From NCBI GenBank assembly GCA_964428615.1, contig CAYRXZ010000002.1:968-64967 (forward strand): 64,000 bases of DNA, given 5' to 3'. Below are positions 1 to 64,000 of this stretch, one piece after another. The position numbers and the translations under genes were made by a program. This DNA is from an uncultured Candidatus Saccharibacteria bacterium (lineage in GTDB: Bacteria > Patescibacteriota > Minisyncoccia > UBA6257 > UBA9933). Under the pieces are notes generated by a model. It was not told the DNA's origin and did not search any database. It saw nothing but the letters and a program-made list of their open reading frames with translations. Numbering within the stretch: position 1 is the first letter of the stretch; the number at the start of each line of letters is the position of its first letter.

Positions 1-57
1 TTTAAAATTATAACATAAGAAAAATAGAGTTTAAGGTATAAAAATAAAGTGCACAAA

Positions 58-95
58 CATTACGCTTATCTCGCTATAGCGAGATAAGCGTAATG
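58..95. terminator. Perfect 17-bp-stem palindromic hairpin (cattacgcttatctcgc-TATA-gcgagataagcgtaatg) directly 3' of the minus-strand LTD gene; likely intrinsic terminator
   Basis: Perfect inverted repeat read directly from the sequence. Abuts the minus-strand stop codon at 98-100 with T/A-rich flanks. The centre is CGCTATAGCG. Confidence 0.55.
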
Positions 96-97
96 TT

Positions 98-658
98 TTA
101 TTTATCATAATTATTTTTTGCAAATAATTCCAACTCTATAGAAATAAAAATAAAAAACGCCGATAAAACTAGCGCAATAAAAATGCCTATTGAAAAATTA
201 AGGGGGTGGAAATTATTATTTATAATAATTCCTGAATTAAAATTTTCCTGAGATATAGATATTGGAGCATTCATCAATTCGGATTCTTTTTCAATAATAT
301 TATCATCACCACCTGGAATAAATTTTCCATTTTCGGCGCGGATATAAACTTTACCATCGGCGGCCGTACCGCTATATTCCGCCTTATCAATCAAATTATC
401 AGTCTTGTCGTAAAGAAAAATCGTTTCGCCGTTATTATTTAAAGAAATTTTTGTAGTTTTATAATCCAGTGTTAAAGTCTCTTTGCTGGCAATTATATTT
501 TTATTTGTGGTAGAAAAAATAAATACTCTACTTGAAGCGTCTTTTATTCGCCAGCCGCTAAGATTAACTGCGATATTGCCATTATTAAACAATTTAATCC
601 ATTCACCATCGGTATCTTTACCAATTGGATTAGGGAGAAACTCATTAATAATTACCAT
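98..658 (-). CDS. Lamin-tail-domain (LTD) protein with C-terminal transmembrane anchor
   Basis: N-terminus INEFLPNP..GEWIKLFN..NLSGWRIKD matches the LTD signature. Hydrophobic C-terminal helix. Overlaps the ruvB start by 7 nt, so probably co-transcribed. Confidence 0.65.
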   Translation of the reverse strand: MVIINEFLPNPIGKDTDGEWIKLFNNGNIAVNLSGWRIKDASSRVFIFSTTNKNIIASKETLTLDYKTTKISLNNNGETIFLYDKTDNLIDKAEYSGTAADGKVYIRAENGKFIPGGDDNIIEKESELMNAPISISQENFNSGIIINNNFHPLNFSIGIFIALVLSAFFIFISIELELFAKNNYDK

Positions 659-1656
659 AATCCCAAATGCTGATATGCTTCTTGTGTCGCGATTCTGCCT
701 TGTGGAGTTCTTTGAATAAATCCTATTTTCATTAAATATGGTTCATATATTTCTTCTATTGTCCCTTTTTCTTCACCTAAAAACGAGGTTAAAACATTAA
801 TACCAACGGGCCTGTTGTGAAATTTAACTATAATTGCTTTTAAAAAATCGCGCTCACAAGTTTCAAGCCCAAGCTCGTCAACTTCAAAAAATTTAAGGGT
901 TTTATTAATAACTTCAGAATTTATGCTTTCTAGGTTATTCACTTCGGAAAAGTCGCGGGCGCGTTTTAATAACCGGTTTGCTGTTCGAGGAGTGAATCTT
1001 GAAGCTTTTGCCAACGCTAAAATCGCGCCTGAGTCCATATTAAGATTCATAAGATTCGCTGAGCGTTTTATTATTGTTTCTATTTCGCCAGAATTATAAT
1101 AATCAAAATGAAAAATTCCGCCAAATCTTGAACGCAACGGATTTGAAAGCAAGCTTGGCCTGGTAGTAGCGGCAATTAATGTAAAAGCCGGTAAATCTAT
1201 TGAAACAATTTTACTCGCTAATCCCTTCCCGACCATTAAACATAATTTTCTTGCTTCCATTGCTGGATATAAAATTTCTTCTATTGCCCGGGGAATTCTA
1301 TGGGCTTCGTCTATAAATAAAACATCACCATTTTCCAGATTTGAAAGCACCGCCGCCAAATCACCAAGTTTTTGGAGAGCTGTACCAGTAGCAGTTTTTA
1401 AATTAGCTCCTATTTCTTTAGCTGCTAAATTCGCTAATGTTGTCTTGCCAAGCCCTGCCGGGCCGTAAAACAGTAAATGGTCTGCCGATTCTTTCCTTTT
1501 TTTTGCCGCAGCTAAAATAAGGGCAAGGGCTTTCTTTATTTTCTCTTGTCCTATATAATCATTCCACGACACCGGTCTTAGTGCGGAATCTATAAATTCC
1601 TCATCGTTTTGTTTCTTCTTATTAATTTTAGTTTTAGATAAATTAATTTTAGACAT
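652..1656 (-). CDS. ruvB: Holliday junction branch-migration helicase RuvB
   Basis: AAA+ Walker A LLFYGPAGLGKTTLANLAAKE, Walker B LFIDEAHR, RuvB C-terminal winged-helix region. Full length, 334 aa. Confidence 0.93.
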   Translation of the reverse strand: MSKINLSKTKINKKKQNDEEFIDSALRPVSWNDYIGQEKIKKALALILAAAKKRKESADHLLFYGPAGLGKTTLANLAAKEIGANLKTATGTALQKLGDLAAVLSNLENGDVLFIDEAHRIPRAIEEILYPAMEARKLCLMVGKGLASKIVSIDLPAFTLIAATTRPSLLSNPLRSRFGGIFHFDYYNSGEIETIIKRSANLMNLNMDSGAILALAKASRFTPRTANRLLKRARDFSEVNNLESINSEVINKTLKFFEVDELGLETCERDFLKAIIVKFHNRPVGINVLTSFLGEEKGTIEEIYEPYLMKIGFIQRTPQGRIATQEAYQHLGLW

Positions 1657-1742
1657 ATTATTTGGTGTCCTATCCCCACACCGAACACTTAGTTAAGTGG
1701 GGTTGACTTTTACAATAAAGTGTGCTATATTGATTTTAATTA

Positions 1743-1906
1743 AATATTAGACCGTCTAATCCTGTGGGCTCTAGAGAATTTTTTTTAGATCACGGAATAT
1801 CTGGCTCCGGCTGGAGATCTCCTCGGAAAAATTCTTAATCTCTTTTTTATAAAAGAGTTTCAATTCTCGTCCGAGAATCGCCCACAGAATTAGGCGGTTT
1901 TATAAT
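1743..1906. repeat. Imperfect ~27-bp terminal inverted repeats (22/27 matches) flanking a ~110-bp core with internal palindromes (GGAGATCTCC; CTCTTTT-TTAT-AAAAGAG); MITE-like or structured intergenic element
   Basis: Left arm aatattagaccgtctaatcctgtgggc (1743-1769) against the reverse complement of the right arm gcccacagaattaggcggttttataat (1880-1906). Lies in the ruvB-pilB intergenic region. Confidence 0.3.
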
Positions 1907-3630
1907 TCAATTAACCCAGTTGTATTTTCTACCTCCTCAAAGGTGGTTATCCCGGAAATTACTTTTAAAATTCCGTCCTCCTGCATTAATACTATTCCTT
2001 TTTTTTCAGCTAGTTCTTTAATACCAATTTCTGTTGGGTTTTTGCCTATTAATAATTCCATATCGCCATCAACCAAAAGAAGTTCAAATACTCCCACTCT
2101 ACCTTTATATCCTAAATTATTACACTTATTACATCCTTTTTGTTCAAAAATTTTAATGTTTGATTTATAAAAATCTTTATCTATTCTATCTGGCAATTTT
2201 TCAATGAAATTTTTTATCTTGCCCTCTAATTCAACGTCTATTTTCTTTTCGACCTTACAATTTTCGCAAAGCTTTCTTACTAAACGCTGAGCAATTATCA
2301 TATTAACCGCCGGCGCAAGCACGGAAGTTTTAACCCCTAAATCCAACATTCTCGGAATCGCGCCCGATGCGTCATTTGTATGAAGAGTTGAAAATACCAA
2401 GTGGCCGGTTAATGAAGCATGAATTGCTATTTCGGCAGTTTCTAAATCCCTAATTTCACCAATTAAAATCATATCCGGGTCCTGCCTTAATAAAGAACGT
2501 AAACCACTTGAAAAGTTATACCCGGCCTCAGGGTCAACTTGTGTCTGCTCTATGCCCTCAAGATGATATTCTATTGGGTCTTCAATGGTGATTGTTTTTG
2601 ACTCTGATTTTTGAGTGTGTTGTAAAAAAGCGTAAAGAGTTGTTGTTTTTCCGGAACCGGTAGGACCGGTATTCAAAATCATTCCATTGGGCTTTGAAAG
2701 TTCTCTTTCAACTATTTCCAAATCATCTTTTCTAAACCCCAATTGGGGCAGTTCCACATGAATTGCATCTGGATTTAAAATTCTTAAAACCACAGTCTCT
2801 CCAAACTCTGAAGGATTGATTGATGTTCTTATTTCTATTTCTTTATCGGATAAAGAAATAGTAAAGCGGCCATCTTGAGCTTGATTGTCTACATTAATTT
2901 TAAGACCAGAAAGAAGTTTTATACGAGAAACAATACTAATATGAATTTTTGACTTTAATCCATTAAAAATATCATATAATAAGCCGTCTATTCTTAAACG
3001 AATTTTTGCTGAATCTTCTGATGGTTCAAAGTGAATATCTGACGCCCTCATAGAAAGAGCTCCAGCTAAAATAGCTTCCAAAATTTCACCAGTGTACCTA
3101 ATATCTTCATTCATCTTTCCTATTGAGTTATTTATACTCTGCAAGGAAACAAGTTCTTTTTTGAGCGCTACTAGTTTTTCTTCTTTAATTTTAATCCTAC
3201 CAGTAATGTTTTCCCCTTTTTGAGAGATAAATCTATAAAAATTCCAGATGTTATTCAACCCACTCAATGAAGTTGTGAAAACAGAAACAAAGTACCCTTG
3301 GGATTTTAACTTTTCGATAATTTTTTTTACTTCAAAGTCTTCTGAAGAAAAAACCGCCAAGGCAATTTTTTTTTCTTTAAATTCAACCGCTGCGAGTTTG
3401 GCGTTTTTTGCTTCTTCTTCGGGTATTAAAGAAAGCGCTTCTATATTTATTGATGTGGCTGATAGGTCAACATAAGGAAAGCCTGTTTTTTCCGCCCGAC
3501 GCTTAGCATCTCTTTCTTCGGCCTCACGTCTCATATTCGCCAATTTATCTTTTATTTTTAAAAAAGAGTTTTTGGGATTCATTTGTATAAATAATAAGGG
3601 CAAAATAATAAATAGTAAAGCTGAAACCAC
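1900..3630 (-). CDS. Type II secretion / type IV pilus assembly ATPase (GspE/PilB family)
   Basis: Walker A LNTGPTGSGKTTTLYAFL, Asp/His boxes, C-terminal tetracysteine zinc motif (CENC...CNKC). The first ~16 residues are hydrophobic, so the true start is probably an internal Met (MNPKN.. or MRREAEE..). Confidence 0.88.
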   Translation of the reverse strand: MVSALLFIILPLLFIQMNPKNSFLKIKDKLANMRREAEERDAKRRAEKTGFPYVDLSATSINIEALSLIPEEEAKNAKLAAVEFKEKKIALAVFSSEDFEVKKIIEKLKSQGYFVSVFTTSLSGLNNIWNFYRFISQKGENITGRIKIKEEKLVALKKELVSLQSINNSIGKMNEDIRYTGEILEAILAGALSMRASDIHFEPSEDSAKIRLRIDGLLYDIFNGLKSKIHISIVSRIKLLSGLKINVDNQAQDGRFTISLSDKEIEIRTSINPSEFGETVVLRILNPDAIHVELPQLGFRKDDLEIVERELSKPNGMILNTGPTGSGKTTTLYAFLQHTQKSESKTITIEDPIEYHLEGIEQTQVDPEAGYNFSSGLRSLLRQDPDMILIGEIRDLETAEIAIHASLTGHLVFSTLHTNDASGAIPRMLDLGVKTSVLAPAVNMIIAQRLVRKLCENCKVEKKIDVELEGKIKNFIEKLPDRIDKDFYKSNIKIFEQKGCNKCNNLGYKGRVGVFELLLVDGDMELLIGKNPTEIGIKELAEKKGIVLMQEDGILKVISGITTFEEVENTTGLIEL

Positions 3631-3634
3631 TAAG

Positions 3635-3662
3635 TTGACAAATTAAAAAAAGGTGGTATACT
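3635..3662 (+). promoter_or_regulatory. Near-consensus sigma70-type promoter: TTGACA, 16-nt spacer, TATACT
   Basis: TTGACA at 3635-3640 and TATACT at 3657-3662. Followed by a strong Shine-Dalgarno (aaaggagg, and gaggagggg before the 3752 ATG). Confidence 0.55.
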
Positions 3663-3751
3663 GCATTGTAGCGACATTGAAATAACTAAATATCAAAAAG
3701 GAGGTTTAAGTATGGAAACAAAAAATAAAAAATCCGAGGAGGGGAAAGATT

Positions 3752-4279
3752 ATGCGAGTTATCATAATAATTGCAAGATTTTTACTGGTAGTGGTTGTGG
3801 CGACAACGATGTTGTCGGGTTGCGCTGTAATGACCACGAAAGCGAAACCCCCAATCATCATCACGGGACCAATGGGGATACAAACAGACAGAGACAGCTA
3901 CAGGCTGATTCGAATTAAGAACGCCAGTCAGGCGTACTGGCGATTCTGGCTCGGGGCAAACAGACAAGAATTTATCCTGTTTCCGGGTAGAGTCTTGTTT
4001 GTAAAAATGCCCAATAACTTCTGGGGAAAATGCCAGGGGTTTTGGTCCCACGCATACATGGAAGTCAACAACAACGGCACGGTTGATATTTCAACCTTCG
4101 CAGGAGAACAATGGTCCCAGGTTTGTATAACCGGGAATAAGTGGATATGTGAAACTGGGGAAGTCATCGGTGGAGACATCGTCTTTGGTGGAATACCTCA
4201 GTCTAATTATCATTATCCCACTCATTTTAGTGTTTCAGTTCCATTTGTACCTGTGGGTTTGCACCTACAAACGCGTTAA
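3752..4279 (+). CDS. Secreted lipoprotein (signal peptide plus lipobox L-S-G-C), unknown function; gene is GC-rich relative to surroundings
   Basis: MRVIIIIARFLLVVVVATTMLSGC is a classic lipoprotein signal peptide. The body of the gene is about 50% GC against about 30% in the flanks. An alternative 68-aa ORF in another frame starting at the 3712 ATG has an even better Shine-Dalgarno site. Confidence 0.6.
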   Translation: MRVIIIIARFLLVVVVATTMLSGCAVMTTKAKPPIIITGPMGIQTDRDSYRLIRIKNASQAYWRFWLGANRQEFILFPGRVLFVKMPNNFWGKCQGFWSHAYMEVNNNGTVDISTFAGEQWSQVCITGNKWICETGEVIGGDIVFGGIPQSNYHYPTHFSVSVPFVPVGLHLQTR

Positions 4280-4295
4280 CCTCCCAATTCTTAGT

Positions 4296-4350
4296 CCCCG
4301 CGACTCGCAATGGCATTCCAAACCAAAGCGAATCGTGGGGCATTTTTTAT
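4296..4350 (+). terminator. Intrinsic terminator: 13-bp stem (one mismatch, one G-U pair) followed by T-rich tract
   Basis: ccccgcgactcgc ... gcgaatcgtgggg, then cattttttattgattttttt, directly after the lipoprotein stop. Confidence 0.5.
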
Positions 4351-4404
4351 TGATTTTTTTATAAACTTCTTGATTATAAATTAATAAATTTATAAAATAG
4401 TGGT

Positions 4405-4941
4405 ATGTCAGGACACTCTCATTGGGCGGGGATAAAACATAAAAAAGGCGCGGCAGACCAAAAACGCGGTTTGGTTTTTTCAAAACTTTTAAACGCAATT
4501 TCTATCGCCACTAAAACCGAATCTAATCCTCAGTTCAACCCGCGACTAAGAACAGCTATTGAAAAAGCCCAACAAAAAAATGTCCCAAAAGATAATATTG
4601 AACGGGCGGTTAAGCGCGCATCTGAACAAAAAGATTTAGAGGAACTTATCATTGAAGCTTATGGACCAGAAGGCTCAGCTATTTTAATAGAGGCTATAAC
4701 CGATAGTCGCAATCGGACAATTTCAGAGGTTAAAAAGATTTTGAGCGATAATAATGCGAAATTCGGCGAACAAGGAAGTGTGCGTTGGGCTTTTGAAAAT
4801 ATAAATGGTGACGATGGAATTATTTGGCAAATAAAATTTAAACAAGAAATATCTAAAGACGCCAAACAAAAACTTCAAGGATTAATCAAAAAACTTGAAG
4901 AGCGCGACGACATACAAAATATTTATACAAATATAAATTAA
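4405..4941 (+). CDS. yebC: YebC/PmpR-family transcriptional regulator (short form, 178 aa)
   Basis: N-terminus MSGHSHWAGIKHKKGAADQKRG..FSKL is the YebC signature. Classic yebC-ruvC adjacency. About 70 aa shorter than the canonical ~245 aa protein. Confidence 0.8.
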   Translation: MSGHSHWAGIKHKKGAADQKRGLVFSKLLNAISIATKTESNPQFNPRLRTAIEKAQQKNVPKDNIERAVKRASEQKDLEELIIEAYGPEGSAILIEAITDSRNRTISEVKKILSDNNAKFGEQGSVRWAFENINGDDGIIWQIKFKQEISKDAKQKLQGLIKKLEERDDIQNIYTNIN

Positions 4942-4950
4942 AATAATTTT

Positions 4951-5406
4951 ATGATTATTCTTGGTATTGACCCTGGCAGCACAAGGATCGGCTATGGACT
5001 CATAGAAAAATCCGGCGGCAAATTAAAATTTATAAAAGCCGGTTTGTTAAAAATAAAAGCTAAAGATAAATGTGAACGATTGGTTGATTTAGAAAAATCT
5101 TTTTCTGTATTAATTAAAAAAGAAAAACCCGATCAAGTTGTGATGGAAAAACTTTATTTTGTAAAAAATCAAAAAACTGGTCTTGAGGTAGCACAATCTA
5201 GAGGTGTTTTAACTCTTTTAATAACTAAAAATAAAATACCACTTCTTGAATTAACACCACTTGAAATAAAACAGGGTGTGACGGGGTATGGAATGGCAGA
5301 TAAAAAATCTGTTGCTAAGATGGTTGCAAAAATTTTAAAAATAGATAAAATCAACGATTATGATGACGCCACTGACGCATTAGCAGCGGCTATCACTGGA
5401 AGTTAG
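4951..5406 (+). CDS. ruvC: Crossover junction endodeoxyribonuclease RuvC
   Basis: MIILGIDPGSTRIGYGLIE N-terminal RNase-H-fold motif. 151 aa. Located downstream of yebC. Confidence 0.88.
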   Translation: MIILGIDPGSTRIGYGLIEKSGGKLKFIKAGLLKIKAKDKCERLVDLEKSFSVLIKKEKPDQVVMEKLYFVKNQKTGLEVAQSRGVLTLLITKNKIPLLELTPLEIKQGVTGYGMADKKSVAKMVAKILKIDKINDYDDATDALAAAITGS

Positions 5407-5476
5407 ATAAAAAATAAATAATATAATTTTTACACATAACCAAAAAGGTCGTTTGATTATAAAACAATATTTGATC

Positions 5477-5614
5477 ATGGCTATGGATTACGACGAAGAT
5501 TCAAAAACTCCAAAAGAAGATAACGAAGATCTTGACGGTTTCTCTATTGAAGGGGACGATAAAGAAGAGGATGAAAAAGAAGATTTTGAAGACGAAGAAA
5601 AATATCTTGAATGA
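5477..5614 (+). CDS. Candidate 45-aa highly acidic micro-protein (MAMDYDEDSKTPKEDNEDLDGFSIEGDDKEEDEKEDFEDEEKYLE); stop overlaps PBP1A start (ATGA)
   Basis: Manual translation. Not in the ORF track because it is under 60 aa. Overlaps the PBP1A ATG by 4 nt, suggesting translational coupling. No database support is possible here. Confidence 0.3.
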   Translation: MAMDYDEDSKTPKEDNEDLDGFSIEGDDKEEDEKEDFEDEEKYLE

Positions 5615-7713
5615 AAAATAGAAAACGCTTTATATTAAAACTCACAGGCTTATTTATATTGGCCTGTTTGTTATTGGGAGTATGGGGATTAATTAGTATC
5701 GCGAAAATGGCACAAGAACTGCCGAACCCGGGAGAATTTATAGATGGGCAAATTACTCAATCAACTAAAATTTATGATCGTACAGGTGAGGTCTTACTTT
5801 ATGAAATTCATGGAGATGAAAAAAGAACTGTTATTCTTTTTGAAGAAATCCCCGATTATGCCAAAAAGGCAACACTAGCCATAGAAGACCAGAGTTTTTA
5901 TGAACATGCAGCAATGGATATAAAGGGTACTATTAGGGCATTAATCGCCGATATAACATCGGGCGATATGTCCCAAGGGGGGTCAACTATTACACAACAA
6001 CTTGCAAGAAATACATTCTTAACGCCGGAAAAAACAATAAAAAGAAAAATAAAAGAACTTATTTTAGCGAATTGGATAGAAGAAAAATATACTAAAGATA
6101 AAATTTTAGAATTATATCTCAATCAAATTCCCTATGGTACAAACGCTTATGGAATAGAGTCTGCTAGTCAAACATATTTCAATAAACCAGCCAAAAATCT
6201 TTCATTGGCTGAATCAGCGACATTAGCAGCAATGATTCAAGCGCCATCTTATTATTCTCCATGGGGAACTCATGTTGATGAATTAATATCTAGAAAGAAT
6301 TATGTTTTAGACCAAATGTATAATTTGGGTTTTATAGACACACAAGAAAAAGATAGCGCCAAGAAGGTCGAGCTTGTTTTCACTAGTCAAAATATTGGGA
6401 AAATTAAAGCTCCACATTTTGTAATGATGATAAAAGATTATTTAAGCCAGAAATATGGCGAAGACATAGTTGAAAAGGGTGGGTTGAAAGTTATTACTAC
6501 TCTTGATTGGGGCCTTCAACAACTTGCTGAAAAAATAATTGAAACTGGTGCGCAAAGAAACACTGAATTATATCAAGGTAAAAACGCAGCCATGGTAGCG
6601 CAAGACCCTAAAACTGGCCAGATTTTAGTATTAGTAGGATCAAAAGATTATTTTGACAACTCTATTGATGGAAAATTCAATGTTGCAGTTCAAGGGTTAA
6701 GACAACCAGGGTCGTCTTTTAAACCATTTGCATATATTACTGCTTTTGAAAAGGGTTATTCTCCAAACGCTGTAATTTTTGACCTACCAACAGAGTTTTC
6801 TTCATATACTGATATATGTCCGTTAATAAATATAAACTATGACAACAAAAATTCACTTTGTTTTCACCCACAAAACTTTGACGGCGATTTCCGTGGACCG
6901 ATTAATTTAAGAAATAGCCTAGCTCAGTCAGTGAATATATCCTCTGTTAAGGTTCTTTATCTTGCTGGCTTGGTAGATACAATACAAACAGCTCAAAAAT
7001 TTGGATTAAGCACAATAAATGATCCGGCACGTTATGGACTTTCACTTGTTTTGGGTGGCGGCGAAATTAAATTAATTGATATGGTTGGAGCTTATTCTAT
7101 TTTCTCACAAGAGGGAATAAAACATAACCAAGTCATGATATTAGAGGTAAATAATTCAAATGGAGAAATTTTAGAAAAATATATTGATCAAGCGATTAGG
7201 GTAATTGACCAACAATATCCAAAACTTATAAATAATATTCTTTCTGATAATGAAGCTCGGTCTGGATTGTTCCAAGGAAGCTTAGGTTTAACTGTTTTTC
7301 CAGGTAGAGATGTCGCGCTTAAAACAGGAACTACTAATGATTATAAAGATGCGTGGACTATGGGCTACACCCCATCCTTAGTTGTTGGTGTTTGGGCGGG
7401 AAATAGTGATAATACCCCAATGCAAAAACATGCTGGTAGTATTTTAGCAGCTGTCCCAATTTGGAGTGAATTTATAAATACAGCGCTTTTAAATTATCCA
7501 ATGGAATTTTTTAATAAACCCGACGAAATTATTGAGAATAATAAACCAATGATGAATGGAAAATATATTATCAATAATCAAATTCATAATATTTTATATT
7601 ATGTAGATAAAAATAATCCGACCGGACCACAACCTATAAACCCAGAATTAGATTCTCAATATTGGAATTGGGAATTACCAATAAGAAACTGGTGGCAAAA
7701 CCTACCCGGCTAA
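5611..7713 (+). CDS. Class A penicillin-binding protein (PBP1A-type bifunctional transglycosylase/transpeptidase)
   Basis: N-terminal TM anchor. GT51 motifs (EDQSFYEH, GGSTITQQLARN). Transpeptidase SxxK region (GSSFKP), SxN, KTGT. Confidence 0.9.
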   Translation: MKNRKRFILKLTGLFILACLLLGVWGLISIAKMAQELPNPGEFIDGQITQSTKIYDRTGEVLLYEIHGDEKRTVILFEEIPDYAKKATLAIEDQSFYEHAAMDIKGTIRALIADITSGDMSQGGSTITQQLARNTFLTPEKTIKRKIKELILANWIEEKYTKDKILELYLNQIPYGTNAYGIESASQTYFNKPAKNLSLAESATLAAMIQAPSYYSPWGTHVDELISRKNYVLDQMYNLGFIDTQEKDSAKKVELVFTSQNIGKIKAPHFVMMIKDYLSQKYGEDIVEKGGLKVITTLDWGLQQLAEKIIETGAQRNTELYQGKNAAMVAQDPKTGQILVLVGSKDYFDNSIDGKFNVAVQGLRQPGSSFKPFAYITAFEKGYSPNAVIFDLPTEFSSYTDICPLININYDNKNSLCFHPQNFDGDFRGPINLRNSLAQSVNISSVKVLYLAGLVDTIQTAQKFGLSTINDPARYGLSLVLGGGEIKLIDMVGAYSIFSQEGIKHNQVMILEVNNSNGEILEKYIDQAIRVIDQQYPKLINNILSDNEARSGLFQGSLGLTVFPGRDVALKTGTTNDYKDAWTMGYTPSLVVGVWAGNSDNTPMQKHAGSILAAVPIWSEFINTALLNYPMEFFNKPDEIIENNKPMMNGKYIINNQIHNILYYVDKNNPTGPQPINPELDSQYWNWELPIRNWWQNLPG

Positions 7714-7714
7714 A

Positions 7715-8833
7715 TTAATTAGCATTTATAGGCATTAAAATATAAAAACAAGATATATCTGTTGGTGATTTTATTAAAACTGGTTTATTTCCACCATTAA
7801 ATCCAAAAAATATATTATCTGAATTAATAGATTTAATTCCATCTATAATAAATCTCCAATTAAAAATTATTTCAACGCCCGCGCCCTTTATTTTCGCCGG
7901 TATTAAATAATTATTCTCTCCAAGTGATTGATTTGAAGAAAAAACTTTAATATTTTTTGAATTATCTTTTATAGAAATTTTTATCTCATTTAATTTATCC
8001 GTAAAAGAGCTTACTAATTTTAACGCTGAAATTAATTGCTCTTTTTCAAATATAGTTTCAGTTTCAAAAGATTGAGGAATAATTATTTGATAATCAGGAA
8101 ATTCACCACTAATTAAACGTGAAATAATTTCACAATTTTCATTTTTAAATAAAACCTGATTAGAATCAAAATAAATTTTTATTTCCCCATCTTCATTTTT
8201 AAAATTTCTTATTATTTCGTGTATTGTTTTTAAGGGAATTATAATTTTAAAATTATCTTCTATTTCTGTTTTAAATTGGGTATTTATTATTGTTTTTTCA
8301 GCAAGTCTAAAACTATCAGTAACAACAATTTTAAAATAATTATTTTGGAAATCAAAAAGTGCACCACTTAGTTCTGGTTTTATTTCTGAAATTTGACCAG
8401 CTCCAACGACAGACATAAAAGCGTTTTTAATTAAAGATGATGATATTTTAATAAATAAATCATTTTTTATTTGAGGAATTATTGGAAAATCATCTTTTTT
8501 TCCAATATGAATCTTGGCTTGATAATTATCTGTTTTTATAAATAAATAACCACCTTCAGTTTCAAGATTTATTCTTTCACTTTGAATATTATTTATAATT
8601 AAATTAAAAATATTAAATGGAATAGTAAAAATTCCACCTTCAACAACCTTACACGGAATAAATGCCGTAACTGCTATTTCAAGATTTGTGGCTAATAATT
8701 TTATTTTATTATCAATTGTTTCTAATAAAAAATTTTTTAAAACTGGTAAAGCGGCGGAATTATTATCCATTCCAACTTTTCCAATTATATCCAATCCTGT
8801 TTTAAGATTATTTTTTAAAATTATTATTTTCAT
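7715..8833 (-). CDS. dnaN: DNA polymerase III beta sliding clamp DnaN
   Basis: 372 aa, three-domain size. Lies immediately downstream of dnaA in the same orientation. N-terminus MKIIILKNNL.. is clamp-like. Sequence is divergent, so the call rests mostly on synteny and size. Confidence 0.75.
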   Translation of the reverse strand: MKIIILKNNLKTGLDIIGKVGMDNNSAALPVLKNFLLETIDNKIKLLATNLEIAVTAFIPCKVVEGGIFTIPFNIFNLIINNIQSERINLETEGGYLFIKTDNYQAKIHIGKKDDFPIIPQIKNDLFIKISSSLIKNAFMSVVGAGQISEIKPELSGALFDFQNNYFKIVVTDSFRLAEKTIINTQFKTEIEDNFKIIIPLKTIHEIIRNFKNEDGEIKIYFDSNQVLFKNENCEIISRLISGEFPDYQIIIPQSFETETIFEKEQLISALKLVSSFTDKLNEIKISIKDNSKNIKVFSSNQSLGENNYLIPAKIKGAGVEIIFNWRFIIDGIKSINSDNIFFGFNGGNKPVLIKSPTDISCFYILMPINAN

Positions 8834-9012
8834 ATATTTTTATAATAACTCCTATTATAATATATTAATAAATAATAGTAGTAGTTAGTGTGGTTAATTA
8901 TGTTAATTAGTTTTTAATATAATGTATTTATTGATTAAATTTTAAGTTTATTTTTTTATAACAACTTAATTAAAACTTAATTAATAGTGGAAAACTAAAA
9001 ATAATATTTTTA
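8834..9012. promoter_or_regulatory. dnaA-dnaN intergenic AT-rich region with DnaA-box-like motifs (TGTGGTTAA, AGTGGAAAA); candidate DNA-unwinding element and second half of a bipartite oriC
   Basis: About 85-90% AT over 180 bp. 9-mers one or two mismatches from the TGTGGATAA consensus. Repeated cttaatta motifs. Position is analogous to the Bacillus-type oriC between dnaA and dnaN. Confidence 0.4.
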
Positions 9013-10371
9013 TTAATTTTTATAAATATTATCTTTAATTAAAACAATTCTTTGTCCGAGATTTTGATTTTTATTTATTTCTCGAGATATTTTCTCACAC
9101 GCGTATATAGCGGTTGTATGGTCCCTTTTCCCTAATTTATCCCCAATATCATTATAAGACATATTTATTAATTCTCTTAATAAAAAAGCGGCAATTTGTC
9201 TTGGTTCAACAACACTTTTTTTCCTCGACCTATTTATTAAATCAGTTATTGTTATTTCATAAAAATCAGCTACAGCTTTGATAATTTGATTTCCGGTAAT
9301 ATTTTTTGCCGATTGTTGGATTATATTATTTATTATTTCTTCAACGGTTTTTGTGTCTAAATCAATATTTTTTACTTCTTGATAAAATAATATTTTATTA
9401 AGAATACCTTCTAATTCTCTTATATTTCTTTGAATTTTTGTAGAAATAAGAGAACAAACCTCATCTTTAAGTGAAACATTTTTTTCTTGGAGTTTATTTT
9501 TAATAATAGCAAGGCGCATTTCATAATCTGGATAAGTAATATCAACAATCATCCCGCCCTCAAACCGTGATCTAAGGCGCGCTTCAAGTGTTGGGATGGC
9601 CGCTGGGGGCCTATCAGAAGAAAGAATAATTTGTTTATTATTTTCATAAAGAACATTAAATGTATGAAAAAATTCTTCTTCACTTCTTTCTTTTCCACCA
9701 ATAAATTGTATATCATCTATTATTAAAACATCAATATTACGATATTTTTCTTTAATATCATCCATTCTTTTATTTCTTATTGCCCAAACAACATCGTTAA
9801 CAAATTTTTCCGACGGGACATATTTAATTTTAATTTTATTTTTATATTTTTCTTTAATTTCATTACCCATTGCTTGAATAAGATGAGTTTTGCCAAGTCC
9901 GGTCCCACCATAAATAAAAAATGGATTATATTTTTTCCCAACATTTTTAATTATCGCCGTTGTAGCGGCGTAAGCGAGTTCATTAGAAGAACCAACAACA
10001 AAGGAACTCATTGTATATCGTGGGTGAAGATTGGTTTCTAGATCTATTTTAAATTCCGGTAATGATTCTTGGTGAGGAAAATATTTTTTTTCTTCAATTT
10101 TAATTTCAACCCGTCCCTTATTTTCAAAAACAACAATATATTCAACCTTTTTAATAGTGTCGTCAAATTCTCTAAGCGCCTCCAATATTATTTTATTATA
10201 TTTATTTTCAACCCACTCTTTTGCAAAATTATTATTAAAACCAATAATAACCCTCCCATCATCCTCTTTTTTAATAAGACGACTATTTTTAAGCCATGTA
10301 AGAAAATTTGGTCTGGAAATTTGGAGTTCCAATTCAGCTAAAACAGATTGCCATGTTTTATTAAGATCCAT
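9013..10371 (-). CDS. dnaA: Chromosomal replication initiator DnaA
   Basis: AAA+ Walker A GGTGLGKTHLIQAMGNE, Walker B LIIDDIQF, sensor motifs, C-terminal DnaA-box-binding helix-turn-helix (..YNDIGDKLGKRDHTTAIYA..). Confidence 0.95.
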   Translation of the reverse strand: MDLNKTWQSVLAELELQISRPNFLTWLKNSRLIKKEDDGRVIIGFNNNFAKEWVENKYNKIILEALREFDDTIKKVEYIVVFENKGRVEIKIEEKKYFPHQESLPEFKIDLETNLHPRYTMSSFVVGSSNELAYAATTAIIKNVGKKYNPFFIYGGTGLGKTHLIQAMGNEIKEKYKNKIKIKYVPSEKFVNDVVWAIRNKRMDDIKEKYRNIDVLIIDDIQFIGGKERSEEEFFHTFNVLYENNKQIILSSDRPPAAIPTLEARLRSRFEGGMIVDITYPDYEMRLAIIKNKLQEKNVSLKDEVCSLISTKIQRNIRELEGILNKILFYQEVKNIDLDTKTVEEIINNIIQQSAKNITGNQIIKAVADFYEITITDLINRSRKKSVVEPRQIAAFLLRELINMSYNDIGDKLGKRDHTTAIYACEKISREINKNQNLGQRIVLIKDNIYKN

Positions 10372-10516
10372 AAATTTTTATTCTAAATTATTTCCTAATC
10401 TTATTTAAATCTAAAACTAAGTCAAATACCTCTAATGTTTCTAACATGTTAATTAATTGTGGAAAACTTTTAATAGATAATTTGATTTTTAAGTTTTTAT
10501 GTTTTATATTTAATCT
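10372..10516. promoter_or_regulatory. rpmH-dnaA divergent intergenic region with DnaA-box-like TTGTGGAAAA; candidate oriC / dnaA autoregulatory region
   Basis: AT-rich. TGTGGAAAA is one mismatch from the TGTGGATAA consensus. Classic rpmH-dnaA origin synteny. Confidence 0.4.
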
Positions 10517-10654
10517 ATGCCAAAAAGAACATATCAACCCAAAAAAAGAAAAAGGGCGAGGACTCACGGGTTTATAAAAAGAAACAGAACGGCGTCAGGA
10601 AGGAAGGTTATAAAAAGAAGAATTCAAAAGGGCAGAAAGAGAATTGCTCTTTAA
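10517..10654 (+). CDS. rpmH: 50S ribosomal protein L34
   Basis: Manual translation: [45 protein letters not shown]. Canonical L34 motifs (KRTYQP..KR.R.HGF..R...GRKV...RR.KGRK.L). Immediately upstream of rnpA. Missing from the ORF track because it is 45 aa. Confidence 0.9.
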
Positions 10655-10660
10655 AGTGTA

Positions 10661-10999
10661 ATGCTAAAAAAATTTTTTCGTCTTCCGATTCAAAATTGGA
10701 TGAAAGATAAAAAAATCAAAACGATTACCATTAAAGGTGATTTTTTTGTAGTAAAAATAAGAGACAATAATAAAGATTTCAGCCGATTTGGAGTTATAAT
10801 AAGCGCGAAAGTTTTTAAAAGAGCGGTAAGGCGCAACAAGCTTAAAAGAAAAATTTTTGAATTAATTCGCACAACCAAATTGATTGAAAAATTTTCCGGT
10901 AAAGATATTCTATTAAGTGTTTCACCACAAGCCGCTGAAGCGCAAGAGAGAATTATTATTCAGTCATTATTATTGGTTTTAAATAAAATTATAAAATGA
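10661..10999 (+). CDS. rnpA: Ribonuclease P protein component
   Basis: 112 aa, basic. rpmH-rnpA-yidC-jag synteny. RNR-like motif region (KRAVRRNKLKRKIFE). Confidence 0.8.
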   Translation: MLKKFFRLPIQNWMKDKKIKTITIKGDFFVVKIRDNNKDFSRFGVIISAKVFKRAVRRNKLKRKIFELIRTTKLIEKFSGKDILLSVSPQAAEAQERIIIQSLLLVLNKIIK

Positions 11000-11685
11000 T
11001 AAACCTTTTTAATAAATTTCTTTACGATCCACTTTTAAAGTCATTAGTTTTTTTATACCAGAAATTTTCTTTTCACGATTTAGGAATTGCGATTATTATT
11101 TTAACAATAATAATTAGGTTTATTTTATTTCCATTATTTTATAAAGGCGCCAAAGATCAAGCGATTATGCAACGCCTTTCACCTAAAATAAAAGAAATCC
11201 AAAAAAATCATAAAGATGATAAAGAGAAACAAACTCGGGCGCTTTTGGATTTATATAAAGAACACAAAGTAAATCCATTTTCTGGATTTTTATTACTTCT
11301 TGTCCAGTTGCCAATTTTAATCGCGCTTTATAAGGTTTTTTTAAACGGCCTTTCAGTAATTACACTAAACGGTCCGATAAATAATTTATTTTTAGGAATT
11401 ATAGATTTAAACCAAAGAAATATAGTACTTGTTGTTGTGGCGGCGGCTGTGCAGTATTATCAAGGGAAGTTGGCGCTGCCTAAAATAAATAAGCCATCAA
11501 ATGAGCTTGATATTGCCGAAAAGATGGGCAGGCAAATGGTTTTTATGGGACCGGTTTTAACTTTTGTATTTTTATATTTTTTTAATCTTCCGTCAGCTGT
11601 TGCGCTTTATTGGTTGACAACATCCATTTTTTCAGTTATTCAACAGATAATAATCAATAAAAGAATTAAAACGATGAATATATAA
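10996..11685 (+). CDS. yidC: Membrane protein insertase YidC (short Oxa1/YidC2-type)
   Basis: Multi-pass TM protein, 229 aa. Conserved synteny after rnpA. ATGA overlap with rnpA. Confidence 0.78.
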   Translation: MINLFNKFLYDPLLKSLVFLYQKFSFHDLGIAIIILTIIIRFILFPLFYKGAKDQAIMQRLSPKIKEIQKNHKDDKEKQTRALLDLYKEHKVNPFSGFLLLLVQLPILIALYKVFLNGLSVITLNGPINNLFLGIIDLNQRNIVLVVVAAAVQYYQGKLALPKINKPSNELDIAEKMGRQMVFMGPVLTFVFLYFFNLPSAVALYWLTTSIFSVIQQIIINKRIKTMNI

Positions 11686-11686
11686 A

Positions 11687-12154
11687 ATGGAAAAAAAGAA
11701 GGAATTGGAAATTTTAAAAAAGGCGATAGAGATGATGGGATTTGATGATTTTTCTGTAAATTATGACTCTGAAAACGGGCGGTTTTCTGTTTTTGTGAAT
11801 GAGGGAGAATATTTTAAAAAATTAATTCCAAATTTTGTTTCGGGGATAAATTGTGTTTTCAGATTAATCTCCGATAAGGATAGAAAAGAGGGAGACGAAT
11901 ACAACACAACATTTATAGATGTAAATAATTATCGCAAAGAACGTGATAATATAATTTTAGAACTTGCTAGGGCGGCTGCCAGAAAATCAGCGACTACAAA
12001 CGAAGAAGTTTCTTTGCCGGCGATGAATGGCTATGAGCGTCGGTTGATTCATATGGAACTTTCTTCAAGACCAGATGTTTTAACTGAGAGTGTGGGAGAG
12101 GGAAAAGAAAGATATATAATTATTAAACCGGCGACGGGCGATAAGAGCGAATAG
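11687..12154 (+). CDS. jag: Jag/KhpB RNA-binding protein (KH plus R3H domains)
   Basis: C-terminal R3H motif (MNGYERRLIHMELS..VLTESVGEG..R). Synteny after yidC. Confidence 0.75.
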   Translation: MEKKKELEILKKAIEMMGFDDFSVNYDSENGRFSVFVNEGEYFKKLIPNFVSGINCVFRLISDKDRKEGDEYNTTFIDVNNYRKERDNIILELARAAARKSATTNEEVSLPAMNGYERRLIHMELSSRPDVLTESVGEGKERYIIIKPATGDKSE

Positions 12155-12164
12155 GAAAAATTCT

Positions 12165-13052
12165 TTAAAAACCCAAATTGCCGTTTTCAGAAATTCTTTT
12201 TATTAAACTTTTAAACTTGAATTTTTCGAAGTAAATTAACACGCTTTCTTTTGGCAAAACACTAAATTTTATCTCCTCGATATTTTCTATTTCGAGTGGC
12301 GCTTCATAATTTATTGTGGCCAAATTCTTTGAGAGAATCGCCTGGTCTTTTTGTTTGTAAATTTTTTGATAAGTTTTTTCTTCTTGCCCTTTCTCTAGAA
12401 AGTTTTCTAAGGTGCCATATTTTTTAATTAGCGGCATAGCGGTTTTTGGGCCGATGCCTTGTACGCCAGGGATATTATCAGAAGCATCACCTACAAGGCC
12501 TTTGTAGTCGGGAATTTGATTAGGATTTAAGCCCTCATATTTTTCTCTAACCTCCTCACTCCCATAAATTTTCATTTCACTTATGCCTTTTTGCGGGGTT
12601 TCAACAACTATTTTTTGGTCTTCAACTACTTGGAGAATATCAGAATCACTTGTTAATATTTTTACTTTTATGCCATTGGTGAGTTTTAATTGTTTAGCTC
12701 CCACACCTATTAAATCGTCAGCTTCATATCCCGGCGCTTCATAAGTTTTTATCCCAAAAGCTGTAAATAGATTATGCGCTTCAATAATTTGTGAAATTAA
12801 TTCATCAGGGGCCTTGGGTCTGTGAATTTTATAATCATCAAAAAGTTCTTTTCTTAATGTTGGCTCCGGCCTATCAAAAAAAGCGGCGATATAATCGGGT
12901 TTTTGCTCACGCAAAACTTTAAGTATTATATTTGAAATACCATAAAGCGCGCCCGTTGGAATTCCTCCCGGTCCGGTAAAGGGCGGCAGGGCATGAAAGC
13001 ACCGGTGAATTAAAGAATTGGCGTCGATTAAAATTGCGAGTTTTTGTTCCAT
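12165..13052 (-). CDS. 5'-3' exonuclease / flap endonuclease (PolI N-terminal-domain-like)
   Basis: MEQKLAILIDANSLIHRCFHALPP.., acidic metal-binding clusters, helix-3-turn-helix region (GDASDNIPGVQGIGPKTA). Confidence 0.85.
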   Translation of the reverse strand: MEQKLAILIDANSLIHRCFHALPPFTGPGGIPTGALYGISNIILKVLREQKPDYIAAFFDRPEPTLRKELFDDYKIHRPKAPDELISQIIEAHNLFTAFGIKTYEAPGYEADDLIGVGAKQLKLTNGIKVKILTSDSDILQVVEDQKIVVETPQKGISEMKIYGSEEVREKYEGLNPNQIPDYKGLVGDASDNIPGVQGIGPKTAMPLIKKYGTLENFLEKGQEEKTYQKIYKQKDQAILSKNLATINYEAPLEIENIEEIKFSVLPKESVLIYFEKFKFKSLIKRISENGNLGF

Positions 13053-13255
13053 TTTTAGTAATTAAGTAGTAATTAGATAGTAATTAAGTAATTAATTAAG
13101 ATAAATTTTAATTATCAAATTACTCAATTACCTAATTATAAATATTTTATATTCACCACATTATAAATTATTTGCGAAGATTTATCCAATAGCTAAGCTT
13201 CAATAAAATTCAATGAAATTGACAAAATCTTCTAAAAAACATATCTTAAATTCAA

Positions 13256-13738
13256 ATGGATATGTGTTTCAATAATTCAACTGGAATGAAATTAAGCGTT
13301 TCCGATGTGGCGAAGGCCGTTGTTAAATTTATGACAGAAGACGATAGTCGCCGGTATAAAATTTTTATCGGCAGCGATTCCGAGGGCCATGCCGGCGAAA
13401 ATACTGATTTTGTGACGGCGGTCGTGGTTCACAGAGTCGGCAACGGCGGAAGATTTTTTTGGAGAAGAACGGAGTTTAAAAGATTTCATAATTTACATGA
13501 CAGGATAATTCAAGAAGTTTTATTATCAATTGACGCGGCGAAAGAAATTTTAGAAAGTTTGAAAAAAATAAAAGACGTACCGGATTTTGATTTTGAAATT
13601 CACATTGACGTTGGCGAAAAAGGCGAAACAAAAATAATGACCCAAGAAGTTATTGGAATGGTGAGGGCATACAATTTCGAGCCCCGCATAAAGCCGGAAA
13701 GTTGTGCTGCTACAAATGTGGCGGATCGTTATGTTTAG
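13256..13738 (+). CDS. YkuK/DUF458-family RNase-H-fold protein (putative)
   Basis: The KIFIGSDSEGHAGENTDFVTAVVVHRVGNGGRFF pattern resembles the DUF458 family. Recall-based assignment. The true start may be the internal Met (MKLSV..). Confidence 0.45.
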   Translation: MDMCFNNSTGMKLSVSDVAKAVVKFMTEDDSRRYKIFIGSDSEGHAGENTDFVTAVVVHRVGNGGRFFWRRTEFKRFHNLHDRIIQEVLLSIDAAKEILESLKKIKDVPDFDFEIHIDVGEKGETKIMTQEVIGMVRAYNFEPRIKPESCAATNVADRYV

Positions 13739-13778
13739 AGGTTAAAAATTGGTAATTGGAAATTGAAAATTTAGTTAT

Positions 13779-13853
13779 GCTCCTATCGTCTAGTCTGGTC
13801 TAGGACGCCAGGTTTTCATCCTGGTAACTCGGGTTCGAATCCCGATGGGAGCG
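13779..13853 (+). tRNA. tRNA-Glu (anticodon TTC)
   Basis: Manual cloverleaf: acceptor GCTCCTA/TGGGAGC, anticodon stem CCAGG/CCTGG with loop TTTTCAT, T-arm TCGGG-TTCGAAT-CCCGA. CCA is not encoded. Confidence 0.85.
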
Positions 13854-13915
13854 CCGAAGGTGGTATTTAGTATTTACAATTTAAGATACTTCTTATTTGT
13901 GGTGGGGGTTTTTTT

Positions 13916-13949
13916 GCTTAAAGTAAACGCTATAGCGTTTACTTTAAGC
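13916..13949. repeat. Perfect 15-bp-stem palindrome gcttaaagtaaacgc-TATA-gcgtttactttaagc, same CGCTATAGCG centre as the palindrome at 58-95
   Basis: Read directly from the sequence. Preceded by G5T7 (ggtgggggttttttt). Lies between tRNA-Glu and the Mrr-like gene. Confidence 0.5.
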
Positions 13950-14107
13950 AAGGTTTTAAGGAATAAGATAAAGAATAAGTTTACGATAAAAATGATGTTT
14001 TAAATGGTTTGTAGATTATGGTAAAATGGGGTTATGGCGAAAGTTAATGTTTTATTATCCGGCTATACAAATACGGATTCAAAAAAAATTTTAAAACTCG
14101 CGGATTT

Positions 14108-14150
14108 TGTTGTTCCTGGGCATGCGGGGATGTATAAAATTGAGAAATAA
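14108..14150 (+). repeat. 43-bp direct repeat, copy 1 (tgttgttcctGggcatgcggggatgtataaaattgagaaataa); contains promoter-like TTGTTC-17-TATAAA and the 3' end of a 38-aa ORF (14034-14150, MAKVNVLLSGYTNTDSKKILKLADFVVPGHAGMYKIEK)
   Basis: Exact comparison with 14999-15041: 42 of 43 positions identical. Confidence 0.8.
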
Positions 14151-14164
14151 ATTATAATTTTACT

Positions 14165-14995
14165 ATGGCAAGACGAAGATACTACAGAAGAAGAGACGAT
14201 GATTTAGAGCGGGCGCTGGCAGGAATTACCGTTTTTGGGCTAATAGGTCTGTTTTGGTATTTTTATAACAACCCACAAAAATCAATTGCTATATTATTAG
14301 GAGTTGCTGTAATTATCCTAGTTATTTTATTTTTGATAAAACAGTGGCGTAAAAAGCATTTTAATGATTTACTGGGTAAATTAAAAAATTCTGGGCAAGA
14401 AGATAATTTTAAAAACTTTATAAATAGATTTGGTTTAGAAGGTAGGAAGGGAGATGGATATTCTTTTAGAAATCATAAATTTGAGTGGGATAGAATTGAC
14501 GATTTAAAAAAGATATTAAAAGAAAAAGGGATAACTTCAAATAAGAAGGATGTTTTTACTCTGCTTCGATTTTATATTCAAGAAAATGAAGAAAACCTAA
14601 CAAGAGAAAGTATTAAAAAGGAGCCGCAAAAATTTTCTGTTTTATCGGGTACAGAATTTGAAAAGTTATTATATCGTCTTTTTGAAGCGATGGGGTACAA
14701 AACAGAATGGATAGGTAGGTCTGGAGATCAGGGTGGAGATTTAATTGCGAATAAAAACGGAGAAAGAACTTTAGTGCAGGCGAAATGTTATCGAGATTGG
14801 TCTACGGGAAATGCTGCTGTTCAGCAAGTTGTTGGCGCAATGAGATATTATGATTGTAATAATGCGATGGTGGTTACAACTTCTCATTTTACAAACGAGG
14901 CTATTTTATTGGCCAAGGCTAATAAAACAGAGCTTATCTCTAAAGAACGATTACAAGAATTGCTTTTACAGTTTTTGAGCGAAAGTTGGGCTTAA
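14165..14995 (+). CDS. Membrane-anchored restriction-endonuclease-fold protein (two N-terminal TM helices plus C-terminal Mrr_cat / PD-(D/E)xK domain)
   Basis: C-terminal FEKLLYRLFEAMGY..GRSGDQGGDLIA..ERTLVQAKCY..VVTTSHFTNEA matches the Mrr-type restriction endonuclease catalytic domain (Mrr_cat). TM segments ITVFGLIGLFWYF and ILLGVAVIILVILFLI. Confidence 0.7.
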   Translation: MARRRYYRRRDDDLERALAGITVFGLIGLFWYFYNNPQKSIAILLGVAVIILVILFLIKQWRKKHFNDLLGKLKNSGQEDNFKNFINRFGLEGRKGDGYSFRNHKFEWDRIDDLKKILKEKGITSNKKDVFTLLRFYIQENEENLTRESIKKEPQKFSVLSGTEFEKLLYRLFEAMGYKTEWIGRSGDQGGDLIANKNGERTLVQAKCYRDWSTGNAAVQQVVGAMRYYDCNNAMVVTTSHFTNEAILLAKANKTELISKERLQELLLQFLSESWA

Positions 14996-14998
14996 AAA

Positions 14999-15041
14999 TG
15001 TTGTTCCTAGGCATGCGGGGATGTATAAAATTGAGAAATAA
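14999..15041 (+). repeat. 43-bp direct repeat, copy 2 (tgttgttcctAggcatgcggggatgtataaaattgagaaataa), 3 nt after the Mrr-like stop and 133 nt upstream of lysS
   Basis: One mismatch to copy 1. Carries the same promoter-like hexamers. Confidence 0.8.
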
Positions 15042-15174
15042 TAGGAAATAAGTGCTGCGAATAAAAAACTTTAATTTAATCACAATTGAGCGCAATAACA
15101 CCTTAGCGCTATATTAAAACGCATTTGGTTGTTAGGTGAGTACGTTTTTTATTTTTGTGATATAATTATTTCAA

Positions 15175-16626
15175 ATGAGCGAGGAAATTAAAATAAAACT
15201 TGAAAAGCTTGAGAATTTGAAGAAGGCGGGAATGGACCTGTATCCTGAGAAAACCGATAGAACGATTTCTAATGCCGAGGCGCTGGAGAAATTTGAAGCC
15301 TTAAAAGAATCACAAAAAGAGGTTGTTTTAGCCGGTAGGCTTAAATCTTTTCGTTTGATGGGTGGAGCGGCCTTTGGACACATTGAAGATGGTTCGGCGA
15401 AAATGCAGATTTTTTTGCGGAAAGAAAATTTAACAGAAGGGAAATATGAACTTTTCGTGAATAATATTGAGATGGGCGATTTTGTAGAAGCGAAAGGAAT
15501 TCTTTTTTTGACGAAGAAAGAAGAAAAAACTTTAGAAGTCCGCGATTGGAAAATTCTTTCAAAAAACATCCGCCCGATTCCGACGGAATATTTTGGCTTG
15601 AAAGACGAAGAAGAAATTTTACGGAAAAGATATTTGGATTTGGCGCTTAACCCGGACAGCCGCGATTTATTCAAAAAGAAAAACGTTTTTTGGCAGACAA
15701 TAAGGAATTATTTGGCGGGTGCCGGATTTTTAGAAGTGCAGACTCCGGTGCTTGAGCACATTCCGGGCGGAGCAGATGCCGAACCGTTTATCACTCATCA
15801 CAACGCTTTAGACCAGGATTTTTACCTCCGCATTTCCTTGGAGCTTTCACTTAAACGGCTTTTAGTGGGAGGATTTGAAAAAGTTTTTGAAATCGGCAGG
15901 GTTTTTAGGAACGAGGGAATGGATAGAGAACACCTTCAGGAATTTGAGTATACGGAATTTTATTGGGCGTATTCGGATATGAAAAAGGGAATGGAATTCG
16001 TGGAAAAATTTTTTAAGGAAATTGTTTTGAAGGTTGTCGGAAAATACGAAACAGAATACGAAGGAAAAAAAATAAATTGGGATATTGATTTTCCTTGCGT
16101 GGATTATTTTGAAGAATTTAAAAAAGAAGCGGGTATTGATTTAAATAAAGAAATTAAAATTTCGGAATTGAAAAAAAAATTGGATGAATTGGGAGTGAAA
16201 TATGAAAAAAGTTGGGGCAAGGGCAGATTAATAGATGCGATTTATAAAAGAACAGTGCGGCAAAAACTTATTCAACCGTGCTTTTTAACCGGGCACCCAA
16301 TTGAGATTTCACCACTGGCGAAAGCTGACCCGGAAAATCCGAAAAAAGTTTTACGTTTCCAATTGGTTGCCGGAAAGTCCGAGCTTGGCAACGGGTTCGC
16401 GGAACTTAACGACCCGATAGACCAGAAAAACAGGTTTATGGAGCAGATGAAAGCACGCGAAGCCGGGGATAAAGAAGCGCAAATGATGGATGAAGATTTT
16501 GTGGAGGCGCTTGAATATGGAATGCCGCCGGCGCTTGGCTTTGGAATGAGCGAAAGATTTTTTGCTTTTATAATGAATAAATCAGTGAGAGAAACGACAA
16601 TTTTTCCGCCGGTGAGGAATAAATAA
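15175..16626 (+). CDS. lysS: Lysyl-tRNA synthetase, class II
   Basis: N-terminal OB anticodon-binding domain. Class II motifs (..FRNEG.., GGADAEPF, ..GFGMSERF..). 483 aa. Confidence 0.93.
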   Translation: MSEEIKIKLEKLENLKKAGMDLYPEKTDRTISNAEALEKFEALKESQKEVVLAGRLKSFRLMGGAAFGHIEDGSAKMQIFLRKENLTEGKYELFVNNIEMGDFVEAKGILFLTKKEEKTLEVRDWKILSKNIRPIPTEYFGLKDEEEILRKRYLDLALNPDSRDLFKKKNVFWQTIRNYLAGAGFLEVQTPVLEHIPGGADAEPFITHHNALDQDFYLRISLELSLKRLLVGGFEKVFEIGRVFRNEGMDREHLQEFEYTEFYWAYSDMKKGMEFVEKFFKEIVLKVVGKYETEYEGKKINWDIDFPCVDYFEEFKKEAGIDLNKEIKISELKKKLDELGVKYEKSWGKGRLIDAIYKRTVRQKLIQPCFLTGHPIEISPLAKADPENPKKVLRFQLVAGKSELGNGFAELNDPIDQKNRFMEQMKAREAGDKEAQMMDEDFVEALEYGMPPALGFGMSERFFAFIMNKSVRETTIFPPVRNK

Positions 16627-16642
16627 AATTTATAATTTCAAA

Positions 16643-16666
16643 CAGCCGCGAGAGCGACTGTTTTTT
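16643..16666 (+). terminator. Intrinsic terminator after lysS (cagccgc-gaga-gcgactg + TTTTTT)
   Basis: Short GC stem with one mismatch followed by a T6 tract. Confidence 0.45.
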
Positions 16667-16719
16667 ATTAGTGTAATAAATCTATTGTTTCTATTGGTTG
16701 TACTATATATAGTATATTT

Positions 16720-17781
16720 ATGAAAATTCTTGCGATTGAAACAAGCTGCGATGAAACGGCTATCGCCTTGGTAAGTGCTGATGGCGGACTAAAAAGTCCA
16801 CGTTTTAAAATTTTAGAAAATTTAGTGGCTTCGCAAATAAAAATTCACCGGCCGTTCGGGGGGGTGGTGCCAAACCTCGCTAAGCGCGAACATCAAAAGA
16901 ATCTACCGATTCTTTTTAAGCAAATACAAAATACTAAATACAAAATACAAAATACTGACCTAATCGCGGTTACGGTTGGACCGGGTTTGGAGCCGGCGCT
17001 TTGGACGGGTATCAACTTTGTTGAAGAATTAAGAATTAAGAATGAAGAATTAAGAATTGTTGGGGCGAATCATTTGTCGGGGCATTTATATAGCTTTTTG
17101 TTATCACCCGCCTTCGCTAATGCTTCGGCGAGGCAGGCAGAAAATAAACAAGGAAGTATTTTTCCAGCAGTGGCACTGGTTATAAGCGGCGGGCATACGA
17201 TTCTTTTATTAATGAAAAATTTGGCGCATTATAAAAAACTTGGGGAAACAAGAGACGACGCGGTGGGTGAGTGCTTTGATAAAGTCGCAAGATTACTCAA
17301 GCTCCCCTATCCCGGCGGGCCGGAGATTGAAAAACTTGCCAAGCTTGGCAATTCAAAAGCTATAGATTTTCCCAGGCCGATGCTTAACCAAAAAAACTAT
17401 GACTTCAGTTTTTCGGGGTTGAAAACGTCGGTATTGTATTTTTTTAGAGACAAGGAAAATGCGACATGTAAAAAGGCAGACATCGCGGCGAGTTTTCAGC
17501 AAGCGGCATTCGATGTTTTAATTAAAAAAACCCTTCGCGCCGTAGAGGAATTTGGCGCCAAATCTGTTATGATTTCAGGAGGTGTGGCGGCGAATTGTTC
17601 GCTTCGAAAAGAATTTCGAAGCGCCTTGAAACATAAAATTTGGAACTTGAAACTCAAGCCGAAATTACTTGTCACGAAATTTCCGACAGACAACGCGGCG
17701 ATGATTGCGGCGGGAGCGTATATTGATTATTTGAATAAGAAAAAATATAAATTAATCGCTAATGGGAGTTTATCACTTTAG
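16720..17781 (+). CDS. tsaD: tRNA N6-adenosine threonylcarbamoyltransferase TsaD (Kae1/Gcp family)
   Basis: MKILAIETSCDETAIALV.., metal-binding HxxGH (SGHLYS), ISGGVAANCSLR. Contains two short in-frame tandem duplications (see finding). Confidence 0.88.
   Translation: MKILAIETSCDETAIALVSADGGLKSPRFKILENLVASQIKIHRPFGGVVPNLAKREHQKNLPILFKQIQNTKYKIQNTDLIAVTVGPGLEPALWTGINFVEELRIKNEELRIVGANHLSGHLYSFLLSPAFANASARQAENKQGSIFPAVALVISGGHTILLLMKNLAHYKKLGETRDDAVGECFDKVARLLKLPYPGGPEIEKLAKLGNSKAIDFPRPMLNQKNYDFSFSGLKTSVLYFFRDKENATCKKADIAASFQQAAFDVLIKKTLRAVEEFGAKSVMISGGVAANCSLRKEFRSALKHKIWNLKLKPKLLVTKFPTDNAAMIAAGAYIDYLNKKKYKLIANGSLSL
16922..17058 (+). repeat. Two short in-frame tandem DNA duplications inside tsaD: heptamer-type (aaatac/aaaatac)n at 16922-16956 (protein IQNTKYKIQNT) and gaagaattaagaatt x2 at 17023-17058 (EELRIKNEELRI)
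   Basis: Read directly from the sequence. The DNA repeats are exact. Confidence 0.7.
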
Positions 17782-17812
17782 TGAAATATTTAAACACTAA
17801 AACACATATAAA

Positions 17813-18889
17813 ATGCTTTCACTTGTCCGACAATTTGATTGGAAATTGAATTTTGCGGTTTTATTTTTAATAGTGGCCGGACTGGCCTCTTTAGCTTCAA
17901 GCCAGCCAGATTTGTTTTGGAAGCAGCTCATTTTCGCCATTATTGGGATCCTTGTGGCCACAGCATTTCTCTTTTTTAATTGGCAAGCTTACGCAAATTA
18001 TCGAGGGGCTATTTTTTGGCTTTATACTATTTCAATTTTACTTTTACTTATTACTGAATTTTTTGCTCCTTCAATAAGGGGTACAAAAGGTTGGTTGGTT
18101 TTTGGAGATATTCATTTTCAAGTTTCGGAGTTCGCCAAGTTGGCGCTTATATTGGTGTTCGCGAAATTTTTTAGTCGGAAAAACATCGGCATCGCTAAAT
18201 TTTCAAATTTACTCGGTTCGTTTTTGTATTTTTGTGTGCCGGCAGGATTAGTAGCTCTTCAGCCGGATTTCGGTTCGGCTTTGGTGCTCTTTTGTATTTG
18301 GTTCGGCTTTCTCTTGGTAAGTGGGATAAAATATAAACATTTAATAATCGCCGTGATAATTTTTTCTATCTTAGGAGGAGTAGTTTGGAATGCGGTTTTG
18401 GAAGGTTATCAAAAAGATAGAGTTATGGGTTTTATTTTCCCCGATAGAGATCCATTGGGTGTAAATTATAATGTTATTCAGGCGAAAATCGCTATTGGTT
18501 CGGCTGGACTTTTCGGCAAGGGATTTGGTCAGGGAAGTCAGGTACAACTTGGATTTTTACCTGAGGCATCGACAGATTTTATTTTTTCAGCCTTTATTGA
18601 AGAATGGGGGACACTTGCGGGATTTTTCCTGATTTTAGTTTTTACGTTTTTGATTTTTAGGATTATTAGAATAGGATTGGATGCGGATAATAATTTTGGG
18701 CGATTTATTTGCTTGGGAACGGTGATTTTATTTGTGGTGCAATTTATTTTTAATATTGGTTCAAATTTAGGGCTGACTCCGGTTATAGGAGTCACGTTCC
18801 CATTTTTAAGTTATGGAGGTTCGAGTCTATTGACGAATTTAATTTTCATGGGTATAATCCAGTCAGTTTTTATGCGCCGTTCCATTTAA
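17813..18889 (+). CDS. SEDS-family peptidoglycan glycosyltransferase (FtsW/RodA)
   Basis: 10-TM protein. Motifs PDFGSALV, GSAGLFGKGFGQGSQ, FPFLSYGGSS. Confidence 0.85.
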   Translation: MLSLVRQFDWKLNFAVLFLIVAGLASLASSQPDLFWKQLIFAIIGILVATAFLFFNWQAYANYRGAIFWLYTISILLLLITEFFAPSIRGTKGWLVFGDIHFQVSEFAKLALILVFAKFFSRKNIGIAKFSNLLGSFLYFCVPAGLVALQPDFGSALVLFCIWFGFLLVSGIKYKHLIIAVIIFSILGGVVWNAVLEGYQKDRVMGFIFPDRDPLGVNYNVIQAKIAIGSAGLFGKGFGQGSQVQLGFLPEASTDFIFSAFIEEWGTLAGFFLILVFTFLIFRIIRIGLDADNNFGRFICLGTVILFVVQFIFNIGSNLGLTPVIGVTFPFLSYGGSSLLTNLIFMGIIQSVFMRRSI

Positions 18890-18894
18890 TTTAA

Positions 18895-19914
18895 ATGAAC
18901 AAAAATAAATTAATACCCTCGGCTTTTTTTATTTTAGCGGCTTTGGTAATCGGATGGGGACTTTTTCACGAAAAAGAATCTATAGATTTTTTAAAACTTA
19001 AAGAAGTAGAAATTAACAAGGGAATGAGTTTTGGTGAGGTTTCAAGTGAATTAAAGACGATAGGAGTTATTTCATCAGAAGTGATTTTTAAAATTTATGG
19101 TGCACTAAGTGGAGCTTTTAGAGATATAAAGCCGGGAAGATATTTTGTCCCAGAAAGTATTAGTATTTCAAAATTGATAAAAGTTTTAGTTGAAGGGCCG
19201 GAAGAAATTAAAATAATTATTCCTCCGGGGCTGACGCTTATAGAGATAAACGATAAATTAAGTGTGGCAGGAGTAATTAAACCGGGTGAATTGATAAATT
19301 TTAACATTGATAATTTAAGAGAGGAATACCCATGGTTGCCAGCTTGGAGAAAAAGCGTTATTGCCGGGCCGCTGGAAGGATTTTTAATGCCCGATACTTA
19401 TAATTTTTTTGCAGGCGCAGATATTGAATCAACAGTAAGAATATTCCTTGATAATTTTTACAAAAAGGCGGGGGGTATAGGGGGCTTGCTTTTTTTTGCG
19501 GAACAAGGTAGTGTTTTGAAAATAATCAATTTGGCTTCAATCTTGGAAAAAGAAGTGCCGGATAGTTCCGAGCGGCGTTTGGTTGCGGGTATTTTAGAAA
19601 AGAGATTATCAGTAGGAATGCCATTACAGGTTGATGCCGTTTTGGTTTATGAAAATTGCGATGGAAGATTTTTAAATTGTCCATCGCTTAATAAAAATAA
19701 TTTCAAAGAAGATTCGGCATACAATGTTTATACAAGACAAGGATTGCCGCCCGGACCGATTTCGAATCCATCAATTGACGCAATTGAAGCCGCCCTAACT
19801 CCGATAAAATCAGATTATTGGTATTATCTTTCTGACCCAAAAACAAAACAAACTATTTTTAGCAAAACATTAGACGAGCATAATGAAAATAGGGCAAAAT
19901 ATTTAAATTTGTGA
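18895..19914 (+). CDS. mltG: Endolytic murein transglycosylase MltG (YceG-like)
   Basis: N-terminal TM. YceG motifs (..GLPPGPISNPS.., E..D.. catalytic region). 339 aa. Confidence 0.8.
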   Translation: MNKNKLIPSAFFILAALVIGWGLFHEKESIDFLKLKEVEINKGMSFGEVSSELKTIGVISSEVIFKIYGALSGAFRDIKPGRYFVPESISISKLIKVLVEGPEEIKIIIPPGLTLIEINDKLSVAGVIKPGELINFNIDNLREEYPWLPAWRKSVIAGPLEGFLMPDTYNFFAGADIESTVRIFLDNFYKKAGGIGGLLFFAEQGSVLKIINLASILEKEVPDSSERRLVAGILEKRLSVGMPLQVDAVLVYENCDGRFLNCPSLNKNNFKEDSAYNVYTRQGLPPGPISNPSIDAIEAALTPIKSDYWYYLSDPKTKQTIFSKTLDEHNENRAKYLNL

Positions 19915-19923
19915 TTAATTTTG

Positions 19924-19965
19924 TTCCCGTATTTAAGGCTTAGTGTAAAACGGGGAATTTTATTT
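19924..19965 (+). terminator. Hairpin (ttcccgt...acggggaa) plus T-tract between mltG and rpoB
   Basis: 7-bp GC-containing stem with a long loop, followed by ttttattttt. Confidence 0.4.
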
Positions 19966-19967
19966 TT

Positions 19968-22900
19968 ATGAAAATGCCGACCAAAATTTTTTCATCGCAT
20001 CCGGCTCCATTTTTTGAGCAGCAATTCCTAGCGGAAATTCAAATCGCTTCATGGAATTGGTTCGTGAAAAAGGGGCTGAAAGAGCTTTTTGATGAAATTT
20101 CGCCAATACGCGATTATTCCGGAAAAGAACTTGAGCTTTATTTTTCTAATTACTTTTTTGACGAACCGAAATATGACGAAGAAACCGCGCAATATAAGGG
20201 CCTTTCTTATGAGGCTGCTTTAAGAGCGAAAGTAAAACTTGTGAACAAACATGACAAGTCGGACACCAGGGAACAAGAGGTTTATCTTGGTGATTTTCCT
20301 GTGATGACTAAGCGCGGAACCTTTATAATTAATGGAGTAGAAAGAGTTGTAGTTTCGCAACTTATTCGTTCTTCCGGGGTTTTCTTTACGGCTGATGTTT
20401 TTAAAAATAAGAAACTTTTTGGCGGAAAAATAATTCCAAATCGTGGAGCGTGGCTTGAATTTAACACGGAGTCCGATGGATTTATTAGTGTAAAAATAGA
20501 CCGGCACCGCAAAGCGCCGGTTACCGCGCTTTTTAAGATTTTCGGCATGGAGAATAACGAGCAGATATTAAAAGAATTTGCCGATGTTTCAGATGAGTTT
20601 AACTCAATAGAAGCGACGTTAAAAAAAGATGTTTCTAAAACCTCTTTAGAAGCTTATAGCGAAATTTATAAACGGCTTAGGCCAGGTGATTTAGCGACCG
20701 CCGAAAACGCCAAAAGTTTAATAGACGCTATGTTTGAAAGACTTGATCGTTATAGTCTTTCGCCTGTTGGCCGATTCAAAATAAATCAAAGACTTGGACT
20801 AAAAAATAAAGATTCACAACTTCTTAACTTAGAAGATTTAATTTTAATGGTTAAGGAAATTATTCGACTTAATAATACGCCTTCTGCAGAAGCAGATGAT
20901 ATAGACCATTTGGGAAATCGTAGAATTAGGGCGGTGGGAGAGCTTTTACAAAGCAGGCTTTATGTCGGTTTTGCAAGGCTTCGCAGAATAATTCAAGATA
21001 GAATGTCTACGCTTGAAGAGGAAAATTTGACTCCGCTCCAGCTTATAAATGCCAGACCATTGGTGGCGGTAGTGAAAGAATTCTTCTCTTCTTCTCAGCT
21101 TTCGCAATTTATGGATCAGGTTAATCCTCTTGCCGAACTTGAACATAAACGCCGACTTTCCGCTATGGGTCCAGGGGGTTTAACTAGAGAACGCGCGGGT
21201 TTTGAAGTTCGCGATGTTCATAGCTCTTATTATGGAAGAATTTGCCCAATTGAAACTCCAGAGGGTCAAAACATCGGTCTTATCAGCCATTTGGCAAACT
21301 ATTCTCGTTTGAATGAGTATGGATTTTTGGAAACTCCTTATTTCCCTGTTAAGAATGGGAAAATTGGAGCGGATGTGGTTTGGATGAATGCCTTGGATGA
21401 AGAAAAATATAAAATTGCGCAGGGGAGTACAAGATTGGATAATAATGGAAAAATAGCTGATGAAATAGTTAATATTAGATTAAATAATCAGCCGACTGTG
21501 GTTAAAAAAGAAGAGGTTGAATATATAGATGTTTCATATAATCAAATTATGGCCGTTGCTCCGTCGCTTATTCCTTTTTTAGAACATGATGACGCGAATA
21601 GAGCGTTAATGGGTTCGAATATGCAGAGACAAGCGGTTCCTCCAATAAGGCCGCAGGCACCTTTAGTTTCAACAGGGATAGAAGAAAAAGCCGCGTTTGA
21701 TTCAGGCAGATTAATTATTGCTGAGGCTGATGGAATTGTTGTGGAAGTTGATGGTAGAGGAATCACAATTGAAGAAAATAACGGTAAAAAGAAAAATTAT
21801 ATAGTTCATAAATTCCAGCGTTCAAATTATTACACTTCAATTTCAGAAAGACCGTTGGTAAAAAAAGGCGCAAAAGTAAAGAAAGGGGATGTCTTGGCGG
21901 ATTGTTCTTCTTCGGAAGACGGTGTTTTAGCTTTAGGACAAAATCTTTTAGTGGCCTTTACTCCATGGGAAGGAGCAAACTTTGAAGACGCTATAATTCT
22001 TTCAGAGCGTGTAAGAGGAAATGATATTTTTAGTTCAATATATATAGAAGATTTTTATTGCGATATTCGTGATACTAAACTTGGACCGGAATTAACGACT
22101 CCAGATATTCCGAATGTGCCGGAAGATAGGCTTAAAAATTTGGATGAAGAAGGAATAATTAGAATCGGCGCCGAAGTTAGAGCCGGTGATATTTTAGTTG
22201 GAAAAATTTCTCCTAAAGGAGAGGTGGAGATGACATCAGAAGAAAAACTTTTGCGTGCGGTTTTTGGCGAAAAAGTTGCTGATGTGCGCGATACTTCTTT
22301 GGTTTTGCCACACGGAAAATCAGGGAGAATTGTCGGGATAAAAATATTCTTAAGAGATCATGGCGATAAACTTGAACCGGGCGTAATCAAAAGAATTCAA
22401 GTTGATATTGCTCAATTAAGAAAAGTGCGCGCCGGAGACAAACTTGCCGGACGCCATGGAAACAAAGGTGTTATTTCACAAGTTCGGCCGGTTGAAGATA
22501 TGCCGTATCTTGAAGACGGTACTCCGGTAGATATTATATTAAATCCACTTGGTATTGCTTCCCGTATGAATTTGGGACAGGTTCTGGAAACGCATTTGGG
22601 TATGGCTGCTAAAAAACTTGGTTATCGCGCAATTACTCCGGTTTTTGTCGGCGCCACAGAAAAGCAGATAAAGGAGGAGCTTAAGAAGGCGAATTTGCCG
22701 GAAACCGGTAAGATGATTGCTTACGATGGTAGAACAGGAAAGCCGTTCCCTTGTCCAATTACTGTGGGTTATATATATATGTTGAAACTTAATCATTTAG
22801 TTGAAGATAAAATCCATATGCGCTCTACCGGACCGTACTCACTTATTACTCAACAGCCACTTGGCGGAAAGGCTCAATTTGGAGGCCAGCGTTTTGGAGA

Positions 22901-23156
22901 AATGGAAGTGTGGGCTCTTGAAGGTTATGGCGCAGCACATACGCTTCAGGAAATGCTTACGATAAAATCAGATGATATTTTTGGCCGTGGCGCAGCATTT
23001 GAATCAATTATTCGTGGAGAAAAAATTAAAAATCCCAGCACACCTTCAGCATTCAATGTCTTGGTTAGTGAAATAAAAGCTTTGGGGCTTGGAGTAGAAA
23101 CGATTATGGGAGAAGAAAAGCCGCGAAGATTAATTAAAGAAGAAGATAAAGAATAA
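19968..23156 (+). CDS. rpoB: DNA-directed RNA polymerase beta subunit
   Basis: 1062 aa. Rifampicin-cluster and catalytic regions recognisable (..GPGGLTRERAGFEVRDVH.., NMQRQAVP, RFGEMEVWALE). Confidence 0.97.
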   Translation: MKMPTKIFSSHPAPFFEQQFLAEIQIASWNWFVKKGLKELFDEISPIRDYSGKELELYFSNYFFDEPKYDEETAQYKGLSYEAALRAKVKLVNKHDKSDTREQEVYLGDFPVMTKRGTFIINGVERVVVSQLIRSSGVFFTADVFKNKKLFGGKIIPNRGAWLEFNTESDGFISVKIDRHRKAPVTALFKIFGMENNEQILKEFADVSDEFNSIEATLKKDVSKTSLEAYSEIYKRLRPGDLATAENAKSLIDAMFERLDRYSLSPVGRFKINQRLGLKNKDSQLLNLEDLILMVKEIIRLNNTPSAEADDIDHLGNRRIRAVGELLQSRLYVGFARLRRIIQDRMSTLEEENLTPLQLINARPLVAVVKEFFSSSQLSQFMDQVNPLAELEHKRRLSAMGPGGLTRERAGFEVRDVHSSYYGRICPIETPEGQNIGLISHLANYSRLNEYGFLETPYFPVKNGKIGADVVWMNALDEEKYKIAQGSTRLDNNGKIADEIVNIRLNNQPTVVKKEEVEYIDVSYNQIMAVAPSLIPFLEHDDANRALMGSNMQRQAVPPIRPQAPLVSTGIEEKAAFDSGRLIIAEADGIVVEVDGRGITIEENNGKKKNYIVHKFQRSNYYTSISERPLVKKGAKVKKGDVLADCSSSEDGVLALGQNLLVAFTPWEGANFEDAIILSERVRGNDIFSSIYIEDFYCDIRDTKLGPELTTPDIPNVPEDRLKNLDEEGIIRIGAEVRAGDILVGKISPKGEVEMTSEEKLLRAVFGEKVADVRDTSLVLPHGKSGRIVGIKIFLRDHGDKLEPGVIKRIQVDIAQLRKVRAGDKLAGRHGNKGVISQVRPVEDMPYLEDGTPVDIILNPLGIASRMNLGQVLETHLGMAAKKLGYRAITPVFVGATEKQIKEELKKANLPETGKMIAYDGRTGKPFPCPITVGYIYMLKLNHLVEDKIHMRSTGPYSLITQQPLGGKAQFGGQRFGEMEVWALEGYGAAHTLQEMLTIKSDDIFGRGAAFESIIRGEKIKNPSTPSAFNVLVSEIKALGLGVETIMGEEKPRRLIKEEDKE

Positions 23157-23163
23157 TAAAAAA

Positions 23164-26100
23164 ATGTTAGAAATAAATGCTTTAAAAATAAAAATAGCGT
23201 CGCCCGAAGAAATTCTTTCATGGTCTCATGGAGAGGTTTTAAAAGCGGAAACAATCAATTATCGGAGCCAGCGCCCTGAAAAAGACGGACTTTTTTCCGA
23301 GCGGATTTTTGGTCCGACAAAAGATTACGAATGTTATTGTGGAAAATACAAAAGAGTTCGTTATAAAGACATTGTTTGTGATCGTTGTGGCGTGGAAGTA
23401 ACTCGCTCCTCTGTTCGTCGTGAAAGGATGGGGCATATTAAATTAGCGACTCCAGTGGCGCATATTTGGTTTTTAAGAACAATTCCTTCAAAAATAGGAT
23501 TGTTTTTGAATTCACCTCTTCAAAAGTTGGAAAAAGTTATTTATTACGCCGCATATATTGTTACCAAGGTAAATGAAGAGAATAAAAAATTAGCGTTAGA
23601 AGAACTTGAACGCGAACTTCGTTCAAAAAAGAAAAACTCTTCGTCAAAAGATAATAAAAGTGATCTTGAAAGTGCGGCTTCCGATGTTAGAGATATCATT
23701 CTTTCACTTAAACCCGGAAAAATTTTAACTGAAAACGAATATTTTAGTCTGGCAAAAAGATTTGGCAGTGTTTTTGAGGCAGGTAGTGGAGCTGAAGCAG
23801 TTAAAAAGATATTAGAAGGCATTGATTTGAAAAAAGAGGCAGCAAAAATAGAGAAAGAGCTTGCAGATATAAAAGACATTAGCCGTGAACGCTATTTGCT
23901 TTATAGGCTTAAGTTGATGAAGTCTTTTATAAAAAATAAAAATAGGCCTGAATGGATGGTTATGACTGTTTTGCCGATTTTGCCGCCGGATTTACGGCCG
24001 ATGGTTGCCTTGGATGGAGGTAGATTTGCCACATCCGATCTTAATGATTTATATCGCCGAGTTATAAACCGTAATAATCGCTTAAAAAAATTAATAGAGC
24101 TGAAGGCGCCGGAAATTATCGTCACTAATGAAAAAAGGATGTTACAGGAATCAATAGATGCCCTAATAGACAATACCGCCAGATTTGGTAATCAGCCGCA
24201 ACTTTCAAGCCAGCGCCGGCCATTACGTTCTCTTGCGGACATGCTTAAGGGAAAACAGGGCAGATTCCGCCAAAACCTACTTGGAAAACGCGTTGATTAT
24301 TCCGGACGTTCGGTTATCGCCGTCGGTCCTGATTTAAAACTTAATGAATGCGGTTTGCCTAAAAAAATGGCATTGGAAATTTTTAAACCCTTTGTCATTA
24401 ATAAAATAATTGAGCGAGGTATGGCCCATAATATCAGAAATGCCAACCATTTAATAGAAGCTGCTACGCCGGAAATCTGGGAAATTTTAGAAGAAGTTAT
24501 TGCCGGTAAGAAAGTGCTTTTAAACCGCGCGCCGACACTTCACAGGCTTGGCATTCAAGCGTTTAAACCGATATTAATAGAAGATTTATGTATAAGAATC
24601 CCGCCGATGGTTTGTACTGCCTTTAATGCCGACTTTGACGGAGACCAAATGGCTGTTCATTTGCCTTTAACAGAAGAAGCCCAAAAAGAAGCGAGCGAAT
24701 TAATGCTCGCCTCGGGAAATATTTTAAAGCCGGCAACCGGTGAGCCGGTTATTACCCCCTCGCAGGATATTGTTTTGGGTTGTTATTATTTAACTAAAAT
24801 TGTCGAAGAAGATAGCGTAAAAGAAGGAGAAGAAAAAGTTTTTGTTGATATTGATGAGGCGATGATGGCTTATGAATTTGGCTACATTAAAATAAATGAA
24901 TATATTAGAGTAGGCAGAATTATTGGAGAAGAAAAATTAGTAAGAACCAGTGTTGGCAGGCTTATTTTTAATTCCATTTTACCGAAAGGTTTTAACTTTG
25001 TTAATAAAGTAATGGCAAAGAAAGAGCTTCAGAAGTTCATAATGGAATTAATAGAGAAGTATAAGCTTAATAAAGTTTGGGAGATTTTAGATGAAATAAA
25101 AAAACTTGGATTTTATTGGGCAACTATTTCCGGTATCAGTTGGGGAATGGATGATTTAAGTGTCCCGCCGGAAAAAAAGAAATTATTTGAGGAAGCAGAG
25201 AAAGAAATAGTTAAAATAAAAGAACAATATGGAGACGGCCTTTTGACCGCTTCGGAGTCAAGAATAAAAACAATTGAAATTTGGGAAAAAACAATTATTG
25301 CGGTTGGTAAGCAAGTTGCCGCCTCTTTTAATAAGCGAAGCCCGGTTTTTTCAATTATTGAATCTGGCGCAAGAGGAAGTTGGTCGCAACCGATTCAGAT
25401 GGCGGGTATGAAAGGATTAGTTGCGAATCCAAAAGGAGAAACAATAGAATTGCCGATTAAAGCGTCTTATAAAGAAGGGTTAAGCGTTTTAGAGTTTTTT
25501 ATTAATACCCATGGCGCTAGAAAAGGATTGATTGATACTGCTTTAAAAACTGCTTCTGCCGGATATCTGACAAGGCGCTTGGTTGATGTTTCGCAAGACT
25601 TGGTTATCAGAGAAAGAGATTGTAGAACAAAAGAATCAATAGAAGTTTTGAGAGTTGACGGCGATGCTTTTGGATATAATTTTGGCCAAAGGCTCATTAG
25701 CCGTACTACTGCGGATGATATTAAAGATGGGAAGAAAATAATAGTGAAAGCCGGGGAAATAATTGATCGTGAAAATGCGGAGATTATTAGTAAATCGGAA
25801 ATTAAATCCATTAGGTTGCGTTCACCAATAACATGTAAGACTCTTTATGGCATTTGTTCTAAATGTTACGGCTCTGACCTTGGAAAAAACAAGCCGGTAA
25901 AAATAGGCGAGGCGGTTGGAGTTATCGCTGCACAATCAATTGGAGAGCCTGGTACTCAGCTTACATTGAGAACTTTCCACACAGGAGGAACTGCCGGTAT
26001 TGATATTACACATGGTTTGCCGAGGGTTCAGGAACTTTTTGAAGTTAGAATTCCAAAAGGAAAGGCTCCTTTAGCTGAAGCTGATGGAATGATAGAGGAG

Positions 26101-26763
26101 ATAGAAGAAAAAGAAAATTTGAAAATAATAAAATTGAAAATCTTAAAGCCGGGCAAGACGACTAAAGGCGCAAAAAAAGCTAAAGAAAAAATAGTAGAAT
26201 ATATCATCCCGCGCGCCAACACTCTTTTTATAGAAACAGGTCAAACAGTTGAAAAAGGATACCAGCTTTGCGAAGGCTCAATAGAATTAAAAGAACTTTT
26301 CAATTTGAAGGGGCGCGAGGCGGTTGAAAGGTATGTTATAAATGAAGTTCAAAAGATTTACGTTTCCGAAGGAACAAATATAAGCGATAAACACATTGAA
26401 ATTATTATCAAAAAAATGTTTTCTCGCGTTATGATAAAAAGCCTAGGAGCCACAGATTTTGTAATGGGCGAAATAGTGGAAAAGTCGAAATTTCTTGAAG
26501 CTAATCGTGAGGTTAAGCGCAAAGGAAAAGAATTGGCGCGCGCAAAACAACTCTTAACAGGTATAACAAAAACCGCTCTTTCAACAGAGAGTTTCTTATC
26601 TTCCGCCTCGTTCCAAGAAACTGCGAGGGTTTTAGTGCTTGCTGCTTCAGAAGGAAGAATAGATAATTTGAGAGGATTGAAGGAAAATGTTATTATTGGT
26701 CGATTGATTCCGGCGGGCACAGGGTTTAGAGATGATTTGACTAATAGTCATGAAAAAGATTAA
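23164..26763 (+). CDS. rpoC: DNA-directed RNA polymerase beta' subunit
   Basis: Zinc-finger [19 protein letters not shown] catalytic motif, trigger-loop and bridge-helix regions. 1199 aa. Confidence 0.97.
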
Positions 26764-26782
26764 TATAAGGTGAATATAAATT

Positions 26783-27235
26783 ATGTCTGAAGAAATAAAA
26801 AATTACGAAATAGGCTTTTTGTTGAAATCTGAAGAGGACCGTAAGATTATTTTTAGCGTTATTGAAAGCGCGGGGTTTAATCTTTTAAATGAAGGATTGA
26901 TATCAAATGTTAAACTTGCCTATCCAATAAAGAAGCAAAATTTTGCCCAATTTGGCTATGTTTATTTTTCAGCAGAACCAGACAAAATAGAGGAATTTAA
27001 GAAAGATTTAAGTATGGCACCGGCTGTTTTGAGATTTACGGTTTTCGCCGATCCTGTCATTAAAATAAAAGAAGACGAAGCGCGTGCCGAAAAAAAATAT
27101 TTCGAAAGCGAAAAACATGTGAATATTCAAGAGGCGCAGCCGGTAAAAGAAAGAAGACAAACTGTAAAATCACAAAAAGTTGAAACTTTAACCAATGAGG
27201 ATTTAGAGAGAAAATTAGAAGAAATATTGAAATAA
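26783..27235 (+). CDS. rpsF: 30S ribosomal protein S6 with C-terminal charged extension
   Basis: YEIGFLL...KLAYPIKKQNFAQFGYVYF pattern. rpsF-ssb-rpsR operon context. Confidence 0.8.
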   Translation: MSEEIKNYEIGFLLKSEEDRKIIFSVIESAGFNLLNEGLISNVKLAYPIKKQNFAQFGYVYFSAEPDKIEEFKKDLSMAPAVLRFTVFADPVIKIKEDEARAEKKYFESEKHVNIQEAQPVKERRQTVKSQKVETLTNEDLERKLEEILK

Positions 27236-27239
27236 AGAT

Positions 27240-27692
27240 ATGGATTTAAATAAAGTTTTTGTTCTTGGTAGATTAACAGCGGACCCGCAATTAAGGTCTA
27301 CACCAACAGGACAGCAAGTTACAAGTTTTGGCGTGGCTACAAATAGGGTTTGGAATGATAAAAGTGGAATTAAGCAGCAGGAAGTAGAGTTTCACAATAT
27401 TGTGCTTTGGGGCAGGCAGGCGGAAATAGTTACTCAATTTTTAACTAAGGGGAGTATGATATTAATAGAAGGTAGATTAAGAACAAGAACTTGGCAAAAC
27501 CAGCAAGGGCAAACAATGAGAACAACTGAGATTATTGGAGAAAGAATTCAGTTAGGGCCAAGACCAATGGGGCAAGGCCAGCCAAAAGATTCTTCAGGTT
27601 CGGCAAAAGAAGGTTTTTCTTCGCCGAAAAACGATTTGCCCGAAATAAATATAGATGAAGAAGAAATAACAGCGGAAGATCTTCCATTTTAA
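27240..27692 (+). CDS. ssb: Single-stranded DNA-binding protein
   Basis: OB-fold (NKVFVLGRLTADPQLRSTPTGQQV...HNIVLWGRQAE) and acidic C-terminal tip ..EEITAEDLPF. Confidence 0.92.
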   Translation: MDLNKVFVLGRLTADPQLRSTPTGQQVTSFGVATNRVWNDKSGIKQQEVEFHNIVLWGRQAEIVTQFLTKGSMILIEGRLRTRTWQNQQGQTMRTTEIIGERIQLGPRPMGQGQPKDSSGSAKEGFSSPKNDLPEINIDEEEITAEDLPF

Positions 27693-27697
27693 AAAAT

Positions 27698-27895
27698 ATG
27701 CAATGTTTTTTCTGTTCGCAAAATTCAAAAACGATAGATTATAAAGAAGTTGAAATACTTAAAAGGCTTGTTTCTTCGCAGGGTAAAATTATTGACCCTC
27801 GGTATACTGGCGCTTGCGCCAAGCACCAAAGGATGATAAGTAACGCTATAAAAAGAGCGAGAATAATGGGATTGTTGCCGTTTGTTAAGCGGTAA
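27698..27895 (+). CDS. rpsR: 30S ribosomal protein S18
   Basis: IDYKEVEILKRLVSSQGKII..R.TG.CAKHQR.ISNAIKRAR.MGLLPF. Confidence 0.92.
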   Translation: MQCFFCSQNSKTIDYKEVEILKRLVSSQGKIIDPRYTGACAKHQRMISNAIKRARIMGLLPFVKR

Positions 27896-27925
27896 AAATT
27901 ACAAAAAATAAAACTTTTGATAAAA

Positions 27926-27969
27926 AACGGGGTTGCAAATACAATAAGCTTTGCAATTCCGTTTTTTTA
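27926..27969 (+). terminator. Intrinsic terminator after rpsR (aacggggttgcaaa...tttgcaattccgtt + TTTTTT)
   Basis: 13-bp stem containing G-U pairs, then a T6 tract. The recA promoter-like tatagtataat follows. Confidence 0.5.
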
Positions 27970-27985
27970 TCTTTTATAGTATAAT

Positions 27986-29008
27986 TTGTTTATGAAAAAA
28001 GACGTTGATAAAAATAAGACTCAAGATAATGTCGGTGATATAGATAAATTTGTGGAGTCCATAAATGAAAAATTTGGCGAAGGTACAATGATGAGGCTGG
28101 GCGAGATAAAGAAGGTTAATGTGGCTTCTATCTCAACAGGCTCTTTTTCTTTAGATTTAGCGCTGGGAGTCGGCGGTTTGCCAAAAGGTAGGATAGTGGA
28201 GATTTTTGGACCGGAATCAAGCGGTAAGAGCACTATGGCGCTTCATGTAATAGCTGAAACTCAAAAGAAGGGTGATAAAGCTGCTTATATTGATGCCGAG
28301 CACGCCATGGATCCGGATTATGCTAAAAAGCTTGGCGTTAAACTAGACGAACTTTTGATTTCCCAGCCAGATAGCGGTGAAGACGCTTTAAATATTTTAG
28401 AAGCGCTTGTGCGTTCCGGAAAAATAGATGTTGTTGTTATTGATTCTGTGGCGGCTTTAACTCCTCGGGCGGAAATAGAAGGTGAAATGGGAGCGCAATT
28501 TATTGGTCTTCAAGCAAGAATGATGGGTCAGGCATTAAGAAAAATTACGGCGTTGGCTGCCAAAGGAAATGTTTTAATTATTTTTATAAATCAGTTGCGC
28601 GATAAAATTGGAATGATGGGCTATGGCGAACCGACAACTACCCCGGGCGGTAGAGCATTAAAATTTTTCGCTTCAGTAAGAATTGATTTAAGGCGTATTG
28701 CTCAAATTAAAAAAGGAGAAGAGGCGGTTGGTAATCGTACTCGCGCCAAAGTCGCCAAAAACAAAGCGGCAGCGCCGTTTAAAATCGCGGAATTCGACAT
28801 AATATATGGTGAAGGAATTTCTTATGAGGGCGACATACTCGCTGTAGCGATTAAAAATGGAATTGTTAAAAAAGCCGGAAATACTTACAGTTTTGAAAAC
28901 GAAAAGATTGGAGTTGGCATGGAAGCCAGTCGCGAAAAACTCAAAGAAGACAAAAAACTTTTAAATGAAATAAAGAAAAAAACACTGGAAGTTCTTGATG
29001 TTAAATAA
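27986..29008 (+). CDS. recA: Recombinase RecA
   Basis: Walker [11 protein letters not shown]1/L2 loops, 340 aa. No intein. Confidence 0.97.
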
Positions 29009-29365
29009 ATGACTGCTTTTATTTATATAATAAATAGGGTTTTCTACCGGTTCGTTGATTTTTGGCAGCATTGGTATATTGGCAGTTTTAAAATAGCAAA
29101 TCATATTCTTTTATCTTTATTGGAAAGATTAGATAGGAGAATAGCGTTAAAAATAACCTTTAAAAATTTTTTTCAGCCATTATATCAAGATAGAAGTTTT
29201 ATAGGTTATGTTTTAGGATTTATTTTTAGGACAATTCGCCTATTTTTCGGCGGAATTTTTTATTTATTTGTTGTTATTTTAGTACTGACGGCTTATCTTT
29301 TTTGGCTGGTAATTCCACTTTTAATTATTTTTGAAATTATTAAGGGTATAAATTCTAAGCTTTAA
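29009..29365 (+). CDS. Hypothetical small membrane protein (two C-terminal TM helices)
   Basis: Hydropathy only. Abuts the recA stop (TAAATG) and precedes the Clp-like gene. Confidence 0.35.
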   Translation: MTAFIYIINRVFYRFVDFWQHWYIGSFKIANHILLSLLERLDRRIALKITFKNFFQPLYQDRSFIGYVLGFIFRTIRLFFGGIFYLFVVILVLTAYLFWLVIPLLIIFEIIKGINSKL

Positions 29366-29370
29366 GTTTT

Positions 29371-31887
29371 ATGGAAAACATATATTTTGACGAGCCGCGT
29401 TTGAAAATGACCATGTTTGGGAGAACGGCGATTCGTTTTGCCTCTTATTGTTTTTATGCGATTTTTTCAGTTGCAGCCTTTATATTTTTAATGTCTGATG
29501 TAGATTTTTTGTTTTGGGTTGGAGTTTTTAGTACATTATTTCTTTTTTACAGAATTATCCATCTTAAACAAGCCGATGCCGAGCTTTTTAGTATTAAAAA
29601 TAAAATTTCTCCAGAAGAAAAAATAAATATCAGAAAATATTTTTCTCCAACAAGTATTTCGGTTTTAGAGCGAGCACTGGGAAAATCATTGGCTTCAAAA
29701 ATAAATTTTTTCCTTTGCCTGACTGATTTTTTAGCTAAAACAAAAGAGATAGAAAACGGACTTGAAAGAATGAGTATCTCTTTATCTGAATTTCGCGGTA
29801 AAATAAATAATTTAAAAAATAATTCTAAAGAAAAAGAATCATTTTATAAACAGGAAATAATTTCTAAAATTGAAAATTTAGCCAAAATTTCTTTTGAGAT
29901 TGCGCTTGCGAATAACGAAAAATTTGTTGAACCAAGAAATATTTTTTCAGCATTGAGTTTGATTAAAGAAGAAAAAATATCGCAGTTGTTAAATTATTTT
30001 TCAATAGACCCGAAAGACGTAGAAAATGCGCTTATTTTTAGCCGTTTTAAAAATAAGTTTAGGTGGCTTAAAAAACTTCCGGCTTCTTTGGGTGGATTTG
30101 CGAATAAGCCATATAAAATACGCCATCGTTTTATGAATAGGGCGTGGACTGCCAGGCCGACGCCGACACTAGATAAGTACGGCACGGATTTTACTGATTT
30201 GGCACGCGAAGAAAGAATAGGCTTTTTAATTGGGCATCAAAATGAATATGACCATATGACAGATGTTTTGTCGCGTCAGAACAAGTCAAATGTTCTTTTA
30301 GTGGGAGAACCAGGCAGCGGAAAAGAAACAATAGTTTGTCATTTGGCGTATGAATTAGTGAAAGATAAGACTCAACAAAAACTTTTCGATAAAAGATTAG
30401 TATCTTTATCTTTTGGCAGTTTAATTTCGGGCGCCGCAGATGCCGAAATTGCTTTACGTATCAGTAAAATAATTGAAGAAATAGTTTTAGCGGGGAATAT
30501 TATACTTTACATTTCTGATGTTCACAATCTTTATAAAACTTCCGGCCAACAATCTATGAGTGCGGCAGATATATTAATACCGGCGATTACAGGAGACGCC
30601 TTCCCGGTAATAGCAGCTACTTATCCGAAAGAATATAAAGAATATATTGAATCAAAAAGTGATTTTGTCAGCGCGTTTGAAATGATAAGGGTAGATGAAA
30701 TTAGTGAAGACGAAGCTATAAAGCTTTTAACGTACGATGCCATTATTTTAGAAAATCAGATGGGGGTTATTATATGTTTTGAAGCTATAAAGCAGGCGGT
30801 TTTTTTGGCGCATAAATATTTCCGCCAAAAATTATTGCCCTCAAGCGCGGAAGATTTACTTAAAGAAGCATTAGCGGATGCTAGCCAAAAAGGGAGTAGG
30901 ATTTTATCAGGAAATGACGTTATCGCTATTGCTGAAAGAAAAACAAATATACCCATTCATAAAACAACAAAAGAAGAAGCAAATAAGCTTTTAAATTTAG
31001 AAAATATAATCCATCAAAAATTAATAGATCAAGAAGAAGCGGTTAAATCGGTTAGCAGGGTTTTGCGTGAGTATCGGAGCGGACTTTCACGAAGGGGCGG
31101 GCCTATCGCGGTTTTTCTTTTTGTCGGTCCGACCGGCGTGGGCAAAACCGAACTTTCTAAAATTTTAACCAAAATTCAATTCGGTTCGGAGAATATGATG
31201 ATCCGTTTTGACATGTCGGAATATCAAAACAAACAAAGCATTGCCAGATTTATTGGTTCGCCTGATGGTAAAATTGCCGGCGCTTTAACCGAAGCGGTAA
31301 TTCAAAAACCATATTGCTTAATTTTACTTGATGAATTTGAAAAAGCCCATCCGGATATTTTAAACTTATTTTTACAGTTGTTTGACGAAGGCAGATTAAC
31401 GGATAATTTAGGCAGAACGGTTGATTTTACAAATACAATTATTATTACTACATCAAATGCCCATTCCGATTTTATAAAATCACACATTGAAGCACACACT
31501 TCATTTGGGATTATTACAGGAGAGCTTAAGAAAAAACTTACAGATTATTTTAAGCCAGAATTACTTAATCGTTTTTCCGACATCATTGTTTTTAAAACGC
31601 TTTCAATTTCCGATATTGAGGCGATAGCCGGTTTTCAACTTGCTGATGTGGCAAGAACGGTAGAAGAATCCCATGGAATAAGTTTGGTTTTTGACGAAGC
31701 GGTAGTTAAAAAAATTGCCGAATTGGGGTTTGACCCGGTATTCGGCGCCAGGCCGTTACGGGGAGTAATCTCGGAGAAAATTCGCAGTGTTTTAGCGGAA
31801 AAAATTTTGCGGGGCGAAATAGAAAAAGGGAATAACTTGTATGTTTCATTAGATAGTCGAGAAAACCTTGATTTTATATCAAAATAA
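29371..31887 (+). CDS. Membrane-anchored Clp/Hsp100-family double AAA+ protein (Clp_N-like repeats, degenerate D1, canonical D2)
   Basis: N-terminal ~60 aa is hydrophobic (2 TM). Clp_N-like repeats. D1 Walker A GEPGSGKE (T/S replaced by E) and Walker B ILYISDV (no catalytic Glu). D2 is canonical: GPTGVGKTE, LILLDEFEKAHPD, GARPLRG sensor-2. Confidence 0.75.
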   Translation: MENIYFDEPRLKMTMFGRTAIRFASYCFYAIFSVAAFIFLMSDVDFLFWVGVFSTLFLFYRIIHLKQADAELFSIKNKISPEEKINIRKYFSPTSISVLERALGKSLASKINFFLCLTDFLAKTKEIENGLERMSISLSEFRGKINNLKNNSKEKESFYKQEIISKIENLAKISFEIALANNEKFVEPRNIFSALSLIKEEKISQLLNYFSIDPKDVENALIFSRFKNKFRWLKKLPASLGGFANKPYKIRHRFMNRAWTARPTPTLDKYGTDFTDLAREERIGFLIGHQNEYDHMTDVLSRQNKSNVLLVGEPGSGKETIVCHLAYELVKDKTQQKLFDKRLVSLSFGSLISGAADAEIALRISKIIEEIVLAGNIILYISDVHNLYKTSGQQSMSAADILIPAITGDAFPVIAATYPKEYKEYIESKSDFVSAFEMIRVDEISEDEAIKLLTYDAIILENQMGVIICFEAIKQAVFLAHKYFRQKLLPSSAEDLLKEALADASQKGSRILSGNDVIAIAERKTNIPIHKTTKEEANKLLNLENIIHQKLIDQEEAVKSVSRVLREYRSGLSRRGGPIAVFLFVGPTGVGKTELSKILTKIQFGSENMMIRFDMSEYQNKQSIARFIGSPDGKIAGALTEAVIQKPYCLILLDEFEKAHPDILNLFLQLFDEGRLTDNLGRTVDFTNTIIITTSNAHSDFIKSHIEAHTSFGIITGELKKKLTDYFKPELLNRFSDIIVFKTLSISDIEAIAGFQLADVARTVEESHGISLVFDEAVVKKIAELGFDPVFGARPLRGVISEKIRSVLAEKILRGEIEKGNNLYVSLDSRENLDFISK

Positions 31888-31901
31888 ATTAATATTTAAA
31901 A

Positions 31902-32576
31902 ATGAAAATAAAAATAGATATAAATATTAAAATAAACAAGGTAATAAAACATTTGGTTGTTTCGGACCTTCTTTTTTTGGGAAGTTGGGGAATGATTTCT
32001 CCGATTTTTCCCATTTTTATTATTTCAAAAATTGAAGGCGCAAGCGTGATTATTGTGGGAGTTGTTGCCGCGCTATATTGGTTGGTAAAATCACTTTTTC
32101 AATTACCAGTATCAAAATATCTTGATAAAGAAAAAGGAGAAAGGGATGACTTTTATGCTCTTGTTACAGCAGTAGCTTTAGCAGCGGTGGCTTCTTTTAG
32201 TTTTGCTATGACTAAAAGTTTATGGCAATTATTTTTGACGCAATTTTTGTACGCTTTAGCCATGGGATTGTATATTCCTGCATGGACGTCAATTTTTTCA
32301 AGGCATTTAGACAAAGATAGAATCTCATTTAATTGGTCTTTGGATAGTACTGCTGTTGGACTGACTTCATTTGTCGCCGCGATTTCAAGTGGATTTTTAG
32401 TAAGTTGGCTTGGATTTTCTTTTGTATTTTTTGCCGTAGGTACATTGTCCCTTTTAAGTGCTCTTCTTATCTTTTTCACTCCAAGCCTAATTGTTCCTCC
32501 AAAAGCCACTACTGGTGCTGAAGAGAAATTGTCTTTGGAAATGAGAGATCATACTCCAGCGGGATTAGGTAAATAA
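31902..32576 (+). CDS. 6-TM membrane protein resembling one half of an MFS transporter
   Basis: Six predicted TM helices. Resembles an MFS C-terminal half. No room for a partner half upstream. Confidence 0.35.
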   Translation: MKIKIDINIKINKVIKHLVVSDLLFLGSWGMISPIFPIFIISKIEGASVIIVGVVAALYWLVKSLFQLPVSKYLDKEKGERDDFYALVTAVALAAVASFSFAMTKSLWQLFLTQFLYALAMGLYIPAWTSIFSRHLDKDRISFNWSLDSTAVGLTSFVAAISSGFLVSWLGFSFVFFAVGTLSLLSALLIFFTPSLIVPPKATTGAEEKLSLEMRDHTPAGLGK

Positions 32577-32585
32577 AATTTTATT

Positions 32586-34325
32586 ATGGCCAATCAAGAG
32601 ATTGCTAAGATTTTTTATAAAATCGCCCTTTATTTTGAAATGGATGATGTGCCTTTTAAGCCGCAGGCGTATGAAAAAGCGGCAATAAATTTGGAAATTC
32701 TTTCTGGGGACGTAGTAGATATTTATAAAAAAGGTGGGCAAGAGGCGTTAAAAGAAATTCCTGGAGTCGGGAAAAATATTGCAGATAAAATTATTGAATA
32801 TATCAAAACAGGAAAAATAAAAGAATATCAATCGTTGAAGAAAAAAATACCCGTTGATATCGAAGAACTTATTTCGGTTGAGGGAATTGGACCGAAAGGT
32901 GTTAAGTATTTATATAAAACTCTTAAAATAAAAAATCTTAAGGATTTGGAGCAGGCGGCAAAAACCGGAAAGATTAAAAATTTGCCGAACTTTGGCGAGA
33001 AAAAAGAGCAAAATATTTTAGAAGGCATTGAATTTTTAAAACGCAGCAAGGGCAGATTTTTACTTGGCGAAATTTTACCAAGAGTTCAAGAAATTATTTT
33101 AAGGCTCAAAGAGTTAAAGGAAGTTAAGCAAATTTCTGAGGCTGGTTCTGTTCGTCGCAGAAAAGAGACAATCGGCGATGTTGATATTTTAATAACATCG
33201 CCAAATCCCAAAAAAGTTATTGATTATTTTGTGGCGATGCCGGGTGTGGTTAAAATTTGGGGTAAAGGTCTGACAAAAGCTTCGGTAAAACTAAAAGATG
33301 GCTTTGATGTTGATTTGCGAGTTTTGCCTGACAGTCAATTCGGTTCGGCGCTGCAATATTTCACAGGTTCAAAAGAGCATAATATTGTTTTAAGGAAAAT
33401 TGCCATTGATAATGGCTTAAAATTAAGCGAATATGGGCTTTTTAGAGGTTCTAAGATGGTTGCCGGTAAAACAGAAAAAGAAATCTATAAGACTTTAAAG
33501 ATGGACTATATTGAGCCGGAATTAAGAGAAAATACCGGCGAAATTGATTTTGCCCTGAAAAAGAATTTACCCAAAATTATTAACTATAGTGACATAATGG
33601 GCGATTTACACATTCATTCAAAGTGGGGCGACTCTAAGCGCGAGGGTAAGAATTCAATTAAAGAATTAGCGGAATTGGCGATAAAAATGGGTTATCAATA
33701 TATTGGCATTGCCGACCATACAAAATTTTTACGAATTGAAAACGGTTTAAATGAAAAGCAATTAATTGAACGCAATAAAGAAATTGATAAGCTAAATACA
33801 GAATACAAGGTACAAAATACTAAATTTAAAATATTTAAGGGTTGCGAGACGAATATTATGGCTGACGGTTCGATTGATATCGAAGATAAAGTTTTGGCGC
33901 AAATGGATTTTGTTATTGCTGGAATTCATTCGCAGATGAAAATGCCAAAAGTACAAATGACTGAAAGAATAATTAATGCTATGAAAAATCCGAATATCGA
34001 TATTATTTCTCATCCAACTGGCAGAATTTTAAAGAAAAGAGATGAATATGAGGTTGATTTCGAAAAACTTTTAAAAGTGGCTGAAGAGACAAGAACAATT
34101 TTAGAAATAAATGCCTCACCAATAAGACTTGATTTAAACGACATTCGTATAAAAAAAGCGAAACAAGTCGGAGTGAAAATGATTATAAACACGGATGCTC
34201 ATAAAAAAGAGCAATTGCGGTTTATGGAATATGGAGTTTCGCAGGCGCGTCGCGGCTGGACGGAAAAGAAGGATATAATAAATGCTTGGCCCGTGGAGAA
34301 ACTTTTAAAGATGATGAAAAAATAA
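32586..34325 (+). CDS. polX: DNA polymerase X family protein with C-terminal PHP phosphoesterase domain (PolX)
   Basis: Pol-beta-like N-terminus (helix-hairpin-helix motifs, GSVRRRKETIGDVDIL nucleotidyltransferase motif). C-terminal PHP histidine/aspartate cluster (HIHSKWGD.., IADH..). Confidence 0.85.
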   Translation: MANQEIAKIFYKIALYFEMDDVPFKPQAYEKAAINLEILSGDVVDIYKKGGQEALKEIPGVGKNIADKIIEYIKTGKIKEYQSLKKKIPVDIEELISVEGIGPKGVKYLYKTLKIKNLKDLEQAAKTGKIKNLPNFGEKKEQNILEGIEFLKRSKGRFLLGEILPRVQEIILRLKELKEVKQISEAGSVRRRKETIGDVDILITSPNPKKVIDYFVAMPGVVKIWGKGLTKASVKLKDGFDVDLRVLPDSQFGSALQYFTGSKEHNIVLRKIAIDNGLKLSEYGLFRGSKMVAGKTEKEIYKTLKMDYIEPELRENTGEIDFALKKNLPKIINYSDIMGDLHIHSKWGDSKREGKNSIKELAELAIKMGYQYIGIADHTKFLRIENGLNEKQLIERNKEIDKLNTEYKVQNTKFKIFKGCETNIMADGSIDIEDKVLAQMDFVIAGIHSQMKMPKVQMTERIINAMKNPNIDIISHPTGRILKKRDEYEVDFEKLLKVAEETRTILEINASPIRLDLNDIRIKKAKQVGVKMIINTDAHKKEQLRFMEYGVSQARRGWTEKKDIINAWPVEKLLKMMKK

Positions 34326-34333
34326 CGAAGAAA

Positions 34334-34675
34334 TTATATTTTCTTCGCTATTTTTTCAAAAACGTCCGGTTCGTTTTGGGCCAGTTCGGCCAATATTTTT
34401 CTGTTAAGTTTAATATTCGCTTTTTTCAGGCCGGCTATGAATTTACTATAAGAGATATCTTGGGTTCTTGAAGCGGCATTAATTTGCACTTGCCAAAGTT
34501 GGCGGTAATTTCGTTTTTTTTCCTTTCTGCCCTGGAAAGCATGCGTCCAAGCGTGAAGCAGTGCTTCTTTAGCCGCTCTTTCCTTAGATTTTCTCCCCCA
34601 TTTAAACCCTTTGGTATATTTAAGAATTTTTGTTCTCTTTTTATTTGCGGTTGTGCCGCGTTTAACTCTGGTCAT
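34334..34675 (-). CDS. rplT: 50S ribosomal protein L20
   Basis: MTRVKRGTTANKKRTKILK..AKEALLHAW..YRQLW. Follows rpmI. Confidence 0.93.
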   Translation of the reverse strand: MTRVKRGTTANKKRTKILKYTKGFKWGRKSKERAAKEALLHAWTHAFQGRKEKKRNYRQLWQVQINAASRTQDISYSKFIAGLKKANIKLNRKILAELAQNEPDVFEKIAKKI

Positions 34676-34678
34676 AGC

Positions 34679-34855
34679 TTAATGATATTTTTTTATTATT
34701 TTATTTCCATCGCTCATTTCCCGGTAACGTTTTTTTCTGTTTTTCTGGACAGTTCTCTTTTTCGCCAGATTGTGCCCTTGACCCATTGTCCTTTTCAGGA
34801 TTTTTCCGGTTTTTGTAATTTTTATTCTTTTTCTAACGCTATGTTTTAAATTCAT
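34679..34855 (-). CDS. rpmI: 50S ribosomal protein L35 (coordinates approximate)
   Basis: Manual translation gives MNLKHSVRKRIKITKTGKILKRTMGQGHNLAKK..KKRYREMSDGNKIIKKYH, which is L35-like. The ATG overlaps the infC stop (ATGA). My count of a T/A homopolymer near 34797-34802 is uncertain and would shift the frame. Missing from the ORF track because it is under 60 aa. Confidence 0.7.
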   Translation of the reverse strand: MNLKHSVRKRIKITKTGKILKRTMGQGHNLAKKRTVQKNRKKRYREMSDGNKIIKKYH

Positions 34856-35358
34856 TTTTTTGCTATTTGCATCGTCATTCCTCGGCCTCCGAATTTCGGC
34901 TCGGAAATAACTTTGTATTCAATGGTTATTATTTTTAAAAATTCATTCAATTTTTGCTTAGCCCAGTCTTTATTAGCTTTTTCTCTGCCCTTTAGCTGAA
35001 ACATAATCTCCACGTTATTGCCTTTTGTGAGAAATTTTTCGACTAGCCGCGCTTTTATATCCAAATCGTTTTTTGCCGCTCGCGGGCTAACTCTAATTCC
35101 TTTTAATTCTCCGATTTTCTGCGAAGATTTTTGTTTTTTTAACTCTTTTTCTTTTTGAAATCGGAATTTATCAAAATCAATCATTTTCGCCACCGGTGGT
35201 TTGGCCATTGGAACTGTTTCTATTAAATCAAGTTCGCTTTCTTGCGCCAATTTAAACGCCGCTTCGCGCGACATTATACCGATGCTTTCTCCCTTTTCGT
35301 TTACAACCCTAAGCTCGGGAGCTGTTATTTGATTGTTAACTCTGTAATTTATTTGCAA
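34852..35358 (-). CDS. infC: Translation initiation factor IF-3 (TTG start)
   Basis: IF-3 N- and C-domains (..INYRVNNQITAPELRVV.. ). A non-ATG start is characteristic of infC autoregulation. infC-rpmI-rplT operon. Confidence 0.9.
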   Translation of the reverse strand: MQINYRVNNQITAPELRVVNEKGESIGIMSREAAFKLAQESELDLIETVPMAKPPVAKMIDFDKFRFQKEKELKKQKSSQKIGELKGIRVSPRAAKNDLDIKARLVEKFLTKGNNVEIMFQLKGREKANKDWAKQKLNEFLKIITIEYKVISEPKFGGRGMTMQIAKK

Positions 35359-35378
35359 ATTATTAATTTATTAATTGG

Positions 35379-35722
35379 TGGTGGAGATGGGGGTATTGAA
35401 ACCCCGTCCAAATGCTTTTCTAAAAAACTTCTACAAGCTTAGTCCCGATAGTTTGAAGAATTAAGAGATATAATCGGGACGAAAAACTCTTAACTCTTTT
35501 GCCTAATGGTCTCCCGGTTTTTGGCGGAAACCGGAACGAGCTCAAGTTATAACACCCTTGCCGCTAATATGAGCAATTAGCGAAGGATGCCGCATTTACG
35601 CAAAAGCGAATGCGGGAGCAACATTTCTGTTGGCAGTTATATATTTTTTGATTGGTTTAACGAGTCAATCGGCTCGGCTGCTGTTTTTTTGAAATGAACA
35701 TTTGTCGAAGCCTGGCATCCCC
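35379..35722 (-). ncRNA. ssrA: tmRNA (ssrA), ~344 nt, encoded tag ANRNVAPAFAFA
   Basis: Minus-strand 5' end GGGGAUGCCAGGCUUCGACAAA and 3' end GGACGGGGUUUCAAUACCCCCAUCUCCACCA (tRNA-like T-arm, acceptor, encoded CCA). Internal ORF GCC AAC AGA AAT GTT GCT CCC GCA TTC GCT TTT GCG TAA. Lies 7 nt downstream of smpB. Confidence 0.85.
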
Positions 35723-35729
35723 AGTTGCT

Positions 35730-36170
35730 TTAGAGATGGCTCGCCATCTCTCTGTCGGCCTCTCTTTTTTTGAGAAGCTCTCTTTTATCCGCTTTTTTGC
35801 GACTTTTTGCTAATCCGATTTCAATTTTTATCAGATTTAACTTGCCTTTAGTATAGACTTTGAGAGGCAGTAAAGTCAAGCCTTTTTCTTGTGTTTTACC
35901 TATTAATTCTTTTATTTCATTACTTTTTAAAAGTAATCTGCGCGTGCGTTTTGAATTATAATCTTCCGGCGCATTTTTTGGCTGATATGCCGGAATGTCG
36001 GCGCCTAAAAGCCAAAATTGGTTTTCTCTAAAGACAACATAAGAACTAGCCAGATTTATTCTGCCATTTTTTATTGATTTAACCTCAAGGCCCTTTAATT
36101 CAACTCCTGCTTCAAAGGTTTTAAGGATTTCGTGGTCAAAATATGCTCTTTTATTGGTGGTGATAACCAT
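35730..36170 (-). CDS. smpB: SsrA-binding protein SmpB
   Basis: ..RAYFDHEILKTFEAGVELKGLEVKSIK.. with a basic C-terminal tail. Adjacent to tmRNA. Confidence 0.92.
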   Translation of the reverse strand: MVITTNKRAYFDHEILKTFEAGVELKGLEVKSIKNGRINLASSYVVFRENQFWLLGADIPAYQPKNAPEDYNSKRTRRLLLKSNEIKELIGKTQEKGLTLLPLKVYTKGKLNLIKIEIGLAKSRKKADKRELLKKREADREMASHL

Positions 36171-36247
36171 GTGTTAAGTATCATGTATCATGTATTAAGT
36201 ATCAAGTATCTCTTTAAATTTATCTTTTTATCAATTAAAATAAGACT

Positions 36248-37954
36248 ATGATTAAAGCGGATATCGGTAAATATATCGATGAGGCGGTAAAAAAACTTTT
36301 TAGCCGCGAAATATCTTTTAATATTTTAATTCCGGAAAAAGAAAACTTTGGGCATTATTCAACCAATGCTGCTTTGAAATTGGCAAAGACTTTAAAGAAA
36401 AATCCAATGGAAATAGCGGAAAGTATTGAACATCAAGTATTAAGTATTAGTAAGGGATTTTTTGAGAAAATAGAAGTGGCACAACCTGGATTTATAAACT
36501 TCTGGGTTTCAAAAGAAATATTGCAAAAAGAGTTTGGCGGAATTTATAAAGCGGGCGATAAATGGGGCAAAACAAAAAATAAAGATAAAAAAAATGTTAT
36601 CGTTGATTATTGCGGTGTAAATATTGCTAAGCCGATGAGCGTGGGTCATTTACGTTCAACAATAATAGGACAAGCCTTGTATAATATTTTTAAATTTAAC
36701 GGTTGGAAAGTTATTGGAGATAATCACTTGGGTGATTGGGGAAAGCAATTTGGAGTTTTAATTGCGGCGTACAAGGAATACAAAAACAAACAAGCAAAGA
36801 AGAGTAAAAAAATTACCATAGACGATTTAATGGAATTATATGTAGATTATACTGCGCGAATGAAGGTGAATATTAAACTTGAAGAAATGGCGAGAGAAGA
36901 GACGAGAAAACTTCAATTCAACGAGAAAGAGAACATTAAAATCTGGAAAAAATTCCATAAAATAACATTTGGCGAACTTCAGGAAATTTTTAAAATACTT
37001 GAAATAAAATTTGACCATCAATTGGGCGAAAGTTTTTACAGTTCAATGCTTGAAAATGTCGTTAAAGACGCGATTAAAAATAGAGTTGCCGTAAAAAGTG
37101 AAGGCGCTATTGCTATTTTTATTAATAGAGATAAGGCTCCATTTTTAATACAAAAATCCGATGGTGCTTATTTATATGGGACAACAGATATCGCCACGGT
37201 TAAATATAGAATAGAAAAATTTAAAGCGGATATTATTTTGTATGTAATTGGAAACGAACAATCATTACATTTAGTCCAATTATTTGAGGTAGTAAAAAAA
37301 TTAGGAATTGTGAAAAATCAAAAATTAATTCATGTTAAATTCGGCTTAGTGCTTGGCGAGGATATGAAAAAACTTTCCACACGGACGGGAAAGCATATTT
37401 CTTTGGAAAATTTATTAAACGAAGCGGTTAAAAGATCTGCGAAAATTATTGAGAATAAAAATCCAAAGTTAAGCGTTAAAAATAAAAAGAAAGCAGCAGA
37501 AATTATTGGCATCGGCGCTGTGAAATATAATGATTTATCCCAAAACAGGCAATCGGATATTATTTTTGATTGGGATAAAATGCTTAATTTTGACGGGAAC
37601 TCAGCCCCATACATTCAATATACTTATGTGCGGTTAAAAAGCATTTTGAGAAAAACTAAGACGTCAAAATTTAATCCAAAATATCTTACCGAGAAATTGG
37701 AAATGGATTTAATTTTAAAACTGGAAGAATTTCCCGATGTTATTAAAAATATTACAGATACTTATTTTACCCATTATTTGTCGGACTATTTATTTGAATT
37801 AGCAAGAATAACAAATGTTTTCTATCAAACAATGCCGGTTCTTAAAGCCGAAAAGGGAAAAAAAGAAGCTCGTCTTGCTTTGATTAAATCAGTAACTGAG
37901 ATTTTAAAAACTGGACTTAATCTTTTGGGAATAAATATTTTAGAAAAAATGTAA
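36248..37954 (+). CDS. argS: Arginyl-tRNA synthetase
   Basis: Class I HIGH-like PMSVGHLRSTIIG. C-terminal DALR anticodon-binding domain ending in M. 568 aa. Confidence 0.88.
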   Translation: MIKADIGKYIDEAVKKLFSREISFNILIPEKENFGHYSTNAALKLAKTLKKNPMEIAESIEHQVLSISKGFFEKIEVAQPGFINFWVSKEILQKEFGGIYKAGDKWGKTKNKDKKNVIVDYCGVNIAKPMSVGHLRSTIIGQALYNIFKFNGWKVIGDNHLGDWGKQFGVLIAAYKEYKNKQAKKSKKITIDDLMELYVDYTARMKVNIKLEEMAREETRKLQFNEKENIKIWKKFHKITFGELQEIFKILEIKFDHQLGESFYSSMLENVVKDAIKNRVAVKSEGAIAIFINRDKAPFLIQKSDGAYLYGTTDIATVKYRIEKFKADIILYVIGNEQSLHLVQLFEVVKKLGIVKNQKLIHVKFGLVLGEDMKKLSTRTGKHISLENLLNEAVKRSAKIIENKNPKLSVKNKKKAAEIIGIGAVKYNDLSQNRQSDIIFDWDKMLNFDGNSAPYIQYTYVRLKSILRKTKTSKFNPKYLTEKLEMDLILKLEEFPDVIKNITDTYFTHYLSDYLFELARITNVFYQTMPVLKAEKGKKEARLALIKSVTEILKTGLNLLGINILEKM

Positions 37955-37957
37955 ATT

Positions 37958-38485
37958 ATGGTTATTGTTTTTACCGGCAATGGAAAAGGAAAAACAACAG
38001 CTGCTTTAGGTCAAGCGATAAGAGCATTAGGCAGAGAGAAGAAAGTCTTAATAATTCAATTTATTAAAAATTGTGAAAGCGGTGAGCATTTATTTTTCAA
38101 GAAAATTCAAACGATTGATTTTTCTGAGAAAATCAAAATAATTCCGGCCGGGAAGGGATTTGTGAAGATTTTAGGCGATAAACTTCCATTAAGCGAACAT
38201 AAAAAAGCCGCTAATAATGCCTTAAAATTGGCTAAAAAGGAGATTTTAAGCGGAAAATGGGATTTAGTTGTTTTGGATGAAATTAATGTGGCAACGAACA
38301 TTAAATTAATCAAAGAGAAAGACGTTTTTAAAATTTTATCGTGTAAGGTTGTGCCGGTGGTAATTTTAACGGGTCGTGGCGCGCCAAAAAGTTTTATTAA
38401 AATAGCGGATTTGGTTACGGAAATGAAAGAAATAAAACACCCTTTTAAAAAAGGCGCGGCAGCTCAAATCGGAGTTGAATTTTAA
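37958..38485 (+). CDS. Corrinoid (cob(I)yrinic acid a,c-diamide) adenosyltransferase, CobA/CobO/BtuR family
   Basis: VIVFTGNGKGKTTAALG..QF.K....GE...LVVLDE...ILTGRGAP..ADLVTEM..IKHPF..G.AAQIGVEF closely parallels BtuR. Confidence 0.82.
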   Translation: MVIVFTGNGKGKTTAALGQAIRALGREKKVLIIQFIKNCESGEHLFFKKIQTIDFSEKIKIIPAGKGFVKILGDKLPLSEHKKAANNALKLAKKEILSGKWDLVVLDEINVATNIKLIKEKDVFKILSCKVVPVVILTGRGAPKSFIKIADLVTEMKEIKHPFKKGAAAQIGVEF

Positions 38486-39935
38486 AATGCGAATTCATGA
38501 TGTCGCTTTTTATACTGCCGGGTTTTTCATTTTAGGAATCTTTGGCTCTAGCTTAAAAATAAGTTTGCCGACTATTCTATTTATGACCGTTTTTATCGCG
38601 GTTCTATTTTTATTTACAGGATTTTATAAAAATTCAAAAAAATTATTTTGGCTCGCGGCGATTTCTTTGATGATTATCATCGGCGCTTTTTATTTTAATT
38701 TCCGAGATTTTAACAGAGAGGAAAATGTTAAAATCGTTTTTAACGAGAAAACTGATTTTCAGGGATTGGTGATGGGGGATCCTAGACGGGGCGAATGGCA
38801 GGATTTAAAAATAAAATTAATGCCACCTTATAGCGGAAATATTGCGGTTAAGCTATCACTTTATCCGAGTTTTAAATATGGCGATTTGATAAATTTTTCC
38901 GGTAAGATTAAAAAACCAGCAATGGATGAATACGCCGATTATCTTAAAAATGAAAATATTTCCGGGACTGCTGCTTTTTTAGGAACAGAATTAGTTGCCG
39001 AAAATCAAAACTCAAAAATAAAATCAATTCTTTTTGGTTTAAAAAATAAAACAATCGTCAATCTCCAAAAAGTTTTGCCGGCTGAAAGCGCGGCATTTAT
39101 GTCGGGAATTATTCTGGGGGAGCGGGCGGAATTTTCAAAAGAATTAAAAACCGCGATGTCTAATTCTGGCACGACTCATTTAGTAGCGCTTTCAGGCTAT
39201 AATATTTCAGTTATTGGTATAGCGATCGGCGTAATATTTGGTTATTTTTTAAATAGGCGATGGACTTTCTTTTTAAGTGTTTTAGTTATTGTTATTTTTG
39301 TTTTAATGACTGGAGCTGAAGCTTCAGTGGTTAGGGCAGCTATTATGGGCTCAATTTTGCTTCTAGCGAAACAAGTAGGTAGAATTTATAGTTTTAGAAA
39401 CGCTATTGCTTTAGCGGCGTTTTTTATGATATTGGAGAATCCGAGAATTTTAAATTTTGATATCGGTTTTCAATTATCATTTGTTGCGCTTTTAGGGCTT
39501 GTATATTTAGTGCCGGCACTCGAAAAAATTTTTAATTTAAATAAAGAAAATGATTTTTGGGGGGTAAAAGAGAATTTTTTGAATACTTTTTCGGCGCAAC
39601 TTGCCGTAGCGCCAATGCTTATTTTTTATTTCGGGAATTTTTCGCTTATTGCGGTTATTAGTAATATTTTAATTTTAACTTTTATACCGATTACAATGGC
39701 TTTGGGATTTATTTTGGCTGGGATAGGATTTATTTCTTATTATTTTTCTTTGGTTTTCGGTTGGTTTGTAAATTTATTTTTGGCGTACGAGCTTTTTATA
39801 ATAAAATTTTTCGGCGGACTAAATATTTTAAAAATAAATTTCTCCGGCGCGGTGCTGTTTGTTGTTTATTATATTATATTAATAGGATTAATAGTTTGGG
39901 CAAATAAAAAACATAATAGTGGGCCATCGAGATAG
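38475..39935 (+). CDS. comEC: DNA internalisation competence protein ComEC/Rec2 (OB-fold plus competence domain, no C-terminal metallo-beta-lactamase domain)
   Basis: Multi-TM. Competence-domain motif TAMSNSGTTHLVALSGYNIS. 486 aa, so shorter than the ~750 aa full form. Confidence 0.78.
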   Translation: MNFKMRIHDVAFYTAGFFILGIFGSSLKISLPTILFMTVFIAVLFLFTGFYKNSKKLFWLAAISLMIIIGAFYFNFRDFNREENVKIVFNEKTDFQGLVMGDPRRGEWQDLKIKLMPPYSGNIAVKLSLYPSFKYGDLINFSGKIKKPAMDEYADYLKNENISGTAAFLGTELVAENQNSKIKSILFGLKNKTIVNLQKVLPAESAAFMSGIILGERAEFSKELKTAMSNSGTTHLVALSGYNISVIGIAIGVIFGYFLNRRWTFFLSVLVIVIFVLMTGAEASVVRAAIMGSILLLAKQVGRIYSFRNAIALAAFFMILENPRILNFDIGFQLSFVALLGLVYLVPALEKIFNLNKENDFWGVKENFLNTFSAQLAVAPMLIFYFGNFSLIAVISNILILTFIPITMALGFILAGIGFISYYFSLVFGWFVNLFLAYELFIIKFFGGLNILKINFSGAVLFVVYYIILIGLIVWANKKHNSGPSR

Positions 39936-39963
39936 AGTTGGGAATTTAAAATCAAGTGTTTTG

Positions 39964-40821
39964 TCATGGCAAAGTACTTGAGTTTAACCTGTAGAAATTT
40001 TCCATTATTTTCGCCACCAAAATCGGGCCTGTGCCGCCGGGGGTTGGAGTGTAAAAAAACGATGAATTTTTGGCATTAAATAATGAGGTGTCGAAGTCTC
40101 CCTTTATTTTTTTACTCATTACTCCATACTTATTTCTCTTTTTTGTTATACTATAACCGAAATCAATTACAATAGCACTTTCTTTTAAATCTTTTTCGGA
40201 AAATAAGTTTGGCTTACCGGCGCCACTAATTATTACATCGGCGTTTTTTAACTCTTCTTTAATGTTTTCCGTTTTGCTGTTTAAAATTATCAGTTCCGCG
40301 GTTTTTTCTTTGAGCCACGCCGCAATTGGTCTGCCTATTAAATTGCCGGTGCCCATGACGGCAACTTTTTTAGAATTTAGAATATAGGATTGAGAATTTA
40401 GTATTTCTTTAACGACTTCAACTGCCGGCGGTAAAATTGTGCTCTTTCCAGCGTTAAAAACTTTAAGTGCCTGCTTGCCTAAAACATCAATATCTTTTTC
40501 CGCCGGAATGATATTTAAAATTTCTTGGCTATTAAATTGTTTAGGCAAAGGAAGTTGAATAATTATTCCGCCAACAGATTCTTGGTTGACGATTTCATCT
40601 ACCTTTTGGAGAAGTTCTCCTCGGGAAATATTTTCCGGGAATTCATAAATTTGAAAATCAACATTAAGTTCTTTAGCAGCTTTTTCTTTTTGTTTGAGAA
40701 AACTTATTGAGGCGAAATTTTTTCCGACTAAAACAGCTGCTAAAGTTTTATTTGGCGTTGGGTGTAATTTAAGCCTATTTGTAATTTTTTTGACTATCTC
40801 TTTACAGGGAATTTGTGGCAT
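39964..40821 (-). CDS. folD: Bifunctional methylenetetrahydrofolate dehydrogenase/cyclohydrolase FolD
   Basis: ..AAVLVG...S..Y...K.K.....G, GIIIQLPLP, VAVMGTGNLIGRP, PTPGGTGP(I). Confidence 0.9.
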   Translation of the reverse strand: MPQIPCKEIVKKITNRLKLHPTPNKTLAAVLVGKNFASISFLKQKEKAAKELNVDFQIYEFPENISRGELLQKVDEIVNQESVGGIIIQLPLPKQFNSQEILNIIPAEKDIDVLGKQALKVFNAGKSTILPPAVEVVKEILNSQSYILNSKKVAVMGTGNLIGRPIAAWLKEKTAELIILNSKTENIKEELKNADVIISGAGKPNLFSEKDLKESAIVIDFGYSITKKRNKYGVMSKKIKGDFDTSLFNAKNSSFFYTPTPGGTGPILVAKIMENFYRLNSSTLP

Positions 40822-42014
40822 AATCTTTGAACTTCTTTTTTGATTTCCGTAGTATTTTCTTCTTCTTTTAAAGTTTTATCAATAAGTTTAGCGATTTTTT
40901 TCATTTCTTTTTCTTTCATACCTCGGCTGGTTAGCGCCGGGGTCCCAAGTCGGATTCCCGAGGGGTTATTAGGAGTTTTCTCATCGTAAGGAATGGTATT
41001 TTTATTGACGATAATATTCGCTTTTTCAAGTATCTCGCTGGCTTGTTTTCCACCGATGCCACGAGAAAAAACATCTATTAATAAAAGGTGGGTATCGGTA
41101 CCGCCGGAAATAACGCGCCAGTCAAGCTTTTTGAGTTCTTCGGCTAATGCTTTGGCATTTTTAACAATTTGTTTAGCGTAATTTTTAAATTCCGGCTTGC
41201 TGGCTTCATATAAAGCGGTGGCAGTTGCGGTAATTTGGTTTATGTGAGGGCCGCCTTGCATCCCAGGGAATACTGCTTTATCTATTTTTTCGGAAAACCC
41301 TTTTTTTGAAAAAATCATGGCTCCGCGGGGCCCGCGAAGAGTTTTATGGGTGGTTGTCATAACAACATCGGCATATTTAAAGGGAGAAGGATAAACCTTG
41401 CCCGCCACCAAGCCAGCAAAATGCGACATATCAACCATAAGAATCGCGCCAATACTATCGGCGATTTTTCTGAATTTTTTAAAATCAATAATTCTTGAAT
41501 ATGCAGTAAAGCCGGCAACTATTAATAATGGTTTTTCTTTTTTGGCGATTTTTAAAATTTCGTCATAATCCAGCATTTCAGTTTTTTTATCTACGCCATA
41601 AGGGATTTGTTTCCATAATTTCCCGACTGCGCTTGCTTTGTGACCGTGAGTTAAGTGGCCACCCATATCAAGTCGCATACCCATTATTTTTCCTCTAACT
41701 GGAACTAGGGCGAGATAAATCGCGATATTAGCGGGCGAGCCGGAATAAGGTTGGACATTAACATTCCAATCCTGAGAAAGCTTAAAAACTTTTTTTGCTC
41801 GGTTTTTGGCAAGATTTTCAATTTTATCCACGATTTCATTTCCGGCATAATAACGTTTTCCTGAATAGCCTTCGGAGTATTTATTGGTTAAAACGGAACC
41901 AAGCGCTTCTAAAACGCTTTTTGAAACGATATTTTCCGACGGAATTAAGTTTAATGTTTCTGTTTGACGTTTTTCTTCGGCTTTTATAAGCTTTTTAAGC
42001 TTTTTATCTTCCAT
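40794..42014 (-). CDS. glyA: Serine hydroxymethyltransferase
   Basis: LNLIPSENIVS, pyridoxal-phosphate lysine motif TTTHKTLRGPRGA. 406 aa. Overlaps the folD start. Confidence 0.95.
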   Translation of the reverse strand: MEDKKLKKLIKAEEKRQTETLNLIPSENIVSKSVLEALGSVLTNKYSEGYSGKRYYAGNEIVDKIENLAKNRAKKVFKLSQDWNVNVQPYSGSPANIAIYLALVPVRGKIMGMRLDMGGHLTHGHKASAVGKLWKQIPYGVDKKTEMLDYDEILKIAKKEKPLLIVAGFTAYSRIIDFKKFRKIADSIGAILMVDMSHFAGLVAGKVYPSPFKYADVVMTTTHKTLRGPRGAMIFSKKGFSEKIDKAVFPGMQGGPHINQITATATALYEASKPEFKNYAKQIVKNAKALAEELKKLDWRVISGGTDTHLLLIDVFSRGIGGKQASEILEKANIIVNKNTIPYDEKTPNNPSGIRLGTPALTSRGMKEKEMKKIAKLIDKTLKEEENTTEIKKEVQRLCHKFPVKR

Positions 42015-42129
42015 ATTTCAATAATAAACTAAATTGGAGTTATCCACAATGAGAGGTTTTAATTAGCGGTTTTAAGATATATAATAGAATTAATAAAGGT
42101 CGAAGAATTGAATCTAGTAAATAAATTTT

Positions 42130-42813
42130 ATGGTAATTCAAACTTGGACGGAAATCTTAGTTGCTGCACTTCAAAATGTTTGGTATGGCGTTGTCAGTTT
42201 TTTACCGTCTTTACTGGGCGCTATAATAGTCCTAATCATCGGTTTAGTGGTAGCTTCAGTGGTTAAAACACTAATAGAAAAAATAGTTGCGGTTCTTAAA
42301 ATGGATGCTGGTTTGAAAAAAATCGGTTTAGCGCCGTTTTTTGAAAGAGCAGGTCTGCAAATTAATTCTGGGAAGTTCTTGGGCCTTTTAGTCTATTGGT
42401 TCTTAATGATTGTTTTCGTTTTAGCGATTACGGATATATTGGGCCTCTATGGAATTTCTTTGTTCCTTAAAGATGTTCTTTCTTATGTCCCCAACATCAT
42501 TGTCGCAGTTTTGATAATGTTGGCTTCGATTGTTGTCGCGAATTTCTTGAAATCATTGGTGAGAGCCACGGTTGCAAGCGCGAACCTTCCCAGCTCGCGT
42601 TTCTTGGGAACCTTGGCATGGTGGACAGTAGTTGTTTTCGGTTTATTGGCTGCTTTAATTCAGGTTGGCATTGCAGTTAGTCTTATAAATACCCTTATGA
42701 CGGGTTTTGTAGCTATGCTCGCCTTGGCTGGAGGTATTGCCTTTGGTATTGGCGGGAAAGATTATGCTGCGCATTTGCTTGAAAAATTCAGAAAAGAAAC
42801 CGAAGAAAGATAA
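42130..42813 (+). CDS. Membrane protein with two copies of an MscS-like 'conserved TM helix' repeat
   Basis: Internal repeat LLGAIIVLIIGLVVASVVKTLIEKIV against IIVAVLIMLASIVVANFLKSLVRATV. Domain assignment is recall-based. Confidence 0.35.
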   Translation: MVIQTWTEILVAALQNVWYGVVSFLPSLLGAIIVLIIGLVVASVVKTLIEKIVAVLKMDAGLKKIGLAPFFERAGLQINSGKFLGLLVYWFLMIVFVLAITDILGLYGISLFLKDVLSYVPNIIVAVLIMLASIVVANFLKSLVRATVASANLPSSRFLGTLAWWTVVVFGLLAALIQVGIAVSLINTLMTGFVAMLALAGGIAFGIGGKDYAAHLLEKFRKETEER

Positions 42814-42844
42814 ATTTAGTTCGAATTCGGTCTGAAAAACAGAA

Positions 42845-42876
42845 ATCCCGTTCTTGTGAGGAGACGGGGTTTTTGT
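42845..42876 (+). terminator. Intrinsic terminator (tcccgtt...gacgggg + TTTTT)
   Basis: Short GC stem followed by a T-tract after the 42130 gene. Confidence 0.45.
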
Positions 42877-42940
42877 TATTGAAAATTTATTAAAAATAAA
42901 TTATAATAATTTAAAGATTAAAGATTAAAGATTTTAACCT

Positions 42941-43576
42941 ATGGTCATCACTTTTTATGGCGAAGGCTGTTTTAAAATTCAAAGCGGCGAGCTTTCTGTT
43001 TTGATAGATCCTTTTGACGCTCAAACAGGGCTGACGCCGCCTCGTTTTAAGGCGGATATTGTTCTAAAAACGATTACATCAACTTCTTTTTTCGAGAAAA
43101 AAGAAGTTCCACTTTCTTCGGAAATTATCGGTCAGGGAGAGTATAATATTAAGGGCGCTGATATTTCGGGATTCCAATTAATAAAAGAATCGTCGAAAAT
43201 TTTTTTTAAAACAGTGTATGTCTTAAGAATTGAGGATATTAATTTATGTTTTTTAGGGCATATTTCTGAGGTTCCCGAGCCGACGGTTTTAGAACGTTTA
43301 GGAGAACCGGATATTATTTTTATTCCGGCCGGAGGTTCGCCATTTATAGATTTAAAGTCAGCGGTGAAAATTGCCAAACAGTTCCAGCCCAAAATGGTAA
43401 TACCTTCCTTCTTTAAAGTCCCCTCACTAAAAAGAAAAGCAGGAGATATTAAAGATTTTTTGGAAGAGTTTAACGGAGCTAAAGAAAAAATTAATGAAGC
43501 TGTTGAAAAATTAACAATAAAAAAGAAAGATTTGGCAGGAATAAAAAAAACGCAAATTACTGTATTAAAAATATGA
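42941..43576 (+). CDS. Metallo-beta-lactamase-fold hydrolase (UPF0173-like), metal-binding motif apparently degenerate
   Basis: ITFYGEGCFKIQSGELSVLIDPF resembles the MBL-fold family. The canonical HxHxDH motif is not evident. Confidence 0.45.
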   Translation: MVITFYGEGCFKIQSGELSVLIDPFDAQTGLTPPRFKADIVLKTITSTSFFEKKEVPLSSEIIGQGEYNIKGADISGFQLIKESSKIFFKTVYVLRIEDINLCFLGHISEVPEPTVLERLGEPDIIFIPAGGSPFIDLKSAVKIAKQFQPKMVIPSFFKVPSLKRKAGDIKDFLEEFNGAKEKINEAVEKLTIKKKDLAGIKKTQITVLKI

Positions 43577-43863
43577 TGTGGGTTAAAAGATTTATTGGAC
43601 GAATTCAAAATTCTGATGAACAAATAAAAAGGCGGTGGACGATTTTATTTAGTGTTACGGCGATTATGGTAGTTACTGCATTTTGGATTCTTTTTATGGT
43701 TCGTCAGATATCTTTTGTTGCGCCGGAAATTACCAATATAGATGAGCCGGGATTTTGGCAGATTTTTAAAAATGGAGCGTTAATGATTTTTAATTCAATT
43801 GGTGAAAATATTAAAAACATTTTTTTATTAATAACGGAGAAAAATACGATCGTAATAGAATAG
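43573..43863 (+). CDS. Hypothetical single-pass membrane protein
   Basis: ORF with ATGA overlap to the upstream gene. One TM helix (WTILFSVTAIMVVTAFWILFMV). Confidence 0.3.
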   Translation: MMWVKRFIGRIQNSDEQIKRRWTILFSVTAIMVVTAFWILFMVRQISFVAPEITNIDEPGFWQIFKNGALMIFNSIGENIKNIFLLITEKNTIVIE

Positions 43864-43877
43864 ACATGTCATAGAGA

Positions 43878-46328
43878 ATGGATATAAAAAATCAAAAAAT
43901 TGAAAAACAGGAAATAACAGATGAGCTTCGCGAATGTTATCTTGATTATGCGATGTCGGTTATAGTTTCGCGTGCTTTGCCTGACTTAAGAGACGGATTA
44001 AAACCAGTTCAAAGAAGAATTTTATGGACAATGTGGGAAGAAGGATTGGGATATTCGGCAAAATTCAGAAAATCGGCAAATGTTACAGGAACTGTTTTGG
44101 CGCGCTATCATCCGCATGGCGATATGGCAGTTTATGACGCTCTTGCCAGAATGGCGCAAGATTTTTCTTTAAGATATCCCCTTATTAAAGGACAGGGGAA
44201 CTGGGGCAGTATTGATGGTGATGCACCCGCCGCCCAACGTTACACCGAGGCCAAACTCACAAAAATTTCCGAGGAACTTTTATTTGATATTGAAAAAGAA
44301 ACCGTAGATTGGCAGCAGAATTATGATTCAACAAGAGAAGAACCAAAAGTCTTACCTTCAAAACTCCCAAACCTTTTACTTAATGGTTCATTTGGTATTG
44401 CCGTGGGAATGTCGACAAATATTCCTCCACATAATCTTTCTGAAATAGTAGACGCTTCAATTTATTTGGCAGATCACCCAAAAAGCGGGAATGAAGAACT
44501 TACGCAATTTATCCAAGGACCGGATTTTCCGACTGGTGGAATTATTTACGATAAAAAAGCGATTATTGAAGCATATGCCTCGGGTAAGGGAGCAATAACT
44601 TGCAGAGCTAAAACCGAAATAGAAGAAAGAAAGGCGGGGCAATTCAATATTGTAGTTACAGAAATTCCTTATCAAGTGAACAAGTCGGAACTTATAATTA
44701 AAATTGCCGAATTAGTTACAGATAAAAGAATAGAAGGAGTTCGCGATTTGCGCGATGAGAGCGACAGAGATGGTATGAGAATAGTGGTTGAACTTAAAAA
44801 TGACGCCAACCCTCAGAAAATTTTAAATCAGCTTTTCAAGCACACCGATCTACAGAAAAACTTTAATCTTAATATGATTGCGCTAGTAAGTGGAATTCAG
44901 CCGCAGCTTTTGTCTCTAAAGGAGGTTTTGGCTGGCCACTTGGAACATCGTAGGTTAGTGGTTGAAAAACGCGCTAAATATGAACTTAAAAAAGCTAAAG
45001 AACGCGAGCATATTCTTGAAGGTTTGGCAAAAGCACTTTCAAAAATAGATGAGATAATTTCAACAATTAAAAAATCAAAAGACCGTTCGGACGCTCATGA
45101 GAATTTGGTAAAGAAATTTAAATTTACCGATATCCAAGCGACTGCCATTTTGGAAATGAGACTCCAAAACTTGGCGGCTTTAGAAAGAAACAAAATAGAA
45201 GCTGAGCTTGAAGAGAAAAGAAAAATAATACGTGAACTTGAAATTTTACTTAAGAGTCCGGAAAAAATTCTTAAGGTTATCAAAGAAGAAATGCTTGAGC
45301 TTAAGACTATTTATGGTGATAGCCGTCGGACAAGGCTCGTTTCTTCCGGTTTAACAGAGTTTAAGGAAGAGGATTTAATTCCACAAGAAGAAGTTATGAT
45401 TACACTTTCGGGCAGTGGCTACATCAAAAGAGTCCCGCCTTCGACAATTAAAGTTCAGCATCGCGGCGGCAAAGGGGTTGTTGGCTCCGATGTCAGCGAG
45501 GAAGATTTTATAAGTCATTTTATTTCAGCGGATACTCATGATAATATTTTATTCTTTACAAATAGGGGCAGAGCTTTTCAAACGAAGGTTTATGAAATTC
45601 CAGCCGGTTCACGCACAAGCAAGGGCAAGGTAATTCAAAACTTTTTAGAAATTCCGACAGATGAAACAATAAGCGCCATCATTAGTTATTCGGATAAAAA
45701 AAATTCAGGTGGCGGAAAGTTTTTGGTGATGGTGACAAAAAAGGGAATAATTAAGAAAACCGGTTTGGAAAACTTTGAAAATATTCGCCGGAACGGAATA
45801 GCGGCGATTAACTTACAAAAAGGAGATGAACTTAAATGGGTTGAATTATCTTCGGGTAGGGACGAAATTATTTTGATTACTGCTAATGGTAAGGCGATAA
45901 GATTTAAGGAATCTCAATTAAGGTCGATGGGTAGAACAGCCGCCGGCGTGAAAGCTATTAAGATAAAAGGTAATGACTTTATTGCCGGGCTTGATATAAT
46001 AAATAGAGGTGATAAAACAAAAACAATAAGTGAAAAATTATTAATAATTACCGAAAATGGTTTCGCCAAACAGACACCATTAAAAGAATATAAAGTTCAA
46101 AGCCGTGGAGGACAAGGAATTAAAACGGCTAAAATTACCGAAAAAACAGGTAAAATAGTTACAGCGAAAATAATAGAAGGAGAAGAAGAACTTATGGCGC
46201 TTTCAAATAAGGGGCAGATTATAAAAACAAAAATTTCGGATATTAGAACGGCCGGCCGCGCTACTTCTGGAGTAAAAGTAATGAGGTTGAATAGCGGAGA
46301 TAAGGTGGCGGGAGCGGCAATATTGTAA
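43878..46328 (+). CDS. gyrA: DNA gyrase subunit A
   Basis: Active-site Tyr region (..AMRYTEAKL-like: QRYTEAKL), GyrA box QRRGGKG, C-terminal beta-pinwheel repeats. 816 aa. Confidence 0.95.
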
Positions 46329-46330
46329 AT

Positions 46331-47635
46331 ATGAATTTTTCTAAAACTCAGATAATAATTTTAGGAATAATAGGATCAATAGTTTTGTTTTTCACGCTGG
46401 TTTTTTTGGGTGTTATCCCGGGCCTAAAAACTTCAGGCTTGGGTAGTTTTACATTTGGGCCAGGTGGAGGAGATCAAGTAAAAATTAATTTTTGGGGTAT
46501 AGCTGAGGCTGATAGTCAAAATTCAGTACAGAAATTAATTGAAGAATATTCAAAAACTAATGGGAATATCCAAATAGCTTATCGTCACTTTGATGATGCG
46601 GAAACCTATGAAAAAACCTTATTGAATTCTTTAGCAATAGGGCAGGGGCCCGACATTTTTATGTTCCATAGCAGCTGGCTGATAAAACATTATGACAAAG
46701 CCGCGTCAGCACCTGAACCTTTAAATTTAAATTATATTCAACAAATATTTCCTGATGTGGTCCGGTATGATTTTTCGATAGAAAATAACGTTTACGCTTT
46801 GCCGCTTTATATAGACACATTAGCTATTATTTATAATAAAGATATTTTTAATGCTAAATCAATCGCTTTGGTGCCGAAAACATGGGCGGAATTTGAAAGT
46901 TTAGTTCCACAACTTCGGGAATTAAATATTTTAAATCAAGTAGTTAGGCCGGCTGCGGCAATAGGCGGTTCAAATAAGAGCATTAATACGGCTTCGGATA
47001 TATTAAATCTTTTGATTCTTCAATCAGGCAGTCAAATAGTTGATAAGCAAGGGCAAGTGACTTTAGGGCAAGATGCATTATCGGCTTTCAATTTTTATAT
47101 TCAATTTGCTGACCCTTCGGGCAGCTATTATACGTGGAATGATAATATCGGCAATTCGATAGAGCTTTTTAGTAGGGGAGATTTAGCGACAATTTTTGAT
47201 TATCAGTCGTCTCTTGCGTCAATAAAGGCAAGAAATCCTTATTTAAATATAGGAATTAGCGCTATGCCGCAATCAAATCTTGCGCAGCCAATTAATTATT
47301 CTGATTATTGGGGACTAGCAGTTTCAAGACAGAGCAAAAATCAAATTTTAGGATGGAATTTTATTATTGCTGTAACAGCAGACCCAAAAATGTCGGAAAT
47401 TTATCTTAAAGCAGCTGGAAAGCCACCGGCATTACGTTCTCTTATAGAAAAATATAAAATAGATGCCAATTTGAGTATTTTTGCCAAACAGGCGCTTACG
47501 GCAAAGTCTTGGCTCAAGTCAGACGGTAAAGCCATTAATCAAATTTTCTCAAATATGATAGGATATGTTTTAAATGGGAAATTATCTTCAGATAAGGCGA
47601 TGAATCAGGCCAAAAACGAAATAAACGCTTTATGA
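46331..47635 (+). CDS. Membrane-anchored extracellular solute-binding protein (ABC-type, family-1-like); no permease or ATPase genes adjacent
   Basis: N-terminal TM anchor, then a MalE-like fold pattern (KINFWGIAE.., GPDIFMF..). 434 aa. Confidence 0.65.
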   Translation: MNFSKTQIIILGIIGSIVLFFTLVFLGVIPGLKTSGLGSFTFGPGGGDQVKINFWGIAEADSQNSVQKLIEEYSKTNGNIQIAYRHFDDAETYEKTLLNSLAIGQGPDIFMFHSSWLIKHYDKAASAPEPLNLNYIQQIFPDVVRYDFSIENNVYALPLYIDTLAIIYNKDIFNAKSIALVPKTWAEFESLVPQLRELNILNQVVRPAAAIGGSNKSINTASDILNLLILQSGSQIVDKQGQVTLGQDALSAFNFYIQFADPSGSYYTWNDNIGNSIELFSRGDLATIFDYQSSLASIKARNPYLNIGISAMPQSNLAQPINYSDYWGLAVSRQSKNQILGWNFIIAVTADPKMSEIYLKAAGKPPALRSLIEKYKIDANLSIFAKQALTAKSWLKSDGKAINQIFSNMIGYVLNGKLSSDKAMNQAKNEINAL

Positions 47636-48048
47636 TTAGTAAAATGAAAAATTCAATTTTATTTTTTGCTTTGTATTTCGCGTTTTTTGCCGCTCGCGCC
47701 AATGCCGCTGGCGCTGGCCTGGTGCCTTGCGGAGGAGCCGAGCAAAACCCATGTACTTGGTGTCATTTCAGTCAGTTGGCGATAAATATTATAGACTTTA
47801 TGATGTATTTGGTTTTTCCTCTGGCGGCGGTAATGATTGTTATTGGTGGTATATTTATTATGACTTCCGGAGGTTCAAGCGCCAGGTTTAGCAAAGGGAA
47901 AGAAATGATTACTGGAGCGGTTATCGGAATTTTAATTGCCTTGCTTTCTTGGATAATTATTGATACAATAATTCAAACAATCGCGGTAGGTTGGGACGGT
48001 TTAAACTTAACTCCGTGGAATAAAATAAATTTAGGCGAAAAATGTTAA
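47632..48048 (+). CDS. TrbC/VirB2-like small secreted two-helix protein, paralogue 1 (signal peptide; Cys-rich CGGAEQNPCTWCH segment)
   Basis: Signal peptide MKNSILFFALYFAFFAARANA, then two hydrophobic helices separated by a short Lys-rich loop. Paralogous to the next four genes. Confidence 0.5.
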   Translation: MISKMKNSILFFALYFAFFAARANAAGAGLVPCGGAEQNPCTWCHFSQLAINIIDFMMYLVFPLAAVMIVIGGIFIMTSGGSSARFSKGKEMITGAVIGILIALLSWIIIDTIIQTIAVGWDGLNLTPWNKINLGEKC

Positions 48049-48051
48049 TTT

Positions 48052-48390
48052 ATGGCTAAATTTTCAAAAAAATTATTAGGCGTCGCTTTAGCGGCAGGTA
48101 ATGATTTAAAAAGCGCTGCTCAGCAGTTAGCGCAGGGTTCGCCAATCAGCAGTCCCGAAAAAATATTCTCAATTTTACAAAAAGTAGTCCAATATACCTA
48201 TACGGTTTTTTTCATTGTCGCAGTTTTATTTATTTTAATCGCCGCTTTTAATTTTTTAAATGCAAAAGGGGACCCGATTAAAATTAATAGCGCCAAAAGC
48301 CAAATTCTTTGGGCAATAGTGGCGATTGTTGTTGCTTTAGTATCGCTTGGAGCAGCTCAAATAATAAATAGTTTTATTGAGGGCGCCTAA
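48052..48390 (+). CDS. TrbC/VirB2-like small two-helix protein, paralogue 2
   Basis: Core ..ILQKVVQYTYTVFFIVAVLFILIAAFNFLNAKGDPIKINSAKSQILWAIVAIVVALVSLG shared with its neighbours. Confidence 0.5.
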   Translation: MAKFSKKLLGVALAAGNDLKSAAQQLAQGSPISSPEKIFSILQKVVQYTYTVFFIVAVLFILIAAFNFLNAKGDPIKINSAKSQILWAIVAIVVALVSLGAAQIINSFIEGA

Positions 48391-48398
48391 GAATAAAA

Positions 48399-48842
48399 AT
48401 GAGGAAAGCACTTATATTTTCAACTATTTTAATTTCTTTTTTGCCCTTTTTTGCTTTGGCGCAATTTACGCCGGGCTCAATTCCGGAACCCAGCGATTAC
48501 GGCATAAAAGGAGCAGAAAATATACCCACAAATAGCGATGATTTATTAGATATTTTAAGGTCAGTGGTTAAATTTGTTTATATAGCCTTTTTTATCATTG
48601 CTGTTTTGTTTATAGTGATTGCTGCGTTTAATTATTTGACTGGAGCTGATGCTCCAGATAAGATTAAAGCTGCTCATACACAGTTAGTTTATTCAATTAT
48701 CGCTATTGGCATAGCCTTACTAGCGTTGACATTACAGGTAGTTGTTGGAAGTTTCATTAAAAACACCGGCGGTTCAACTGTGCAAGAAAATCAAATTCAG
48801 TCCGGCTATCAATTAAATGATGGGTCTACGATGTATCGATAA
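48399..48842 (+). CDS. TrbC/VirB2-like small secreted two-helix protein, paralogue 3
   Basis: Signal peptide ..FFALA/QF. Core DILRSVVKFVYIAFFIIAVLFIVIAAFNYLTGADAPDKIKAAHTQLVYSIIAIGIALLALT. Confidence 0.5.
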   Translation: MRKALIFSTILISFLPFFALAQFTPGSIPEPSDYGIKGAENIPTNSDDLLDILRSVVKFVYIAFFIIAVLFIVIAAFNYLTGADAPDKIKAAHTQLVYSIIAIGIALLALTLQVVVGSFIKNTGGSTVQENQIQSGYQLNDGSTMYR

Positions 48843-48899
48843 ATTAAAAATTACATAATATAGACATAAAAGGTCGATTATTGAAAAATTAATTAAATT

Positions 48900-49280
48900 A
48901 TGAATTTATCAAAATCAAAGTTTATAGCGGCAGTTATTGCGGTTTCGATTATTTTGCCGCTTGCGAGTGTTGTTTATGCTCAACCGCAAACAGGTCTTAC
49001 TTTGCCTGGGGCAAATACCAATATTACAACTGTCTCTGGCATGGTTGACATTCTTCGCGGAATTGTTAGGTGGGTTTATGTTATATTCTTTATAATCGCT
49101 GTGTTATTTATTATTTTCGCGGCGTTCACCTATTTAACTGCGGGCGGAGACCCGGAAAAAACAAACAAAGCAAAGAATCAACTGATTTATGCAGCTGTTG
49201 CTATCGCCGTAGCTTTATTAGCGGTTGGGTTTCAGTCTATCGTAAGTAATTTCTTAGCTGCTCCGACAGCAGGAGTGTAA
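48900..49280 (+). CDS. TrbC/VirB2-like small secreted two-helix protein, paralogue 4
   Basis: Signal peptide ..SVVYA/QP. Core DILRGIVRWVYVIFFIIAVLFIIFAAFTYLTAGGDPEKTNKAKNQLIYAAVAIAVALLAVG. Confidence 0.5.
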   Translation: MNLSKSKFIAAVIAVSIILPLASVVYAQPQTGLTLPGANTNITTVSGMVDILRGIVRWVYVIFFIIAVLFIIFAAFTYLTAGGDPEKTNKAKNQLIYAAVAIAVALLAVGFQSIVSNFLAAPTAGV

Positions 49281-49298
49281 TTAATTATTGAATTTAAA

Positions 49299-49333
49299 CA
49301 TACGAGTCCCGTTTATACGGCGGGGCTCGTATG
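49299..49333 (+). terminator. Stable hairpin after pilin-like paralogue 4 (catacgagtcccg...cggggctcgtatg); no clear U-tract
   Basis: 13-bp stem with one G-U pair. May act as a partial terminator or processing site inside the array. Confidence 0.35.
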
Positions 49334-49357
49334 AAAATCGATTAGGATATTTTAATA

Positions 49358-49702
49358 ATGATAAAGTCTTTTCTAGAAAATATTTTTTTGAGTTTTAATA
49401 ATGTAGCGCATGGTGCTCCTGGTATAGGCGGTTTTCCTGGCGGTGGAACACTTCCAAATCCACTTGGAGAAGGCAGCACTTTTATTACAGTAATAAATAA
49501 TATTTTAAATTATTTAATATACATCAGCGCGCCGATTTTAGCGATAATGATTTTAGTCGGCGGTTTTCAGATTTTAACCGCTAAAGGCGAACCCGGAAAG
49601 ATAGTTTCTGGAAAACAGACGATAACATACGCCATTATAGGATTTCTTATAATTTTGGTTTCAAAAGGTGTGGCACTTATTCTTTTGAAAATAATGCAAT
49701 AA
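49358..49702 (+). CDS. TrbC/VirB2-like small two-helix protein, paralogue 5 (Gly/Pro-rich N-terminal segment)
   Basis: Core ..ILNYLIYISAPILAIMILVGGFQILTAKGEPGKIVSGKQTITYAIIGFLIILVS. The most divergent member. Confidence 0.45.
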   Translation: MIKSFLENIFLSFNNVAHGAPGIGGFPGGGTLPNPLGEGSTFITVINNILNYLIYISAPILAIMILVGGFQILTAKGEPGKIVSGKQTITYAIIGFLIILVSKGVALILLKIMQ

Positions 49703-49760
49703 AAAAAAATGACCCCGACAGCGAATGAATAAATAATTCACTGTCGGGGTTTTTGTTTTA
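49701..49760. terminator. Bidirectional intrinsic terminator (A9, ccccgacag...ctgtcgggg, T-rich) between the pilin-like array and the GC-rich island
   Basis: 9-bp GC stem flanked by A and T runs. Convergent genes on either side. Confidence 0.6.
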
Positions 49761-50174
49761 TCGCACTCGTACGATTTCTACGAGTGTCGTCGTTTTTACG
49801 CCTTGTGCGTTTATTAGGCGTAATCTCCCGGCGGGTGCTTCGCCGGTCCAACTTTCCCATCCGGCGGGCATATCGTAGATGATACGCTTACCGTCGAGTT
49901 GGTTTGCTATTGCTCTGTATGGAGCATTCCCACGCAAGCGGTGCAGTGTACCTGGACCGCCATAGATAGTGAGTACTTCATTGCATTTGCCCTTTTCGTC
50001 GCAGGGCGGGAGACAGAATGTTTGGGGTTGGAGTTGTGCTACCCGCGTTTCAGTCGGCGGCTTACTCTTGTCATCTTTTGTCACTATTACTATTGTTATC
50101 GCAATAATAACAACCGAAACAATTAGCAACGCCGCGCTTTTACCGCTAAGTATTTTTACTTTATTAACTGCCAT
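49758..50174 (-). CDS. Membrane-anchored hypothetical protein (N-terminal TM, CxxxC..C segment), GC-rich, co-oriented with the SPFH gene
   Basis: About 50-55% GC. TM helix AALLIVSVVIIAITIVIV. Start overlaps the SPFH stop by 11 nt. Possible NfeD-like partner, but no clear match. Confidence 0.45.
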   Translation of the reverse strand: MAVNKVKILSGKSAALLIVSVVIIAITIVIVTKDDKSKPPTETRVAQLQPQTFCLPPCDEKGKCNEVLTIYGGPGTLHRLRGNAPYRAIANQLDGKRIIYDMPAGWESWTGEAPAGRLRLINAQGVKTTTLVEIVRVR

Positions 50175-51243
50175 TTTTTCTCTCCTTCCAATTTTTTAAC
50201 AGATTAGACAGCAGATCTAAACCCTCAAGAGAAATTATTTTTCTGTCAATCGTGGCCTTGCCGGTCATTGCCGTTTCCGCTAAATTAACCGCCAGTTGCT
50301 CAGGGAGTTTCATATTCACATACTCGTTAATCATCTTTACTTTTTGCTCTTGTCTTTTTTGCGCTGCTTCCATTTCAGCCCCAGCTTGCCTCACGCTTTC
50401 CAGCGCTTTTTTGGTTGCTTCTGAAAAATCGACATCTGCAAGTCTGAAGATAGCGATATCAATCCCATAGAGTTTCTCTATGGATGAGAGTTTTTCTTTC
50501 AATTCCGCCTCCTGCTCAAGGAGAAAAGAAGCTCTTGTGATGTTTTGTTCATAAAAAGACAGTTCATCAAGAACAATTTCTTTTTCTCCTTTCTCTTCTT
50601 TTAACACTATCGGCAACTGCCATCTCGACTTTTCTATTTTTTCCGCTATCTCATTATATTCTTCGCCTTTAACCGATTTTTCTATGTCTACCAAATACTC
50701 TTTCAGGCACTCTTCATCCATTTCATATTTTTCTACTTTTCCCTTGTTATCCCTTACTGGATTTACCCAATGATGAGGAGGTTTTTCCAGTCTTAAAACA
50801 CAGTTAATGAAAATTTCCAATGCTCTTCTTGACCGAATAAAGTTATCGCCTTCTTTAATACCGGCGATTTTCCCCAATTCGCTCTTCACAGCATCGGCCA
50901 TTCCATCAACAATTGTTTTTTCCTGCATCTCGATAAAAACATCAAGATTATCGGGCCGCCACTGAATCGAGCCGGCCGTCTTAATTTCAAGCCGATCCAT
51001 AGAAAAAACATCGAAAGAAAGTGATTTTGTTTGTAATTCTCTAGAAAAAAGCACTACTTTGTCTATGAAAGGCGCAATCGTATTTAGCCCTTCCCTGAGA
51101 ATCCTCACCTTTCCATTTCTTTTAATCCGCTCCTTAAATCGCGTTACTATCCCGAAATATACTGTCGGGATAATAACAATAGCATTAAGCGCTATCACAA
51201 CGGCTATTACAATCAATCCTATCAAGATTATCCATCCCATCAC
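50164..51243 (-). CDS. SPFH/band-7 (stomatin/prohibitin/flotillin-like) membrane protein with long C-terminal coiled coil
   Basis: N-terminal TM, then an SPFH pattern (PTVYFGIVTRFKER...GLNTIAPFIDKVVLFSRELQT..FSMDRLEIKTAGSIQWR). Strong Shine-Dalgarno ggaaggagg. Elevated GC. Confidence 0.7.
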   Translation of the reverse strand: MMGWIILIGLIVIAVVIALNAIVIIPTVYFGIVTRFKERIKRNGKVRILREGLNTIAPFIDKVVLFSRELQTKSLSFDVFSMDRLEIKTAGSIQWRPDNLDVFIEMQEKTIVDGMADAVKSELGKIAGIKEGDNFIRSRRALEIFINCVLRLEKPPHHWVNPVRDNKGKVEKYEMDEECLKEYLVDIEKSVKGEEYNEIAEKIEKSRWQLPIVLKEEKGEKEIVLDELSFYEQNITRASFLLEQEAELKEKLSSIEKLYGIDIAIFRLADVDFSEATKKALESVRQAGAEMEAAQKRQEQKVKMINEYVNMKLPEQLAVNLAETAMTGKATIDRKIISLEGLDLLSNLLKNWKERKNGS

Positions 51244-51333
51244 TCTTCCTCCTTCCGGCCAATGGCCTTTCTATATTTTTATTTGCCTTTCTTATATACT
51301 TTTTAAAGTCCGCAAGAGCGGGCTTTTCCCACG

Positions 51334-51352
51334 CTTGTAATGCTATAAAATA
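51334..51352. promoter_or_regulatory. Perfect palindrome atgctata-aaa-tatagcat about 90-110 bp upstream of the SPFH gene; candidate operator
   Basis: 8-bp perfect inverted repeat with a 3-bp spacer. Shares a GCTATA half-site with the CGCTATAGCG palindromes. Confidence 0.3.
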
Positions 51353-51522
51353 TAGCATAAAATAATAAAAAAGTCAATCCACACACTTAATTTAACGATA
51401 ATTAAGTACGGAGTATGGATTTTCGCTCCCGTTAACATATTGGCAGAAAGGCGAGAGGCGCGGAAAAAGAAAAAAAGTATTTTCAGGTTCAATTTGGAGA
51501 TAAAAATTTTTATGAGTTTTTA

Positions 51523-51900
51523 TTGTCTATAAGATTAACTCATGCGAAATCAAAGACAGTTAAAGATCTAGATATCCCAAACAATTATTTTGCAGATTTT
51601 TTAAGGGGCTGCATTGACGGAGATGGTTCTATTGGCGCGTTTAAGCATCCCGAAAGTAAACATCCTCAATTGCGAATAAGATTATATTCCGCAAGCGTAC
51701 CATTTTTACAATGGATTAAGAAAGAAGTTTTGTATAATACAAAAATAAAAACCGGCTGGATTGAAGAAAAAGAAGGTATTAATGTATTAGCTTATGCAAA
51801 AGAGGACTCTATTAAATTATTAAATTTTGTTTATTATAAAAACGTTGAATATTATTTAAAACGTAAATATAATATTGCGAAAGCATTTTTGCGGGTATAG
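51523..51900 (+). CDS. Free-standing single-motif LAGLIDADG-family homing-endonuclease-like protein (TTG start; 3' end overlaps tRNA-Leu by ~10 nt)
   Basis: FADFLRGCIDGDGSIGAF matches the LAGLIDADG signature at an I-CreI-like position. 125 aa, so short. Confidence 0.6.
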   Translation: MSIRLTHAKSKTVKDLDIPNNYFADFLRGCIDGDGSIGAFKHPESKHPQLRIRLYSASVPFLQWIKKEVLYNTKIKTGWIEEKEGINVLAYAKEDSIKLLNFVYYKNVEYYLKRKYNIAKAFLRV

Positions 51901-51972
51901 CCAAATTGGTAAAGGCGCATGGCTTAGAACCATGTGAGGAAACTCTTGGAGGTTCGAGTCCTCCTACCCGCA
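51891..51972 (+). tRNA. tRNA-Leu (anticodon TAG), type II with long variable arm
   Basis: Acceptor GCGGGTA/TACCCGC. Anticodon stem CATGG/CCATG with loop CTTAGAA. Variable arm tgaggaaactcttggag. T-arm GGTTCGAGTCC. Confidence 0.8.
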
Positions 51973-51976
51973 CAAT

Positions 51977-52933
51977 CTATTTTCTTCTTCTGCCGTGGAA
52001 AGTCTGATGGATTTCGCGGAGTTCTTTGTTTGTTAAATGAGTATAGATTTGAGTTGTGGAGACATTGGCATGGCCTAATAATTCTTGCACCGAACGCAAA
52101 TCCGCTCCGCCGATGAGTAAATCGGTGGCGAAAAGATGGCGAATAGTATGCGGATGTACTTTCTGCGGGATGCCGGCCTTTCTGGAATAAAAATCAACAA
52201 TTCTTTGAATGGTGCGGGGGAGTATTCTTCCGATTATTTTTGGGTTATCCGCTTTTGTTAAACTTATAAACAAAGCTTCTTCGGCATCGCCGCGTTTTTC
52301 CAAATAATTTTTAATTGCAGTTTTTGCGCGTTCGGAAAGAAAAACTATTCTTAGTTTTCCGCCTTTGCCGCGAATACTAATTTCTCCACGTTTTAAATCC
52401 AAATGTCGATTAAGCGCGCAAAGTTCGGAAATACGGAGACCGGTTGAAAACAGCATTTCTAAAATAGCTTTATCACGGAGAGAACGCAAGTCAGAACCTT
52501 TAGGCGCGGCAAGCAGTCTTTCTAGGTCGGCATATTCAATGATTTCAATCTGTCGGGTGGGAATTTTGGGCAGCTCTATTTTGTCCGGAGACATCACTTC
52601 AATATCGCGTTTGTTTATGTATTTCAGAAAATTTCTAATGGCAATGACATAATAACTTTGGGTAATTTTTTTTATATTTCTTCTTGCTAGAAAAAGCCGG
52701 AATTCGCGAATAATATCCGGTGTAATACTTTTTTCGGTTTTTATTTTCCCGAATCCCAAAAATGCTTTTAAATAGCGATCGTAATTTTCACGAGTTTTAA
52801 TTGAGCGGTTTTTTTCTATTTCCAGATAATTTAGGTAGTCATTAAGAAGCTTTTTTATATCTGCCATATTATTGTTGATTTTACCATTTTTAGTGGTATA
52901 ATTAAATGAAAGCTGAAAATGTTTATTGTTCAA
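51977..52933 (-). CDS. Tyrosine recombinase, XerC/XerD family (3' end 5 nt from the tRNA-Leu 3' end)
   Basis: Catalytic region ..GLRISELCALN.., HPHTIRHLFATDLL..G.DLR.VQELLGHANVSTTQIYTHL. The likely true start is the internal MADIKKLL.. (core-binding domain). Confidence 0.85.
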   Translation of the reverse strand: MNNKHFQLSFNYTTKNGKINNNMADIKKLLNDYLNYLEIEKNRSIKTRENYDRYLKAFLGFGKIKTEKSITPDIIREFRLFLARRNIKKITQSYYVIAIRNFLKYINKRDIEVMSPDKIELPKIPTRQIEIIEYADLERLLAAPKGSDLRSLRDKAILEMLFSTGLRISELCALNRHLDLKRGEISIRGKGGKLRIVFLSERAKTAIKNYLEKRGDAEEALFISLTKADNPKIIGRILPRTIQRIVDFYSRKAGIPQKVHPHTIRHLFATDLLIGGADLRSVQELLGHANVSTTQIYTHLTNKELREIHQTFHGRRRK

Positions 52934-53278
52934 CTTATTTTTTATTTCCTCTCCAATATACTCGCCTTGTTGGTAGCGACATATTTTATAGAGGGGTTTA
53001 TTCTTGAGCCGGGCCTGAATAGCTTGGTTTTAACAGCGGTTGCTTTAACCCTTATAAACACACTTATAAGGCCGATTATCAAGCTTATTCTTACACCGAT
53101 AATCCTTTTTACTTTTGGGTTGGGGGTTATAATAGTAAATACCTTGATGCTCTATTTACTTGACAAACTTTTGCCAAACATTACTATAACAGGTGTATTG
53201 CCGCTTTTTTACGCAACACTGATTATTAGTGTGGTCAATCTTGTGGTTAATTTTTCAGCAAGAAAAATAACAAGTTAA
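52919..53278 (+). CDS. DUF360-like (phage-holin-4 superfamily) small four-TM membrane protein
   Basis: LINTLIRPIIKLILTPIILFTFGLGVIIVNTLMLYLL resembles the DUF360 family. Recall-based. Confidence 0.45.
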   Translation: MFIVQLIFYFLSNILALLVATYFIEGFILEPGLNSLVLTAVALTLINTLIRPIIKLILTPIILFTFGLGVIIVNTLMLYLLDKLLPNITITGVLPLFYATLIISVVNLVVNFSARKITS

Positions 53279-53294
53279 AATTAAATTTAAATTT

Positions 53295-53507
53295 ATGTAT
53301 CTCGGGATAGCTCAAATAATAGTTTCAATAGTTTTAATTGTCTTAATTCTTCTTCAGGAACGCTCTTCGGGGCTTTCTGGGGTTTTTGGCGGAGGCGGAG
53401 GAGAATTTTATTCTCAAAGGCGTGGTATGGAGCGCATGATTTTTATCGCTACCATTGTTTTAGCCGTGGCTTTCGTTCTTTTATCAGCTTTGAATTTGGT
53501 TGTATGA
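53295..53507 (+). CDS. secG: Preprotein translocase subunit SecG
   Basis: 70 aa, two TM helices around a LLQERSSGLSGVFGGGGGEFY glycine-rich loop. Confidence 0.78.
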   Translation: MYLGIAQIIVSIVLIVLILLQERSSGLSGVFGGGGGEFYSQRRGMERMIFIATIVLAVAFVLLSALNLVV

Positions 53508-55162
53508 ATTTTTTAATAAAGATTTTTAAAAGTTTCTCAAAAAAAGAGAAACTGCTGTTCGCGGTTTCTTTTTTGGCGTTTCTATCATCTTCAATTTTTT
53601 GGACCGCAGACTTTTTTTCTCAAAGAACGGTTTTAGCGGCAGTTTCTGGCGGTGAATACATCGAGGGTATTATGGGCCAGCCTAGTTTTATCAACCCGGT
53701 TTTATCTGTTCAAGGAGGAGTAGATAGTGATATTAATGAGTTAATTTTCAGTAAAATTATTGATATGTCGGATAGCGTTAAAATGAATAATAATGGAAAA
53801 GCCTGGGATATACGCTTAAAGGCAGATATTTTTTGGGATGATAAACAGCCAATAACAAGTAAGGATATTGATTTTACAATTAAAAAAATTCAAAACAGTG
53901 ATACTCAGTCGCCGCTTGAGCCGATGTGGCGCGGAGTTCAAACAGAGATAGTAAGTAAATTAGAAATAAAAGTAATACTTTCCGAACAGTATTTCTTCTT
54001 TGATGAAACATTGAAAAATTTAATGATAATCCCAGAGCATCTTTTTGCTGAAACTCCGGCGGCTAATATCAAGATTTCCGATTATAATCTTGAACCGACA
54101 GGCAACGGACTTTTTAGGTTTAAGTCTTTTAAAAAAGAAAAGTCGGGATTTATTTCAGAGTATAGATTTACCAGAAATGAAGCTTATTTCGGCAAAAAAC
54201 CTTATATTGAAAGTGTAGTTTTTAAATTTTATAAAAATGAGGATGAGTTGATAAAAGCTTTTAATTTAGGAGAAATTAATGGCTTTGGCGGAGTAAGCGC
54301 GAAAAATCTTAATAATATAAACATAAACAGTAAAGTTTTTAATTTGATGATGCCAAGATATTACGCTTTATTTTTCAACTCTTACGCGCAAAAGAATTTA
54401 GCAGGGAAGAATGTAAGAATGGCTTTGAATTATGCCACTGATAAGAAAAGAATAGTAGATGAAATTTTTAATGGCAATGCAATTGTTGTCGACGGGCCGA
54501 TAATTTTAGGGATGAATGGTTATAAACCGGAAACTTTTTCAGAAAACGTTTTTTCATTGGAAAAGGCGGCAAGTGTTTTAGATGTTGACGGTTGGCGAAT
54601 TGATGAAGATGGGATTCGCGCAAAAACAGTTAAAAAAGAAATATTACGCTTAGAATTTAATTTGATTTGTCCGAAAGTTCAATACATGGAAGACTCCGCT
54701 AATATAATTACTTCTGATTGGGCAAAAATAGGAATTAAGCTTAATATTTTGATTAAATCCCCCGAAGAAATAGATGAAATAATCAAAACTAGAAATTATG
54801 AAATGATAATTTTTGGCAATAGTTTTGTAAGTTACAATAACCCCGATTTGTCATCGTTCTGGTATTCATCGCAAAAGTTTTATCCAGGGTTTAATTTATC
54901 GCTTTACGAAAATAAATCAGTTGATAATTTAATTAAAATTTCAAGAGAAACAACAAGTGATTCAAGGCGCCAGTCTGCTCTTTCAAGTTTGCAATCTATT
55001 ATTGTCGGCGATCAACCGGCGATATTTCTTTTTTCGCCAGATTATATTTACATTAACAAGTTGCAATTGGGAGGTTTTGAGGAAACAAAAATAAATTCTG
55101 CAAGCGACCGTTTTCGAAATATTGAAAATTGGTATATTAAAACTGCAAGAGTATTTAAATAA
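53504..55162 (+). CDS. Membrane-anchored extracellular solute-binding protein, family 5 (oligopeptide/nickel-type); orphan
   Basis: N-terminal TM, then a family-5 solute-binding pattern (..YRFTRNEAYFGKKPYIESVVFKFYKNEDE..A...GEIDG). 552 aa. No permease genes nearby. Confidence 0.6.
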   Translation: MNFLIKIFKSFSKKEKLLFAVSFLAFLSSSIFWTADFFSQRTVLAAVSGGEYIEGIMGQPSFINPVLSVQGGVDSDINELIFSKIIDMSDSVKMNNNGKAWDIRLKADIFWDDKQPITSKDIDFTIKKIQNSDTQSPLEPMWRGVQTEIVSKLEIKVILSEQYFFFDETLKNLMIIPEHLFAETPAANIKISDYNLEPTGNGLFRFKSFKKEKSGFISEYRFTRNEAYFGKKPYIESVVFKFYKNEDELIKAFNLGEINGFGGVSAKNLNNININSKVFNLMMPRYYALFFNSYAQKNLAGKNVRMALNYATDKKRIVDEIFNGNAIVVDGPIILGMNGYKPETFSENVFSLEKAASVLDVDGWRIDEDGIRAKTVKKEILRLEFNLICPKVQYMEDSANIITSDWAKIGIKLNILIKSPEEIDEIIKTRNYEMIIFGNSFVSYNNPDLSSFWYSSQKFYPGFNLSLYENKSVDNLIKISRETTSDSRRQSALSSLQSIIVGDQPAIFLFSPDYIYINKLQLGGFEETKINSASDRFRNIENWYIKTARVFK

Positions 55163-55189
55163 AATTATTTATGGGGTTGACTTTTTCTT

Positions 55190-55525
55190 ATGGATATTGA
55201 ACAATATAAACAACTTGCCAAGCTTATAAAGGATAATGAGGTTTATAAAGTTTACGATCTTCCCGAGCTTAAGGACCTGGAAATTTCTTTAACCGAACTT
55301 AACCCCCACGAGTCAACGATTGGGCATTCTCATGCCGAAGCCGATGAGGTTTATCTTTTTATTAAGGGACAAGGGATTATGGAAAATGGTTCGCAAAATA
55401 TCGATGTAAAAACCGGCGATGTTGTTCCTGTTAAAGGAGGTGATTTTCATAGGGTTCATAATAAAAGTGAAGAAATCTTGAGTTTTTGGGCAATTTTTGA
55501 AAAATACGGAGGACGAGGAAAATAA
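55190..55525 (+). CDS. Small cupin-domain protein
   Basis: G.HSH...EVY..I.G.G......DV..GD.V....G..HR cupin motifs. 111 aa. Confidence 0.55.
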   Translation: MDIEQYKQLAKLIKDNEVYKVYDLPELKDLEISLTELNPHESTIGHSHAEADEVYLFIKGQGIMENGSQNIDVKTGDVVPVKGGDFHRVHNKSEEILSFWAIFEKYGGRGK

Positions 55526-55569
55526 TTTTTAATTTCTAATTATTAATTTTTAACTGAACTATGACTTAG

Positions 55570-55652
55570 GGGCGAGTGGTGAAATGGCAAACACGTAGGC
55601 TTCAGGAGTCTATGATCGTAAGATCTTGAGGGTTCAAGTCCCTCCTCGCCCA
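55570..55652 (+). tRNA. tRNA-Leu (anticodon CAG), type II
   Basis: Acceptor GGGCGAG/CTCGCCC. Anticodon stem TAGGC/GTCTA (one G-U pair) with loop TTCAGGA. Long variable arm. T-arm GAGGG-TTCAAGT-CCCTC. Confidence 0.75.
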
Positions 55653-55703
55653 CTTTTGTAATGTGTATTAATAAATAAAATTAAATAAAAAATAAATAAA
55701 AAA

Positions 55704-57473
55704 ATGGTAAGACAATCGGTTAGACAATTAGCCAGGCAAAAATCAACAACAACACGGAGAAAAATTTATGCTCCGAGAAAAGAAAAGGAAATAGAATTAT
55801 CCAAAGGAGAAGCGGTGATGCGTTTTGCTACCTTGGGCGGTCTTGAGGAAGTCGGTCGCAATATGATGTTTTTTGAGTATGAAGACGAGATTATTATTTT
55901 GGATGCCGGCTTGCAGTTTCCTGAAGAAGCGACGCCGGGAATAGACTATATTATTCCTAATGTTTCTTATCTCGAGGAAAGGAAAAACAAGGTTAAAGCA
56001 TTAATAATTACTCATGGTCATTATGACCATATAGGCGCTATTCCGCACATAATGGATAAAATTGGCAATCCGCCGCTTTTTACGGCTGCGATGACAAAAG
56101 AAATTATTCTTAGAAGACAGGAAGATTATTCGAAAGCGCCGAAAATCAATTTTGAAGTAGTTAAAGCAGGGGATATCCGTCAACTTTCGAAAAATTTTAA
56201 AGCGGAATTTTTCGGCGTTACCCATAACATTCCCGATGGCGTCGGGGTAATTTTAGAAACACCTATCGGTAAAATGGTCCATGGTGGAGAATTTAAATTT
56301 GATTATGACGCCGATGGTAAGCCGAAAAATTTAGATGCGTGGGAAAAAATCGGTAAGCAAAAAATTCATACTTTGTTTTTAGAATCAACAGGAGCGGAAG
56401 AGCCGGGCTATTCCATTTCTGAAAGAGTAGTTGAACAAGAAATAGAAAAGCTTTTCAAAAAAGCCGGCGGTAGAATCATTGTCGGAACATTTGCTTCGCT
56501 TTTAGATAGAATAGCGGAGATAATTAAAATCGCCGAAAAAATGAACAAAAAAGTGGCTATAAGCGGCCTTTCAATGAAAATAAACATTCAGATAGCCAGA
56601 AATCTTAATTTTATGAAAATAAAAAAAGATACAATCATCCCATTGGAAGAAATTCATAAACATCGCGATGATAAGCTTGTTCTTCTTTGTACTGGCGCTC
56701 AAGGTGAGCCAAATGCTAGTTTAATGAAAATTGCCAATGGCGAACATCGCTATATTCGTATCAAAGAAGGAGATAGTATTATTCTCTCTTCTTCGATAGT
56801 TCCGGGGAATGAAAGAAGCGTTCAGATTTTAAAAGATGATTTTTCTCGGCAAGGCGCTTTGGTTTATCATTATAAAATGATAGATATTCACTCCAGTGGC
56901 CATGCGCCACAAGAAGAATTAAAAGCTGTTGTAAGAATGGTTAAACCTAAATACGTCGTTCCAATTCACGGTTACTATTTTATGCGTTGGCAAAATGCTC
57001 AGAATGCGCAAGAAGCTATTGGGTTGAAGCCCAAAGAAACAATTTTAATTGATAACGGCCAAATAGTTTTATTTACAAAAGACTCAGCAAGAATAACTTC
57101 TGAAAATATTCCGGCGTTTTATGTTATGGTTGATGGTTTGGGAGTGGGCGATGTGGGAGAAATTGTTTTAAGAGATAGAAGGGTTTTAGCGGAAGAAGGA
57201 ATGGTGGTGGTAATCGCTACTCTTGACCGTAGGACCGGCCAATTCCTTAAAAATCCCGACATTATTTCACGCGGGTTCATTCATTTGCGCGAGAGCAAAG
57301 ATTTTGTGGAAGACCTAAGAAAATATATCAGAGCTTTAGTTGCTAGAATTCCCCGGCATCAGCAAATAGACACGGATTATTTAAAATCTTTAATTAGAGA
57401 CCAAATCGGACAATTTTTGTATAATAAGACCAAGAGAAGGCCGATGATTTTGCCGGTAGTAATAATAGTATAA
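55704..57473 (+). CDS. rnj: Ribonuclease J (beta-CASP metallo-beta-lactamase RNase)
   Basis: HxHxDH (ITHGHYDHIGAIP), beta-CASP motifs, C-terminal domain. Basic N-terminal extension. 589 aa. Confidence 0.88.
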   Translation: MVRQSVRQLARQKSTTTRRKIYAPRKEKEIELSKGEAVMRFATLGGLEEVGRNMMFFEYEDEIIILDAGLQFPEEATPGIDYIIPNVSYLEERKNKVKALIITHGHYDHIGAIPHIMDKIGNPPLFTAAMTKEIILRRQEDYSKAPKINFEVVKAGDIRQLSKNFKAEFFGVTHNIPDGVGVILETPIGKMVHGGEFKFDYDADGKPKNLDAWEKIGKQKIHTLFLESTGAEEPGYSISERVVEQEIEKLFKKAGGRIIVGTFASLLDRIAEIIKIAEKMNKKVAISGLSMKINIQIARNLNFMKIKKDTIIPLEEIHKHRDDKLVLLCTGAQGEPNASLMKIANGEHRYIRIKEGDSIILSSSIVPGNERSVQILKDDFSRQGALVYHYKMIDIHSSGHAPQEELKAVVRMVKPKYVVPIHGYYFMRWQNAQNAQEAIGLKPKETILIDNGQIVLFTKDSARITSENIPAFYVMVDGLGVGDVGEIVLRDRRVLAEEGMVVVIATLDRRTGQFLKNPDIISRGFIHLRESKDFVEDLRKYIRALVARIPRHQQIDTDYLKSLIRDQIGQFLYNKTKRRPMILPVVIIV

Positions 57474-57502
57474 AATATTAAGTATTTTGTATTAGATATT
57501 TT

Positions 57503-58561
57503 ATGAAACCAATTTTAATTTCTGGTGTTCAGCCGACTGGAAAACTTCATATCGGAAATTATTTGGGAGCGTTAAAAAACTTCGTTGATCTGCAAAACTC
57601 TGGGAAATATCAGTGTTATTTTTTTATAGCTGATTTGCACGCGCTTACAGAAAATCCCAGCGCTAAAGATTTAAGTCGTAATATCCCAAATCTTATGACG
57701 GATTTTTTAGCTGCAGGCTTAGATCCTTCGACAGGCTCAGGACAAAACCCGAAAAAGTCAGTGATTTTTCAGCAATCTCAAGTCAGGTTCGTACAAGAAT
57801 TAAAGTGGATTTTAAGTACTCTTACGCCCGTAAGTGAATTGTTGCGAATGACCGCTTTTAAGGAAAAGATTTTACAGCCGCTAAAACCCTCAGAAAGGGA
57901 AAATATCACAAAAGAGAAATTTGATGAAATTGTTGAAGAGTCGAATTTTGGGTTGGCGGAGTATCCTATTTTAATGGCTGCAGATATTTTATTGTATAAT
58001 GCTCAATTTGTTCCTGTTGGCAATGATCAATTACAACATCTTGAATTTGCTCGAACACTTGCCAGGAAATTTAATTCAAAATTCGGCAAAACTTTTATTG
58101 AGCCAAAAGCCATTCAGACGAAAACGCCGAGGGTGATGAGTTTAGCGAACCCCGAGAAAAAAATGTCAAAGTCTCAACCCGAGAGTTGTCTTTTCATAGA
58201 CGATTTTCCGGAAGAAATAAAAGATAAAATTAAAAGAGCGGTGACAGATTCCGGCTCGGAAATAAAATATGATAAAAAGAACAAGCCGGCGATAAGTAAT
58301 TTACTTGAAATTTATTCGGCTTTAAGCGGTGAAACAATTTCAAAATTGGAAAGGAAATTCACAGGTAAAAATTATTCAACTTTAAAAAATGACTTGGCGG
58401 AACTTGTTACCGATTATTTTGCTGATTTTAGGAAAAAGAAAGCAGTTTTACTTAAAAACCCTGAAAAGCTATCTTCTGTTTTAATGGCTGGCTCAAAAAA
58501 AGCCGAGAAAATTGCTAATAAAAAAATCTTAGAAGTTAAAAAGAAAATTGGTTTGATCTAA
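57503..58561 (+). CDS. trpS: Tryptophanyl-tRNA synthetase
   Basis: Class Ic: ..SGVQPTGKLHIGNYLGA.., KMSKS. 352 aa. Confidence 0.9.
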   Translation: MKPILISGVQPTGKLHIGNYLGALKNFVDLQNSGKYQCYFFIADLHALTENPSAKDLSRNIPNLMTDFLAAGLDPSTGSGQNPKKSVIFQQSQVRFVQELKWILSTLTPVSELLRMTAFKEKILQPLKPSERENITKEKFDEIVEESNFGLAEYPILMAADILLYNAQFVPVGNDQLQHLEFARTLARKFNSKFGKTFIEPKAIQTKTPRVMSLANPEKKMSKSQPESCLFIDDFPEEIKDKIKRAVTDSGSEIKYDKKNKPAISNLLEIYSALSGETISKLERKFTGKNYSTLKNDLAELVTDYFADFRKKKAVLLKNPEKLSSVLMAGSKKAEKIANKKILEVKKKIGLI

Positions 58562-58626
58562 TTTGTAGGCTAAAAATGTTTTTAGAAGCGATTAATTTTA
58601 TTTTTTTTAAGCTTTATTCTTAAACC

Positions 58627-60114
58627 TTATCGGTGTTTTGGCGTAACCCAGAATCCAAGCCTGGATTTACCACCAATCATCATTCTTGTTTGCGCTTCCA
58701 ATCCTGGTATGGCACCAAACAAAATTAAAGTAATTGGCATTAAAATCCACTGGAGAACGTAAAAAATATAATGCCATTTTTTAAACCATTCCGGCTTTGG
58801 GGGAAGAAGAATAATACTTAAAATTGCCGAGCTTACAACCCCAATCATTGCTAAGGTCATAATAAATCTTGTTATCTGCGGTAAATTATATGAAAGCAAT
58901 GTAAGATTAAACTTTGTGCCACCTAAAAAAATCGGTAGCCAGCCTAATGCAAACAGTATAATTGCGTTTGTTGCCCACGAATGGAAACTTTCGAGAATAT
59001 TAAACCTCCAATATAATTTTTTAGTCCATGGAATTCTTTTCTTTTCATTAGAATCTTTTCTAAATCCTTCTAGAAAATAAGGGATATTTTCACATCCCCA
59101 ACCCCAGCGGCGCTGTTGTTTATATTGATTAATCATTGTTTTCCAAAAGCCCGGAGCGACATTTGCGTCCATTGAAACCGGATATAAAAGTGCTTCAACT
59201 CGCCAATTACCGCCGTAATGAAGATAGCATTGCCAAAAAATTCGTGAATCTTCAGAGACGACGTCTTTGTCCCAAAAATCCACCTCTACGATTGCCTTGA
59301 AAGACATTGAATGAGAAGAAAAAGTTGTTTGGCGTTCTGGCCGGGATTGCTGAATCATATGCCAAAAAGTAGAGGAAAACGCGATTACTCTTGCCAAGGC
59401 CGGCGCCTGAAAAATATTATTTGTAAATAGCGGAATTGGCTGAAAACTTGAATGTTGAGGATTTTCGCATGTTAAAAAAACATAAGTAAGCCTGCCAAAA
59501 TAATCAGTGGGTACCTGTGTATCAACGTCAAAGACTGACAATAAAATATTCTCGTATGAAATTCCCAATGGGTCTATTATTGATTTTTTTACCTCCTTCG
59601 CCGCCCAGGCTTGATTTGAGCCTTTGCCCGGAATTTCTCCCGGTAAATTCATCGGGTGGAAGACGGTTAAAAATTTAAAGAATTTATTACCGAATTCACT
59701 TTCTATTTTTTTAGCGGTTTCGCGCGCTTCTTCGCCTGCTTTTTCTTCGGGCGCTAAAACAACAATAACTTTATCTTTTGGATAATTTATATTCGCTAGC
59801 GCGTCAAAAGATTCTTTAACGACTTCATACTGTTCTTTATACATCGGTAAAATCAAAAGATGATGAACTTTTTGCCAATTTGCCAATTGTCGAACTTTCT
59901 CCAGCCAATCAATTTTTAAATTTTCCTGTATTTTTTTGAAGCTTACTCGAAGATGGAATGAAAGATAAATTGTTTTAAGTAGCCAATAAATATCAAAAAA
60001 AATAATAAAAATGGCCACCCAAGTCGGAAAAAACCAAGAAAATAAAAACATTAAAACTATAGTTATCCAGGCAAGAGCTCCCGGAATTATTTCAAAAAAT
60101 CTATAAAAAGTCAT
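58627..60114 (-). CDS. Membrane-embedded family-2 glycosyltransferase with QxxRW motif (processive beta-glycan synthase-like)
   Basis: N- and C-terminal TM clusters. GT-A core with D..D (FDVDTQ) and QYKQQRRWGWG (QxxRW). 4-nt overlap with the upstream glyQS stop. Confidence 0.65.
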   Translation of the reverse strand: MTFYRFFEIIPGALAWITIVLMFLFSWFFPTWVAIFIIFFDIYWLLKTIYLSFHLRVSFKKIQENLKIDWLEKVRQLANWQKVHHLLILPMYKEQYEVVKESFDALANINYPKDKVIVVLAPEEKAGEEARETAKKIESEFGNKFFKFLTVFHPMNLPGEIPGKGSNQAWAAKEVKKSIIDPLGISYENILLSVFDVDTQVPTDYFGRLTYVFLTCENPQHSSFQPIPLFTNNIFQAPALARVIAFSSTFWHMIQQSRPERQTTFSSHSMSFKAIVEVDFWDKDVVSEDSRIFWQCYLHYGGNWRVEALLYPVSMDANVAPGFWKTMINQYKQQRRWGWGCENIPYFLEGFRKDSNEKKRIPWTKKLYWRFNILESFHSWATNAIILFALGWLPIFLGGTKFNLTLLSYNLPQITRFIMTLAMIGVVSSAILSIILLPPKPEWFKKWHYIFYVLQWILMPITLILFGAIPGLEAQTRMMIGGKSRLGFWVTPKHR

Positions 60115-61391
60115 AAAACCGATTTTATTCTGTCGCTTAAATCGCTTATTTTTATTCTTTCTTGTTTAGCGGTGTCGCGGTCGCGGACTGTGACAGTATT
60201 ATCTTCTAAACTGTCAAAATCAACTGTAATGCAAAACGGCGTACCAATTTCGTCTTGTGAGTAATAACGTTTGCCGATGTTTCCTCTATCGTCCCATGCC
60301 ACGGAAAAATATTTTTGCAGGTTGTCATAAATTTCTTTTGCTCTTTCAACTAATTTCGGCTTATTTGCGAGTAAAGGGAAAACTGCCGCTTTATAAGGTG
60401 TTAATCTTGGGTCGAGCTTTAAAATAATTCTGTCTTCTTCTTCGGTATATGCATCTAATAATAAAAACAAAAACATGCGGTCTACTCCACCTGAAGTTTC
60501 AACAATATTTGGGATAAATTTTTCACCAGCTTCCAGATCGGTATAGCTTAAATCTTGACCGGAAAATTCCGAGTGTCTAGATAGATCCCAATCTCCGCGC
60601 CAATGAATACCTTCCATTTCTTTACCCACGGGTGAAACGGCATATTCAACATCAAAAGCCTTTTTGGCATAATGCGCCAACTTTTCATGTTTATAAAAAC
60701 TAAGATTTTCCGGATGGGTAAAAATACTTTTAAACCATTTCATTCTCTCGCTTTTCCAATATTCAAACCATTTTTCCATTTCATTAGGGTGGCAGAACCA
60801 TTGTAAATCACATTGTTCAAATTCCCGTTGCCTAAATAAAAAATTGCCAGGCGTGACTTCGTTACGGAAAGCCTTGCCTATTTGGCAGACACCAAAAGGA
60901 ATTTTTAAACGCGACGTATTTAAAACATTCTTATAATTCAAATATATTGTTTGGCATGCTTCACCCCTTAAATAAGTATTCATTTTTTCACCTTCAATTA
61001 CGCCAAGTTGAGTTGGAACTAAAATATTGAAAATTTTCGGCTCGGTTAAATGTCCGTTACAATCAGGGCATTTGTCGCCATCAATATCATCTGCTTTAAA
61101 TCGATGATGACATTTTTTACATTCAACTAATGGATCTACAAAATTTTTAACATGACCACTAGCTTCCCAAACCTTAGGATTGGTGATAATAGCACCATCG
61201 ATACCAACAATATTGCTGTGTTCTTTAGTCATCCAATCCCACCACAATCTTTTTAGATTATTTTTCATCTCTACGCCTAGGGGCCCAAAATCGTAAAATC
61301 CTTGCAGTCCGCCGTAAATTTCCGAACTCGGAAAAACAAATCCCCGGCGTTTACATAAAGAAACTATTTTTTCCATTAAGTTATCAATCAT
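60111..61391 (-). CDS. glyQS: Glycyl-tRNA synthetase (dimeric GlyQS type)
   Basis: ..FVFPSSEIYGGLQGFYDFGPLG.., class II motifs, C-terminal anticodon-binding domain. 426 aa. Confidence 0.9.
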   Translation of the reverse strand: MIDNLMEKIVSLCKRRGFVFPSSEIYGGLQGFYDFGPLGVEMKNNLKRLWWDWMTKEHSNIVGIDGAIITNPKVWEASGHVKNFVDPLVECKKCHHRFKADDIDGDKCPDCNGHLTEPKIFNILVPTQLGVIEGEKMNTYLRGEACQTIYLNYKNVLNTSRLKIPFGVCQIGKAFRNEVTPGNFLFRQREFEQCDLQWFCHPNEMEKWFEYWKSERMKWFKSIFTHPENLSFYKHEKLAHYAKKAFDVEYAVSPVGKEMEGIHWRGDWDLSRHSEFSGQDLSYTDLEAGEKFIPNIVETSGGVDRMFLFLLLDAYTEEEDRIILKLDPRLTPYKAAVFPLLANKPKLVERAKEIYDNLQKYFSVAWDDRGNIGKRYYSQDEIGTPFCITVDFDSLEDNTVTVRDRDTAKQERIKISDLSDRIKSVL

Positions 61392-61393
61392 TT

Positions 61394-63184
61394 TTATTTG
61401 CCGACTATCGCTTCACTTGAAAGCGTGGCGGCCGAATTGGTTAATATTTTATTATTAAAATTATCTATTGCTTGAATTGTTGTCTTGCTTAAGATTGGCA
61501 TTAATTGGTTTGTTTGGGTAATGTCGGGAATTGCCTCTATTTGGAAAATTGCCTCTATCGGACTTAAGACTATTCCTTGAGTCGCTAAGACTTTGTCTAT
61601 GTTCCAAACTACCTCTTGAGTTCTTTCATTATAAGAAGGCAATGAATTTATATTACTTTTAACTTGTCCTGTCCAGTGAACGCCGGATTGCAAAAACCCG
61701 CTTATTTTAACATTGCTTATGTCAGTAGAATAATTAGTTACAGTCCAATGTATGGTAAAATTAGTTGGTTGATTTACCCTTAAGGGAAGTTGCCCCTTAT
61801 TACTTATTCCCGAGCTTGGGTCGTAGAAAAACAATTTAGGAATAATTATTACTGCGCCCGAAACGTTGTTTTTAAGACTGGCAAAACTGATTGTTTTGTC
61901 GCTCGTGACACCATAGGCTACTGTTGGTGAAGATATTTCAGCCGCAACATTCAACGTGAAGTTCTTATCGCTTTGCTTTTTGATAGGATAATCTTCTTTT
62001 GTCTGTATTTGAAATTCTACGTAATTACTGCCGCCCGGACTGACGACCTTAAGATTTGGCGTATTGGCGACGTTCCACGTTATGATGTTGTTTTTTGAAT
62101 CAAAAAATCCGTTACCGATTAAACTTTTGAAATCAAAAACTTCGCCGGTTAATTTAGCGGTTATCACCACGTCGTTGAGACCAACATCGGAAGAGTTATG
62201 GTAATTTATTTTGTATTTTAAAGTATCCCCCAAAGAAGCAATATAATTTAAATTGTCATTTAGGCTTATGTTTAAAATTAGCGGTGATGTGGCTATGCTT
62301 AATTGGGCAGATTTTTTATTAATAGAATATTTTTGTCCCAGAATTTCCGCAGTTATTTCGCCTTTGATTTCAAAATTATTTAAAGATTCGTTTGAATTTA
62401 CTGCTTTGCCAGTAATTATAAAATTGCCCCCATCGCTATTGGCGGGGAGAGAGCCAAATTCCCAATTGTCATTTTCAGAAAAAGGAGCTATTGTTGCGTT
62501 TTTGAATGTGAAAAAAATTGGATACTCTAATTTCAATTTTACGTTTTCAAATTGTATATTTGAAACATTTTGATAACGAATCTCAACTTCAAAATCTTCG
62601 TTGTTTAAAATTTTTTGAGGGGCGGAAATGTCTAATTTTATTGCTGGTTCTTTAGCAGAAACATCAACAGTTTTTGTTTGTTCAAATCGCGCTTTTGATC
62701 CTAGTGCGGGAGTGTAATAAGAAATCTTAACGTTAAATTTTTTAATTGCTTGACTATCGGAAATAATCACAATAGGGATTCTCTCTTGAAAATAAGCGTC
62801 TTTGTCGAGATCGCCGAAATTTTTATCATAAAATCTTTTTTCTTGGCTTTCTCCCGCGAAAAATGCTCCATCGGGCAAAACAAGTGATATTTTTACGTCA
62901 TTTAATGAATTATTAAAGTTATTTTTTACTCCAATGTCAACGCTAAACGGAACTCCTGACAGAGTATTTTGCGGGGCGTTTAGGGAAAAAGCGATATCTC
63001 GATTAACAAAATAAGAGTAAAGGTAAAAGCCTATTCCGGCGGCAACTAAAATAAAAACAGCGATTATCGTCCAAAAAATCGGTCTACTAATGCTGTCTAT
63101 TTTTGAGTAGATTTCCGAATAATCCTTTTTAGATTTCTGAAATTCTGTGCCCCAAGCATTTTTATTTAAATCATTTAATGCCAT
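61394..63184 (-). CDS. Membrane-anchored cell-surface protein with repeated DUF11/CARDB-like beta-sandwich domains
   Basis: N-terminal TM (IFWTIIAVFILVAAGIGFYLY). Repeats such as ..GDTLKYKINYHNSSDVGLNDVVITAKLTGEV.. and ..EDFEVEIRYQNVSNIQFENVKLKL.. 596 aa. Confidence 0.5.
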   Translation of the reverse strand: MALNDLNKNAWGTEFQKSKKDYSEIYSKIDSISRPIFWTIIAVFILVAAGIGFYLYSYFVNRDIAFSLNAPQNTLSGVPFSVDIGVKNNFNNSLNDVKISLVLPDGAFFAGESQEKRFYDKNFGDLDKDAYFQERIPIVIISDSQAIKKFNVKISYYTPALGSKARFEQTKTVDVSAKEPAIKLDISAPQKILNNEDFEVEIRYQNVSNIQFENVKLKLEYPIFFTFKNATIAPFSENDNWEFGSLPANSDGGNFIITGKAVNSNESLNNFEIKGEITAEILGQKYSINKKSAQLSIATSPLILNISLNDNLNYIASLGDTLKYKINYHNSSDVGLNDVVITAKLTGEVFDFKSLIGNGFFDSKNNIITWNVANTPNLKVVSPGGSNYVEFQIQTKEDYPIKKQSDKNFTLNVAAEISSPTVAYGVTSDKTISFASLKNNVSGAVIIIPKLFFYDPSSGISNKGQLPLRVNQPTNFTIHWTVTNYSTDISNVKISGFLQSGVHWTGQVKSNINSLPSYNERTQEVVWNIDKVLATQGIVLSPIEAIFQIEAIPDITQTNQLMPILSKTTIQAIDNFNNKILTNSAATLSSEAIVGK

Positions 63185-63188
63185 TGTA

Positions 63189-63704
63189 TTAAAATAATAT
63201 TACTTCATTTTCTGGCGTTTTGGAAGCACAGCGTTTACATAAAAAAACTTGGTCAGTTTTCAAAAAAAATTCCGGCTTCTTTTTATTGCAATTCGCGCAT
63301 TCGGCAAAGGCGGGATTAAAACCTAAAACACTTAACAAGTCTTTACCAGAAACATTATTTTTATTTTTTAAAAGAATCCATAAATCATTATCGGGTTGAA
63401 GTTCGGGTGTCATTTCTTTGATAAATTGTACGGTCGCTAATGACTCTAGAGATCTCTCCATTTTTTTAAAAGCTAGGGCATCAACTATTTGAAAGCCGTT
63501 TTTTTTTATTAAACGTACTCTTGTAAAATCAAGGGGTTGAAGATGTCCAATTAGTTTTGAAGTGATTTTTCTAGCGCCTTTAGCTTTAGCTAAAACTTTA
63601 CCCAAACTTTTAGTATATAGACTTACAACCCTGTCATATTCGGCAAGGTCTTCAAATCCTAAAACTAATGCTTCAGTTAAAAACTCTTTCATACGTGTTG
63701 ACAA
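63189..63704 (-). CDS. recO: DNA repair protein RecO (short form)
   Basis: N-terminal OB-fold (..EALVLGFEDLAEYDRVVSLYT..). C-terminal zinc motif C..C...C..C (CANCNKK..CKRCAS). Confidence 0.7.
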   Translation of the reverse strand: MSTRMKEFLTEALVLGFEDLAEYDRVVSLYTKSLGKVLAKAKGARKITSKLIGHLQPLDFTRVRLIKKNGFQIVDALAFKKMERSLESLATVQFIKEMTPELQPDNDLWILLKNKNNVSGKDLLSVLGFNPAFAECANCNKKKPEFFLKTDQVFLCKRCASKTPENEVILF

Positions 63705-63752
63705 TAAAAAAATGTTCTATTATTATATCTATTATTATAATATTATTTATAT

Positions 63753-64000
63753 ATGAGCGATACACACAAAAGGGATGATAACTTTTTGGCAATAAGTATT
63801 TTGGTTGCCGCCATTTTAATTTCGGGGTCTGTTATTTATTCATTTGGAATAAAAAATCAAAATCCCCAAACAGCGGATTTAGAAGAAGCGGCTAAAGAAG
63901 CTATCGGCGCTTTGGACAAGCCTCAAATAGACGACAATGTTATTTTAGGAGATGCAAATGCTTCTCTCACAGTTTTTATTTTCAGTGATTATCAATGTCC
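63753..64000 (+). CDS. DsbA-like thiol:disulfide oxidoreductase (partial, runs off the window end)
   Basis: N-terminal TM, then ..LTVFIFSDYQCP at the window end (start of the CPxC thioredoxin motif). Confidence 0.55.
   Translation, partial: MSDTHKRDDNFLAISILVAAILISGSVIYSFGIKNQNPQTADLEEAAKEAIGALDKPQIDDNVILGDANASLTVFIFSDYQC

Follow-up and report, generated by a model that had tools for sequence, protein, structure and literature searches.

The ultra-small CPR bacteria have not been brought into culture, and very little is known of their surface biology. The locus described here raises a question about both the history and the surface of one such organism: is a small, GC-rich lipoprotein gene in an otherwise low-GC stretch of DNA a recently acquired island, as an earlier note on this DNA had proposed, or an old gene of the lineage whose unusual composition is maintained by selection? 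The stretch of DNA analysed (the window, 64 kb) has an overall GC content of 35.2% and encodes an LTD-domain protein, RuvB, PilB, YebC, RuvC, PBP1, DnaN, DnaA, RnpA, YidC, tmRNA/SmpB, ComEC, and five T4SS-pilin paralogues. The YebC encoded here shares 90% identity with the protein of Candidatus Wolfebacteria RBG_13_41_7, and this identity, together with the gene content, places the window in Wolfebacteria-like Paceibacteria of the CPR (Patescibacteria). No rRNA gene lies within the 64-kb window, and the tRNA gene nearest to the lipoprotein gene is at 13779. The lipoprotein gene sits in a replication-origin-proximal block, RuvB-PilB / lipoprotein-YebC-RuvC-PBP1-DnaN-DnaA, and its position between divergent pilB-like and yebC genes, the former on the minus strand and the latter on the plus strand, is as first described. 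The genes at the center of the analysis are the following:

Probable start at 3582, minus strand: gene for a PilB-type ATPase (Pfam T2SSE, 1.3e-116)
3752 to 4279, plus strand: lipoprotein precursor gene, the GC-rich core, with 175 codons plus stop, defined by the ORF list, homologues, and codon bias
From 4405, plus strand: YebC gene, the next gene downstream of the lipoprotein gene

The composition of the lipoprotein gene is atypical by several measures. The ORF at 3752-4279 has a GC content of 45.5% (GC1 46, GC2 42, GC3 48), compared with 35.0% and 33.7% in flanks of 2.2-2.4 kb. It is the top 528-nt GC peak of the 64 kb, matched by only 0.4% of sliding windows, and its GC3 of 0.483 is 2.9 standard deviations above the mean of 60 ORFs (0.301 ± 0.062). 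The contrast originally reported, about 50% GC against about 30%, is accurate for the peak 200-nt windows (50.0% at 3801-4000) and the adjoining intergenic DNA (∼30%), but gene-wide it shrinks to about 10 points. GC-ending codons number 73, against 46 expected from background codon usage with the same amino acids, and the measured GC1 and GC2 combined with the background-expected GC3 would give a gene of ∼39% GC in a back-of-envelope calculation; roughly one-third of the GC excess comes from amino-acid composition and two-thirds from synonymous choice. Gly, Val, Thr, Trp, Cys, and Pro are abundant in the protein, and Lys, Glu, Leu, and Asp are scarce. In composition and codon usage, then, the gene has the atypical profile by which genomic islands are detected.

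The synonymous component is mainly a preference for C over T. The ratio C/(C+T) at pyrimidine-ending codons is 0.53 in the lipoprotein gene versus 0.21 (p = 8e-7), and the ratio G/(G+A) at the Lys, Glu, and Gln codons of the window gene shows no significant shift. Across the 11 orthologue loci with flanking genes, the pyrimidine shift has the same direction in all 11 and reaches p < 0.05 in nine, while the shift at purine-ending codons is significant in just four. A bias that is mainly pyrimidine-specific and independent of lineage fits selection on translation, not a foreign mutational background. The rpoB/rpoC-sized ORFs, S6, SSB, and RecA of the window, all presumably well expressed, lack the C-ending bias and so give no sign of genome-wide translational selection; the reference for codon usage here was the genes of the window, a set without ribosomal-protein and EF-Tu genes. 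The sole other gene sharing the codon signature, at 49758-50174, also has a Shine-Dalgarno (SD) site.

Relatives of the gene bear most directly on the question of transfer. About 20 distinct homologues were found, from 82% down to 21% identity, in a near clade (44-82%) and a remote clade (21-29%), one member of the latter being annotated from Ca. Wolfebacteria. Searching 1.8 billion representatives exhaustively with HMMER yielded just three further relatives, all remote; another protein from that search, P0011, proved to be a spurious repeat protein and was rejected. Every homologue whose contig extends beyond the gene, remote members included, occupies the same slot, with RuvB and PilB divergent upstream and YebC, RuvC, a small ORF, PBP1, DnaN, and DnaA downstream. 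The remote homologues in this slot are 21-25% identical to the window protein and come from genomes whose YebC is 66-90% identical. Orthologues have GC contents of 42.5-54.6% versus 30-43% for their respective loci, and every one of them is richer than its surroundings. At four-fold sites, the window gene is 26-38% identical to its orthologues, and 44% identical to the closest relative (82% amino-acid identity). Because these sites are near saturation, an imported composition would have decayed, and the GC-richness has instead been maintained.

The earlier note had itself stated that homologues of the same composition throughout close relatives would imply ancestry rather than transfer, and this is what was found: all relatives found share the slot and the elevated GC. 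Nor is the gene absent from relatives, as would be expected of a recent island. Recent horizontal acquisition from a higher-GC donor, with a composition that has not yet drifted to that of the host, would account for composition and codon usage that are the most atypical of the 60 ORFs and for a family that is very small and patchy in databases. It is contradicted by a slot, promoter, and terminator shared by all the relatives, even those at 21% identity, by a GC excess that is present in every orthologue although the GC content of the hosts ranges from 30% to 41%, and by the saturation of four-fold sites. The C-over-T shift, with its weak and inconsistent purine counterpart, is also unlike the trace of a uniformly GC-rich donor. 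Around the lipoprotein gene, the only flanking repeats are low-complexity A/T ones, no integrase, transposase, or other mobility gene and no adjacent tRNA gene is present, and a scan of viral contigs found no relative of the lipoprotein. By the standard set in the note, recent acquisition is refuted, and it is very improbable on this balance. That the gene is old, vertically inherited, and fixed in position is instead part of the best explanation set out below, which taken as a whole is judged to be probably correct.

The lipoprotein has diverged far more quickly than the neighbouring YebC. It is 44-60% identical where YebC is 81-90% identical; the corresponding values are 44-47% versus 81-84% for locus L001 and 21-23% versus 66-79% for L027 and L024. 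Four-fold sites compared in the same genome pairs are 27-34% identical in the lipoprotein gene versus 46-57% in the YebC gene. Two loci from different metagenomes, L011 and L012, differ at 2 of 300 and 0 of 400 positions in their flanks and are identical over the initial 285 nt of the gene. An internal segment of 171 nt follows with 44 differences, and a single further mismatch occurs before the stop codon. The changed codons comprise 16 synonymous and 16 non-synonymous cases, with all substitution types represented and most changes at third positions. This pattern indicates that the internal segment is an exchanged allelic cassette. A target gene of a diversity-generating retroelement (DGR) was considered and rejected, as the window holds no second copy and the changes are of all types, not adenine-specific, with half of the changed codons synonymous. 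Fast divergence and mosaic alleles fit an exposed surface protein and suggest that the lipoprotein is surface-exposed.

The same observations lend some weight to an ancient transfer into the ancestor of the clade, after which selection preserved the composition or allelic exchange between lineages replaced the gene again and again. Such a history would be in keeping with four-fold sites that are more diverged in the lipoprotein gene than in the YebC gene of the same genome pairs and with an internal segment demonstrably exchanged between strains. It would also suit the situation in more distant Paceibacteria, where two or three other small GC-rich lipoproteins occupy the slot; profile-profile comparison matched these to the present family in the signal peptide only, with no detectable homology. 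However, no donor is identifiable, and the regulatory signals common to the remote members argue for one old origin in place. We regard ancient transfer as unlikely and retain the reading of an old gene inherited vertically. The two accounts differ solely in the ultimate origin of the gene.

What the gene encodes can be divided into two parts:

3752 to 3823, plus strand: signal peptide carrying the L-S-G-C lipobox, with Cys24 encoded by TGC at 3821-3823
3824 to 4276, plus strand: mature domain of ∼151 amino acids, predicted to be an all-beta sandwich

The LSGC lipobox recognized at the outset was evaluated with a PS51257-type rule, which calls for [LVI][ASTVI][GAS]C after an uncharged hydrophobic stretch, the Cys at residues 15-35, and a Lys or Arg near the N-terminus. 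The window protein conforms to the rule with L21-S22-G23-C24, R2, and R9. Among family sequences tested, the lipobox pattern is present in 20 of 20 and the N-terminal Lys or Arg in 19 of 20, the exception being that of L005, which has the pattern but no Lys or Arg among its first seven residues. The assignment as a lipoprotein-type precursor is thus supported by the family as well as by the window protein, which resembles generic Sec/SPII lipoproteins (PS51257) in its positive N-terminus, hydrophobic core, and L-S-G-C with Cys24. Neither Lgt nor LspA was found among the scanned ORFs of the 64-kb window. The two solute-binding proteins of the window have uncleaved transmembrane anchors and no lipoboxes, so the conserved Cys is the sole indication that this organism uses the lipoprotein pathway. 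The literature yielded no usable account of lipoprotein machinery in Parcubacteria or Wolfebacteria.

The mature domain sets the protein apart from generic Sec/SPII lipoproteins, as it matches no described family. Scans of the window protein and 15 family members against Pfam, NCBIfam, and PHROGs returned nothing significant, and a profile search of PDB sequences found no match to the family. An AlphaFold model built with seven sequences was not usable (pLDDT 46), but a 15-sequence alignment gave a usable model of the mature domain, a beta-sandwich with a pLDDT of 74.8. A fold search with this model produced generic beta-sandwich matches only, all of them below significance, which upholds the original remark that the domain has no recognisable family. 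Among the residues invariant across the family (N57, A101, Y102, G109, G118, G140, and P156), Gly, Pro, and aromatics predominate, and no catalytic-looking constellation is present. The window contains no paralogues or repeats of the gene and no duplicate of any stretch of it, and no phase-variation tracts were seen. By these comparisons, the family is unnamed and restricted to Candidatus Wolfebacteria-like Paceibacteria, and the lipoprotein is a putative new, unnamed addition to the bacterial lipoproteins.

With a PilB-type ATPase encoded next to it, the protein might instead be an accessory lipoprotein of type IV pili, similar to PilP or to pilotins, that works with the adjacent PilB. The gene is divergent beside that of PilB in the Wolfebacteria-like loci that reach upstream of it, and the protein resembles PilP and other small lipoproteins of T2SS and type IV pilus systems in its size, lipobox, and beta-sandwich prediction. 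Similarity goes no further: there is no match to PilP (PF04351) or to any other Pfam family even at E = 1, no sequence similarity, and no significant fold match to PilP or to the GspC HR domain. The gene is also a separate transcription unit with its own promoter and terminator, with no co-transcription with PilB, and in the more distant L030 the lipoproteins remain beside YebC though PilB is not adjacent. PilP acts with a secretin, and the window ORFs that were scanned against Pfam include no gene for one. A pilus accessory function is, accordingly, given little credence, and the protein is better described as a probable surface lipoprotein with a transcription unit of its own. The signals of that unit are the following:

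3635 to 3640, plus strand: -35 hexamer TTGACA, from a consensus scan in which the promoter matches 11 of 12 positions
3654 to 3662, plus strand: extended -10 element TGgTATACT, with the TG at 3654-3655 and the hexamer at 3657-3662
3698 to 3704, plus strand: SD site AAGGAGG of the upstream ORF, 7 nt before the ATG at 3712, -12.2 kcal/mol, rank 2 of 61
3712 to 3918, plus strand: upstream overlapping ORF of 68 codons, from the ORF list
3736 to 3744, plus strand: SD site GAGGAGGGG of the lipoprotein gene, -12.3 kcal/mol, rank 1 of 61 starts
4296 to 4350, plus strand: intrinsic terminator, an interrupted stem at 4296-4340 and then CATTTTTTAT, -24.1 kcal/mol, z = -3.5

The near-consensus sigma-70 promoter TTGACA-16-TATACT is present as reported, with the additional upstream TG. 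Five sites with at most one mismatch to the promoter consensus occur in the window versus 4.5 expected by chance, so the match is not significant on its own; among these five near-consensus sites, only that of the lipoprotein gene has the TG of an extended -10. Conservation adds to this, since TTGACAAA is at the same place in 10 of 10 orthologous loci with upstream DNA read, and TGTATAAT comes next in most orthologues, L011 and L027 deviating from it by one base and L024 having AGG where the others have TG. At the other end of the unit, folding confirmed the long-stem terminator, with its T-run after the stem, and each of the 11 orthologues that were folded likewise has a long-stem terminator behind its stop codon. 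The gene, with a promoter and a terminator of its own, is a single-gene unit, as had been proposed. The leader RNA has no significant structure (z = -1.3), and an Rfam search of 3550-4420 gave no match at E up to 1.

SD sites were scored at 61 predicted starts as duplex energy with the anti-SD tail, which was assumed because the rRNA is outside the window. Median energy was -1.0 kcal/mol, and an SD of -7 or stronger was found for just 5 of 60 genes even with alternative starts in the first 30 codons allowed, which marks the genome as SD-poor and agrees with the report that part of the Parcubacteria is without the anti-SD motif (PMC9297842). The GGAGG core of GAGGAGGGG is 9 nt upstream of the ATG at 3752. 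A strong SD, -8.0 to -13.0 kcal/mol, precedes every orthologue. Orthologues retain GGAGG-type motifs 3-10 nt before the start, and some lengthen the complementarity (GGAGGTGA), both of which argue that the SD pairing is real. The description of these expression signals as unusually strong for the genome holds up well, with the two SD sites ranking first and second of 61 and the extended -10 promoter conserved.

The second-ranked of these SD sites belongs to an ORF in another frame, which exists as described in the earlier note but does not make the true start ambiguous, as had been concluded from it. Thirteen codons of this ORF precede the lipoprotein ATG, 167 nt of it lie within the lipoprotein gene, and the lipoprotein frame is +1 relative to it. 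The lipoprotein frame opens after the TAA at 3707-3709 and has no start codon before the ATG at 3752. This, together with a signal peptide that aligns family-wide, settles the start: the conserved protein lies in the 3752 frame, and the 3712 ORF is a separate, overlapping one. The starts of public gene calls in this family (P0004, P0006, and the RBG_13_41_7 homologue) are mis-placed owing to the upstream ORF or to assembly Ns.

The upstream ORF varies in length and presence across the orthologous loci. A version with 23-24 codons before the overlap occurs in L004, L005, L011/L006/L007/L012, and L022/L029, and a 46-47-codon version occurs in L001 and L008; the ORF is absent from L016, L021, L024, and L027, and L013 has a short, SD-less version. 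Wherever it is present and the upstream DNA is readable, it has its own SD (-7.8 to -12.2 kcal/mol), with SD-like sites before the ORF in L011, L004, L001, L008, and L022. Each of the distances between the two ATGs (40, 70, 73, 139, and 142 nt) equals 1 mod 3, which implies that indels kept the frame of the upstream ORF. Its pN/pS is 0.4-0.7, a value that is uncorrected and obtained with pS near saturation. The peptide is weakly conserved, part of it (ILRKEG) being the lipoprotein SD read in another frame, and the position of the stop varies from 40 to 170 nt inside the lipoprotein gene. In comparison with the other loci, the window version is a shortened copy, with 11 codons lost in frame, of an upstream ORF conserved within the sub-clade, and the ORF is probably translated and weakly constrained. 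As ribosomes translating it would pass over the SD and AUG of the lipoprotein, the simplest reading is that it may have a modulating role.

Known leader peptides, such as those of erm, cat, and secM-secA, tune downstream translation. The upstream ORF is like them in being short, in having its own strong SD, and in covering the ribosome-binding site of a secreted-protein gene. It differs in that it overlaps out of frame and ends inside the main ORF, not upstream of it, and in having neither an identifiable conserved arrest motif nor a predicted leader RNA structure. A more radical proposal is that the real product is the 68-aa ORF itself, or an RNA or antisense gene, and that the 175-aa frame is incidental. 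The start at 3712 does have an ideal SD and spacing, and long antisense open frames do occur inside the lipoprotein gene. Yet the 175-aa frame is conserved as protein while its synonymous sites are saturated, and where the 68-aa ORF overlaps the gene, its stop is variable and it has no conservation of its own. Antisense frames are not consistently open across orthologues, ORFs in other frames are not conserved, and the lack of an Rfam match likewise speaks against an RNA gene. This proposal is scarcely credible, and the 175-aa lipoprotein is taken as the product.

The best explanation, judged probable overall, is that the locus is a monocistronic unit for a small, lipid-anchored, all-beta surface lipoprotein that is old and specific to a Wolfebacteria-like lineage and whose GC-richness is kept by selection. 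The promoter, unstructured leader, strongest SD, C-ending codons, and terminator would together yield high expression, and from these expression signals we infer that the gene is among the most highly expressed of the cell. The GC excess would be kept by selection on translation or on the mRNA, not by foreign origin, and translation of the upstream ORF may modulate how often the lipoprotein ORF is initiated. The precursor would be exported by Sec and diacylglycerol-modified at Cys24, after which signal peptidase II would cleave it, and the mature lipoprotein would be presented at the outer surface of the cytoplasmic membrane. There, the exposed protein would be under diversifying pressure, with host-cell contact and phage recognition as candidate pressures.

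Two well-known kinds of lipoprotein offer analogies. Lpp (Braun's lipoprotein) of E. coli is the classic gene built for maximal expression, and its 58-residue product forms an alpha-helical trimer that is attached to peptidoglycan in a diderm. The window gene is analogous as a one-gene unit for a small lipoprotein with a strong promoter, ribosome-binding site, and terminator, but its product is a predicted beta-sandwich of ∼151 residues in a presumably monoderm CPR cell and has no sequence or fold relationship to Lpp. Spiralin and the Vsp/Vlp proteins are abundant, variable surface lipoproteins of Mollicutes. Here, the analogy lies in lipid anchoring, small-genome host-dependent bacteria, fast evolution, and allelic mosaicism; in contrast to these systems, the window gene is single-copy, with no phase-variation tracts seen and no homology. 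A bolder form of the explanation would have the protein dominate the envelope of Wolfebacteria-like CPR cells as a functional counterpart of Lpp or spiralin. Its high output would come from a rare, SD-dependent mode of translation in a lineage that has mostly given up SD initiation, the translated upstream ORF would throttle it, and recombination between strains would diversify it as the surface that meets host cells or phages. This extended version is speculative and is considered doubtful.

The locus carries a caution for the detection of genomic islands, as atypical GC content and codon usage here mark an old, selected gene and not transfer. The few strong SD sites in an SD-poor genome may also provide a test of selective SD use in Parcubacteria, for which anti-SD loss has been reported (PMC9297842). 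If it is as conserved, top-expressed, and fast-evolving as inferred, the lipoprotein would be a candidate host-attachment or phage-receptor molecule of these bacteria, a candidate handle for antibody-based enrichment of Wolfebacteria, and a candidate marker locus for strain typing.

Shine-Dalgarno (SD) pairing is weak across the window, with a median energy of -1.0 kcal/mol over its starts and any candidate start at or below -7 kcal/mol in only 5 of 60 genes, values that presuppose an anti-SD tail; no rRNA lies within the 64 kb. The genome is SD-poor, and the scarcity of strong sites is consistent with the absence of the anti-SD motif reported for part of the Parcubacteria (PMC9297842). Beyond the lipoprotein locus, strong SD sites precede only two genes, at -11.7 and -8.8 kcal/mol, respectively:

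50164-51243, minus strand: Band7/SPFH gene
49758-50174, minus strand: membrane-anchored orphan of 138 aa, directly downstream, no Pfam match

The orphan has a GC content of 48% and shares with the lipoprotein gene a C-ending bias at pyrimidine-ending codons (0.59 in the orphan). From these sequence features, the pair (49758-51243) may constitute a second high-expression envelope unit.

Starts of lipoprotein homologues are misplaced in public gene calls. Those of database homologues P0004 and P0006 and of the Ca. Wolfebacteria RBG_13_41_7 protein lie too far 3′, with loss of the signal peptide; the cause is that the annotation picked up the upstream ORF that overlaps the gene, or, in L029, a mis-placed start. 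The mis-started calls, in loci of relatives, are:

L007, 354-791; true lipoprotein start at 279
L008, 520-930; true lipoprotein start at 424
L029, 2984-3433; assembly Ns also present

The lipoprotein alleles are also mosaic. Loci L011 and L012, which come from separate metagenomes, share the same flanking sequence and the same initial 285 nt of the gene, but 26% of positions differ in an internal 171-nt cassette (L011 4286-4456; L012 598-768), with equal numbers of synonymous and non-synonymous changes; L007 has the same cassette with six additional changes. The pattern is one of intragenic recombination between alleles.

Composition is extreme at dnaN (7715-9012), with a GC3 of 9% and an overall GC content of 22.8%, and the spacer region between dnaN and dnaA, at 12-15% GC, resembles a replication origin. 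Relatives, too, have a low GC3 in dnaN (0.11 in L027; 0.39 versus ~0.51 in L024).

Other genes of note lie further along the window:

46331-47635, plus strand: solute-binding protein SBP_bac_8/1, N-terminal transmembrane anchor
47632-49702, plus strand: five tandem T4SS-pilin paralogues (PF18895, TrbC/VirB2-like), directly 3′ of the preceding gene
51523-51900, plus strand: 125-aa ORF without a Pfam match, holding a LAGLIDADG homing-endonuclease-like motif (FLRGCIDGDGSIG) and abutting tRNA-Leu (51891-51973)
51977-52933, minus strand: tyrosine recombinase gene, directly after tRNA-Leu
53504-55162, plus strand: solute-binding protein SBP_bac_5, N-terminal transmembrane anchor

In more distant Paceibacteria (YebC identity 67-69%), the DNA just 5′ of YebC codes for two or three different small proteins with a lipobox (L030 3675-4892; L031 2771-4250), in genes that are likewise ~10 GC points over their own loci. 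Profile comparison with the window family matched the signal peptide alone, so these proteins have no detectable homology to it. Both solute-binding proteins of the window lack a lipobox cysteine, and of 60 ORFs only 3752-4279 encodes a lipoprotein of the PS51257 type, which suggests that lipid anchoring is used sparingly here.

Follow-up and report, generated by a model that had tools for sequence, protein, structure and literature searches.

A predicted membrane-anchored Mrr-family nuclease gene between two copies of a neighboring gene's 3′ end at a defense-gene hotspot in an uncultured Saccharibacteria genome

Between a tRNA-Glu gene and lysS, the window (the whole 64,000-nucleotide stretch of Candidatus Saccharibacteria DNA that was analyzed) carries a single gene for a predicted membrane-anchored nuclease, and this gene is bracketed by two copies of a 43-nucleotide (nt) direct repeat. 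The features of the locus, in window coordinates, are as follows.

13779 to 13855, forward strand: tRNA-Glu (anticodon TTC), the conserved left landmark of the hotspot (ARAGORN; Rfam tRNA, 60 bits).
13914 to 13951, no strand: perfect 19+19-nt palindrome, past the tRNA and ahead of the old MBL promoter (repeat search).
13999 to 14027, forward strand: promoter-like site of the former MBL gene, TTTAAA-17-TG-n-TAAAAT (consensus scan 9/12, extended -10).
14034 to 14150, forward strand: 38-amino-acid (aa) ORF, the apparent remnant of a gene for a 186- to 191-aa MBL-fold hydrolase (match to related locus L003 plus tblastn).
14108 to 14150, forward strand: direct repeat copy 1, the native 3′ end of the MBL gene (VVPGHAGMYKIEK*).
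14153 to 14158, forward strand: TATAAT box, about 6 to 7 nt upstream of the Mrr ATG (read from the sequence).
14165 to 14995, forward strand: predicted membrane-anchored Mrr-family nuclease, 276 aa (Pfam, hydropathy, AF2).
14999 to 15041, forward strand: direct repeat copy 2, a displaced, noncoding duplicate of the MBL 3′ end.
15042 to 15174, forward strand: spacer from copy 2 to lysS, with a TG-n-TATAAT extended -10 at 15158 to 15166.
15175 to 16626, forward strand: lysS (class II lysyl-tRNA synthetase), the conserved right landmark (Pfam; 62 related loci).

The upstream genes are those for tRNA-Glu, an RNaseH_like protein (PF04308), and a 5′-3′ exonuclease, with no integron integrase among them. 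The Rfam search of 13600 to 15300 returned the tRNA and no other RNA family. The palindrome at 13914 to 13951, which L088 also retains ahead of its intact MBL gene, probably serves as a terminator or operator.

The two repeat copies are 42/43 identical, the sole mismatch being a G/A at 14118/15009, and they are the only matches in the 64-kb window at three or fewer mismatches (100 shuffles gave 0). Exactly one ORF lies between them, starting 14 nt past copy 1 and ending 3 nt before copy 2, so that the first-pass description of a near-identical 43-bp pair flanking one gene was borne out. Copy 1 is made up of the final 13 codons and stop of the 38-aa ORF, and homology to the MBL gene extends leftward beyond it, to about 14084. 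The single difference in copy 2 converts a conserved Gly codon from GGG to AGG; the codon is GGN in every other copy from any genome.

The repeat arrangement is not an assembly artifact. Contigs from four different samples are base identical over the repeat/Mrr locus (base identity at the Mrr position was verified for L001 and L101), and one of them, L001, is an independent assembly that covers both copies and shows no difference across 4,206 nt. The junction between copy 1 and the Mrr gene is carried by two further samples, and the repeat arrays of L072 and L002, described below, are concordant between two assemblies. A metagenome contig (L099/L085) does stop 24 nt past copy 1, as assemblers typically do at repeats, but set against these concordant assemblies a chimera has a negligible likelihood.

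The 38-aa ORF that supplies copy 1 had initially been described simply as an upstream ORF. The homologue check gave a different answer, and the ORF is best read from its alignments as a pseudogene remnant of an MBL-fold hydrolase gene rather than as a small gene. In L003, an intact Lactamase_B gene at positions 273 to 848 encodes 191 aa, and the ORF corresponds to its first 16 codons and its last ~22 (84% for window 14032 to 14080 against L003 271 to 319; 93% for window 14083 to 14137 against L003 772 to 826), and tblastn with the L003 MBL protein confirmed the match in the window. Codons 1 to 16 of the ORF (14034 to 14081) run directly into the last ~22 codons (14082 to 14150), an in-frame fusion in which ~450 nt (150 internal codons), including all metal-binding motifs, have been lost. 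Homologues of the MBL protein sized 180 to 200 aa number more than 1,200. At least two different, independent deletions have affected this gene in the clade, one of the window type and one of the L084/L079 type. A common right-hand deletion junction was considered as proof of a discrete element and discarded, since the L079 and L072 junctions can be derived from that of L084; only two independent deletions then remain, which leaves the argument from the junction weak.

The gene between the repeats encodes a protein with a basic N-terminal tail, two transmembrane (TM) segments (TM1 at ~aa 17 to 33 and TM2 at aa 40 to 58), a middle domain at ~aa 66 to 156, and a C-terminal Mrr_cat domain at aa 160 to 267. 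The Pfam match to Mrr_cat (PF04471; 1.4e-28, 99.7 bits versus a cutoff of 21) covers profile positions 4 to 115 of 115. TM2 has a mean Kyte-Doolittle value of 3.4, while TM1 is weaker: a value computed by hand came to ~1.7, and 19-residue windows did not reach the threshold of 1.5. Helices at 9 to 35 and 37 to 75 are present in the AF2 model. The original reading of a two-TM protein ending in a Mrr_cat domain thus held up, with TM1 the weaker segment. The putative catalytic residues are likewise intact, and E166, D192, and Q205-x-K207 show no variation across 25 homologues (53 to 75% identity). Mrr proper has D or E where these homologues have Q, the catalytic pattern being a helix Glu, an Asp, and then (D/E/Q)-x-K. 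The Mrr_cat domain has a restriction-endonuclease-like alpha/beta fold with structural matches to AF1548, AspBHI, and MspJI. The middle domain (~90 aa, alpha/beta) was confined to the architecture of two TM segments plus Mrr_cat in an exhaustive search, and a word-indexed search gave one partial match. Pfam returned no Mrr_N winged-helix domain at E values up to 0.1 and neither DUF4041 nor GIY-YIG; the PDB sequence search with the whole protein gave no match, and no NCBIfam model matched. PADLOC matches were to type IV restriction endonuclease models and to PDC-S02, itself an uncharacterized candidate, the latter at 1e-14 to 3e-6 and confined to aa 141 to 270.

Homologues with 52 to 75% identity over the full length occur in many lineages of the candidate phyla radiation (CPR), and the protein belongs to a small, CPR-centered family that combines two TM segments, a private middle domain, and Mrr_cat. 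The contexts of these homologues are unrelated: some lie among restriction-modification (R-M), AIPR, PDDEXK_3, and Fic genes, others near a serine recombinase or beside tRNAs. In viral contigs, no relative of the Mrr protein was found and the repeat pattern gave chance matches only, and we rejected a phage origin on these grounds. A foreign origin by composition was likewise rejected, as the Mrr gene is not anomalous in this respect (GC3 z = -0.7). tblastn of three DNA methyltransferases from the islands of relatives against the window returned nothing (the domain scan covered part of the ORFs); a cognate methyltransferase is not expected for a Mrr-type enzyme.

Each repeat copy does contain the sequence TTGTTC-17-TATAAA, as first noticed, but its interpretation as a promoter did not survive: the motif is not called by the sigma-70 consensus scan, which itself found 7 sites in the region versus 6.1 expected by chance. 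Better promoter candidates are the site at 13999 to 14027, which could drive the remnant ORF and the Mrr gene, and the TATAAT box upstream of the Mrr ATG. The 18 nt 5′ of this ATG agree at 17/18 positions with those of the homologue in L091, a different genome whose protein is 74% identical, and TGnTAAAAT lies at an equal distance from the ATG in other Mrr homologues. This conservation suggests that the Mrr cassette may carry its own promoter and be expressed from a leaderless mRNA.

In relatives, the interval from tRNA-Glu and the small MBL-fold gene to lysS (preceded by DUF5676 and ddl) is a hotspot of defense-gene gain and loss in this CPR lineage. The order in L003 is MBL, a 119-aa ORF, GmrSD-HNH, Dcm, Vsr, DUF5676, Nudix, ddl, and lysS, and that in L088 is MBL, SduA_C (Shedu), a 164-aa ORF, DUF5676, and ddl. 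Elsewhere the cargo consists of NTase-like, NYN, and HNH genes (L072/L002), a LexA-methyltransferase and HNH (L084 and L079), or PIN, a Mrr homologue, and Fic (L025), and downstream of more distant MBL genes lie AbiEii, Fic, type I R-M, GIY-YIG, and PDDEXK genes. The Mrr gene is absent from the syntenic position in the close relatives L003 and L002, and ddl, DUF5676, and Nudix are all missing from the window locus. A simple insertion had been predicted to leave an empty state in relatives, with tRNA-Glu followed by one repeat copy and lysS. This state was not found; in relatives, other defense genes together with DUF5676 and ddl separate the repeat from lysS. No empty-site allele was seen in the four samples that carry the remnant ORF, three of which continue into a gene at the Mrr position and the fourth of which has a contig that stops at the repeat.

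The tRNA-Glu gene also lies 5′ of the MBL-end unit in L072, L079, and L084, and a position next to a tRNA had been taken as typical of acquired DNA. Integration did not take place at the tRNA: neither the window nor L072, L084, or L079 has a repeated piece of tRNA-Glu farther downstream, and the sequence that is duplicated is the MBL 3′ end. We therefore rejected tRNA-Glu as an att site.

The position and domains of the Mrr gene support an accessory gene for a predicted defense-type nuclease, inserted between tRNA-Glu and lysS, and to this extent, as well as in its duplicated gene-end segment, the earlier reading of the locus is supported. The basic N-terminal tail and a basic stretch after TM2 follow the positive-inside pattern, which places both termini in the cytoplasm. 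The protein would then be held at the inner membrane face by a two-helix hairpin, with its middle and nuclease domains predicted to be cytoplasmic, and would act as a stand-alone defense nuclease that cuts invading DNA. Its target may be modified, as for type IV enzymes, or may be met at the membrane during entry, and the membrane tether would keep the nuclease off the chromosome. CPR bacteria need imported nucleotides, and the protein could instead be a housekeeping DNA-uptake enzyme that processes imported DNA for nucleotide salvage, in a role like that of the membrane nucleases EndA and NucA in competent bacteria. The high conservation of the family across many CPR lineages, the predicted membrane anchor, and the lack of a relative in viral contigs would fit such a role. 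The family is patchily distributed, however, in variable contexts that are mostly those of R-M and abortive-infection genes; the gene is missing at the syntenic position in close relatives, the charge distribution predicts a cytoplasmic rather than an extracellular nuclease domain, and the PADLOC matches are to defense models. We consider an uptake role quite unlikely.

Duplication of the MBL gene end is not confined to the window. In L072, four copies of the MBL-end unit, of which three measure ~67 nt and the fourth 38 nt, separate single-gene cassettes in the order unit, NTase-like, unit, NYN, unit, HNH plus a 74-aa ORF, unit. Three of the four cargoes start 13 to 17 nt past the stop codon of the unit, and the NYN gene starts at 168 nt. 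Copies are 82 to 98% identical within a genome and 70 to 82% between genomes; the short copies begin within 5 nt of each other in two genomes, and every copy ends at the MBL stop codon. In the unrelated CPR genome L091, a direct repeat of another sequence, 25 nt long, flanks the Mrr homologue. It too falls within the 3′ end of the ORF lying upstream; its exact core of 12 nt occurs only twice in 16.8 kb, and the spacing is 883 nt, versus 891 nt in the window. Across these cases repeat lengths are 25, 38, 43, and ~67 nt (range, 25 to 75 nt), with junction overlaps of 3 to 4 nt. In none of the eight loci with an intact MBL gene does a second copy of its 3′ end accompany it, though islands lie downstream. 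No recombinase was found in or beside the cassette or array; the only tyrosine recombinase is Xer-like and lies 37 kb away (51977 to 52933; ten ORFs scanned). The hotspot loci fetched (~10 lineages) held no integrase, no circular form of the cassette was seen in the contigs, and RecA is present in the window genome.

The best explanation for the locus, to which we assign a probability of roughly 0.6, is a site-duplicating insertion of a compact Mrr cassette after a decayed MBL gene, with the cassette encoding a membrane-tethered defense nuclease. The MBL gene would have decayed to a 38-codon in-frame remnant, and a compact cassette of ~850 bp, consisting of the TATAAT box, a probably leaderless Mrr ORF, and almost nothing else, would have inserted directly past the MBL stop. 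This insertion would have duplicated the resident site, so that the last 43 nt of the MBL gene came to lie on both sides of the cassette, with copy 1 retaining the frame and stop and copy 2 persisting as a drifting relic. We infer that the sequence copied in this event belongs to the site and not to the cargo. Candidate routes are a site-specific recombinase acting in trans, a RecA-mediated single crossover of a small circle with short homology (Campbell), and replicative template switching with microhomology; we favor a route in which a circular cassette recombined with the 3′ end of the MBL gene. The Mrr cargo is bracketed by one repeat in the window and by another in L091, and the lengths of the repeats vary (25, 38, 43, and ~67 nt); both observations speak against a single constant att core and against a staggered cut of fixed size.

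The repeats might also be the eroded leftovers of a long duplication, in which circular or linear DNA carrying Mrr beside all or much of an MBL gene recombined homologously within the resident MBL gene to give MBL, Mrr, and MBL, and later deletions, in a genome strongly biased toward deletion, trimmed the first copy internally and the second down to its last 43 nt. Such a history could draw on the RecA of this genome, on the two or more different deletions that have hit the MBL gene in the clade (window type and L084/L079 type), on the loss of ddl, DUF5676, and Nudix, which implies large deletions at the locus, and on the intact-MBL genomes without a duplication. Yet the 42/43 identity indicates a recent duplication, after which several precise deletions ending exactly at ORF boundaries would be needed; the short copies of two genomes with different cargo have starting points no more than 5 nt apart, the distance from stop codon to cargo is 13 to 17 nt in three of four cases, and no intermediate with two long MBL copies was present in any fetched locus. 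Trimming of a long duplication is thus unlikely. With an erosive history, the 43-nt boundary would mark where erosion stopped and not a recombination site.

Alternatively, the Mrr gene may already have been resident, and a promoter-bearing piece of 43 nt may have been copied downstream of it to drive lysS after ddl was lost. ddl overlaps lysS in relatives (ORF maps of L003 and L002), where lysS is translationally coupled to it, so that loss of ddl would call for a new promoter; both copies carry TTGTTC-17-TATAAA, and a Mrr homologue occupies the same hotspot in L025. Against this, the motif fails the consensus scan, its -10 reads TATAGG in several L072 copies, and lysS has its own TG-n-TATAAT at 15158 to 15166, within a spacer (15042 to 15174) for which blastn against all loci found no counterpart in relatives. 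Moreover, the L072 unit brackets unrelated cargo and a different repeat brackets Mrr in L091, as fits insertion. A plain local duplication is therefore very improbable, and we retain site-duplicating insertion as the preferred reading.

CPR bacteria (Patescibacteria) have tiny genomes and few recognized mobile elements and are thought to depend mainly on restriction-type defenses. The locus shows defense-gene turnover at a fixed address in such genomes, and the compact membrane-tethered Mrr family may work at the cell envelope in the manner of SNIPE in Escherichia coli. Should insertion with site duplication turn out to operate regularly, it would account for the capture of single genes by streamlined bacteria that are poor in integrases. 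Otherwise, the locus would be a neat case of gene decay combined with the accretion of islands, and the remnant ORF and repeat promoter of the first-pass annotation should then not be annotated as such. A broader and decidedly speculative idea, which we rate as unlikely to be correct, is that this CPR clade stockpiles single-gene defense cassettes in an integron-like manner that is integrase independent or served by an integrase in trans, with each insertion duplicating the 3′ end of the upstream gene. The repeat lengths of 25 to 75 nt and the 3- to 4-nt overlaps would then point to an undescribed mobility by template switching or short homology, four-unit arrays such as that of L072 would have been built in this way, and leaderless nuclease cassettes would hop between the gene ends of different genomes.

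Comparison with known systems places the preferred reading among several partial likenesses. Integron cassettes and CALINs resemble these arrays in their co-oriented, promoter-poor single-ORF cassettes, in repeats of 40 to 70 nt that lie a few nucleotides from the stop, and in their enrichment in defense genes. They differ in that the repeats here have no hairpin potential (z = -1.7 to +1.1) and no R″/R′ cores, are derived from coding sequence, are nearly identical within each genome, and come without IntI. An attC-like hairpin was rejected, as on neither strand do the units fold better than shuffled sequences and no RYYYAAC/GTTRRRY pair was apparent by inspection; a dif-like site (28-bp IMEX/pdif) was also rejected, as inspection found no inverted arms in the repeat. 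CIMEs and ICESt1-type elements are integrase-less segments flanked by repeats of the 3′ end of the target gene, with tandem accretion at the same site (PMC5704250). [quoted passage not shown] It differs in that the elements here are single genes of 0.8 to 1.0 kb with no remains of integration or transfer functions, in that no integrase-bearing relative was found at the site, and in that Mrr cargo has a different bracketing repeat in L091.

For the protein, the PD-(D/E)xK Mrr-type catalytic domain with its D...QxK signature is shared with E. coli Mrr, MspJI, and AspBHI (type IV/IIM), but in place of a Mrr_N or SRA-like reading domain the window protein has a membrane hairpin and an uncharacterized domain. 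[quoted passage not shown] Both proteins run from an N-terminal anchor through a middle domain to a C-terminal nuclease on the cytoplasmic side (predicted here), but SNIPE has a GIY-YIG fold, a DUF4041 middle domain, and a single TM segment and is not homologous to the window protein. Epona, a cassette of the Vibrio cholerae superintegron, fuses Mrr_cat to a two-TM (holin-like) domain in a single gene and protects E. coli against phage (bioRxiv 10.1101/2024.07.02.601686). Compared by description, both are single genes for two TM segments plus Mrr_cat, carried as a compact cassette between repeats in a defense-rich array; the window protein adds a family-private middle domain of ~90 aa, and its repeats are not attC and have no integron integrase nearby. 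On this comparison, the locus represents a modest extension of known biology.

The two 43-nt direct repeats differ at a single base and are the sole matches to each other in the whole window with up to 3 mismatches allowed (0 in 100 shuffles). Exactly one ORF lies between them, starting 14 nt past copy 1 and ending 3 nt before copy 2, which bears out the first-pass annotation of near-identical repeats around one gene. The locus is base-identical in contigs from 4 different samples, and since one of these independent contigs covers both copies, mis-assembly of the repeats was ruled out. The repeat cassette is genuine, and its structure goes beyond that of a chance repeat.

Features of the locus (window coordinates)
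13779-13855, tRNA-Glu(TTC)
14034-14150, 38-aa ORF
14108-14150, repeat copy 1
14165-14995, nuclease (Mrr) gene, 276 aa
14999-15041, repeat copy 2
15175-16626, lysS

LysS relatives place the window among Moranbacteria-like CPR bacteria. The related locus L003, with a LysS 87% identical to that of the window, carries an MBL-fold (Lactamase_B) gene of 191 aa that starts MAKVKVLLEGYTSADS and ends KVLKLADFIVPGHAGMYKAKTKQK; the 38-aa ORF reads MAKVNVLLSGYTNTDS-KKILKLADFVVPGHAGMYKIEK. In DNA alignments, window 14032-14080 corresponds to L003 271-319 and window 14083-14137 to L003 772-826, in agreement with tblastn. Since both ends of the L003 gene align to it, the 38-aa ORF is an MBL gene that has lost ~450 nt (150 codons) in frame, together with all metal-binding motifs. 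The repeat does hold the last 13 codons and stop of the upstream ORF, as first described, but these are the final codons of a decayed MBL gene. Copy 2 has AGG at a codon that is Gly in every other copy in any genome, as expected of a non-coding duplicate. At least two deletions removed the MBL body, one of the window type and one of the type seen in the related locus L084; the deletion junction of L079 and L072 is derivable from the L084 type.

The MBL-end unit was recovered in several relatives, both by pattern searching in metagenomes and with an nhmmer profile. The metagenome contig Ga0163200_1001603 (L072), which extends the L002 genome upstream, carries four unit copies downstream of tRNA-Glu (4832-8238) that separate single-gene cassettes.

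Unit copies in L072
5491-5556, followed by an NTase-like gene
6322-6388, followed by an NYN gene
7138-7205, followed by an HNH gene and a 74-aa ORF
8201-8238, short copy of 38 nt

Every unit copy ends at a stop codon (TAA, TAG, or TGA), and three of four cargo genes start 13 to 17 nt past it. The starts of the short copies in the window and in L072 are no more than 5 nt apart, with different cargo. Because copies are closer within a genome (82 to 98% identity) than between genomes (70 to 82%), it is the resident site that is duplicated. No second 3'-end copy was found in genomes with an intact MBL gene.

In the window, a compact one-gene insertion directly follows the stop of a gene in decay, and the duplicated end of that gene lies on either side of it. 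A sister genome shows this pattern around other cargo, and a distant genome shows it around the same cargo, there at the end of another gene. The insertion or duplication event proposed at first thus stands as a one-gene insertion with a doubled gene end; the repeat is the MBL 3' end and not tRNA-derived. The main rival, that two long MBL copies eroded down to the repeats, is unlikely, as several precise deletions would have had to follow a recent duplication. For the insertion itself, possible routes are a trans-acting recombinase at a defined site, integration of a small circle with a short homology through one crossover, or a replicative template switch that resumes behind the point it had left. 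Repeated use of exactly one insertion point speaks for a defined site. That repeats vary in length, and that the same cargo has another repeat around it elsewhere, speaks for homology- or microhomology-driven events. No folding was detected for the units, and they have no attC or dif features. An integrase was absent from every hotspot locus looked at. Ten window ORFs scanned included a RecA gene and, as the only tyrosine recombinase, an Xer-like one 37 kb away (51977-52933, minus), which ends 3 nt from tRNA-Leu(TAG) (51891-51973).

The segment from tRNA-Glu/MBL to lysS is a defense-gene hotspot. Its upstream order (5'-3' exonuclease, RNaseH_like gene, tRNA-Glu) is kept in L072, L079, and L084, and its right end in relatives consists of DUF5676, (Nudix), ddl, and lysS. 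The genes in the middle differ in every lineage.

Genes between the MBL gene (or, where stated, MBL gene or remnant) and DUF5676/ddl/lysS in related loci
L003: 119-aa ORF, GmrSD-HNH, Dcm, Vsr
L088: Shedu (SduA_C), 164-aa ORF
L072/L002 (gene or remnant): NTase-like, NYN, HNH, and further genes
L084, L079 (gene or remnant): LexA-methyltransferase, HNH
L025 (gene or remnant): PIN, Mrr homologue (75% identity), Fic

In more distant lineages, AbiEii, Fic, type I R-M, GIY-YIG, and PDDEXK genes follow the MBL gene. The window hotspot has Mrr as its only cargo and, compared with L002, L003, L084, and L088, lacks ddl, DUF5676, and Nudix at 14996-15174; these sit before lysS in relatives whose island was examined, and ddl (D-Ala-D-Ala ligase) was not found anywhere within the 64-kb window.

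The hotspot repeatedly holds an N6/N4 DNA methyltransferase fused to a LexA-type DNA-binding and S24 peptidase module (L084 2749-4584; L079 41-1462, adjoining an HNH nuclease gene; L102 8941-10503). The RNaseH_like gene (PF04308, YkuK-type; 13256-13738), directly 5' of tRNA-Glu at the hotspot start, is conserved in L072 and L084, with its 3' end also present in L079; no link of this gene to recombination was found. A perfect loopless palindrome (19+19 nt, 13914-13951) lies 60 nt past tRNA-Glu and recurs upstream of the intact L088 MBL gene, and an 11-nt unit, TAGTAATTAAG, is repeated ~4 times in tandem between the exonuclease and RNaseH_like genes (13056-13099). Elsewhere in the window, where mean GC3 is 30%, dnaN (7715-8833, minus) is 22.8% GC overall with a GC3 of just 9%, and the next ORF (9013-10371, minus, 452 aa) has a GC3 of 17%.

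CPR lineages carry full-length nuclease homologues (275 to 290 aa, 52 to 75% identity) whose neighborhoods are unrelated to one another: some abound in R-M, AIPR, PDDEXK_3, and Fic genes, and others adjoin tRNA genes or a gene for a large serine recombinase. On contig L098, ~7 kb separates the homologue from an HTH_17 gene and a large serine recombinase (1-686 and 8001-8828), possibly inside an integrated element. In the unrelated CPR genome L091, the homologue lies between different 25-nt direct repeats (7943-7967 and 8826-8850, 21/25 identical), whose exact 12-nt core has just these two occurrences in 16.8 kb. The left repeat is within the 3' end of an upstream 231-aa ORF and the right one overlaps the Mrr stop codon; repeat spacing is 883 nt, versus 891 nt in the window. 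The 18 nt 5' of the Mrr ATG are 17/18 identical between window and L091; the last 4 nt of copy 1 (ATAA) fall within this homology, a junction microhomology. Both have TATAAT 6 nt from the ATG, and other homologues have TGnTAAAAT at equal distance; this conserved box suggests that the cassette brings its own promoter and is transcribed into a leaderless mRNA.

In the protein annotated as two-TM with a C-terminal Mrr_cat domain, Pfam matches Mrr_cat at 1.4e-28. Its AF2 model (pLDDT 80) starts with a hairpin of two helices (9-35, 37-75), followed by a small alpha/beta domain in the middle and the nuclease core. The predicted catalytic residues are retained, with E166, D192, Q205, and K207 invariant across 25 homologues. 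With seven basic residues ahead of TM1, six after TM2, and a short neutral loop, the N- and C-termini are predicted to be cytoplasmic, which would place the nuclease in the cytoplasm as well. The middle domain (aa 66-156) turned up in 49 sequence clusters (50% identity); as most are 270 to 295 aa, it appears private to the 2-TM/Mrr_cat architecture (the remainder include shorter, probably partial proteins and two long repetitive ones).

Most of this fits known themes, namely, defense-island hotspots, gene-end duplication on insertion, and membrane-anchored Mrr-type nucleases; new are a protein family specific to CPR, with a middle domain of its own, and the integrase-less, gene-end-duplicating cassette pattern. 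Among PADLOC models, PDC-S02, type IV REase, and ZorD hit the nuclease domain. Judged from its description, the closest architecture is Epona (Mrr_cat plus a 2-TM holin-like domain), a validated Vibrio cholerae superintegron cassette gene (bioRxiv 10.1101/2024.07.02.601686). SNIPE, in which a membrane tether can prevent nuclease self-cleavage and target entering phage DNA (PMC13190303), is an analogue rather than a relative. The nearest described genetic architecture is that of CIMEs, which accrete in tandem at gene 3' ends (PMC5704250), followed by integron arrays, which the L072 array resembles in layout but without their defining attC sites and IntI integrase.

Follow-up and report, generated by a model that had tools for sequence, protein, structure and literature searches.

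A tandem array of five VirB2-like pilin genes at a conserved gyrA locus in a putative Paceibacteria genome

A 64,000-nucleotide stretch of DNA (hereafter, the window) carries, at 47632-49702, five adjacent, co-oriented ORFs of 112-147 aa whose profile matches identify them as pilin-like proteins of the VirB2/TrbC superfamily (Pfam T4SS_pilin). We consider it fairly probable that this array is a fixed kit of co-assembling pilin subunits, giving rise to a heteromeric pilus or conduit built by a T4SS encoded elsewhere. Tandem arrays of divergent VirB2-like pilins in Patescibacteria have already been published (Wang 2023 Cell, PMC10633639; Quinonero-Coronel 2025, PMC12102498), and the observation of such an array in an earlier note on this DNA is correct, the array being an unexceptional case of a feature described only recently. 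What is new here is the conserved placement of the array behind gyrA and a solute-binding protein gene (SBP1), the existence of three paralogue types and the purifying selection acting on them.

Organization of the array

The ORF listing and the alignment of the five proteins agreed with the architecture described in the earlier note: each one includes a leader, a variable segment, and two helices joined by a Lys-rich loop (GDPxKxxKAK). The genes and their neighbors are listed in Table 1. Spacing inside the array region is 3-77 nt, and the stop codon of SBP1 overlaps the start codon of W1 (ATGA), which places the array directly behind a membrane-anchored binding protein, as had been noticed. 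SBP1 also showed weak MalE/GanS-like matches in NCBIfam, and the Pfam scan of the window ORFs revealed no ABC permease or ATPase near it.

Table 1. Features of the gyrA-SBP1-array region (positions in the window)
Feature	Position	Strand	Length	PF18895 score	Description
gyrA	43878..46328	+			translation is a GyrA sequence; conserved upstream neighbor; 2 nt to next gene
SBP1	46331..47635	+			Pfam SBP_bac_1 and SBP_bac_8, E about 1e-23; membrane-anchored, carbohydrate-type solute-binding protein
W1	47632-48048	+	138 aa	30.8 bits	pilin, type A
W2	48052-48390	+	112 aa	34.7 bits	pilin, type C
W3	48399-48842	+	147 aa	35.3 bits	pilin, type C
W4	48900-49280	+	126 aa	47.0 bits	pilin, type C
W5	49358-49702	+	114 aa	40.5 bits	pilin, type B
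Terminator	49703..49759	.			bidirectional, intrinsic; strong hairpin between A-run and T-run; inverted repeat I3

Pairwise identity among W1-W5 is 22-47%, with no BLAST alignment between W1 and W2, and the proteins differ chiefly in their exposed N-terminal segment, as seen in both the alignment and the pairwise identities. As previously claimed, this segment is Cys-rich in one copy (W1, a protein with four Cys in all, of which C33 and C41 are conserved in type A orthologues) and Gly/Pro-rich in others (copies 3-5). The consensus core that had been proposed, FFIIAVLFI..AAF.YLTA.GDP, describes copies 2-4; copies 1 and 5 have homologous but different cores, PLAAVMIVIGGIFIMTSGG and PILAIMILVGGFQILTAKGEP.

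Inspection of the sequences located AXA-type cleavage sites in W1, W3 and W4, which have canonical signal peptides (..ARANA/AG, FFALA/Q and VVYA/Q, respectively; the slash marks the cleavage site). In W1, the signal peptide is followed by an ectodomain with Cys (VPC..PC), the two-helix core and a C-terminal tail with a final Cys, and W3 has an additional C-terminal tail of 35 residues. In W5, the leader is shortened, the ectodomain is rich in Gly and contains a conserved NPLG motif, and the core reads GGFQILTAKGEPGK. The leader of W2 is also shortened, with an h-region of about 9 residues; the W2 orthologues of other lineages have full signal peptides. The unusually short leaders of W2 and W5 count against the exported-pilin explanation proposed below.

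The terminator closes the array and is convergent with a minus-strand gene (49758-50174); UUUUUGUUUU follows its stem, and its RNA fold of -29.8 kcal/mol (z = -6.5) was equaled by 0/200 shuffles. The tight packing of the genes in one co-oriented unit with a single terminator implies that the five pilins are co-expressed, and gyrA and the downstream genes are probably in one transcription unit.

Relationship with VirB2/TrbC pilins

All five proteins scored above the gathering cut-off of PF18895 (26.6 bits), covering 62-66 of the 71 profile positions, and since the five matches are adjacent, chance is excluded. This result bears out the TrbC/VirB2-like identity in an episymbiont-type genome put forward in the earlier note. 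PF18895 is also the precomputed annotation of the equivalent genes in the related locus L001 and was found in every one of the 175 W4 homologues retrieved; at E<=1e-3, the family comprises 59,287 cluster representatives. The matches to two other profiles were under the cut-off. For PF04956 (TrbC, 27.9 bits), W5 was the best with 22.3 bits (E=1.5e-4), and the other four proteins had no reported match. For NF045849 (pilin-like conjugal transfer protein, cut-off 40), W2-W5 reached 24-33 bits (E=3e-8 for W2 and 5e-8 for W4) and W1 only 10.4.

We also compared profiles of each type with eight plasmid VirB2/TrbC proteins (reference A3) using hhalign. The type A profile (Prob 80.8%, E=1.3e-5, 65 columns) and the type B profile (Prob 40.9%, E=2.8e-4) gave values that hydrophobic composition may inflate; both alignments span the two helices in register, over 65-77 columns. 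The match of the type C profile was not significant (E=0.11), and a mixed alignment (A2) gave E=0.008 and Prob 5%. The AF2 model of W4 predicts a leader helix followed by a helical hairpin (45-79 / 85-120; pLDDT 70, core 80-88). No pilin was returned by PDB sequence and fold searches; the structure comparison is non-discriminating, as thousands of folds match a helical hairpin.

Other families of small membrane proteins were considered as well. The class III leader (G/FTLIE) of type IV pilus (T4P) pilins is present in none of the five proteins, all of which have two hydrophobic helices, and none matched the T4P-pilin Pfam families. The earlier note had named holins and bacteriocin-immunity proteins as possible identities; PHROGs gave 0/5 matches, with no holin, bacteriocin or phage family among them, and neither Pfam nor NCBIfam assigned any of the five to such peptides. 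The genes around the pilins are gyrA, the binding protein gene and an SPFH gene, with no lysis or bacteriocin genes.

Paralogue types and selection

Three ancient paralogue types were recognized: one Cys-rich type A, which opens the array in nearly all loci; one type B, single-copy and with the NPLG motif, which takes second place in most lineages and closes the array in the clade of the window; and type C, with 1 to 6 or more copies per lineage, including four near-identical recent duplicates in one relative. The ectodomain motifs are kept across orthologues (VPC..C in type A and NPLG in type B). Orthologue dN/dS values of 0.07-0.28, similar to those of other envelope proteins of the locus, indicate purifying selection, and the pilins evolve faster than their cytoplasmic neighbors. 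W4 is the best conserved copy (dN/dS 0.07) and a candidate for the major subunit; W3 is the fastest-evolving one, with 53-57% identity to its orthologue in L007 and a dN/dS of 0.19. A repeat search of the window array revealed no long DNA repeats, silent cassettes or invertible elements. Given the purifying selection and the absence of repeats that could drive recombination, the suggestion that these ancient types are antigenically varying is not supported.

In one relative, seven units are fused in a single 606-aa ORF inside the equivalent array, with 14 predicted TM helices; this fusion is present on contigs from independent samples. It implies simultaneous use of the units and speaks for their co-assembly. 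The AF2 model of the natural fusion was of low confidence (pLDDT 51).

Conservation of the locus and position of T4SS genes

The nearest relatives are Paceibacterota/Wolfebacteria MAGs (82% pilin identity and 93% gyrA identity with L007), and on these similarities the source genome is assigned to the Patescibacteria, within the class Paceibacteria, as a relative of Wolfebacteria. In about 50 of 60 related loci, gyrA immediately precedes the binding protein and the pilin array, and the order gyrA-SBP1-array was found in roughly 45 of the 60 species-level loci, from Wolfebacteria, Jorgensenbacteria, Harrisonbacteria and similar lineages, with gyrA identities as low as about 60%. In a few further loci (L055, L058-L060, L062), with gyrA identities as low as about 50%, gyrA abuts the array and SBP1 is absent. 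This distribution marks the array as a core locus that is inherited vertically. The "GC-rich foreign island" that had been proposed next to the array is a weak case and not supported, since its GC content is 0.40 versus a window range of 0.21-0.42 and the SPFH gene 3' of the array occupies an equivalent position in several relatives.

The Pfam scan of non-overlapping ORFs of at least 90 aa found no VirB4, VirB6 or VirD4 within the 64 kb, in agreement with the earlier note; the scan covered all such ORFs except one of 96 aa (43573-43863), for which NCBIfam gave no match, and the two largest ORFs, rpoB and rpoC, were assigned by size and position. The matches corresponded to housekeeping genes, ComEC and an ATPase resembling PilB of type IV pili (1900-3630). 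No T4SS genes were found in the sequence adjoining the window, some 3 kb to its left and 2 kb to its right, and virB4 is absent from the dnaA/dnaN region of the window, a frequent virB4 site in Paceibacteria. Likewise, there were none within 10 kb of the 60 related arrays. In these flanks, 30 large ORFs were tested with Pfam, and all but six matched housekeeping or other non-T4SS families; of the six without a Pfam match, five have no Walker A motif, and the remaining one has a length of only 370 aa. BLAST placed most of the other flanking ORFs of 450 aa or more in the same families, and the 16 that were unassigned all lack Walker A.

Three relatives that share this synteny are listed as VirB4-positive, with VirB4 encoded elsewhere (PMC12102498 Table S1). 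The idea of a stand-alone repertoire is not supported, though a 64-kb window cannot decide the matter. Some Wolfebacteria carry, three genes away from virB4, a further PF18895 gene that stands alone (PMC12102498 Table S3) and could be the real T4SS pilin; in the same survey, a pilin is near virB4 in just 1135 of 1948 assemblies (PMC12102498).

Interpretation of the array

According to the explanation that we favor, Sec or YidC would insert each protein into the cytoplasmic membrane in the form of a helical hairpin, with both termini outward and the Lys-rich loop in the cytoplasm, and a canonical signal peptide is predicted to be removed from W1, W3 and W4. The pilin genes would be co-transcribed with gyrA and the membrane-anchored sugar-type binding protein gene, with probable translational coupling, until the strong terminator ends the transcript. 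The set would be a fixed, vertically inherited kit of types A, B and C, with no variation cassette, whose subunits co-assemble, the likeliest product being a heteromeric pilus or conduit made up mostly of type C, with minor or specialized roles for types A and B. A monoderm-type T4SS (VirB4/TrsD/VirB6/PrgI), located elsewhere in the chromosome of these lineages, would build this structure, which would serve at host-cell contact. A pilus made of these proteins has been seen in no Patescibacterium.

It is unlikely that the pilins form instead a T4SS-independent assembly, that is, a VirB4-independent hetero-oligomeric ring or short scaffold at the membrane or surface, tied to SBP1 and capturing or taking up host-derived molecules with it, in loose analogy to the archaeal bindosome. 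The linkage of the array to gyrA and SBP1 and not to virB4 in most loci, the overlap of SBP1 with W1, the lack of a nearby permease or ATPase and the single pilin beside virB4 in some Wolfebacteria point in this direction, and the seven-unit fusion is no worse a fit for a membrane oligomer than for a filament. However, family membership and the profile alignments point to kinship with VirB2 pilins, arrays of the same kind in Saccharimonadia and Microgenomatia are inside the T4SS cluster and essential, SBP1 is missing from a few loci, shared function need not follow from synteny in tiny, rarely rearranged genomes, and such a system has no precedent. We regard as decidedly unlikely that the whole gyrA/binding-protein/pilin operon is a system apart from the VirB4-linked T4SS, dedicated to a nutrient-capture or host-tapping surface structure, in which three ancient VirB2-derived subunit types, sometimes as seven-unit polyproteins, may form a heteromeric assembly and work with a permease-less, membrane-anchored sugar-binding protein; if true, the VirB2 fold would here be put to a new use.

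A repertoire for antigenic or host-range variation, with interchangeable major pilins alternately expressed or selected, has been proposed for the VirB2 arrays of Bartonella and Anaplasma and also suggested for Patescibacteria pilin arrays (PMC12102498). The low identity of the paralogues, the location of their differences, the variable number of type C copies with recent duplicates, and the faster evolution of the pilins are compatible with it. Nevertheless, positional orthologues of each type with conserved ectodomain motifs occur across the class, selection is purifying, the window array has no elements for switching, and both the single transcription unit and the seven-unit fusion suggest joint use, making this possibility very improbable for the present locus. 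It is hard to credit that the five proteins are unrelated small membrane peptides (holins, bacteriocin-immunity proteins or T4P pilins) that appear VirB2-like through hydrophobic composition alone. Two-helix hydrophobic proteins do yield biased profile scores, type C has no significant hhalign match to VirB2, and the PDB searches gave no pilin; against this, a curated Pfam cut-off was passed by all five, the type A and type B profiles align in register with VirB2, albeit with scores that composition may inflate, the PHROGs and class III leader results were negative, and homologous arrays lie inside T4SS clusters of other classes.

Comparison with known systems

The survey of Patescibacteria defined an array as two or more VirB2-like genes (PF18895 or PF04956), arranged in tandem or one gene apart, in a Patescibacteria genome, and reported 441 arrays of 2-11 genes each, many of them not adjoining virB4, with a within-array identity of 25% on average and 54% at most (PMC12102498); the five adjacent genes described here agree with both the arrangement and the low identity. 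VirB4 and other MPF-FATA-like T4SS components in the same genome also belong to the description of such arrays; the window and its short flanks contain none of them. In Southlakia epibionticum ML1, an essential series of six predicted pilins is inside the T4SS cluster (PMC10633639; PMC12857230), and Nanosynbacter lyticus TM7x has a "Sec-secreted array" of VirB2-like pilins. The window array resembles these in its PF18895 membership, in its tandem, co-oriented genes of conserved structure and divergent sequence, in the monoderm, ultrasmall, host-dependent lineage and in the lack of a relaxase context. Unlike them, it is away from a T4SS cluster, in a housekeeping operon behind gyrA and the binding protein gene, a placement conserved over many Paceibacteria-type lineages, whereas the arrays of the survey are most abundant in Microgenomatia and Saccharimonadia (PMC12102498).

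With Agrobacterium VirB2 and RP4 TrbC, the five proteins share a leader, two hydrophobic helices with a short basic loop and an N(I/V)xxF-type motif ahead of helix 1, and the type A and type B profiles align in register with VirB2/TrbC, with scores that hydrophobic composition may inflate. In contrast, they score under the PF04956 cut-off, their loop is longer and Lys-rich (GDPEKxxKAK), no VirB1, VirB3 or VirB4 is adjacent, the host is monoderm and there are multiple fixed paralogue types. The Mbov_0395 family of Mycoplasma ICEs (NF045849) has a similar two-helix core of about 80 residues in a wall-less or monoderm lineage, but consists of single genes beside conjugation genes on mobile ICEs, whereas the array described here is chromosomal and core. 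Tandemly amplified, diverged VirB2 genes are also present in Bartonella (Trw) and Anaplasma phagocytophilum, where the clusters are lineage-specific, adjoin the T4SS and are thought to vary surface or host specificity; unlike these, the main paralogue split in the window array is ancient, its orthologues are conserved, and it is under purifying selection.

Organisation of the array and family assignment

Examination of the ORF listing showed that five co-oriented pilin genes (W1–W5, in gene order) lie exactly where the earlier note had placed them, and their alignment confirmed a common build, in which a leader and a variable N-terminal segment precede two hydrophobic helices with a Lys-rich loop between them; pairwise identity among the five ranges from 22% to 47%. 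When each paralogue was checked against Pfam, all five exceeded the cut-off of PF18895, 'T4SS_pilin' (30.8–47.0 bits, curated cut-off 26.6), so the observation and the family assignment of that note are correct. W5 also matched PF04956 (TrbC/VirB2; E = 1.5e-4, under the cut-off), and W2–W5 obtained sub-threshold scores against the Mycoplasma ICE pilin-like family NF045849 (24–33 bits, cut-off 40), for which the score of W1 was negligible (10.4 bits). The consensus core proposed for all five proteins held for W2–W4, but not for W1 and W5, whose core is homologous yet distinct.

W1, W3 and W4 carry classical signal peptides with AXA-type sites. In the clade of the window the leaders of W2 and W5 are shortened, with an h-region of approximately 8–9 residues; complete signal peptides are found on their orthologues elsewhere, and a 'VALAQ' site is retained in L007, the closest related locus. 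W2 and W5 might be exported by YidC-type N-tail insertion. The AF2 model of W4 consists of a leader helix followed by a long helical hairpin (pLDDT 70, core 80–88), and a cytoplasmic Lys-rich loop, as in the VirB2 topology, would fit the positive-inside rule.

The genes are tightly packed: 2 nt separate the end of gyrA from the gene of SBP1, a membrane-anchored carbohydrate-type solute-binding protein, the SBP1 stop overlaps the W1 start (ATGA), and the gaps between W1 and W5 are 3, 8, 57 and 77 nt. Directly 3' of W5 there is a strong hairpin with a U-run (−29.8 kcal/mol, z = −6.5). DNA repeats longer than 23 nt were not found in the array, which rules out recent tandem duplication or gene conversion within it.

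Features of the window and of related loci (L numbers), with their coordinates
Feature	Sequence	Position	Strand	Remark
PilB/GspE-like type IV pilus assembly ATPase	window	1900–3630	−	E = 1e-116
dnaA/dnaN region	window	7715–10371		
ComEC	window	38475–39935	+	type IV pilus/competence machinery
96-aa ORF	window	43573–43863		
gyrA–SBP1–array order	window	43878–49759		also about 45 of loci L004–L062
SBP1	window	46331–47635	+	
W1	window	47632–48048	+	ORF listing
W2	window	48052–48390	+	ORF listing; leader 48052–48140
W3	window	48399–48842	+	ORF listing
W4	window	48900–49280	+	ORF listing
W5	window	49358–49702	+	ORF listing; leader 49358–49420
138-aa membrane protein and SPFH/Band_7 protein	window	49758–51243	−	convergent to array
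125-aa endonuclease ORF	window	51523–51900	+	
tRNA-Leu	window	51891–51973		
gyrA with intein	L005	3665–6695		
gyrA with intein	L006	3968–6690		
DsbA/thioredoxin-like protein	L070	582–1304		
Type A pilin with large Cys-rich ectodomain	L039	1396–2760		
Type A pilin with large Cys-rich ectodomain	L043	6323–7600		
Type A pilin with large Cys-rich ectodomain	L053	4177–5433		
Type A pilin with large Cys-rich ectodomain	L081	9005–9643		
P0121 poly-pilin	L081	10001–11821		seven units
P0121 poly-pilin	L082	4068–5888		seven units
Tandem type C genes	L081	11966–14262		four copies
Two-unit pilin fusion	L016	9121–9831		

Paralogue types and their relation to VirB2/TrbC

Best-hit typing resolved the pilins into three ancient paralogue types. 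Type A (W1-like) is single-copy, contains Cys and comes first after SBP1 in nearly all loci; W1 is a minimal version with 4 Cys, and in some lineages Cys-rich ectodomains of 100–330 residues, placed N-terminal or C-terminal of the two-helix core, make this type a candidate tip or adhesin subunit. Type B (W5-like), also single-copy, bears an NPLG motif and is second in most lineages and last in the clade of the window. Type C (W2–4-like) is present in 1–6 or more copies, and the four near-identical 106-aa genes in tandem in L081, which are recent duplications, indicate that its copy number is dynamic despite the ancient split of the three types.

Using hhalign, we compared the profiles with an alignment of eight annotated VirB2/TrbC proteins recovered from plasmids. 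The type A profile matched over 65 columns with both helices in register (Prob 80.8%, E = 1.3e-5) and the type B profile gave E = 2.8e-4 (Prob 40.9%); the type C profile had no significant match (E = 0.11), and a mixed pilin alignment gave E = 0.008 (Prob 5%). Among PDB sequences, the sole profile match was a designed protein (E = 0.23), and no relatives were found in the viral contigs scanned. The T4P pilin reading was rejected for want of a class III leader, and the holin or immunity peptide reading for want of family matches.

Some relatives combine several pilin units in one protein. P0121, from the family representative search, is a 606-aa ORF with one signal peptide and seven T4SS_pilin units joined at 'SF(G/D)IP' junctions; the surrounding array has the layout gyrA, SBP1, type A, type B, and the ORF was recovered on contigs of independent samples. 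As a Rosetta-stone-type fusion, it implies that the members of an array are direct neighbours with the same topology. In its AF2 model, used as an oligomer proxy (pLDDT 51, pTM 0.32), the 7 hairpins are credible and their packing is not. Of the 150 top-ranked family hits, 94 contain at least two pilin units; the ranking was by summed score, which favours such proteins. Summing of repeat scores also produced a false positive, P0131 (2608 aa, 28 'matched stretches'), which is a low-complexity eukaryote-like tandem repeat and not a pilin. We found no mention of poly-pilin fusions in PMC12102498.

Genomic context and conserved synteny

The window, low in GC (~35%), belongs to the core chromosome of a Patescibacteria-like genome and contains dnaA, dnaN, rnpA, yidC, recA, clpB, several aminoacyl-tRNA synthetases, tmRNA, smpB and gyrA, together with rpoB and rpoC, which were assigned from their size and location. 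As previously proposed, VirB4, VirB6 and VirD4 are absent from the 64 kb, and likewise no VirB3 or relaxase family was detected in the ORFs scanned; the Pfam scan covered every substantial ORF except one of 96 aa, which has no NCBIfam match. The dnaA/dnaN region, a frequent virB4 site in Paceibacteria, contains no T4SS gene. The PilB-like ATPase and ComEC represent type IV pilus/competence machinery typical of Patescibacteria, which is distinct from T4SS-type pilins. When the contig was followed for a few kb beyond the window, the left side yielded only TsaE and UPF0102 and the right side only a DsbA-like protein; no VirB4 was found. This DsbA/thioredoxin-like protein (L070), encoded next to recO just past the right end, may have a bearing on how disulfides form in the type A pilin, which contains Cys.

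Convergent to the array are genes for a 138-aa membrane protein without a family match and an SPFH/Band_7 protein. The SPFH gene is also found downstream of the array in L012, L015, L020, L021, L057 and L081 and is absent from L007, hence it is a variable accessory neighbour; the GC-rich foreign island suggested for this position lacks support, since its GC content (0.40) is inside the range of the window and relatives also have the SPFH gene. Nearby, a seemingly truncated 125-aa ORF contains a LAGLIDADG-like motif, matches the C-terminal region of an endonuclease of phage type (phrog_4645, E = 2e-15) and overlaps the start of a tRNA-Leu gene. In L005 and L006, gyrA carries a LAGLIDADG-containing intein; the gyrA of the window has none.

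Homologues of W4 (n = 175, all with PF18895) came from Wolfebacteria, Paceibacterota and other Patescibacteria, and the family comprises 59,287 cluster representatives (E ≤ 1e-3). A scan with one genome per species yielded 60 related loci, the closest being L007, from a Paceibacterota MAG (82% pilin and 93% gyrA identity). An iterated HMM found co-oriented arrays of 2–8 pilin genes in 58 of the 60, and BLAST with the flanking proteins of the window revealed a conserved order of LactB3, hyp96, gyrA, SBP1 and the array, often followed by Xer. The gyrA–SBP1–array order is present in about 45 of the 60 loci, down to ~60% gyrA identity, in Wolfebacteria, Jorgensenbacteria, Harrisonbacteria, Paceibacter-type and other Patescibacteria MAGs, and was likewise seen in long-read contigs of ~0.5 Mb. 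In five further loci (49–57% gyrA identity) SBP1 is absent and the array directly abuts gyrA. No ABC partner was found near SBP1.

Thirty large flanking ORFs of the related loci were tested with Pfam, and the assignments were spread by BLAST. Housekeeping or other non-T4SS proteins accounted for 24 of them (FtsH, PNPase, H+-PPase, aaRS, iPGM, ComM, UvrD, RecG, FtsK, DnaE and others). Pfam gave no match for the other six, which were ruled out as VirB4 or VirD4: in five of them a Walker A motif is missing, and the last is just 370 aa long. Nor was this motif present in any of 16 unassigned flanking ORFs of at least 450 aa. Therefore, in the 60 related loci the arrays lie in a housekeeping neighbourhood and never beside VirB4. 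The array of Paceibacteria-type lineages is a core operon that is inherited vertically and lies physically apart from virB4.

Discussion

The diversity of the N-terminal segments had been interpreted as possible antigenic variation. This is not supported by the comparison with L007, in which dN/dS, approximate because dS is near saturation, was 0.07–0.28 for the pilins, 0.12–0.14 for SBP1 and a holin-like membrane protein, and 0.03 for gyrA; moreover, ectodomain motifs are kept among orthologues. These values point to purifying selection on a fixed subunit kit. Together with the separate core operon, the three fixed subunit types and the fused units, they favour a heteromeric structure over antigenic variation. 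The array most likely produces a heteromeric surface filament or conduit, associated with a T4SS and built from co-expressed subunits, with type A as a candidate tip or adaptor and type C as a candidate bulk subunit. A less likely alternative, prompted by the absence of virB4 beside any of these loci, would be a T4SS-independent role linked to SBP1. Genomes carrying the syntenic loci L022 and L028 (Wolfebacteria) and L047 (Jorgensenbacteria) are listed as VirB4-positive in Table S1 of PMC12102498; its Table S3 scores Paceibacteria arrays as 'not near VirB4' and records, in some Wolfebacteria, a lone PF18895 gene at a distance of three genes from virB4.

The comparative results presented here sharpen the question of how the Patescibacteria, ultrasmall and dependent on hosts, tap the host cell; the role of their T4SS has been described as completely unknown (PMC11665869). 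They also give structure prediction, proteomics and cryo-ET specific subunits to aim at. The array is a further case of an already described phenomenon and not a new kind of element. Searching 3,035 genomes with PF04956 and PF18895, Quinonero-Coronel et al. (2025; PMC12102498) reported VirB2-like pilins in 1,948 VirB4-positive assemblies, near virB4 in just 1,135, and 441 arrays of 2–11 genes each with a mean identity of 25%. The T4SS of Patescibacteria, with its unusual VirB2-like pilin arrays, is essential in the sole species tested, S. epibionticum, whose T4SS cluster includes a series of essential predicted pilins (Wang et al. 2023; PMC10633639).
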